26,810 nt of DNA from Pseudomonadota bacterium. Its GTDB lineage: Bacteria > Pseudomonadota > Alphaproteobacteria > Sphingomonadales > CAKZYD01. Position numbers and translations under genes: made by a program. The notes beneath the pieces were generated by a model that made no database searches, was not told the origin of the DNA, and saw nothing but the letters and a program-made list of their open reading frames with translations. Of the stretch, positions 1-26,810 are shown in pieces (within the stretch, counting starts at the first letter, position 1; each line of letters opens with the position of its first letter). The stretch covers positions 1 to 26,810 of the forward strand of contig JBCCDR010000001.1 in assembly GCA_039030675.1 (NCBI GenBank). Reading direction: 5' to 3'.

Positions 1-50
1 GGTGGCGGAGGAGGCGGTGGGGGTGGCGGCGGCGGAGGTGGCGGAGGAGG
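1..50 (-). repeat. (CCN)n codon run encoding at least 17 consecutive prolines
   Basis: Minus strand reads cct cct ccg cca cct ccg ccg ccg cca ccc cca ccg cct cct ccg cca cc up to the window edge. Mixed third positions indicate a protein-level repeat. Confidence 0.9.
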
Positions 51-827
51 CGCCGCATCCTGCCGGTCGAAATAGAAGTTCAAAGATGCCAGCAAGCTGG
101 TTGCTTTGAAGTTATCGTCATTGTTTGCGCCAAACGCATTCACCGTTGTCGGGAAAATCCGCATGTGACGGAACTGGACACCGAAATCGATCGCCTCAGC
201 AATTTTACGGCGCACACCGGCCATGACTTGAATAGCCGGGCCGCTGGAATTGTCATCAAGCACGTTGCCTGCAACAACCCGCAAATCCCGGTTAGAGATG
301 AAGCCCCAACCAGCGCCAGCGCCAATAAACGGCGTCCAAGCGCTGTCTGACTCAATGTCGACAATACCGTTAATCATTGTCGTGATCGCGCGGCGATTGC
401 CTTGGGCGTTTTGTGTGCCCGTCAGCGGAATGGTCGTCCCACCAACCTCAGCGGAGGTGATTAAATCAGTATCACCTTCACCGCCCTCACCGTCACCCAT
501 CATGGGCGGTGCAGGCACAAAGGTACCGAGCGCCATGGAGGCAGTGCCGCCTGGGATTAAGGTGATGTCATCAACGGACTGATTGTAAAAGGATGTTTCA
601 AACTCCACGCGGAATTTACCGTAGTCATAGCCAATGGCAGCGCCTACAGCACCGGCGAGACCGCCGTCCACTTCAAACGAATCAGGGCCGCCATCAGGCC
701 CATAAGTCTCATCGCCAACAATAGATGGGCCGCCGAAAAGTGAGCCGTAAAGCCCATCTTCTTGTGCAACCGCAGGAGATGACAGCGTGGTGCTCCCCAG
801 CAGCGCAGCGAGTGCAATCTTCCGCAT
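1..827 (-). CDS. Outer-membrane beta-barrel protein, probably OmpA family (partial; runs off the left edge, so absent from the ORF track)
   Basis: Translated by hand from ATG at 827, with RBS-like AAGGGAAGG upstream. MRKIALAALLGSTTLSSPAVA is a signal peptide. GAAIGYDYGKFRVEFE, WTPFIGAGAGWG and LLASLNFYF are 8-stranded barrel-type strands, followed by a poly-Pro linker. A C-terminal OmpA domain is inferred, not seen. Confidence 0.8.
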   Translation of the reverse strand, partial: MRKIALAALLGSTTLSSPAVAQEDGLYGSLFGGPSIVGDETYGPDGGPDSFEVDGGLAGAVGAAIGYDYGKFRVEFETSFYNQSVDDITLIPGGTASMALGTFVPAPPMMGDGEGGEGDTDLITSAEVGGTTIPLTGTQNAQGNRRAITTMINGIVDIESDSAWTPFIGAGAGWGFISNRDLRVVAGNVLDDNSSGPAIQVMAGVRRKIAEAIDFGVQFRHMRIFPTTVNAFGANNDDNFKATSLLASLNFYFDRQDAAPPPPPPPPPPPPPPPP

Positions 828-930
828 GAACCTTCCCTTTTTTACTTCCCTGGTTTTTGAACCATACCAGTCTATGGCTCACAGACATGGCAAACAAGCG
901 ACATTTACGCAGCGTTCACCGCTCCTTCGC

Positions 931-959
931 CTAGTATTGTCTTGGTGTGGCGGCGTCAA
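931..959 (-). promoter_or_regulatory. Candidate sigma70 promoter of the OMP gene
   Basis: TTGACG (959-954), 17-nt spacer, TACTAG (936-931), about 100 nt upstream of the ATG at 827. Confidence 0.45.
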
Positions 960-994
960 ATAAAACCGCGCTAATACTGGAAAAAAACACGTTA

Positions 995-1492
995 TTATGT
1001 TGCTATTAGACCATGTGCCTCCAGCGCAGAGAGGATGGCGCTTATGGCCGTGCGCGCCTCTGTATCGGTTGTGCTGCCACCGGTTGGTGCTGCGATAGCT
1101 GATTGCTGAGCGCCAAGAACTTGAATGCCGTCGACTTTAAAATGGCTGGCATTGACCGACCCAATGACCCAACTTCCGGCTGAGTAGCTAACCGTTTTTG
1201 CATAGAATTTAAGCCACACAGTCAGCCCATCAAAAGGCGCTAAGAACACCCAGGCTGCGTTGATGCGCATGGCCAGATGATCGTCATAGCCGCTCCAATC
1301 GCCTGTTGCGCTGGTCCCCACGATATAGCTGGTCCCATCAACCGGACTGGCCGGCGGGGCCGCACTTGGTACGGCTTCGATGACGGGCTGAACAAAATGA
1401 TCCAGCAGCGCCAGCGCTTCATTATGGGTGATCTCTTTTTGAGCTTGCGCGGCCTCTAAAAGCGGCAAGAGCAAACGCGGTGTCGATGTCAT
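995..1492 (-). CDS. DUF2793 domain protein (GTA-associated tail-fibre-like/accessory protein)
   Basis: TPRLLLPLLEAAQAQKEITHNEAL..LD N-terminal signature, GDWSGYDDHLA and DTEARTAISAILSALEAHGLI C-terminus. RBS AAGGA. Confidence 0.85.
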   Translation of the reverse strand: MTSTPRLLLPLLEAAQAQKEITHNEALALLDHFVQPVIEAVPSAAPPASPVDGTSYIVGTSATGDWSGYDDHLAMRINAAWVFLAPFDGLTVWLKFYAKTVSYSAGSWVIGSVNASHFKVDGIQVLGAQQSAIAAPTGGSTTDTEARTAISAILSALEAHGLIAT

Positions 1493-1503
1493 GGCAGGTC
1501 CTT

Positions 1504-3768
1504 TTAGGCGGGAATGGCCACAGACGCAGCAGCCGGGTCGCCAGGACCGAGCGTGTCGCTGAGCTGTGAAATAGTGATGTCGAGCGTGTAGGGCCCAGCG
1601 CCAAAGGCAGCAGAGAGCTCGGCTGGCGACAGTTGGTCACTGGGCGTTGTGACATCGCGGCTTATGCTGTTGGCACCCGACGCATAAGTCACCCTGTAGC
1701 CTTCGCTCGTTTCATCGAGGGACGCATCAACGCCATCAAGCCAGCCATAGCCGCTGCGCGAGCGGCGCACCCAGCTGAGCGACAGGCCTGCTGAGGCATC
1801 ATAAGCCGCTTTGACATGGACAGGCGCGAGGGGTCGGAGCGCACGGCCTTCAAAAACATGCGTTTGCGCAGCGACATCCGTCAGGCTTTGTCCGGGCGGA
1901 ACAATCTTGTAGGTCACCGACGTTCCCAGGTCGGATACACCGAAGCTGCGCTTGCCTAGGTCACCGCTTTGCAGAAGCGTAAAGGGCTGGCCCGCTGCCG
2001 TGCCCATGAGCGTGTTTTCCGTACCGCCCCGGCCGCGCAGCAAGCCGGTGAGGAGGTAAGTGCCCGTTTCGGTTTGGGATGCATTTTCAAACTGGATAAG
2101 CTCTGTCCCCACCATAGCGAGGTTTGCGCCATTCAGAATGGCGAGCCAAGGACGGCTGAAGAGCTCCATATCCGCGTGGTCCAGCGCGACTTCGAGCGTT
2201 GAGGCCCGGTCAATCAGGCTTGGCATACGGTCGGGCAGACCCGTCACACATATGCCATGAACGCCGGACACCGGCAGCGTGGCAGCCAGCGCATAGTCCA
2301 CGCCGCCATCCACAGAGATGTACAGCCCCGCAGAGGAAATGCGTCCACCCAGGCGGGCGCAGCTGGCATAGACGGCTGGCGCATTGCCAAACTGCCGGGT
2401 GGCCGGCAGCTCAAAAACGCGCGCGGCAAGTGTGGGTGTGCCCACACTTTGCGCATAGGCCGCCTGGCCAGACGTAGCGGGGAAGTTGGAGTAGGCCGCG
2501 CTATCCTGCTCAGGCAGCGCCGCAGCACTGATGGTGCGGACCAGGCCTTCCTCAACCACCTGGTCAATCTGAAAGGAGAGCGGCATGGGCAAATCGCCGC
2601 TGATGGAAATGACATCGCCAGGCTCTAGGCGCGCACCAGGCAGGCCAATACGAAACTGGATGGAGGCGCGTTGGTGGCGCGTGCGCGTGAGCATCTTGGT
2701 GACCAAAGCGCGGGCATCACCGGTCTCAAGCACCAACGCGCTGTTGAGGCGCTGGGCCGAAAGCGTGCCAGACACCCCAGCGCTTTGCGCGCGCTGCAGG
2801 CCATCTTGGTAATCACTGGCCGGGTCTGCATAGCCCAGGCCCATTTCTTCAGGCACATCGGCCGCATGGTCATAGTCCATGGAGAAGTGCTCGGCCGGCC
2901 CGCTCGACACCTCGACGCCAAGGGACCCCGTATCAAAGCTCGCCACCGCACTCGCTGAGGGCGGCGAAACAATGGCGCCGGCTGATGTAGCCAGCACCTT
3001 CAAGTCAAACACATCAAGCAGCTCATTCAGGCCATCGCGCAAGCTTTGGCCGCCGCTGACGCTATAACCTGTCACGGTGTCAGCGCTGCCTTGCGCCGTT
3101 GCAGGCAGCCCGGCTCTTTCAAGCAAGTCTGCAGCCACTGTTGTACAGGCGGGGCTGCTGTCCGAAGCAGCGTGCGTGAAAACTTCAAAGCTGAGATTTG
3201 GAATGCGGTTGCCAAATTCGGCAAGTTCCAGGCTTTCAAACACACAATAGGCTGTGCCCCGGAAGGCTGGCGTTTGACCGAGCCCAATATCCCCTTCCAA
3301 GAGCGTATCAGGCGCCTGGTCCTCATCGCCGAGATAGGCGCGCATGGTGCCGCCCACTGCCAAGGAGCCGCCCACATCGCGAATCAATTTGCCATCCGCC
3401 CACACGCGGCCCACGTCATGGATGGGCCCAGCGCACAGCCCCACGGCGAAAGATGCGCTATAGCTGTAGGTCACATTGGTGACCGATGGACCGCCTTTGC
3501 CGCCCTGGCTTTCCTCTTCGCGTTTTTCGACGAGACCTGTGGACCAGAGCACGTTGCCAGCATAGCGCCCTGCCCCATAGACAAGCGGGATAGGCCGTCC
3601 AAAGGCAGCCGATTGCACGGACAAATCATCCTTGCGCGGGCCCTCCACGCGGCGATTGCCGATGCCAAAGACTTGGCTGTCTATGGTGCGCCCCGCAATG
3701 GCGCCAAGCATGCCGCCAAAAGGCCCGGCGACTGCCGTGCCGACAGCGCTCAAAACAAGAGTTGCCAT
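1504..3768 (-). CDS. GTA g15-like baseplate/host-specificity ('megatron') protein, short form (754 aa)
   Basis: MATLVLSAVGTAVAGPFGGMLGAIAGRTID, VEGPR..DL.VQS, GRPIPLVYG, IGRVWADGKLIR-like, TPAFRGTAYCVFE.L.L.EFGNRIPNLSFEV, LLRGRGGTE and LSWVRRSR motifs. RBS AGGA. Confidence 0.9.
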   Translation of the reverse strand: MATLVLSAVGTAVAGPFGGMLGAIAGRTIDSQVFGIGNRRVEGPRKDDLSVQSAAFGRPIPLVYGAGRYAGNVLWSTGLVEKREEESQGGKGGPSVTNVTYSYSASFAVGLCAGPIHDVGRVWADGKLIRDVGGSLAVGGTMRAYLGDEDQAPDTLLEGDIGLGQTPAFRGTAYCVFESLELAEFGNRIPNLSFEVFTHAASDSSPACTTVAADLLERAGLPATAQGSADTVTGYSVSGGQSLRDGLNELLDVFDLKVLATSAGAIVSPPSASAVASFDTGSLGVEVSSGPAEHFSMDYDHAADVPEEMGLGYADPASDYQDGLQRAQSAGVSGTLSAQRLNSALVLETGDARALVTKMLTRTRHQRASIQFRIGLPGARLEPGDVISISGDLPMPLSFQIDQVVEEGLVRTISAAALPEQDSAAYSNFPATSGQAAYAQSVGTPTLAARVFELPATRQFGNAPAVYASCARLGGRISSAGLYISVDGGVDYALAATLPVSGVHGICVTGLPDRMPSLIDRASTLEVALDHADMELFSRPWLAILNGANLAMVGTELIQFENASQTETGTYLLTGLLRGRGGTENTLMGTAAGQPFTLLQSGDLGKRSFGVSDLGTSVTYKIVPPGQSLTDVAAQTHVFEGRALRPLAPVHVKAAYDASAGLSLSWVRRSRSGYGWLDGVDASLDETSEGYRVTYASGANSISRDVTTPSDQLSPAELSAAFGAGPYTLDITISQLSDTLGPGDPAAASVAIPA

Positions 3769-3775
3769 GCTGCTG

Positions 3776-4186
3776 CTATCCTAGGTGTTGGGGGAAGGCG
3801 TAAATGTGGCTCAGATGGCCTGGCCACGGCGCGCGCCAGCCATGCTCAATGACCTTGCGCGCTGGGGCATAGGCATGAATAAGCCCAGCGCCTGTGAAGA
3901 GGCCCACGTGCTGCGGGCCGGCGCCAAAATCAAAAACGCCGATACGGCCGGGGGCAACCTGTGTACGCAGGGCCATGGCATTGGCGGCCACGTACTGCTG
4001 AAAATCGGCCTGGTTTGGCTGGCGCGAATAGGCGCGTTGGTCAGCCATGGTAATACCGGCGGCTTGAGCGGCAACCACAATCAGCCCCAGGCAATCTAGG
4101 CCTCGGCCTGGCGTACGCCCTTGATGGCGGAAACGCGTTCCCAAACAAGACCGCGCCGCCGCAATCATCGTATCAGCGTTAGGCAA
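3776..4186 (-). CDS. NlpC/P60 family cell-wall peptidase (GTA g14-like)
   Basis: ARSCLGTRFRHQGR..GRGLDCLGLI contains the catalytic Cys, and QHVGLFTGAGLIHAY the His. The start was reassigned from the track's 4291 to TTG 4186, which overlaps the upstream stop; ATG 4168 is an alternative. Confidence 0.9.
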   Translation of the reverse strand: MPNADTMIAAARSCLGTRFRHQGRTPGRGLDCLGLIVVAAQAAGITMADQRAYSRQPNQADFQQYVAANAMALRTQVAPGRIGVFDFGAGPQHVGLFTGAGLIHAYAPARKVIEHGWRAPWPGHLSHIYAFPQHLG

Positions 4187-5021
4187 GGCCGGGATAAGCC
4201 AGCAGAGAATCAACGCCGGGAATATGCGGCTCGCCGCGATAATTCTCAGCATTGTTAAAGCGCGCGCTGCATGTCTCCAGCCGCCGGTCACACCCAGCCG
4301 TTAGCCGCACAGGCATGGGCAAAGTGATGGGCACAGCAGGGGCATCGGCCAGCGTGATGGTCGTGCCCGTATGGGCGAGAATGACGGTGTCTAGCCCAAC
4401 CAATGGCCCGCCCATCCAGCGCAGCGTCCCAAAGCGAAAGGTGTCATCGCTTTGACTTCCGTCTGACAGCGTGAATTGAAGCGGGCTGGTTTGCGCGACC
4501 ACCTCCATGCGGTGCGTATGCAGGCTTAAGTCGACGCGGCAGCGGGCATCGCCGAGCTTGGCCCGGCAATCCGGCGTGTATTGCTCGCACGCGCGCTCTT
4601 GCAGGCGATGCTTAAGGCCCCGCAGCTCGGCTTGAAAAGAGGTATCCCGGCGCGTCACCCGCCCAATCATACCGACCGCTAGAGGCTGTGTGCCCATGCT
4701 GAGGTCAGCCCAATTCACTCGGAAAATGCTCAGCCGGGCATTATCATAGCGACCGATGGCAAGGTCATCTTGCGTGAGCGCATCGCTGGTGAATGCGCCG
4801 CTGATATCCAGATTGTCCACCGCCGCCGTTGCGGTGCGTTCAATGGAGGAAACATCAAAACCAGGGGCAGGCTGATAGAGCAAGCCGCCTAGCATCAGAG
4901 GCGTGTCATGCTGGGTAAAGCCAAGCGACACACCGTCGACCCGGTCGAGCCGCCAGCACAGCGCCAAGGTGGTGTTGACCTCAGCATAATGCGCGTCAAG
5001 CGCAGGTGAGAGCGTTTGCAT
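4179..5021 (-). CDS. DUF2163 / BR0599-family baseplate hub protein (GTA g13-like)
   Basis: TTLALCWRLDRVDGVSLGFTQHDTPL, C.AKLGDARCRVDL and LTAGCDRRLETCSARFNNAENYRGEPHIPG motifs. Confidence 0.9.
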   Translation of the reverse strand: MQTLSPALDAHYAEVNTTLALCWRLDRVDGVSLGFTQHDTPLMLGGLLYQPAPGFDVSSIERTATAAVDNLDISGAFTSDALTQDDLAIGRYDNARLSIFRVNWADLSMGTQPLAVGMIGRVTRRDTSFQAELRGLKHRLQERACEQYTPDCRAKLGDARCRVDLSLHTHRMEVVAQTSPLQFTLSDGSQSDDTFRFGTLRWMGGPLVGLDTVILAHTGTTITLADAPAVPITLPMPVRLTAGCDRRLETCSARFNNAENYRGEPHIPGVDSLLAYPGLA

Positions 5022-5029
5022 CTGAGTGC

Positions 5030-7378
5030 TTAAATCCGGTCGTCAGGGATTTCGATGAGCGCGATGGCAGGGATTTCGCCGGCTTCAAAGCGGGCGAGGG
5101 ACACATCAAGGCTATCGCTTTCAAAGCGCACGGGGACATCGAATTGAAAGCCAGCGGTGATGGCCGCTCCAGCGGCCGGCGCGGTATCAAACAACACAAC
5201 GCCCGTCGCGCCATTCACGCTCCATCCGCTGGTTTGCTCGACACCGTTCACAGCGATTTTCACAGTGGAGACAATGGGCCGCGTGATGCGCCGGGCGCCT
5301 GAAGCCTCATACTGCTTTGTCAGTTTGAATTCAGCGGTTTGGCCGTCTCCAGTGCCAAGCGCTTCATCCGTGGCCGTGACCGCGCTGCCGTCTGCTGCCG
5401 TGCTGTTGTCAAAACAATCACGGAAGCGGAAGCCGTGGGCAGCGCCTTTGCGGGCATGGAAAAAGCTGATGAGGGCCTTGACGTCAGCGATGGAGCGCAG
5501 CCCCGCGCCCACTTCAAACGCCATTTTCGGATAGGCCCACAGGCTGTTGCGCTGTTCAGCGCCAGAGGCTGTGGTGGTCACTTGGGTCGAATAGACCGGT
5601 CGGGTAACGGCGCCGTAGCTAATATCAAGGGGGAAGACAACGTCGTGAAACGCCATGGGGTCTGCATCTCCTAATTGGAAAGTGGTGTAGCCATCACGCT
5701 GGATTTGCGGGCTGGCCCAGAGGAACACCTCGGTATAGCCGCGCGCCAAGCCGTCTTGCGCAGCGCGGTCGATGGACTGCCAAAGGTCGGTGTCCGTGGG
5801 CGAGAGAACAAACCCAGAGAAATAGTGGGAATCAGCAGGGCCATAGCCAAGATTTTGCACCACGGCGCTCAGGGCTGCCGCGCGCTGCGCCCATTCCCCG
5901 TGGGTCACGAAATCATAGTCTTCCACTTGGAATACGTCATAAGCGGGATAAGCCCAGGCGGCCGGCATATTCACATGCGCCATCAGCGGCGCACTGCCCG
6001 AAAGCACTTGCGGCGTGAAGAATAGCAGCATCTGCTGCGCGGCCGGGAACTGCGCAGAAACCGCATCGCGCAGGGCTAAAGTGGCCGTGCCCAGCTTTTC
6101 TTCCAGCCAGTCTAGATAGACCTGTTGGGCCGCATCAGGTGTTTCTAAAACACTTTGATGGCGCGTTGGGACGGGCAAGCTTGTCTCCGCCGTAAACGCC
6201 GCCATGGTCGCATCATCATAAAAGCACGGCTCTCCGCCCCCGCTGATTTGATACCACCACCACGGCTCGCCGCATTGAAAGTCAAAGGGTGCGCTCGCGT
6301 CTTGCGCGATTTGGCAGAACGCGATGGCGACCTCCTGCAAATACGTCATGGCCGCGCTGTTGCAGGGCGACAGCAGGCTGGAAGGTGGCACCCAGCCTGT
6401 TTGCGCTGCGCTGCTATCATGGGCGCGCTGCTTCCAAGCGGCGGGGCAATTGGCATCAAACAGCTCAAAAGACAGAGACAAAATAAGCCGCATTTTGCGC
6501 AAAGCAGCGGCCTCACACAGGGCTTTGTGCCAGGCTTTTGTGGGCGCATTAAGTCTGTCGCTGACCGCCAGATTTGGCAGATAGAGACTTTCTGACGCGT
6601 CCCACGCCAAGGTGGGATAATGGCTCATGCCCACATAGTGATTAAGCCAATCACGATAGCCCAGCGCTTCTAAATTGCCCACAATGCGCTCAGGCACTTG
6701 GTTGAACTGGTCATCATAAGCCGTCGCAGCACGCATCGCATGCGGCGGTACCACCGTATCTCCGATTGACAGAACACTGCCAGAGCCGCTGGCCTTAATC
6801 TGGGTGATCTCCACCCAAGCGTCGACGGGCGCGCTCAGCGGGCCTGTGGTCGTACCGTCATAGGCCTGCGGCACCAGCGAGATGAAGGCCCGGTCGATAT
6901 CACCCGGCGGCACATCTTCAGGCGCATCCTCCAGATTGTAGCCTGCCTGGATGGCGTTGAAATCAAGCGTGATGATGGCATCGTCGGGCGCGCCGGTTGC
7001 ATAGTTCCAAAGCCTGACAAACCACGAACGTGCCACGCCGTTTTCATCACGGCCTTCTAAGGTAAGTGTCGGACCATTGAGCACGTCCAAGGTGCGAATG
7101 CCCGACGACCGCCAACGGAAGGTGAGCTGGCAATTGGCATAGTCTGTCTTGGTTTCATAGCGCAGCAGCGGGTGGTCGAGCGTATCTTCGCTGTCCCAAA
7201 TAAGACCCGCCAAGTCTTCATAGCGTTGAAAACTCAGGTCAACGCGCAAAGCATCGGGCGCGGTATTGACCACGCTGGCCATCATGGGCCGCGGGAAGTT
7301 GACGGTCCAATAGCGCGGGTCAAAGCGTTTGACCACGCTGCGGCGCAAGGCGGCATCGCCCTGGGCAAGATAATACAT
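5030..7378 (-). CDS. DUF2460 distal-tail protein (GTA g12-like) with a ~570-aa N-terminal extension (beta-rich domain plus TIM-barrel/glycoside-hydrolase-like domain)
   Basis: The C-terminal ~208 aa (MAFHDVVFPLDISYG...EQRNSLWA...GFRFRD..D...AGFQFDVPVRF) is DUF2460. The N-terminus (KRFDPRYWTVNFPRPMMASVV, HYVGMSHY, FQCGEPWWW, DVFQVEDYDFV) matches the long form I recall from sphingomonad GTA clusters. Confidence 0.88.
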   Translation of the reverse strand: MYYLAQGDAALRRSVVKRFDPRYWTVNFPRPMMASVVNTAPDALRVDLSFQRYEDLAGLIWDSEDTLDHPLLRYETKTDYANCQLTFRWRSSGIRTLDVLNGPTLTLEGRDENGVARSWFVRLWNYATGAPDDAIITLDFNAIQAGYNLEDAPEDVPPGDIDRAFISLVPQAYDGTTTGPLSAPVDAWVEITQIKASGSGSVLSIGDTVVPPHAMRAATAYDDQFNQVPERIVGNLEALGYRDWLNHYVGMSHYPTLAWDASESLYLPNLAVSDRLNAPTKAWHKALCEAAALRKMRLILSLSFELFDANCPAAWKQRAHDSSAAQTGWVPPSSLLSPCNSAAMTYLQEVAIAFCQIAQDASAPFDFQCGEPWWWYQISGGGEPCFYDDATMAAFTAETSLPVPTRHQSVLETPDAAQQVYLDWLEEKLGTATLALRDAVSAQFPAAQQMLLFFTPQVLSGSAPLMAHVNMPAAWAYPAYDVFQVEDYDFVTHGEWAQRAAALSAVVQNLGYGPADSHYFSGFVLSPTDTDLWQSIDRAAQDGLARGYTEVFLWASPQIQRDGYTTFQLGDADPMAFHDVVFPLDISYGAVTRPVYSTQVTTTASGAEQRNSLWAYPKMAFEVGAGLRSIADVKALISFFHARKGAAHGFRFRDCFDNSTAADGSAVTATDEALGTGDGQTAEFKLTKQYEASGARRITRPIVSTVKIAVNGVEQTSGWSVNGATGVVLFDTAPAAGAAITAGFQFDVPVRFESDSLDVSLARFEAGEIPAIALIEIPDDRI
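5654..5673 (-). promoter_or_regulatory. Candidate internal RBS plus in-frame ATG at the start of the DUF2460 domain
   Basis: Minus strand TAGGAG-atgcagacccc-ATG(5656). The ATG is Met575, exactly where the DUF2460 domain begins. Confidence 0.4.
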
Positions 7379-7405
7379 TGAAAGAAGCGTGTCCTAGAAG
7401 AGCAA

Positions 7406-8029
7406 CTAGCCGTTGCGCTGCGCCCGGGCGACCGCGCGGCTGACTTGGCTGGCTATCTGGCTGGCAGATGCCCGCATGGCAGGCTCAGAGCCGCCGCCAT
7501 GCATGTTAATGGTTATGTTCAGCGGTGCGCCTGCTTGCGTTTGGCTTTGCGGCACAATCTGGCCAGGCATCTGCGGCACAAACAACTCAGGGCCGCTCTC
7601 GCCAATCAAATAGGGCCGCCCTGCGCTCACGGGCCCACCTTGCGCACGCGGGGCAAAGGAGGTGAGCACGCCTTGCAGGAAACCACCAAACAACCCTCCA
7701 CCGCTGGACCCGCCGAAGATACTATCGAGCCCAGCAGAGATGGCTTGGTTATAAATATCGTCCAGCGCGCTGACAGCGACGCTCTTCAAGTCATTGAAAG
7801 AGAATTTGCCAGTGCGCGCAAAGCGTTCAAAAGCCGAACCCATTTTGTCGGCAAGCTGGTCTGTCCCGCTTGCGAGAATGGCGTTGAACTGCGCCGCATC
7901 TTTGCCCACGGAGGCGAGAGAGGCGCCTACTGTCTTAACGCCGGTATCAAGCTTATGAACAGCACCGGTCGCCTGCTCTGCCTCCGTGCGAACGGAAGAC
8001 AGACCAGCTTCATCATCGAAGCGTTCCAC
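7406..8029 (-). CDS. Short tail tape measure protein (GTA g11-like)
   Basis: 207 aa with AFERFARTGKFSFNDLKSVA, RAQGGPVSAGRPYLIGESGPELFVP and SASQIASQVSRAVAR. GTG start with RBS AGGA. Confidence 0.85.
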   Translation of the reverse strand: MERFDDEAGLSSVRTEAEQATGAVHKLDTGVKTVGASLASVGKDAAQFNAILASGTDQLADKMGSAFERFARTGKFSFNDLKSVAVSALDDIYNQAISAGLDSIFGGSSGGGLFGGFLQGVLTSFAPRAQGGPVSAGRPYLIGESGPELFVPQMPGQIVPQSQTQAGAPLNITINMHGGGSEPAMRASASQIASQVSRAVARAQRNG

Positions 8030-8060
8030 GATGTTTCCTAATGTCTAAGAGAGAGTCGGA

Positions 8061-8351
8061 TTAAAAGCGCAGCAGGCCGCGGTTGCCGCCGAGATAGGTG
8101 AGGACGCGGCCCGTCACAAACACAGCGCACAACACCACAAGCAGTTCAACGCGCAGCTCCACCGTGATACCTTGCGTATAATACACAATATAGCCGAGCA
8201 GGCCGAACACACTGAGCAGCTGCAGCGTCAGCCCAAAGAGCTTGAGGCTGTGGTTCTGCTTTTTCTTGCCGCCGGCCTTGTCGGGGTCGAGACCGCGTTT
8301 GCGCATCTCGACGCGTTCGCGCAGGCTGGGGCGCTCACTTTTGTTTGCCAT
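8061..8351 (-). CDS. Small two-TM membrane protein inserted between tail chaperone and tape measure (function unknown; holin or moron candidate)
   Basis: 96 aa: a very basic N-terminal ~37 aa, then two hydrophobic stretches (LFGLTLQLLSVFGLLGYIVYY; LLVVLCAVFVTGRVLTYLGG). It fills the gap between its neighbours in the operon orientation. Confidence 0.7.
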   Translation of the reverse strand: MANKSERPSLRERVEMRKRGLDPDKAGGKKKQNHSLKLFGLTLQLLSVFGLLGYIVYYTQGITVELRVELLVVLCAVFVTGRVLTYLGGNRGLLRF

Positions 8352-8382
8352 GTCTTTGTATGTGCGTGCCCGTTAGCGCAGT

Positions 8383-8574
8383 TCAAGAGTCAGGAAAGCG
8401 GCGCAATAGCGCAGCCAGGTCATCAGGGGTGCAAGCGCTGCTTTGCTGCGGGTCGCTAGAAGCGGCCACGAGCTCATTGGGCGTTGCAGCCCAGAAGTCG
8501 CTTGGGCGCCAGCCTAGCCGTTGCGCAGCAAAGGCTTGCAATTGCACAAAACCAATGAAGCGCTCAGCTGTCAC
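8383..8574 (-). CDS. Phage tail assembly chaperone (GTA g10.1-like)
   Basis: LGWRPSDFWAATPNEL and DLAALLRRFPD signature. GTG start overlapping the upstream gene. Confidence 0.8.
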   Translation of the reverse strand: MTAERFIGFVQLQAFAAQRLGWRPSDFWAATPNELVAASSDPQQSSACTPDDLAALLRRFPDS

Positions 8575-8902
8575 CCGACGTGCCTGTCATAATCGTTTTG
8601 AGCAGCTGCTGCATGGGCACAGCGGCCACGCTCACGCCGGCGTCCAGTATCTGCGCAGCGAAATCGTCTTTCGCCACATCATGGCCGCCTGCAACGGCGC
8701 AAGCGTGAAGCAACGAGACAATGTCGCCAATCAAAATCTGACCGCTGCCTGCCCGCTCCACGAGCGCGATAAGCGAGCCTGTGCTTTGCTCGGCCATGGC
8801 CAGCGCCTCAAAGCTGGGGCGCAGCTTATACTGCGTGCTGCCAAGGGTGAGCAGCACTTCCCCGCGATGCGGATTGGCAAACACGGCGCTAGGCGCTGAC
8901 AA
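8564..8902 (-). CDS. GTA-gp10 family tail assembly chaperone
   Basis: ANPHRGEV.L.LG....LRPSFEALA..E signature. Start uncertain (TTG 8902 or GTG 8884). Confidence 0.85.
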   Translation of the reverse strand: MSAPSAVFANPHRGEVLLTLGSTQYKLRPSFEALAMAEQSTGSLIALVERAGSGQILIGDIVSLLHACAVAGGHDVAKDDFAAQILDAGVSVAAVPMQQLLKTIMTGTSGDS

Positions 8903-9302
8903 AGCTGATGGCCCCTGCGCTTTCTAAAGACACAGCATAGGTCCGCGCATCATTATGGTCGCCGGTGAATTCCACGCTGGTGACATAGAATGAGCCTTCA
9001 AAGCGCGCGCCATCCTCAAACGTGACTTGGCAATCTGCCGCAGCGCCTGTGAGCAGCTTGGTTTGAACATTGGTCTCCGCAGCAGAGCCGGTGAAAATAC
9101 CGGTCCCGCGCAGGGACACGGATTTAACGCCGGCGCCAGGCAAAATCTCCCGCCAACCGCCAGAGCCTTTGTGGGTGATATCCACCGCTTCGCTGTTGAG
9201 CGTGAGCTGATTGGTGCGCAGCCCTGCAACGGTTTGGTAGGTAGCCGGGGAGCCGTCGTCGCTGACCTTTAAGAGAAAGGCGCGGCCTGATTGTGCAGTC
9301 AT
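8889..9302 (-). CDS. Major tail tube protein, TP901-1 family (GTA g9-like)
   Basis: MTAQSGRAFLLKV, VAGLRT..LTLNSEAVDIT.K.SGGWRE.L.GAGVKS and YAVSLESAGAISF. Start reassigned to ATG 9302 (RBS GGAGA 8 nt upstream), giving 137 aa. Confidence 0.92.
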   Translation of the reverse strand: MTAQSGRAFLLKVSDDGSPATYQTVAGLRTNQLTLNSEAVDITHKGSGGWREILPGAGVKSVSLRGTGIFTGSAAETNVQTKLLTGAAADCQVTFEDGARFEGSFYVTSVEFTGDHNDARTYAVSLESAGAISFVSA

Positions 9303-9324
9303 GTCAAAAGTCTCCAATGTGATG

Positions 9325-9744
9325 CTAAGCGGGAACAGCCAAGGCGGTGGGGTGCATGAGCGCGCGAAACCTCAGCACGCCGAGACGCGCGCGGCGGCGG
9401 CGCTCTATAAGGAAGCGCTCCTCCTCACAGAAAAACACCGCCAGATGATGGTCCGTCAAAGCAAGCTGGTCACTGCTGAGGTAGGTGCGGACAAGGCGGT
9501 GCAGGTCTTTGAGCGGGGCAAAACTCTCCGCATCCGACCAGGTGTTGAGCAGCAGGGTATGCTCTTCCCCGCGAAAGGTCTGGGTTGACCAATCGCGCAC
9601 CCGCTCATCTCCAAGCGTGATATAGGGATAACCACTCTTGGCAGGCGCAGTCTCGAAGACACCGCTTACGGCGCTTGTAATGTCGCTTTGGGCGAGCAGC
9701 TGCGCGCGCGCAGCCGCCCGCAAATCGCTGGCAGGATGAAGCAT
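9325..9744 (-). CDS. DUF3168 tail terminator/completion protein (GTA g8-like)
   Basis: YPYITLGDERVRDWST.TFRGEEHTL.L..WSD, plus syntenic position. Confidence 0.85.
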   Translation of the reverse strand: MLHPASDLRAAARAQLLAQSDITSAVSGVFETAPAKSGYPYITLGDERVRDWSTQTFRGEEHTLLLNTWSDAESFAPLKDLHRLVRTYLSSDQLALTDHHLAVFFCEEERFLIERRRRARLGVLRFRALMHPTALAVPA

Positions 9745-9756
9745 GGGATGTCCTTG

Positions 9757-10089
9757 TTAGAGCTCTGCTTTGCAGGTGAGCTGCAGATATTGGCAGCGCG
9801 TGTCTGCGGGCGTGATGGCGTCGATACGGTAGCGGGTATCGCGCCAAATCAGCCAATGGTCACGGCTGAGGTCATTGCGGTAGCGCACCGTCACCATCAG
9901 CGTGATGGTCGACACACGCTGGCCGGTCTCTTCAGAGGTGGACGCGCCTGACAGCTCAATGGCCGCCCACGTATCAATGCGTTGAACTGCGCCTTGACTA
10001 AGGCCGCCTTGCGCGTCCTGAGCGGCTGGAACATTCGCTTCAAAAGCAACCCGGTGATTGAGCGCGCCGATGTCGATGGGGCGGCTCAT
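9757..10089 (-). CDS. Head closure / head-tail adaptor protein (SPP1 gp16-like, GTA g7-like)
   Basis: IGALNHRV.FE, DAQGG, TWAAI, VTVRYR.D and WRDTRYRIDAI motifs, plus synteny. Confidence 0.85.
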   Translation of the reverse strand: MSRPIDIGALNHRVAFEANVPAAQDAQGGLSQGAVQRIDTWAAIELSGASTSEETGQRVSTITLMVTVRYRNDLSRDHWLIWRDTRYRIDAITPADTRCQYLQLTCKAEL

Positions 10090-10625
10090 ATGCGCACCTC
10101 CTTATAGGGTTGCCACAGCGCCGTCACCGCGCCTGGCAAAGGGTCAATGCCTGGCGATGAGCGTGTCTCATATTGATGGGCGATGAGCCGGAGCATGCCT
10201 AAGCGAAGCGCCTCGGGCACGCCGTTCCAATCTGCGCCTAGGCCGATACGGTATTCCACCGTCACACGGGCGCCCACCGTTACCGTTGGCAGCTCCACGA
10301 AAGAACGACCCAGATGCTCGCCCGTTTCCAGGCTGGTGGCATCAAGGCCAATCTCATCCGTGCCCGATTGCCAACTGGCTGACAGAAGCGTGACCAGCGG
10401 CCGGCCCTTCAGATAGAAATGCAGTCCCTGCTGCACCGCTTTGAGCTTTACATCGCGCTGGATAAGCGCTTGGCCAGTATAGGTTTCGCAAGCCTCACGT
10501 GCGCTGCCGATGAGGCTAGCAACCAGCGGGGCATCCTCGCTTTGTTCAAGCTTTAAATACGCTGCCGCTTCGGTCTGGCTGATGGGCTCAGAGGACGGCG
10601 GGGCTACGATGGAGAAATCACTCAT
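10086..10625 (-). CDS. Head-tail connector protein (gp6-like, GTA g6-like)
   Basis: PPSSEPIS..EAAAYLKLE, LI.SAREACE.YTGQALIQR and VPEALRLGMLRLIAHQYETR. ATGA overlap with the next gene. Confidence 0.88.
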   Translation of the reverse strand: MSDFSIVAPPSSEPISQTEAAAYLKLEQSEDAPLVASLIGSAREACETYTGQALIQRDVKLKAVQQGLHFYLKGRPLVTLLSASWQSGTDEIGLDATSLETGEHLGRSFVELPTVTVGARVTVEYRIGLGADWNGVPEALRLGMLRLIAHQYETRSSPGIDPLPGAVTALWQPYKEVRI

Positions 10626-10906
10626 CAGCGCTCTCCCACACGGATAACGATGTCGCGCTCATCAATATCGCCGCTTGCAAGCGTGATTTCATTGGCCAGG
10701 CGATAGACGTGGCCAGCAATACCGCCGCTCACGCGCAAGCGTGTAACGTTGCCGCTGATATCGCTGCCCTCTATCACCAGGCCGTCTTGCTCTTGCGGTT
10801 CCAAACGCCAGCGCGAGGCGACAACACTGTCCGTCACCAAATAATGCGCTGTCCAATCGATGGTGTAGGCCAGCGTAGCGGCTGGGTCTTTGAGATAGAC
10901 GGTCAT
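10625..10906 (-). CDS. Phage fibre-tail adaptor-like protein (gp77-like)
   Basis: YLKDPAATLAYTIDWT..YL, VSGG.AG.VYRL.NEITLASG.IDER.I.IRV pattern, typical of this small phage/GTA family. Translationally coupled to the connector. Confidence 0.72.
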   Translation of the reverse strand: MTVYLKDPAATLAYTIDWTAHYLVTDSVVASRWRLEPQEQDGLVIEGSDISGNVTRLRVSGGIAGHVYRLANEITLASGDIDERDIVIRVGER

Positions 10907-10909
10907 TGG

Positions 10910-11278
10910 CTAGGCCGTTGCAGCGAAGGTGATGGACCAGGCGAGAAAATGCACCACATCGCCGCTGACCACCGGCACGGCGGGGATGGGCGCGGCAAAC
11001 AATACTCGCTGATTGGTGTCATCCAGCAGCGCGATGGCGGCGGCGGTACCGCTCTTATCAATGGTCGTGACTTTTGCGCCCACGGAAAGTTTGCGCCCAG
11101 TCAGGGCCGCCTCCAGCGTGAAATCAGACGGGCCGACGCTTGAACTGGCAAGCCGCACGTCGCTTGCCGTATCGGAAAACTGTGTAGGCAAGGCGGAAAG
11201 CGCAACCATGGTTTGCGCATTGGCGGACAGCAGCGTGAGCGCACTGTCCATCACATCCGGATGAACGGTGGTAGACAT
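10910..11278 (-). CDS. Conserved phage hypothetical structural protein (122 aa)
   Basis: RBS AAGGGA. V.D.AL..L...A, DFT.....TGRKL.VGAK, SGTA..IALLDD.N.R.L and V....W.ITF resemble a small phage protein family I have seen near head and fibre genes. Function unknown. Confidence 0.68.
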   Translation of the reverse strand: MSTTVHPDVMDSALTLLSANAQTMVALSALPTQFSDTASDVRLASSSVGPSDFTLEAALTGRKLSVGAKVTTIDKSGTAAAIALLDDTNQRVLFAAPIPAVPVVSGDVVHFLAWSITFAATA

Positions 11279-11314
11279 GTTGAATCCCTTTGCGGTGAAA
11301 AAATCAGCGATGTG

Positions 11315-13939
11315 TTATTGCGCGACGGGCTTGGCCGGCGCTTTGCGCGCATGGGGCTCGACCTTGCGCGGCGGTGTGTTGGGGTGCGCAAGGAAGGGGC
11401 TGGCAGACACAGCCACATCAAAGCCTTGAAAACCAAAGGCGAAGAAGTCTTCCAGCGGCGGTGATGACACGTCGGCCGCAAACTGCGCCCCGGGGTCGTT
11501 GGGGAGCAGCCCAGCAAACTGGCCGGTGGTGTTTGAACGAGCGCTTTGCGCCTGCAGCTGCGCATCGCTCAGCAGCACATCATGCACAGCCAGATAATCA
11601 ATGTGCATCGGTGCCAGCGGGCTTTTGAACGTCACCTTTTCAACCGTTTGAACGGTGCCGGAGGTATCCGTTACAACAGTGTTGCCATTCCAAGAGGCTG
11701 CAAAATCATCATCGGCAAACCGGAGCGCGAGGACGACACGGCCATCGGCAAACTCGGCATTGGGCGTATCAGCCAGCAGCGATTGCACATCGCCATTGCT
11801 TGCGTCGCGGAATTGGGCCGTCAGCGTATTGATAACGCGCGCTTCGATGCGGCAGCTTTCATCGCCATTTTGCAGCTGCAGGATGACGCCGTTTTCCGGG
11901 ACCGGCATATCGAGCCCGACAACAAAGCTGCCTTGGGTGATGTGCGTCTCTCCCCAGGGCGAGACGGCATTGTTCAGACCGCCAGTGACAGTGCAGTGCT
12001 GATACTCGATATTGCCGCTGCTTTCGGTGCGGAAGGCCAGGTCCAACGCCGTAACCGTGCAGCCGGCAAGCCAGGCTTTGGCGGTGGAAGCGGCATGCAC
12101 CGCCGCCCAGGCTTGGACCGGATCAACACGGTTAGTGACGCTGCTGCCCAGCATGGTGAGCTGGGAGGTTTGCACGTTGTTGACAACCGAGCCGATGGGC
12201 GAACTGCCGGAATAGGTGCCGGCAATATCCAGCGCAATCACATCCTGATGCACCGTGTGCGCATTTACCGACGTAACGCCCTCCCCGCCATTTTCATGCC
12301 CGCTGCAGCGATAGGTGAGCATATGCGCGCCTTTGCCCGTCTGGGCATGCAGGCCAAAACCGTCTTTGTAGCTGGCGCTGGCGTCGCAATCGCGGAAGTA
12401 AACGATGCCCTCGCCCACACCGCCAATCTCCGTGCCATTCACGCTGGCGCCGGAATATCCCGCATAGCGGAACGTGCAGTTGTCGGCCGCGATGGAGCGG
12501 TCCGCATTGGCTGTGAGTTTGATGCAGCCCGTCGGCCCGCCTTCAAAATCCAGGCCTTCGAAATAAGCGTCTTGAGCCCAGCTGGCGCACTCCGCAATCT
12601 TTGCATAGCGGGACACAAACGTATTGTCCCAGGTCGGCTGCGCGCCATCGCTGCGGTGGATGTAGACTGTGCCGCCGGTCCCAATCCAAGTGCCCGGCGT
12701 TGCTTCGCAGGTGGCCAGGTCAGCGGCCTCTGACAGCTCGGTATAGAGGCCATCACTGGTCAGCTGTAGGCGGTCAAACACCCGCTCGCCATTGCCGTGC
12801 CCACCGCTATAGGTGTTGCCCGCATGCAGGCTGTATGTGCCCGGCGTGCTGGCGAAGATGCGTGCCCGGCCGTTTTGCGCTATGAAACCGGCGGGCTGGG
12901 TCGGCTGGGCAGCGATGTCTCCATTGATGCTTTCGCGCCGGGAATAATCGCCGGCTTCAATATAGACGCGGTAGGCTTGGCCAGTGGCATTGCCCAGCAC
13001 CACACAGGCGGCAATGTCGCGCTTGGCTGTGGCAGCAGTCAGGCCGTCTCCATCGTTATTGGCCATGGCGCTATTGGCGTAGAGGGCAGGCCCGGTGAAG
13101 ATGGCCGGGTCCACCACATCGCGGGGCGTGAGGGTAATCGTTGGGGCATCGACTTTGCCGGAGAGCCCCAACGGGTAGCGTGCTTCATCCCACGGAAAGG
13201 CTTGTGGCAGGGCGACATCATCGCTGATACCCCAGAGCGCATCGCCCAATGCATCGGCAGCACGGCTTGCGCCGAGAATGAAGCTGGAGGGCTGCGCCAA
13301 GCTGGTTATGTTAGCGCCCAGGACCACAACGCTCTGGCCCGCTTGCGTGCTATCCGGCCCGACCTCAAGAGCAAAACTGCTGGACTGATTGGGCGTGAAC
13401 AGCCCGCTTAACAGAAAAGCGCCGTCAGCCAAGGCGTCAACGGACAGCGCGGAGAAGGACCCGCCATCGAGCTGAGACGCTGTCGGCACACTGCCCACCT
13501 GCCCGCGCAAGACGGAAGAGGACGTCCCGCGAAAGGCGACACAAACGCGTCCGCTCGACCCGGCCGCGTAGAGAATGGAAAACGCATAGGCCTGGCTGGC
13601 TGTCAGCGAAATACCGCTTTGCTGGACGGCGCTGTCCGCACTGCCGCCGCTGGCAATTTGGGCCTGCGTGAAAGCGCCCCATAATGAAGGGCTTACCGTG
13701 CTGCGCGTAGCGCCAGACGTGAGCGTCCATGAGGCCGCGCTTGCGTCTGCTGGGTCAGCCACATACTGCGTGGCCGCTGGCTCCAAGAGGAGGCCTTTGC
13801 CAGGCTCAAAGCGCGGCTCATCTGCGCTGGCGACTTGGATCTGCCCAGCGGCAGTCACATAAGTCGCGGCGCTGGCGCGCGCAAAGCTTTGGCCAGGCGG
13901 CAGCGTTGCGGCGTAGCTGCGTTCAAAAAGAGCGGTCAT
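11315..13939 (-). CDS. Head-spike/fibre-like protein with an inserted right-handed beta-helix (pectin-lyase-like) region and a C-terminal ConA/LamG-like domain
   Basis: aa 1-232: FARASAATY..A.G....A..DEPRF...GLLLEPAATQ and SSFI....RAAD, the head-spike-fibre N-terminal pattern. aa ~285-660: NDGDG.TAATAKRDI..A, YIEAGDY, FEGLDFEGG, NCTFRYA and DGFGLH, beta-helix-like. aa ~662-799: GSFVV...FAASWNG...HIDYLAVHDVLLSDAQLQA. Domain boundaries are by eye. Confidence 0.75.
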   Translation of the reverse strand: MTALFERSYAATLPPGQSFARASAATYVTAAGQIQVASADEPRFEPGKGLLLEPAATQYVADPADASAASWTLTSGATRSTVSPSLWGAFTQAQIASGGSADSAVQQSGISLTASQAYAFSILYAAGSSGRVCVAFRGTSSSVLRGQVGSVPTASQLDGGSFSALSVDALADGAFLLSGLFTPNQSSSFALEVGPDSTQAGQSVVVLGANITSLAQPSSFILGASRAADALGDALWGISDDVALPQAFPWDEARYPLGLSGKVDAPTITLTPRDVVDPAIFTGPALYANSAMANNDGDGLTAATAKRDIAACVVLGNATGQAYRVYIEAGDYSRRESINGDIAAQPTQPAGFIAQNGRARIFASTPGTYSLHAGNTYSGGHGNGERVFDRLQLTSDGLYTELSEAADLATCEATPGTWIGTGGTVYIHRSDGAQPTWDNTFVSRYAKIAECASWAQDAYFEGLDFEGGPTGCIKLTANADRSIAADNCTFRYAGYSGASVNGTEIGGVGEGIVYFRDCDASASYKDGFGLHAQTGKGAHMLTYRCSGHENGGEGVTSVNAHTVHQDVIALDIAGTYSGSSPIGSVVNNVQTSQLTMLGSSVTNRVDPVQAWAAVHAASTAKAWLAGCTVTALDLAFRTESSGNIEYQHCTVTGGLNNAVSPWGETHITQGSFVVGLDMPVPENGVILQLQNGDESCRIEARVINTLTAQFRDASNGDVQSLLADTPNAEFADGRVVLALRFADDDFAASWNGNTVVTDTSGTVQTVEKVTFKSPLAPMHIDYLAVHDVLLSDAQLQAQSARSNTTGQFAGLLPNDPGAQFAADVSSPPLEDFFAFGFQGFDVAVSASPFLAHPNTPPRKVEPHARKAPAKPVAQ

Positions 13940-13965
13940 AAAACAGAACTGCGTTGCAGGATGCG

Positions 13966-14005
13966 AGAAAAGAAAAGGCGCGGAAGCATGGGCTCCCGCG
14001 CCTTT
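13966..14005 (-). terminator. Intrinsic terminator immediately after the major capsid gene
   Basis: Minus strand AAAGGCGCGGGAGC-CCAT-GCTTCCGCGCCTTT: a 14-bp stem with one G-U pair, followed by TCTTTTCT, 22 nt after the capsid stop. Confidence 0.85.
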
Positions 14006-14027
14006 AAAGAGAGCAAGGAGGTGTGCT

Positions 14028-15209
14028 CTAGGTGGCTGAGAACTTCAGCAGTTTCAGCGCGTTGGAATCGACCACAGCCCCACTGACACGCCGGGTGGCA
14101 TAGAAATGCACGAACGGCTTGTTGGAGTATGGGTCGCGCAAGATGCGGGTGGATTGGCGGTCGGCAATCAAATAGCCACGCTTGAAGTTACCAAACACAA
14201 CCGAGGTGCTGCCGCTGGAGATGGCTTCCATGTCTTCAGCCTCAATCACCGGATAGCCAAGCAGGGTGGCTGGCATTTGGTCTGCCAGACCCGGCCGCCA
14301 GAGATAGGCGCCGTCGCTGTCTTTAAACTTGCGGATTTGCGATAGCGTTTGCGTGTTCATCATGAACACTGCGTTTTGCCGATAGGCGGGGCGCAGGGCA
14401 TGCACCAGTTCCACCAGGACGTCAGCAGGGTCGGACGATGGGAACGCACCCGCGCTGCCGGTCACCACAGTTTGCAAGGTGCCGAACGGGCGCGTGTCAT
14501 CAGCTGCGTTGGATGTCGCATAATCCAGGAAGCCCTTGGGCTTAGAGGTGCCATTGCCAGAAACAAAAGCAGCGCCTTCTTGGACAGCAAACTCTTGCGC
14601 CAGCTCCTGCGTGAGCCAGGCTTCCACGTCAAAACGCGCATCATCCAGCATGGCTTGTGAGGCCGCTGGGTTGGCGTAAATCTCGCCATAAGGCAGTGCG
14701 ATTTCTTGGAACGTAGGCGTGTCGGTCGTCGACCGGGCCGCGGTTTCGCCGACCCAGCCAGAGGCCGGTTGGCCCAGCGTGATGAGTTTTTTGTAGTTAG
14801 CAGAGCCAACACGGACCACATTCGCCACAGAGCGCACAGGCGATAAATCCGCAAGCACGGTATCGACGCTTTGGTCAATCTCGTCCGGCACGGCTGAGCC
14901 GCCGTCGCTGTCGGTCGTGATGTTCAGCGATTTCAGGTCCAGGCCCTTGCGCATGAAGCCGTCCACAAAGTCAGTGTCTTGGCGCGTCGTTGCCGCGGTC
15001 TCAAGCTGCGGGCGCTGGGATTTGGCCGAGAGTTGGTCGACCCGGGTTTGCAGCGCGCTGACATGCGCATTCAGCCGGTCGACTTTTTCATGGGCCAGCG
15101 GGTCATCACCAGCGGCGGAATGTTCAGATTTAAAGGTTTCAAAAGCAGACTGCAGGTCATCGACAGCTGCTTTGATTTCAAGCGCACTTGGCGCGGAGGG
15201 GTGAACCAT
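14028..15209 (-). CDS. HK97-fold major capsid protein (GTA g5-like)
   Basis: DGGSAVPDEID, SPVRSVANVV, GWVGET..R..T.TP, EIYANPAASQAMLDD, FVSGNG..KPKGFL, WRPGL....PATLLGYPVIEAEDM and RDPYSNKPFVHFYATRRV.G. TAATG overlap with the protease stop. Confidence 0.97.
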   Translation of the reverse strand: MVHPSAPSALEIKAAVDDLQSAFETFKSEHSAAGDDPLAHEKVDRLNAHVSALQTRVDQLSAKSQRPQLETAATTRQDTDFVDGFMRKGLDLKSLNITTDSDGGSAVPDEIDQSVDTVLADLSPVRSVANVVRVGSANYKKLITLGQPASGWVGETAARSTTDTPTFQEIALPYGEIYANPAASQAMLDDARFDVEAWLTQELAQEFAVQEGAAFVSGNGTSKPKGFLDYATSNAADDTRPFGTLQTVVTGSAGAFPSSDPADVLVELVHALRPAYRQNAVFMMNTQTLSQIRKFKDSDGAYLWRPGLADQMPATLLGYPVIEAEDMEAISSGSTSVVFGNFKRGYLIADRQSTRILRDPYSNKPFVHFYATRRVSGAVVDSNALKLLKFSAT

Positions 15210-15880
15210 TACGGGGTCCTTTCAGTGAGGGTCAAAGTGTCCGTGCAGCTGCGCAGGGCGCTCATGAGACCAGACCAGTCCTCTGGGCCGTCCTCTTCAG
15301 CGTCCAGCGCCTTGAACCCCGCTGTGGCAAGCATCGCCGCTTGTTTGCGAGAGAAGCCGCCCACATCCCGCAGGAAGACTTCATATTCACGGATGGTGGT
15401 GGGCAACGTTTTAGCCTGCATCAAGCGGGCCAAAGGCTGCATAGGGAAGGTCACGAAGGACACTTCCCATAAATCAACTTGGGTCAGCCGCCGTGCTTTG
15501 ACCGCTGGGTCAGCGCGCGAGGAGACGACTTTATAGCCAATGGAGAGCGCATCCAGCGCGCCCGCCTGCACCAGCAAATGCAGCGCTTTGGCGCGCTCGA
15601 TCTCCAGCAGTAAGCGCCCTTCCACATAAAGGCCGCGGCGGTCCTCGCGCAGCTTAGTAAGCACGCCAATGGGCTCGCGTGGGTCATGCTGCCAGAGCAA
15701 CCGGACATCACCGGGCGGGCGATCGCGAAGCGTGTGTGCAAAAGCGCCAGGCTCGACAATGTCACCGCCAGTGTCCTTGATGGAGAAGACGCTGGCATAG
15801 CCAGAGAATTCACCATCGGCATTGATCTGCGTCTTGGTCCGCGGACCAGGCAGGTCGCGCGATTGGAGAGCAACCGCCAT
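15209..15880 (-). CDS. HK97-family prohead protease (GTA g4-like)
   Basis: FSGYASVFS.KDTGGDIVEPGAF, LLWQHDPREPIGV, LSIGYKV and DLWEVSFVTFPMQP.AR. RBS AGGAG. Confidence 0.95.
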   Translation of the reverse strand: MAVALQSRDLPGPRTKTQINADGEFSGYASVFSIKDTGGDIVEPGAFAHTLRDRPPGDVRLLWQHDPREPIGVLTKLREDRRGLYVEGRLLLEIERAKALHLLVQAGALDALSIGYKVVSSRADPAVKARRLTQVDLWEVSFVTFPMQPLARLMQAKTLPTTIREYEVFLRDVGGFSRKQAAMLATAGFKALDAEEDGPEDWSGLMSALRSCTDTLTLTERTP

Positions 15881-15906
15881 AAAGGGCTCCTATTTAAAGA
15901 ATGAGC

Positions 15907-16227
15907 TCAGCCGCGGGGGCCAAGCACGTCGGTGTAGAACGCGGCCCCAAGGGCCAGAATTGTTAAGAGCAGCGTCGTCATCCAGCGCACAGCGGTGCGC
16001 CGTGCGGTCTGGTTGACATCGCGCCAGCTAATCAGCAATTGGCGCAAATCTGAAATGTCTTTGGCCGCATGCAGGTCCGACAAACCCAGATGCTGCAAAG
16101 CGCGCTGGGCGCCCAGCTCGCAGGCTTCTTCCACCAAAGCGCGGACTGTGAGCGGGTCCGCCCCTTGGTCCATGGCTTGGGCAACCAAAGCAGCGAGCGT
16201 GTCAGTACGGTCCATATGATCAGGCAT
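15907..16227 (-). CDS. DUF6127 family protein (GTA cluster-associated, C-terminal TM helix)
   Basis: VEEACELGAQRAL..LGL.D..A.KDI.DLRQLL.SWRD pattern. Start moved to ATG 16227, because the track's extra MCGAFF is just the translated terminator hairpin; ATG 16215 is also possible. Confidence 0.75.
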   Translation of the reverse strand: MPDHMDRTDTLAALVAQAMDQGADPLTVRALVEEACELGAQRALQHLGLSDLHAAKDISDLRQLLISWRDVNQTARRTAVRWMTTLLLTILALGAAFYTDVLGPRG

Positions 16228-16254
16228 AAAAAAAGCCCCGCACAAGGCAGGGCT
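16228..16254 (-). terminator. Intrinsic terminator inside the GTA operon, between the 88-aa gene and DUF6127
   Basis: Minus strand AGCCCTGC-CTTGT-GCGGGGCT: an 8-bp stem with one G-U pair, then TTTTTT directly abutting the next ATG. Confidence 0.8.
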
Positions 16255-16284
16255 CTCAGTGTTGGGGTCTAGCGGAGAAAAAGG

Positions 16285-16551
16285 CTAGACAGCGTAAATA
16301 ATCGCCAGGTCTGTTACCGTTTCGCTTGGCTCGACCAGATTGTAGAGAAAGGAGTCGCCTTCATCTGGGTCGGACGGAATGGGCTCAGCTGGCAAAATGA
16401 TGTCATTGTCGGCAGGTACACCGCTTGCGATTGTATCATCGGTTTGCGGCACCAGGTCTAGCGCTGGCCCTTCGGCCTGCGCATAGCCAGCGAGCAAGCC
16501 GAAGCTGAAGAAAATTGCACATCCCGCTAAAAGAACTTTGCGAGCAGTCAT
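16285..16551 (-). CDS. Small acidic exported protein of unknown function (88 aa)
   Basis: RBS GAGG. Signal peptide MTARKVLLAGCAIFFSFGLLAGYAQA, then an Asp/Glu/Pro-rich mature part. Confidence 0.7.
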   Translation of the reverse strand: MTARKVLLAGCAIFFSFGLLAGYAQAEGPALDLVPQTDDTIASGVPADNDIILPAEPIPSDPDEGDSFLYNLVEPSETVTDLAIIYAV

Positions 16552-16660
16552 GCTTTACCTCTTTCACACATACTTGTTGCATGTGAGACGCAGCAAAGCG
16601 CATGCCAGCCCTGATTAATTCATATTTTTCAAATGCTTAGATGAATTCCACCAACTGTTT

Positions 16661-16668
16661 ATGGTTAA
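16661..16668 (-). promoter_or_regulatory. TTAACCAT motif (CtrA half-site-like) in the AT-rich spacer upstream of the 88-aa gene
   Basis: Exact TTAACCAT on the minus strand in a ~120-bp AT-rich intergenic region. A single 8-mer can arise by chance. Confidence 0.3.
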
Positions 16669-16673
16669 TGTCT

Positions 16674-17918
16674 TTAGAATGTGTTGGCTTTTTCGGCGCG
16701 CCCGTTTGAATTTGGAACAGCTGTTTGCGCAGGCGGAAGATTCAGCAAGGTGCGTTTTTCTGCGTCACTTAAAAAGTCTGCGCTGGCAATACGGCGCCAA
16801 TGGGCGTCGCGGTCTTCTGCGAGCGCTGGGATGGTCATATCATCCAGCTGCAACTCAAAGGTCGGCGCATAGGGCTGCAAGAGCCATTGGTTGAAGGCAT
16901 CAATGACCTGTTTGAGCAGTGGCAATACCGTCAGGCGCCACAAGGCTTTGTTGGCTTCTTGATAATTGGCATAGGTGTTATCGCCTGGAATGCCCAGCAG
17001 CATGGGCGGCACGCCAAGGGCAAGCGCGATGTCGCGGGCAGCGGCCTGCTTCGTAGACTGGAAATCCATGTCAGAGGGCGAGAAGCCCATAGGCTGCCAG
17101 CTCAGGCCGCCTTCTAAAATCATTGGCCGGCCGGCATTGGCCTGGCCTTGAAAATTCTCTTCAATCTGAGCGCGCAGCCGGTCGAACTGTTCATCCGTCA
17201 TGGTCGGCCAGCCGCTTTCAGATTTAAGGACCAGCGCCCCTGACGGGCGCGCGGCATTGTCCAAAAGCGCCTTTGACCAGCCATCCGCCGCCGCGTGCAG
17301 CCCCAAAGCGCGGGTGGCTGCTTGCAGGGCCGATTGCCCATAATAGTCATCCAGCGGATTGGGCGTTTTGAGATGCAAAATACGGCTTTTTCCCGTGACC
17401 GGGTCGACCGGAAAGTCCGTGGATTGACCGCCTACTTTGTACACATAGCGGTCTGGCCAGCCCGAGCGGCCCGGCTTTATTTCCATACGTTCTGGGCGAA
17501 GCGCGTAGAGTTCAAGTGGCCGCTCATCCTCTGGGGCCAGCACCTTCTCAATATAGGCGTTGCCGTGCAAGAGCAGATGGCTAATCACACTTTCGGTAAA
17601 AGCCGTCCGGCTGGTGAGCGGGTTTGGGCAGCGCAGGAGACGCAGCAAGGCATCCTCCTGCACCAAATCGCCTTCGTCATAGAGTTTCCAGCCAATGGAG
17701 GCGGCGCTTTGAGTCACAAGGCGCACGCAGCGCTGCACGACCGGGTTGCCGCTCAGCGCGTCCTTCGCGCTGGCTGTATAGGACCAGCTGGGCCACCTGT
17801 CCCCCAGCTCGCGCCAGACGGCATGGCCGGTAGCCGCGGCCGCACTGGCTTTGCGCTGCGAAGGCGCAGCGTGGCTTGCCGTATTAGGGCTGGATTTTGC
17901 CTTAGACCAAAATGGCAT
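16674..17918 (-). CDS. HK97-family portal protein (GTA g3-like)
   Basis: NPVVQRCVRLV, LL.CPNP, LLLHGNAYIE, ELYALRPERM, NPLDDYYGQS, NAARPSGALV, NAGRPMILEGGLSWQPMGFSP.DMDF and GVPPMLLGIPGDNTYANYQEAN. RBS AAGGA. Confidence 0.97.
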   Translation of the reverse strand: MPFWSKAKSSPNTASHAAPSQRKASAAAATGHAVWRELGDRWPSWSYTASAKDALSGNPVVQRCVRLVTQSAASIGWKLYDEGDLVQEDALLRLLRCPNPLTSRTAFTESVISHLLLHGNAYIEKVLAPEDERPLELYALRPERMEIKPGRSGWPDRYVYKVGGQSTDFPVDPVTGKSRILHLKTPNPLDDYYGQSALQAATRALGLHAAADGWSKALLDNAARPSGALVLKSESGWPTMTDEQFDRLRAQIEENFQGQANAGRPMILEGGLSWQPMGFSPSDMDFQSTKQAAARDIALALGVPPMLLGIPGDNTYANYQEANKALWRLTVLPLLKQVIDAFNQWLLQPYAPTFELQLDDMTIPALAEDRDAHWRRIASADFLSDAEKRTLLNLPPAQTAVPNSNGRAEKANTF

Positions 17919-17964
17919 GCGGGCATCCTTTGTATATCATCATCATTGTCTCAGCAGTGTGGGC

Positions 17965-18033
17965 GGAAAGGGCGCGCCCTGCGCGATGCGGAGGGAGCTG
18001 AGGGGAGGCCCGCACGCTCAGCGCGCCCTTTCC
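17965..18033. other. Long imperfect hairpin in the terL-portal intergenic region
   Basis: Perfect 13-bp inverted repeat GGAAAGGGCGCGC (17965-17977) / GCGCGCCCTTTCC (18021-18033), with further inner pairing (GCG-A-TGCGG / CCGCA-CGC) around an 18-nt loop. No U-tract on either side. Confidence 0.7.
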
Positions 18034-18080
18034 CTGGAGCGCAGATGCTACGAACGGTCTGCACCATGCGCTCCAGTATT

Positions 18081-19412
18081 TTATTGCTTTGGCGGCCAGC
18101 GATTGAGGCTGCGCACACCCGGCGTTTTGCGCGCGCCCAGCAGCAAGTCTGTGAGCGCCCAGACCAGCGCGTCCATGCGGTCCGGGCTCTTGTTGCTGCC
18201 TGGCACAAAGGCCGTCATTTCGTCTTCCAGGTCTGCAAAGCGGCCCACATGGTGGATGCGCCCTTGCTCATAAAGCGCGGCCACCGGCTCAGCGCGGACC
18301 CATTTGCCGCGGCTGGCATGGACGCCGCGATAAGGCAGGTGTGAGTCTTTGGCGCGCAGCATGGTCTCGACCAAATCGCCGCCTTGGTTGACCTCAGCGA
18401 CCAGACGGTCTGCGCCGAACCGGTCGACAGCATTCAGCGCCGCGCAGGCCCAGCGGTCAGGGCTTGCCGCCGATAGGCTGACATCGGCAAGCACATAGCC
18501 GTGCCCAGCGCTATCGCACCCAGCGACAATGATGCCGCAGGTGTCAGAGCGCGCATGACTGGTCACCGCGGGGTCCACGGCGACGACGATACGCGTGAGA
18601 CTTTGCGGCGCCTGGTCTAGGCGGGCCTCGTCAATCAGCGCATGTGTCCACAGCGCGCCTTCTCTGTCTTCCAGCAGCGTGCCTTCAAGTTCCTGCGCGC
18701 CGAGCCGCGTGCCAGCGTAGCGATTTTCCATTTCCGCCACAAAAGCGCCGGCCAGATTGCTTGTGTTCGCCCAGGTGCTGCCGCGGGTGACCACAGTGCC
18801 CTCCCGCGCCATGAGCGCTTTAAGGAACGGCAGGGGCCGCGGCGTGGTTGTCACCATGGCTTGCGGCGTATCGCCGAGGCGCAGGCCCATCCACATCATA
18901 TCCCAAAAGGCTTGGGCATGGGAGCATTTCGCCAGCTCATCCACCCAGGCCGCACTGTGCTGCGGTCCGCGCAGCGCTTCTGGCTGCTCAGCAGAAAAAA
19001 GATGTCCTGTCGCGCCATTGGGCCAGAGCAAAAGCTGCCGTGAAGGCTCAAAGCGCGGGCGCTCACTGGCCGGCGATATGGCAATCACGCCAGAGGGCCC
19101 TTCCACCATCACAGCGCGGGTCTGCGCATAGGTTGCGCCGGCAATGGCAATGCGCGCGTCATCCTCGCGGGCTTTCGCGCGCACCCATTCCGCGCCCATG
19201 CGGGTTTTGCCAAAGCCGCGGCCGGCGAGGACCAACCAGCACAGCCAAGGTCCTGGCGGGGGCAGCTGGTCCGGCCGCGCCCAAAACCGCCATTCATGCT
19301 CCAGCGCTTCTATATCGCACGGGTGCAGCGCGCTGAGAACTTCGGTGCGCGCATCGGGCGGTAAATCGGCAAGGCGCTCTGCAATGGACCGCGTATCAAT
19401 GGCCTGCGTCAA
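18081..19412 (-). CDS. Terminase large subunit (GTA g2-like)
   Basis: Walker A LAGRGFGKT, LRGPQH..AWVDELAK (Walker B), VTTTPRP, LGAQELEG, IVVAVDPA, AEVNQGGD and SPDRMDALVWAL. Confidence 0.97.
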   Translation of the reverse strand: MTQAIDTRSIAERLADLPPDARTEVLSALHPCDIEALEHEWRFWARPDQLPPPGPWLCWLVLAGRGFGKTRMGAEWVRAKAREDDARIAIAGATYAQTRAVMVEGPSGVIAISPASERPRFEPSRQLLLWPNGATGHLFSAEQPEALRGPQHSAAWVDELAKCSHAQAFWDMMWMGLRLGDTPQAMVTTTPRPLPFLKALMAREGTVVTRGSTWANTSNLAGAFVAEMENRYAGTRLGAQELEGTLLEDREGALWTHALIDEARLDQAPQSLTRIVVAVDPAVTSHARSDTCGIIVAGCDSAGHGYVLADVSLSAASPDRWACAALNAVDRFGADRLVAEVNQGGDLVETMLRAKDSHLPYRGVHASRGKWVRAEPVAALYEQGRIHHVGRFADLEDEMTAFVPGSNKSPDRMDALVWALTDLLLGARKTPGVRSLNRWPPKQ

Positions 19413-19879
19413 GATTGCGGCGTCTCGCCCTTCGCGCGGCGTTTTTCAATGCGCTCAAGGGCGTCCACAAGACGTTGATAGGCATCATCGCGCTTGGCTT
19501 GGTCTGCCTCGGGGCAGGCCACATCGGCCATGGCTGTCTTGAGGCTGCCATAGACCTCCGGGCGATGCGACTTGAGAAGAAACATAGCAAGACTGTCCGA
19601 ATAGCTGGTCACCACGCCGATGGGCTTGCCTTGATAGAACTGCGTGCTCTGCGTGCCTTCAATGGCGCGGCGAATGAGTTCAGCTTCAAGGGCGTCGAGT
19701 GCCAGTTGCATGGCCTGCGACCACTGCGCGGCAAAGTCAGCATCATCGCGCTTGGCCGCGTAGATGGCCGTGCGAGACACACCAACATGTTCGCAGCTGA
19801 GCGTGACATTCGCGCTTTCAGACAAAGCAGACAAGAAGTCAGCCTTGTGCTGCTTATTTAACCGGGTGGCGCTGGGCAT
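19409..19879 (-). CDS. Terminase small subunit (GTA g1-like, HTH)
   Basis: FL.AL.ESANVT.SCE.VGVSR..IY..KR.D.DFA.QW, LEAELIRRAIEG and YSDSLAMFLLK.HRPE.Y. ATGA overlap with terL. Start reassigned to ATG 19879 because the track's start (19945) lies inside the predicted promoter. Confidence 0.85.
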   Translation of the reverse strand: MPSATRLNKQHKADFLSALSESANVTLSCEHVGVSRTAIYAAKRDDADFAAQWSQAMQLALDALEAELIRRAIEGTQSTQFYQGKPIGVVTSYSDSLAMFLLKSHRPEVYGSLKTAMADVACPEADQAKRDDAYQRLVDALERIEKRRAKGETPQS

Positions 19880-19931
19880 TGTTTTTGGGGGTTCGCTTGT
19901 GCTGTGGGCCGATTTGTCGACCTTGAAATAA

Positions 19932-19960
19932 CTTATACGGTACACTGTGACGCTTGTAAA
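19932..19960 (-). promoter_or_regulatory. Near-consensus sigma70 promoter of the GTA operon
   Basis: TTTACA (19960-19955), 17-nt spacer, TATAAG (19937-19932), each 5/6 to consensus, in an AT-rich island. Predicted TSS about 19925. Confidence 0.7.
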
Positions 19961-20107
19961 GAAGTATTTTACCTATTTGGTACTTTTTTCGGTCTTTCGG
20001 ATTTATCTCGCATTTGAATGAAAGTGGATTTGTTAGGCGCCCAGCATTGCGGCATCTTCCTGCCATCGAGTGCAGCCAAAGGCGCTGCGTTTGGGAGGGA
20101 ACATATC

Positions 20108-20362
20108 ATGCGGACTATTCTTGCTGCGATCATTGGCTTAGCCGGACTCACCATCCCAACCAGTGTTGGCGCCAGTGACATGTCTCTCTTAGAAGCGCAG
20201 ACCTATACGGAGCAAACCGCCGCACGGCGCAGCGCGCACATGGCCTATAAACAGCGCCTCGCCATGGAAGAGGCCGCCGCAACCAACACAGCAAAAGCAA
20301 TGGTTGCCATCAGCGTAGCAGTCAGCGCCGCCTGTGAAGGCAGCTGTGTGCTCCTGCCGTAA
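20108..20362 (+). CDS. Small exported protein of unknown function (84 aa, C-terminal CxxxC)
   Basis: RBS GGAGG and ATG 20108 (shorter than the track ORF). Signal peptide MRTILAAIIGLAGLTIPTSVGA. Followed by its own terminator. Confidence 0.75.
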   Translation: MRTILAAIIGLAGLTIPTSVGASDMSLLEAQTYTEQTAARRSAHMAYKQRLAMEEAAATNTAKAMVAISVAVSAACEGSCVLLP

Positions 20363-20401
20363 AAAATTCTTCTCCAAACTTTAAGTTTCTTGCCCCACCT
20401 C

Positions 20402-20431
20402 AGGAGCGCCTTCGGGCGCTCCTCTTTTTTT
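20402..20431 (+). terminator. Intrinsic terminator of the 84-aa gene
   Basis: AGGAGCGCC-TTCG-GGCGCTCCT: a perfect 9-bp stem with a cUUCGg tetraloop, then CTTTTTTT. No U-tract in the minus direction. Confidence 0.9.
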
Positions 20432-20444
20432 GTGCTGTAGCCGG

Positions 20445-21209
20445 CTATAAGCGCCCAGCGCGCAAGCCATAAAAATCAACAAGCCGCTCAAGCCCAAAGC
20501 TTAAGATGAGTTTGGCCGAGCGACGCGGCCAGTCGAGGGCAGCTTCGGCATCGGCGATGCTCTGCTCAGCGCAGCACACCCGTATGAGCACGTCCGAAAG
20601 CCCAGCGCCGCAATGGTCCATGGCCGCCGCCACACGGTCCTTGGCGCGCAAAGCGCCGGGCGGCAAGTCTGGCTGCAGGGGCGCGCCGCGGCGGCCACGT
20701 TCGGGCGGGGTTTCTGACCATGACATGCACACCCGGGGCCCCAGTTGCGCCATCTCCCAATCCTGCCGAAGCCGCTCACCTGCTGCAAATTGCAAATCGC
20801 TGATGAGCGGCACACCCTTGCGGTCTTTGCGCGCGCGCAGCCACCACAGCGGCGATTCAGCCCGGTTGACCGTCACCGCCTGTTTGCGTCCTTCAATCTC
20901 GCGTGTTTCCTTCACGCGGTCTTGGTGCTGGGCTGCAAAGGCCGTGTTGGCATCAGGCCCTTGCTCAAAGCGAATGCGCTCGACCTTTTTAGTTCCGAGC
21001 GGGGTGAGTTTGACATAGCCTGCGTCCAGGACTGCCAGCTCCATCTGGGTAAACTTGTCAATCACAGAGCCGGGGACGGTCATGGCGCCGAGCTTGCCAT
21101 GGCCACTTTCTTCCAGACGCAGACGCTTGCCTTTGGCCAGGCGCATAAGCACGCGTTTTTCAAAGTCTGTGAGGGACCATTTGTGGCGGCGGTTGTGGGG
21201 GGTCAGCAT
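20445..21209 (-). CDS. DUF6456 domain protein, GafA/GafZ-like GTA transcription activator/antiterminator candidate, with a small N-terminal winged-helix-like region
   Basis: VTVNRAESPLWWLRARKD, QFAAGERLRQDWEMAQLGPRVCMSW, AKDRVAAAMDHCGAGLSDVLIRVCC, AE.ALDWPRRSAKLIL..GLERL..FY match DUF6456. Start at the second ATG (21209), 7 nt after GGAG. Orthology to GafZ is inferred. Confidence 0.82.
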   Translation of the reverse strand: MLTPHNRRHKWSLTDFEKRVLMRLAKGKRLRLEESGHGKLGAMTVPGSVIDKFTQMELAVLDAGYVKLTPLGTKKVERIRFEQGPDANTAFAAQHQDRVKETREIEGRKQAVTVNRAESPLWWLRARKDRKGVPLISDLQFAAGERLRQDWEMAQLGPRVCMSWSETPPERGRRGAPLQPDLPPGALRAKDRVAAAMDHCGAGLSDVLIRVCCAEQSIADAEAALDWPRRSAKLILSFGLERLVDFYGLRAGRL

Positions 21210-21245
21210 TTTCATTCTCCAGCTAGCACAATTAGAGATTCAATT

Positions 21246-21260
21246 TTATTGGACAATTAA
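21246..21260. promoter_or_regulatory. CtrA box-like site upstream of the DUF6456 gene
   Basis: TTAT-TGGACAA-TTAA, one mismatch to TTAA-N7-TTAA, about 37 nt upstream of the DUF6456 start. The region is AT-rich, so a chance match is possible. Confidence 0.35.
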
Positions 21261-21262
21261 TC

Positions 21263-21291
21263 TTGTAGGACAGCATTTTTTCACCTATATG
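21263..21291 (+). promoter_or_regulatory. Candidate sigma70 promoter of the XRE repressor gene
   Basis: TTGTAG (21263-21268), 17-nt spacer, TATATG (21286-21291), then RBS GAGGAG and ATG 21313. Confidence 0.45.
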
Positions 21292-21312
21292 GATTTTTAT
21301 TGAGGAGCTGAC

Positions 21313-21885
21313 ATGCAAAACCGGATTCGCGCTTTGCGGAAGGAGCGCGGCTGGACCCTGAGCGACCTGGCCGCCCGCATCACACCTGACCCGCCCACGG
21401 CGCAAACCATCGCCCGGCTTGAAACAGGGACCAGAACGCTGTCCTTGCCGTGGCTGGAAAAGATTGCAGCCGCCCTAGAGGTGGACCCGCAAGCACTGCT
21501 CACGCTGTCCGACGGCCCTAGCAGTCCTATTTTGGGCTCTGTCGGCCCAGCGGGCATCACCGCAGGCAAAACGCCGCCAGAAATTGACTTATCCGTGCTG
21601 GCGAAAGACCCGGTGGCGCTTGACTTCGAAACACCGCGCGGGCGCTTTCAGGCGGGGGATTTGGTGATTTTTGATAAAGCACAGCCCTATAGCGGCGGCA
21701 TCTTAGATGAGGGATTGGTCCTGAGCGAGGACGGACGCTTGCTGTTCGGCAGCATCTTCCCGGGCGCAGACGATGGGCAGCTGTTAATCGCAACGCCAGC
21801 GCCGCATGCCGGCCTGCATGACATTAGTGGCTGCCAATGGAGCGCAAGCGCCGTGTGCGTCATTCGCCGGCTTGGCCAAGACTAG
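21313..21885 (+). CDS. XRE/CI-like HTH transcriptional repressor with a degenerate S24-like C-terminal domain (RogA-like candidate)
   Basis: NRIRALRKERGWTLSDLAARI...TAQTIARLETGTRTLSLPWLEKIAAALEVDPQALL is a clear HTH_3. The C-terminal FQAGDLVIFD segment aligns by eye with the S24 'GD.V.VD' motif. Divergent from the DUF6456 gene. Confidence 0.88.
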   Translation: MQNRIRALRKERGWTLSDLAARITPDPPTAQTIARLETGTRTLSLPWLEKIAAALEVDPQALLTLSDGPSSPILGSVGPAGITAGKTPPEIDLSVLAKDPVALDFETPRGRFQAGDLVIFDKAQPYSGGILDEGLVLSEDGRLLFGSIFPGADDGQLLIATPAPHAGLHDISGCQWSASAVCVIRRLGQD

Positions 21886-21907
21886 CGCGTCTTTAATCAT
21901 CCAACCC

Positions 21908-21951
21908 CGTCAAATTAGCGCATTGACGCTCACGGAAAGCCAGCGCATAGG
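21908..21951 (+). promoter_or_regulatory. Candidate promoter and operator of the acyl-CoA dehydrogenase gene
   Basis: Inverted repeat CGTCAA-N9-TTGACG (21908-21928) whose right arm is a -35-like hexamer, 17 nt upstream of CATAGG (21946-21951). Confidence 0.35.
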
Positions 21952-21987
21952 CGAAGGATATTCCTTCGATTTAAAGGGCCTGGCCAC

Positions 21988-23124
21988 ATGCTTAAAGACC
22001 GTCCAATCTACGACAGTGACCACACGATGTTTCGCGATTCGGTGCGCAAGTTCTTTGACAAAGAGCTGCACCCTAACGTCGAGCGCTGGGAAGAGCAGGG
22101 CAAGGTCGACCGCGACTTTTGGACCAAGTCTGGCGAAGCGGGCCTGCTATGCCCCACTGTGCCGGAAGAGTTTGGGGGCCCAGGGCTGGATTTTCGCTTC
22201 AACGCAGTGGTGGCTGAGGAGCTGGCCTATGCAGGCTCATCGGCTGGCTTGACGCTGCAATCCGACATTTGCGCTGATTATCTTGTGGCCTATGGCAGCC
22301 CCGAGCAGCAAACCAAGTGGCTGCCGAAGGTCGTCTCAGGCGAAGCTGTGATGGCGATTGCCATGACCGAGCCAGGCGCAGGCTCTGACCTGCAGGGTGT
22401 GCGCACCACGGCCAAGCGAGACGGCAACCATTATGTCATCAACGGGCAGAAAACCTACATCACCAACGGCCAGCATGCCGACCTTATCATCGTGGTGGCA
22501 AAGACAGACCCGGACAGAGGCGCAAAGGGCACGTCGCTGATTCTGGTGGAAGCTGACCGGGAAGGCTTCGAACGCGGTCGCAACCTCGATAAAATCGGCC
22601 AGCATACGGCCGATACCTCTGAACTGTTTTTCGACAATGTGCGCGTGCCCATCACCAATTGCCTGGGCGAGGAAAACCAAGGCTTTATTTATCTGATGAG
22701 CCAGCTGCCCCAGGAACGGCTATCGATTGCTGTCAGCGCTCAAGCGGGCGCGCAGCGCGCTTTTGACATCACGCTTGATTTCGTCAGGGAGCGCAAAGCC
22801 TTTGGCAAGACCGTTCTGGACTTTCAAAACACGCGTTTCTTGCTCGCGGACCTGAAAACAAAACTGCAAGTGGGCTGGGCGCAGTTAGACAGCTGCATTG
22901 CCAAGCATCTGAAAGGCGAGCTCGACGCCTATGAAGGTGCGTCGGCCAAGCTGTGGCACACAGAGTTGCAGTGGGAGACGCTGGACACATGCCTGCAGCT
23001 GCATGGCGGCGCTGGCTATATGAATGAGTATGAAATCGCCAGGCTGTGGCGCGATGCGCGCGTGCAGCGCATTTACGGCGGCACGTCAGAAATCATGAAA
23101 GAGTTGATTGGCCGCTCGCTCTAA
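21988..23124 (+). CDS. Acyl-CoA dehydrogenase
   Basis: AIAMTEPGAGSDLQG, INGQKTYITNG, GFERGRNLDKIGQH..DTSELFFDNVRVP, ERLSIA, RKAFGK....FQ, QLHGGAGYM.EY.IARLWRDARVQRIYGGTSEIMK. Confidence 0.97.
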   Translation: MLKDRPIYDSDHTMFRDSVRKFFDKELHPNVERWEEQGKVDRDFWTKSGEAGLLCPTVPEEFGGPGLDFRFNAVVAEELAYAGSSAGLTLQSDICADYLVAYGSPEQQTKWLPKVVSGEAVMAIAMTEPGAGSDLQGVRTTAKRDGNHYVINGQKTYITNGQHADLIIVVAKTDPDRGAKGTSLILVEADREGFERGRNLDKIGQHTADTSELFFDNVRVPITNCLGEENQGFIYLMSQLPQERLSIAVSAQAGAQRAFDITLDFVRERKAFGKTVLDFQNTRFLLADLKTKLQVGWAQLDSCIAKHLKGELDAYEGASAKLWHTELQWETLDTCLQLHGGAGYMNEYEIARLWRDARVQRIYGGTSEIMKELIGRSL

Positions 23125-23162
23125 GACAAGTCTAGAGCGCACCGACTGAGAAAGGGACACGC

Positions 23163-23552
23163 ATGGCACTTCCTGTCACGACAACACTCGCAGCGGTCTT
23201 AGGGCTCATGCTGATTTGGCTGAAATTCCGCGCCATTGGACAGCGTGTGAAATCCGAGGCGCCCTTGGGCGAGACGGCGAGCACAAGTCTGCAAGTTGCT
23301 GTGCGCACCCACGGGAACTTTAGTGAGAACGCGCCGCTGGCCGTCATTTTGATTGGCCTGCTTGAATTTGGCGGGGCCCCGGCCCTGCTGGTCATGGGCC
23401 TTGCGGGCGTGTTTGTGTTTGCGCGGATTATGCATCCCATTGGCATGGGCATGGAAAAAACACCCAATGCCCCGCGCGTTATGGGCGTCATGCTCACCAG
23501 CGCTGTTTTTGTGGTCGGCGGGCTCTATGCGCTCTACATGGTCTTGGTATGA
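23163..23552 (+). CDS. MAPEG family membrane protein
   Basis: VRTHGNFSENAP (R-x-H-x-N-x-x-E) motif, several TM helices, ARIMHPIG. Confidence 0.9.
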   Translation: MALPVTTTLAAVLGLMLIWLKFRAIGQRVKSEAPLGETASTSLQVAVRTHGNFSENAPLAVILIGLLEFGGAPALLVMGLAGVFVFARIMHPIGMGMEKTPNAPRVMGVMLTSAVFVVGGLYALYMVLV

Positions 23553-24097
23553 GCGACCGGACGATTGATATCAAACCAGCTAGCGCTGAGGATTTAGCGC
23601 CCTATGGCACGCTGATTGCCACTGACCAATCGGTCCCAAAGCTGCCCATCACCTTCTATGATGGCGCTGTTGAAGTGCGCGTGCCTGGCACGTTTGAAAG
23701 CGAGGGCAAACCCCAATTGACGGTTTGCCGCGTGCAGCCGCGCCCGCTGGTGATTGACTATATGGAGCGCCATCCCCTCCACACGCAAAGCTTTGTGCCG
23801 CTGGGCGGCAAGCCCTTTGTGGTGGTGTTTGGCAAACCCTCTGAGGAGATGCCCGGGCCGGATGACTTAGAGGCGTTTGTCTTTGATGGTTCCAGCGGCT
23901 TTATGATGAACAAAGACGTCTGGCATGAATTCCCGTTTGCGCTGGAAGACGATACCGATTTGATTGTGCTGCTGAGCGCGCAGACCAATGCCAATCTGCA
24001 GCAAGACCCCAACGGCATGGGCGAAGCACAAGGCCCAGACCTGGACAAGCGCAATTATCGCAAACGCGTTGGCGACATAGAGTTGGTCGGCGTTTAA
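23549..24097 (+). CDS. Ureidoglycolate lyase (AllA)-like cupin protein
   Basis: APYG.LI, YMERHPLHTQSFVPLGGKPFVVV, LEAFVFDG..G and VWHE.PFAL. ATGA overlap with MAPEG. True substrate unverified. Confidence 0.8.
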   Translation: MSDRTIDIKPASAEDLAPYGTLIATDQSVPKLPITFYDGAVEVRVPGTFESEGKPQLTVCRVQPRPLVIDYMERHPLHTQSFVPLGGKPFVVVFGKPSEEMPGPDDLEAFVFDGSSGFMMNKDVWHEFPFALEDDTDLIVLLSAQTNANLQQDPNGMGEAQGPDLDKRNYRKRVGDIELVGV

Positions 24098-24155
24098 TCT
24101 GACCAAAGTGCAACAAAGCCCTTTAACGCTTATCGCCCCCAGACGATAAAGCGCT

Positions 24156-25976
24156 ATGCCGTTTTTTCCTTCCCCGCACCGCTATTGTGTCTTTGAAGAC
24201 AGCCGCACCGCGCCTGATGCGCAGTTTCTTGGCGGCGCGGGCCTGCTACTGGACAATCCAGTGCGGACAATCAAGGCCGAAGTGCTTGACGCGGTGGTGC
24301 CTGCTTTGGGCGCCCTTCAAAGCGCGGCTGAGGACGGACTTTATGCCGCAGGCTATGTTGCCTATGAGGCAGCGGCTGCCTTTGGCGCGGAGTTTGCGGT
24401 GCACGCGAACGACCCTGCACTGCCGCTTCTGGAATTTGATATCTTTGAGGATGCGACGCCCTTAAGTGCGCGCGGCCTTGAGGCGTTTTGGCGGTCAAAA
24501 ACACTCACGCGGCCCAGCGGCGCGCTGGAGCGGAAAAAGCCCGCCCTGAGCGCGGGGCAGTATGAGGCCGCTATCGATGCAATAAAAGACTATCTGGCCG
24601 CCGGCGATATCTACCAAGCCAACTACACCTTTCCGATTGCCTTGGACGCGCAAGGGTCAGCCGAGAGCGTGTATGCGCGCTTACGGCGCAGTCAGCCGTC
24701 CGCCTTCTCCAGCTTTTTAGCACTGGGCGAGCGCCATGTTTTGAGCGTGTCGCCAGAGCAGTTTTTTCAGCGCCAGGGCGACGCCATTGCAACACAGCCA
24801 ATGAAAGGCACATTGCCCACCAGCCCTGGCAATAGCGCAGACGCGCTCCAATCCGACCCCAAAAACCGCGCTGAGAATCTGATGATCACAGACCTGCTGC
24901 GCAACGACTTAAGCCGCATCGCCATACCCGGCAGCGTGGCGGTTTCAGACTTATTTGCCGTCATGCGCCTGCCAAGCGTGTTTCAGATGACGTCCACCAT
25001 CACCGCCGCGCTGAAGGAAGGCACGTCGCTGGCTGATATCTTTGCAGCCTTGTTCCCCTGCGGCTCTATCACCGGTGCGCCCAAAGTGCGCGCCATGGAG
25101 ATTATCCGGGCCTTAGAACAGGGGCCGCGCGGCATCTATTGCGGCGCTATCGGGCTGATTAAACCCGGCGGCGATGCAAGCTTCTGCGTGCCCATTCGCA
25201 CGGTCGTCGATACACCTACGCGCACCCAAGTGAATGTGGGCAGCGGCATCGTGGCGGATAGCACGTCAGGCCAGGAATTTGGCGAAAGCCTCCTCAAAGC
25301 AGAATATCTCACCTCCCCCGCCGCCGACTTTGCGCTGATTGAGACGCTTGCTTTTGAGGCTCGCAGCACGGCCTTCACGCTGCCACCGCTGTGGCCCTGG
25401 CACATCGCCCGGCTGAGGGCCAGCGCTGAGGACCTTGGCTTCGCCAAGCCGGATGAAACACAGCTCGCCGGCGCTTTTGAAGGCTTGGCTGAGACGCTGA
25501 GCCCAGGACAGTATAAAGTGCGCTTGCTCTACGCCCGGCGCGGCGACTTTACTTTAAGCGCCGAGCCTTTGCTGAGCGAGCAGGGCGCAACCGTCTTCCG
25601 CCTCAGGCGCGGGCGCCTGCCGCAGATGACGGCGCAGTCCCAAATGTTCTTGCGCTATAAAACCAGCCTGCGCTGGTTCTATGCAGACGCCCTAGCGGCA
25701 GCCAAAACTGCTGGCGCCTGCGATGACGTGCTGCTGGTTGATGACGAGGGCATGGTCCAAGAAGGCAGCTACACCAACATCTTTGTGCAAGACGGCGACA
25801 GCTTGATCACGCCGCCAGCGACCGGCGCTCTGCTGCCTGGGGTCTTGCGGCAGCAGCTGCTCGATACGGGCGCTGCAAAAGAAGCGCCGCTTCACATCAG
25901 CCAGCTGGAAAGTGCACAGGGCCTTTTCATCGGGAACGCAGTGAGAGGCCTGAAACCAGCGCAGCTCGTGGATTAA
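24156..25976 (+). CDS. pabB: Aminodeoxychorismate synthase component I fused to an aminotransferase class IV / ADC lyase domain (PabB-PabC)
   Basis: GDIYQANYT, LSVSPEQFF, PMKGT, KNRAENLMITDLLRNDL, FPCGSITGAPKVRAMEII, RGIYCGAIG and GSGIVADS. C-terminal YKTSLR, EGSYTNIF, LLPGVLRQQLL and GNAVRGL. Confidence 0.93.
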   Translation: MPFFPSPHRYCVFEDSRTAPDAQFLGGAGLLLDNPVRTIKAEVLDAVVPALGALQSAAEDGLYAAGYVAYEAAAAFGAEFAVHANDPALPLLEFDIFEDATPLSARGLEAFWRSKTLTRPSGALERKKPALSAGQYEAAIDAIKDYLAAGDIYQANYTFPIALDAQGSAESVYARLRRSQPSAFSSFLALGERHVLSVSPEQFFQRQGDAIATQPMKGTLPTSPGNSADALQSDPKNRAENLMITDLLRNDLSRIAIPGSVAVSDLFAVMRLPSVFQMTSTITAALKEGTSLADIFAALFPCGSITGAPKVRAMEIIRALEQGPRGIYCGAIGLIKPGGDASFCVPIRTVVDTPTRTQVNVGSGIVADSTSGQEFGESLLKAEYLTSPAADFALIETLAFEARSTAFTLPPLWPWHIARLRASAEDLGFAKPDETQLAGAFEGLAETLSPGQYKVRLLYARRGDFTLSAEPLLSEQGATVFRLRRGRLPQMTAQSQMFLRYKTSLRWFYADALAAAKTAGACDDVLLVDDEGMVQEGSYTNIFVQDGDSLITPPATGALLPGVLRQQLLDTGAAKEAPLHISQLESAQGLFIGNAVRGLKPAQLVD

Positions 25977-26049
25977 AGACCCTAACAGCAACGCTTTTTT
26001 AGGAATACCGGGGAATACTGTTCGTTCATGGCTGATAAAGCTGTGAACG

Positions 26050-26142
26050 CCTAGGAAACCGCAAACCGTTGGCAACAGCGGGACGCAAAGCTACCGGTCC
26101 GGTGCCCATGTAAGCATTCGGATGGCGGGGCTGCCGAATAGG
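26050..26142 (+). ncRNA. c-di-GMP-I (GEMM) riboswitch aptamer
   Basis: GCAAA-CCGTTG-GCAA-CAGCGG-GACGCAAAGC gives P2 with a GNRA tetraloop and the conserved GACGCAAAGC. P3 runs from GCTACCGG, with hairpin TCCGGTGC/GCATTCGGA, to GCGGGGCTGCCGAA. P1 is CCTA (26050-53)/TAGG (26139-42). It aligns position by position with the Vibrio cholerae Vc2 aptamer as I recall it. Confidence 0.92.
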
Positions 26143-26195
26143 AAACAAAGATTACACATGCCCCCGCATCTCACACCGCGCTCAATGCTAATTAG

Positions 26196-26348
26196 GGAAA
26201 CGGCTGGATTAAAAGCGACGATGGCCTTGACCATGTCCAAGCCCTGGCCCGCCAACTGGTGCGTCATTTAGGCGAATCAGGTGCGCGCAAGACCTGCCAG
26301 GACAACCACTGGAGCGGCGTTCTCTCAGCCATAGACGCTTTGAACTAA
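26196..26348 (+). CDS. Possible small protein downstream of the riboswitch (start codon unresolved)
   Basis: Open frame GNGWIKSDDGLDHVQALARQLVRHLGESGARKTCQDNHWSGVLSAIDALN* looks helical and protein-like but has no ATG, GTG or TTG near its 5' end. ATT 26208 lies 8 nt after AGGGAA. An overlapping 37-aa ATG frame (26158-26271) is the alternative. Confidence 0.3.
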   Translation, partial: GNGWIKSDDGLDHVQALARQLVRHLGESGARKTCQDNHWSGVLSAIDALN

Positions 26349-26794
26349 GTCAAACGACGCAAGATTCGTTTTTCACAGGACGCTGCTTCGCTGGCGTTTT
26401 GTCACGTCTCACAAATCTGTAAACCAGCGTGGACACATCGCCTGGATGCTCTCCATTTGTCCGCGTTCGTTCCGGCTGTTTCATAAATTCACAGCTTGAC
26501 CGAAATTTTTCCTTTCATTGGCAGCAATTTCTTGGATTATGCACGCCGTCCGCACGTTAGGGTAAAAGCTCGGCGCGTGGTCAGTAGGGGATGTTGGAAG
26601 CAAGCACCGCGCAAAACCGGCTGAGCGAAGAAGAAAAATTCAATCGCTCTTCCAGTCTGCGGCGTAACCTTTCGTCATTTCATGTTGGATTGACTCATGT
26701 CAGAAGTGCGCTAGCCTTTCTGATCTGGGGGTCCGTGTTTTACGACTGCTTAGGCAATGGCCGCCCAAGGCCCAAACCGTTTGTAGGAAGACGA

Positions 26795-26810
26795 ATGCTA
26801 ACCAAAAAAC
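26795..26810 (+). CDS. Probable start of a gene running off the right edge (MLTKK...)
   Basis: AGGAAG RBS-like sequence 4 nt upstream of ATG 26795. Only 5 codons are visible. Confidence 0.3.

Follow-up and report, generated by a model that had tools for sequence, protein, structure and literature searches.

The stretch of DNA analysed here (the window, 26,810 nucleotides) carries what is best explained, with a probability that we put at roughly 70%, as a chromosomally fixed, vertically inherited gene transfer agent (GTA) of the RcGTA type, with two dedicated regulators in cis and the repressor/activator mechanism proposed below. Sequence comparison shows that a regulator of the GafZ/GafA kind, with DUF6456, immediately precedes the conserved head-tail cluster promoter. 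An XRE-family gene encoding a RogA-like repressor is divergent from the DUF6456 gene, which is followed by the terS promoter and then by the RcGTA-type cluster, the whole forming one contiguous arrangement (Table 1). To our knowledge, work on GTA regulators has been confined to systems in which these genes are remote from the structural cluster.

Organization of the locus

The layout that an earlier note had drawn from the sequence was borne out. The XRE/CI-like gene and the DUF6456 gene are indeed divergent; the latter is co-oriented with a promoter said to lie about 0.5 kb downstream, whose -35 element begins 485 nt past the DUF6456 stop codon; and the announced head-tail operon of about 19 kb measures 18.9 kb, with two strong intrinsic terminators between genes. 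The idea that the repressor, the DUF6456 regulator and the late genes form a single unit is supported as regards their contiguity with an RcGTA-type cluster, and its description as a possible self-contained GTA system is not supported, as a lysis cassette is absent from the window and a GafY-like partner was not found.

Homologues of g1-g15 are present in conserved order, as expected of an RcGTA-like cluster. The cluster starts with terS, terL, portal, an 88-aa ORF, DUF6127, protease and capsid, continues with an 874-aa head-spike fibre protein, a 122-aa ORF, a Gp77-like adaptor, a 179-aa ORF, head completion, tail completion, tube, the GTA-gp10 chaperone and a 96-aa ORF, and ends with a 207-aa tape-measure-like protein, an NCTSP+DUF2460 fusion, the hub (Gp84_N + BR0599), NlpC/P60, an Rcc01698-like protein and DUF2793. 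This gene order is conserved in relatives from several families, and terL identity across the order of the host is 50-57%; both features indicate vertical descent. Terminator-like sites total 20, compared to 20.9 expected by chance. The first strong terminator (T1) separates the 88-aa ORF from the DUF6127 gene and precedes every capsid and tail gene, and the second (T2) lies directly 3' of the capsid gene, where a hairpin right after the stop codon recurs in six of the eight clusters examined.

Host genes lie on both flanks, and no integrase, tRNA, replication or lysis genes are present in the 26.8-kb window. Within these bounds, the absence of integration, replication and excision genes is combined with a stable chromosomal site, as is characteristic of a GTA. 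The host genome is a metagenome-assembled genome (MAG) that is 89% complete.

Two features missing from the earlier note are located between the DUF6456 gene and the terS promoter, namely a plus-strand ORF of 84 aa, convergent with the DUF6456 gene, and the strong plus-strand terminator that belongs to it. Pfam and NCBIfam searches with the ORF gave no match, and it is conserved in one same-genus relative only (50% identity); it is probably a later insertion.

Table 1. Features of the repressor/DUF6456/head-tail locus (positions in the window)
Feature	Position	Strand	Description
RogA-like repressor gene, 190 aa	21313..21885	+	XRE helix-turn-helix, then LexA/CI-like beta domain
Divergent control region	21216..21312		Box ACCTATATGGA at 21283-21293; motif CTGTCCTACA on the - strand at 21273-21264
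GafZ/GafA-type DUF6456 gene	20445..21215	-	256 aa; 254 aa from ATG 21209
Intrinsic terminator of 84-aa ORF	20402..20423	+	9-bp stem, 7 GC pairs, then T7 run
Small ORF, 84 aa	20108..20362	+	Signal-peptide-like N-terminus; convergent with DUF6456 gene
Palindromic box ACCAAATAGGT	19971..19981	-	10 nt upstream of terS promoter -35
Cluster promoter	19932..19960	-	-35 TTTACA 19960-19955; spacer GCGTCAC 19953-19947; -10 TATAAG 19937-19932
Predicted leader	19880..19925	-	Conserved block CAAGGTCGA 19925-19917 at ~+1; start inferred from promoter geometry
RcGTA-type head-tail cluster	995..19879	-	18.9 kb; Pfam and NCBIfam matches
Intrinsic terminator T1	16231..16257	-	dG -16.8 kcal/mol, U7 tract
Intrinsic terminator T2	13974..14005	-	14-bp stem, dG -25.1 kcal/mol, T-rich tail

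The RogA-like repressor

The XRE protein matches Pfam HTH_3/HTH_31 (E 4e-9), and its AF2 model (pLDDT 88) gives full-length Foldseek matches to lambda CI, 186 CI and LexA (E 5e-6 to 1e-3). The likeness of the C-terminal half to LexA/CI is visible by fold only: Pfam found no match in the isolated residues 71-190, and when the family profile was compared with PDB sequences, the HTH alone was matched. Across 24 homologues, no column of the C-terminal half holds Ser in more than 25% or Lys in more than 33% of the sequences, i.e., the catalytic Ser/Lys pair of the LexA/CI-like domain is not conserved, while the HTH is almost invariant across families. An N-terminal HTH followed by a LexA/CI-like domain without catalytic residues is also the architecture given for RogA in PMC9632790. 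On the basis of the Pfam HTH, the modelled LexA/CI fold and the missing Ser/Lys, the assignment of this protein to the RogA-like regulators by the earlier note is upheld, kinship to RogA and GafZ of C. crescentus being judged here by Pfam membership, architecture and published descriptions. According to its predicted structure, the gene product is a non-cleavable LexA/CI-fold repressor of the RogA kind. Since the Ser/Lys dyad is lacking, RecA-dependent self-cleavage is not expected, and the protein would not act as an SOS switch of the lambda CI type.

The DUF6456 regulator

For the DUF6456 gene, which was found as a single copy in the genome, ATG 21209 is better spaced from a GGAG sequence than the first ATG at 21215. 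Residues 115-250 of the protein match PF20057 (E 7e-44), as does a Caulobacter control genome, and hhalign aligns its whole length to residues 106-372 of a 382-aa GafA-type ORF (probability 99.9). Membership in the GafZ/GafA-like kind, suggested in the earlier note, is thereby confirmed, and GafA homologues are themselves annotated as DUF6456 (PMC9638019). What it lacks relative to a GafA-type protein is the GafY-like N-terminus (about the first 100 residues); the central and C-terminal portions are represented.

The AF2 model (pLDDT 79) predicts a winged-helix-like domain at residues 17-85 and a sigma-region-4-like HTH at residues 186-249, the latter having sigma-L region 4 as its top Foldseek match (TM 0.75 by target, with a weak E of 0.13). 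The N-terminal domain is poorly conserved across families, residues 1-110 alone gave no Pfam match, and in Sphingomonadaceae the protein begins at about residue 110, with the winged-helix domain missing. A predicted complex of residues 1-130 with the RpoZ of the same genome scored 0.00 with poor folds, and has no bearing on whether the protein binds the omega subunit.

A GafY-like DnaA-type HTH is neither fused to the DUF6456 protein nor encoded just upstream of its gene, where the neighbour, 97 bp away, is the divergent XRE gene. Searching this 89% complete genome with the GafA-type N-terminus also revealed no GafY-like gene (E 0.26). In Caulobacter, GafY is required.

Among 50,697 phage records, DUF6456 was found in none except one mis-binned entry, MW462191.1, which is a bacterial contig with the gafYZ-sufE neighbourhood of Hyphomicrobiales.

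Control regions and the terS promoter

In the intergenic region between the XRE and DUF6456 genes, a palindromic box followed by a TCCTACA motif is conserved across families, and both elements are kept in Sphingomonadaceae despite the DUF6456 protein there lacking the N-terminal domain. The same palindrome, ACC-N5-GGT, is found in both control regions, i.e., between the regulator genes and at the terS promoter. CC-N5-GG stands 10-12 nt before the -35 element at 19 of 25 linked loci, and at unlinked Sphingomonadaceae-type loci as well.

The terS promoter has a 17-nt spacer between -35 and -10, and the terS ATG is at 19879. Described in the earlier note as a near-consensus sigma70 promoter, it is supported as to its site and its conservation across families; on the other hand, its -10 element lacks the usual final T, which is why a consensus scan had failed to list it. 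In relatives from many families, the -35 hexamer, the first two bases of the -10 (TA) at a distance of 17 nt and a GCGTCAC-type spacer motif recur at this place. New in this analysis is the promoter module as a whole, which consists of ACC-N5-GGT, a gap of 10-12 nt, TTGACA, the GCGTCAC spacer motif and a weak -10, and which is conserved in linked and unlinked genomes alike. In the host genome, the composite motif is expected by chance about six times per million bases, and with all features it occurs genome-wide at terS only. The predicted leader can form a small 5' hairpin (GGUCGA/UCGGCC).

In family f9, which is without both regulators, the palindrome is a different one and the spacer motif is replaced by GGGGTTAAT; the covariation of cis-elements with the regulators rests on this single lineage.

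Several other candidates were discarded. The remaining composite-motif promoters of the genome are chance-like, the best of them, before the gene downstream of tilS (contig C290), being unrelated to GTAs, and isolated palindromic boxes at other places resemble coding sequence. Relatives do not share the CtrA-type TTAA-N7-TTAA site at 21246-21260, which deviates from the motif at one base and is no more than expected by chance in the window (93 of 100 shuffles). A genome-wide search of the incomplete genome found no regulon beyond the two control sites.

Distribution and inheritance of the linked layout

Within the order, 8 of the 10 families have the linked layout in every decidable DUF6456-bearing genome, and several lineages outside the order have it too. 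Families f4 and f9 carry head-tail clusters but lack DUF6456. The layout is present in all decidable genomes of families f1, f2, f3, f5, f7 and f10, and is mostly broken up in the Sphingomonadaceae-type family. The arrangement of an XRE gene divergent from a DUF6456 gene, followed by terS and terL, was observed at the loci of 18 relatives, also in Iodidimonas muriae and Sphingosinicellaceae bacterium M-36, and the linked layout in all six IMG/VR matches. In unlinked genomes, the XRE/DUF6456 pair stays together and the terS promoter keeps its module. All early-branching families of the order have the linked layout, the unlinked state being nested within a single family.

In addition, an acyl-CoA dehydrogenase gene adjoins the XRE gene, and this neighbour is kept in four genomes of different families (70-89% protein identity), which indicates vertical inheritance at a conserved site. 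The notion that the layout might be special to this genome is contradicted by the synteny survey, which shows it to be the common state of the clade. The earlier note had reckoned with the linkage proving common and already described; common in the clade it is, and no description of the adjacency of repressor, activator and cluster was found in the literature searched. That the linked layout is usual in the order suggests co-domestication of the regulators with the particle genes. The suggestion of an ancestral snapshot fits the distribution within the order.

Proposed mechanism and alternative explanations

In the proposed mechanism, a repressor dimer would bind the ACC-N5-GGT palindrome in the divergent control region, overlapping the promoter region of the DUF6456 gene as well as its own promoter, and the activator would stay off. 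We infer that it is the repressor that binds the palindrome; the divergent adjacency and the conserved palindrome are consistent with repression of the DUF6456 gene by the XRE protein. The second palindrome, 10 nt upstream of the terS -35, may allow the repressor to act directly on the structural operon. A signal other than RecA-type self-cleavage would relieve repression, and the DUF6456 protein would then be made and, via its sigma-4-like HTH, would bind GCGTCAC in the -35/-10 spacer of the terS promoter, ahead of its weak -10. There it might help RNA polymerase to start and then remain bound, such that transcription would read through both terminators into the capsid and tail genes.

It seems unlikely that control is exerted as in Caulobacter, with the repressor acting on the DUF6456 gene only and the terS palindrome serving as an activator site, either for the winged-helix domain at the N-terminus of the DUF6456 protein or for a GafY-like protein not found here. 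The terS-proximal palindrome, centred near -51, is at a typical activator position, and this position is compatible with either an activator or a repressor; GafY of Caulobacter has binding sites upstream of both the GTA promoter and gafYZ (PMC11150451); and the DUF6456 protein does have a second, winged-helix-like domain by prediction. However, the intergenic box persists in Sphingomonadaceae, in which the DUF6456 protein lacks this domain, near-invariance is shared by the box and the XRE HTH and not by the poorly conserved DUF6456 N-terminus, and the genome yielded no GafY-like gene.

The preferred reading, a GTA controlled in cis by both regulators, also has to be weighed against two explanations that depart from it further. 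A prophage, either defective or still inducible, which packages its own DNA and is governed by a CI-like repressor plus a late activator, would explain why repressor, late activator, late promoter, head/tail genes and internal terminators are laid out like a lambdoid late region, and IMG/VR lists related stretches as viral contigs. Such a prophage is nevertheless very improbable in view of the gene content and host flanks of the window, the chromosomal neighbour shared across families, the conserved gene order and terL identity, the virtual absence of DUF6456 from phage records, and the presence of GTA-specific families (GTA-gp10, GTA spike fibre, Rcc01698-like and DUF2793). Barely credible is the idea that the regulators are mere conserved neighbours of the cluster and control, for example, the acyl-CoA dehydrogenase gene, whose constancy beside the XRE gene is what speaks for it. 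The same palindrome occurs in both control regions, the complete composite motif is confined to terS, promoter elements differ where the regulators are missing, the module and the regulator pair outlast the loss of linkage, and the homologues are proven GTA regulators (PMC11150451, PMC9638019 and PMC9632790).

Comparison with known systems

The statement of the earlier note that model organisms keep GTA regulators unlinked to the cluster agrees with PMC9638019, PMC11150451 and PMC9632790. According to the latter, RogA represses gafYZ by binding short inverted repeats in the core promoter. For GafZ, binding to an element between -35 and -10 is described, and the protein enables polymerase to pass terminators (PMC11150451). 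The CcGTA of Caulobacter, with RogA, GafY/GafZ and IHF (PMC11150451; PMC9632790), resembles the present locus: its LexA/CI-like repressor has no catalytic residues, one of its regulators contains DUF6456, the cluster promoter is of the sigma-70 type and carries a conserved element in its -35/-10 spacer, and terminators within the cluster make read-through necessary. In Caulobacter, however, rogA, gafYZ and the cluster occupy three separate loci, whereas they are contiguous here, and CcGTA has the GafY that was not found in the present genome. The sites reported for Caulobacter are GGAA-N4-TTCC for RogA, repeats that do not recur in that form in the present control region, and a GC-rich palindrome for the ZBE, compared to ACC-N5-GGT and GCGTCAC in the present locus. 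A palindrome copy at the cluster promoter is a further difference from CcGTA; the passages of PMC9632790 consulted make no mention of a RogA site at that promoter in Caulobacter. The Caulobacter terminator consists of 150-bp repeats after the first gene, while the present cluster has two classic hairpin and U-tract terminators, one following the 88-aa ORF and the other the capsid gene.

With regard to GafA of R. capsulatus (PMC9638019), which binds the RcGTA promoter at its -35/-10/TSS region through the C-terminal domain, the likeness lies in the central and C-terminal parts to which the DUF6456 protein aligns, whereas the DnaA-like HTH in about the first 100 residues of GafA has no counterpart here. 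The gafA gene is unlinked to its cluster, unlike the DUF6456 gene here, and no function is predicted for rcc01866, the divergent neighbour of gafA (PMC9638019). The gafYZ-like locus of Hyphomicrobiales, with mucR/HTH and sufE neighbours (PMC9638019), likewise has a DUF6456 gene with an upstream regulator gene, and at several Hyphomicrobiaceae and Parvibaculum loci an XRE homologue stands upstream of the DUF6456 gene on the opposite strand; that locus differs in being unlinked to the head-tail cluster, and its DUF6456 gene is preceded by a small DnaA-like gene of its own.

The comparison with a lambdoid "cI / Q / late promoter / late genes" layout, made in the earlier note, stands only in part. 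On paper, a CI-fold repressor, a single late promoter, terminators in the late operon and a putative regulator element between -35 and -10 resemble CI, Q, PR' and QBE. Lambda CI, however, cleaves itself, whereas the repressor here has no Ser/Lys dyad; the DUF6456 protein shows no homology to Q and no Q-family Pfam match; and the lambdoid early, replication, integration and lysis modules are absent. The locus has neither a self-cleaving CI nor a Q-family antiterminator, and the resemblance to the lambdoid switch is one of function only.

Evolutionary implications

The ancestral prophage is held to have lost most of its regulatory genes (PMC11409702). A contiguous, vertically inherited unit of repressor, activator, promoter and head-tail genes provides direct genomic support for an origin of the RogA-type and GafZ/GafA-type proteins from the prophage's own control module, and adds to the evidence of co-evolution put forward by Kogay et al. 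(PMC9765227). It is tentatively proposed, with more doubt than confidence, that in the RcGTA-like ancestor a RogA-like repressor was divergent from a GafZ-like antiterminator immediately upstream of terS, with one shared palindromic operator wiring both the switch and the late promoter; that the window and most families of the order keep this unit at one chromosomal site; and that in Rhodobacter, Caulobacter, Hyphomicrobiales and most Sphingomonadaceae it was later broken up and its regulators dispersed. If this is true, the ancestral unit was contiguous and double-locked. Specific candidate sites for binding are now available in the form of the conserved promoter module, and the compact layout in the cultured Iodidimonas muriae and Sphingosinicellaceae bacterium M-36 offers a circuit of about 21 kb that could be moved and dissected as one piece.

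Distribution of the linked layout

The arrangement proposed in the earlier note, with the XRE gene (a RogA-like candidate repressor) on the plus strand, the DUF6456 gene (a GafZ/GafA-type candidate activator) on the minus strand and TTTACA-N17-TATAAG 5' of terS, was borne out. The linkage itself, in which the DUF6456 gene adjoins terS/terL of the head-tail cluster, proved not to be special to one genome: the order XRE<>DUF6456->terS->terL recurs identically in 18 loci from relatives, with DUF6456-terS gaps of 100 to 800 bp. Among 151 surveyed genomes of the window's order, DUF6456 lies <3 kb from terL in every decidable genome of the coded families f1, f2, f3, f5, f7 and f10, and likewise in one DUF6456-bearing f4 genome. 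In f6, terS comes next after DUF6456 at a contig end, and in f8 three genomes are linked, four show distances of 3.7-14 kb, and the remainder have the two far apart or on other contigs. Through named records that coincide with coded genomes, Iodidimonas muriae can be assigned to f5 and Sphingomonas-like genomes to f8; a 'Sphingomonadales bacterium' MAG belongs to the window's own family. Tight linkage also occurs in three more families outside the order and in 6/6 IMG/VR matches. The divergent XRE<>DUF6456 pair is more widespread than linkage, being present in unlinked loci of Sphingomonas, Sphingomicrobium, Sphingobium, Parvibaculum, Rhodomicrobium and some Hyphomicrobiaceae.

On a tree built from the DUF6456 domain of 109 loci, six changes are enough to explain the linked/unlinked state. 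The window's family stands next to a Sphingomonadaceae clade, and every early-branching family of the order shows linkage, with the unlinked state nested within Sphingomonadaceae. For all Alphaproteobacteria, the root state is ambiguous, since linkage is absent from the Hyphomicrobiales and Parvibaculum clades. An acyl-CoA dehydrogenase gene adjoins the XRE gene in four genomes of different families, and because this neighbour is kept across families, the GTA locus is judged to be old and resident.

Head-tail cluster and flanks

Pfam and NCBIfam matches delineate a complete RcGTA-type head-tail cluster in the order terS (assigned on a weak Sf6-terminase match), terL, portal, 88-aa ORF, DUF6127 ORF, prohead protease, capsid, 874-aa 'GTA spike fibre' protein, 122-aa ORF, Gp77-like adaptor, 179-aa ORF, head completion, tail completion, tube, GTA-gp10 chaperone, 96-aa ORF, 207-aa tape-measure-like protein, 782-aa 'non-contractile tail sheath'-DUF2460 fusion, hub, NlpC/P60, Rcc01698-like protein and DUF2793. 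It is flanked on the left by a host outer-membrane beta-barrel gene, and the locus on the right by host acyl-CoA dehydrogenase, MAPEG, ureidoglycolate lyase and PabB genes. The 26.8-kb window contains neither an integrase gene nor genes for replication, lysis or tRNA. Of the 874-aa protein, a same-genus relative matches the C-terminal ~160 residues only; the 782-aa fusion is kept full-length at ~50% identity in f1, f3, f5, f8 and f10.

Two strong intergenic terminators (T1 and T2) uphold part of the proposal that the cluster contains intrinsic terminators; as a class, terminator-like sites in the window are at chance level. A hairpin 3' of the capsid stop codon is present in 6/8 related clusters. 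The small plus-strand ORF, absent from the earlier note, is probably a late insertion, because only one same-genus relative shares it.

Features of the locus and their coordinates
Feature	Position	Strand	Details
c-di-GMP-I riboswitch aptamer	26050-26138	+	Rfam RF01051, 60.6 bits, E 9e-10; 5' of ORF starting near 26158
XRE gene	21313-21885	+	
Palindrome between XRE and DUF6456 genes	21283-21293		same as in terS module; then CTGTCCTACA at 21273-21264
DUF6456 gene	20445-21215	-	alternative ATG at 21209 better spaced from Shine-Dalgarno sequence
Terminator of small ORF	20402-20423	+	between DUF6456 gene and terS promoter
Small ORF	20108-20362	+	between DUF6456 gene and terS promoter
terS promoter	-35 19960-19955; -10 19937-19932	-	TTTACA, 17 nt, TATAAG; terS ATG 19879
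Predicted leader hairpin	19906-19921	-	in first ~20 nt; GGUCGA/UCGGCC; weak, z -1.2 in window
Head-tail cluster	19879 down to 995	-	RcGTA type
terL-portal gap	17919-18080	-	162 nt; long GC-rich inverted repeats without U tract; no terminator called
Terminator T1	16257-16231	-	dG -16.8, U7; immediately 5' of DUF6127 ORF
DUF6127 ORF	15907-16245	-	E 4e-26; occupies most of apparent 404-nt gap 5' of protease gene
Terminator T2	14005-13974	-	dG -25.1; directly 3' of capsid gene
874-aa protein	11315-13939	-	N-terminal 'GTA spike fibre' NF048003, E 1e-14 (NCBIfam); directly 3' of capsid gene and terminator
782-aa fusion	5030-7378	-	PF23844 and PF23845 ('non-contractile tail sheath') joined to DUF2460 (g12 type)

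Candidate regulatory proteins

The only DUF6456 gene found in the window's genome encodes a protein modeled with a winged-helix-like domain at residues 17-85 and a C-terminal HTH, for which sigma region 4 is the best, albeit weak, fold match. Aligned with a 382-aa GafA-type protein of a different family, a profile built on 20 relatives matches over its full length to residues 106-372 (probability 99.9); the DUF6456 protein is therefore considered equivalent to the central and C-terminal parts of GafA, lacking the GafY-like N-terminus. A search with the GafA-type N-terminus found no GafY-like gene in the window's 89%-complete genome.

The XRE protein is modeled as an HTH plus a beta domain (AF2, pLDDT 88), with lambda CI, 186 CI and LexA as full-length structural neighbours (Foldseek). 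Across the C-terminal half of 24 homologues, no column exceeds 25% Ser or 33% Lys, so a self-cleavage dyad is absent. By published description, RogA has the same architecture (PMC9632790).

Promoter module and shared palindrome

The terS promoter, which would serve the whole head-tail cluster, was missed by a consensus scan because its -10 lacks the final T; it is regarded as real on conservation grounds. Its module lies upstream of terS in 19/25 linked loci, as well as in five f8 genomes that are unlinked and in a single genome from a different order. It comprises a palindrome, (A)ACC-N5-GG(TT), followed after 10-12 nt by a -35 (TTGACA, or TTTACA in the window's genus), a GCGTCAC-type motif opening the 17-nt spacer, a -10 conserved in TA only and, at about +1, a further conserved block (CAAGGTCGA or CATGCTC). 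In the window's own genome, the box plus -35 pattern matches ~6 times per million bases, not above chance, and all module features together occur in the terS copy only. The leader hairpin is also predicted at the same place in L004-L006, L009 and L078 and is missing in some relatives; its arms vary yet pair (CUGGAUC/GGUCCAG in L006, CACGC/GCGUG in L078).

The palindrome with CTGTCCTACA stands between the XRE and DUF6456 genes in nearly all families, and is kept in Sphingomonadaceae, where the DUF6456 protein lacks the winged-helix domain. The best candidate to bind the palindrome is the XRE protein, whose HTH, like the box, hardly varies from family to family. By binding there, it would keep both the DUF6456 gene and its own gene repressed, and perhaps the terS promoter as well. 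GafZ binds an element between -35 and -10 (PMC11150451); the DUF6456 protein may similarly bind the spacer element of the terS promoter and carry polymerase past both terminators. Alternatively, the terS-proximal box might be an activator site, a somewhat unlikely reading, though one to be taken seriously.

RcGTA-type clusters mostly without DUF6456 occur in f4 (DUF6456 in 2/38; L106, L139-L145), where the XRE partner is also mostly missing, and in f9 (0/33; L107, L108, L134-L138), where neither regulator is present. The f9 terS promoter retains the -35, -10 and +1 block and bears a different palindrome, CCTAT-N2-ATAGG, plus a GGGGTTAAT spacer motif, in 7/7 f9 loci versus 0/27 DUF6456-bearing loci. 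This contrast, coming from one lineage, is a hint rather than a statistic, consistent with a link between regulators and cis elements. In f4, a search of the 420 nt next to terS yielded no TTGACA-type promoter. Together, these patterns suggest that the regulator was replaced in both families.

Relation to known systems

Regulators are unlinked in R. capsulatus, Hyphomicrobiales and C. crescentus (PMC9638019, PMC9632790, PMC11150451). Kogay et al. inferred that gafA and the cluster evolved in concert (PMC9765227), and Shakya et al. reported flanking genes conserved within orders (PMC5721377). No description of the regulator-cluster adjacency or the promoter elements was found in the literature searched, coverage of which was incomplete. 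DUF6456 was not found in true phage records, so the likeness of the switch to lambda CI/Q is a matter of logic rather than of an origin in known Q families. A 103-kb GenBank record labelled 'Bacteriophage sp.' (L131; MW462191.1, 67124-85765) resembles a bacterial contig, with genes for a cytochrome, an ABC transporter and an annotated Tet(X4), and a gafY/gafZ-like pair beside a sufE-like gene.

The further idea of a self-contained system gained no support, as the window lacks lysis genes and no GafY-like gene was found. On comparative sequence grounds, the locus is best regarded as a known regulatory system in a compact form that is real and well conserved, and the linked layout as a compact variant of known GTA regulation common to many relatives of the window's genome.
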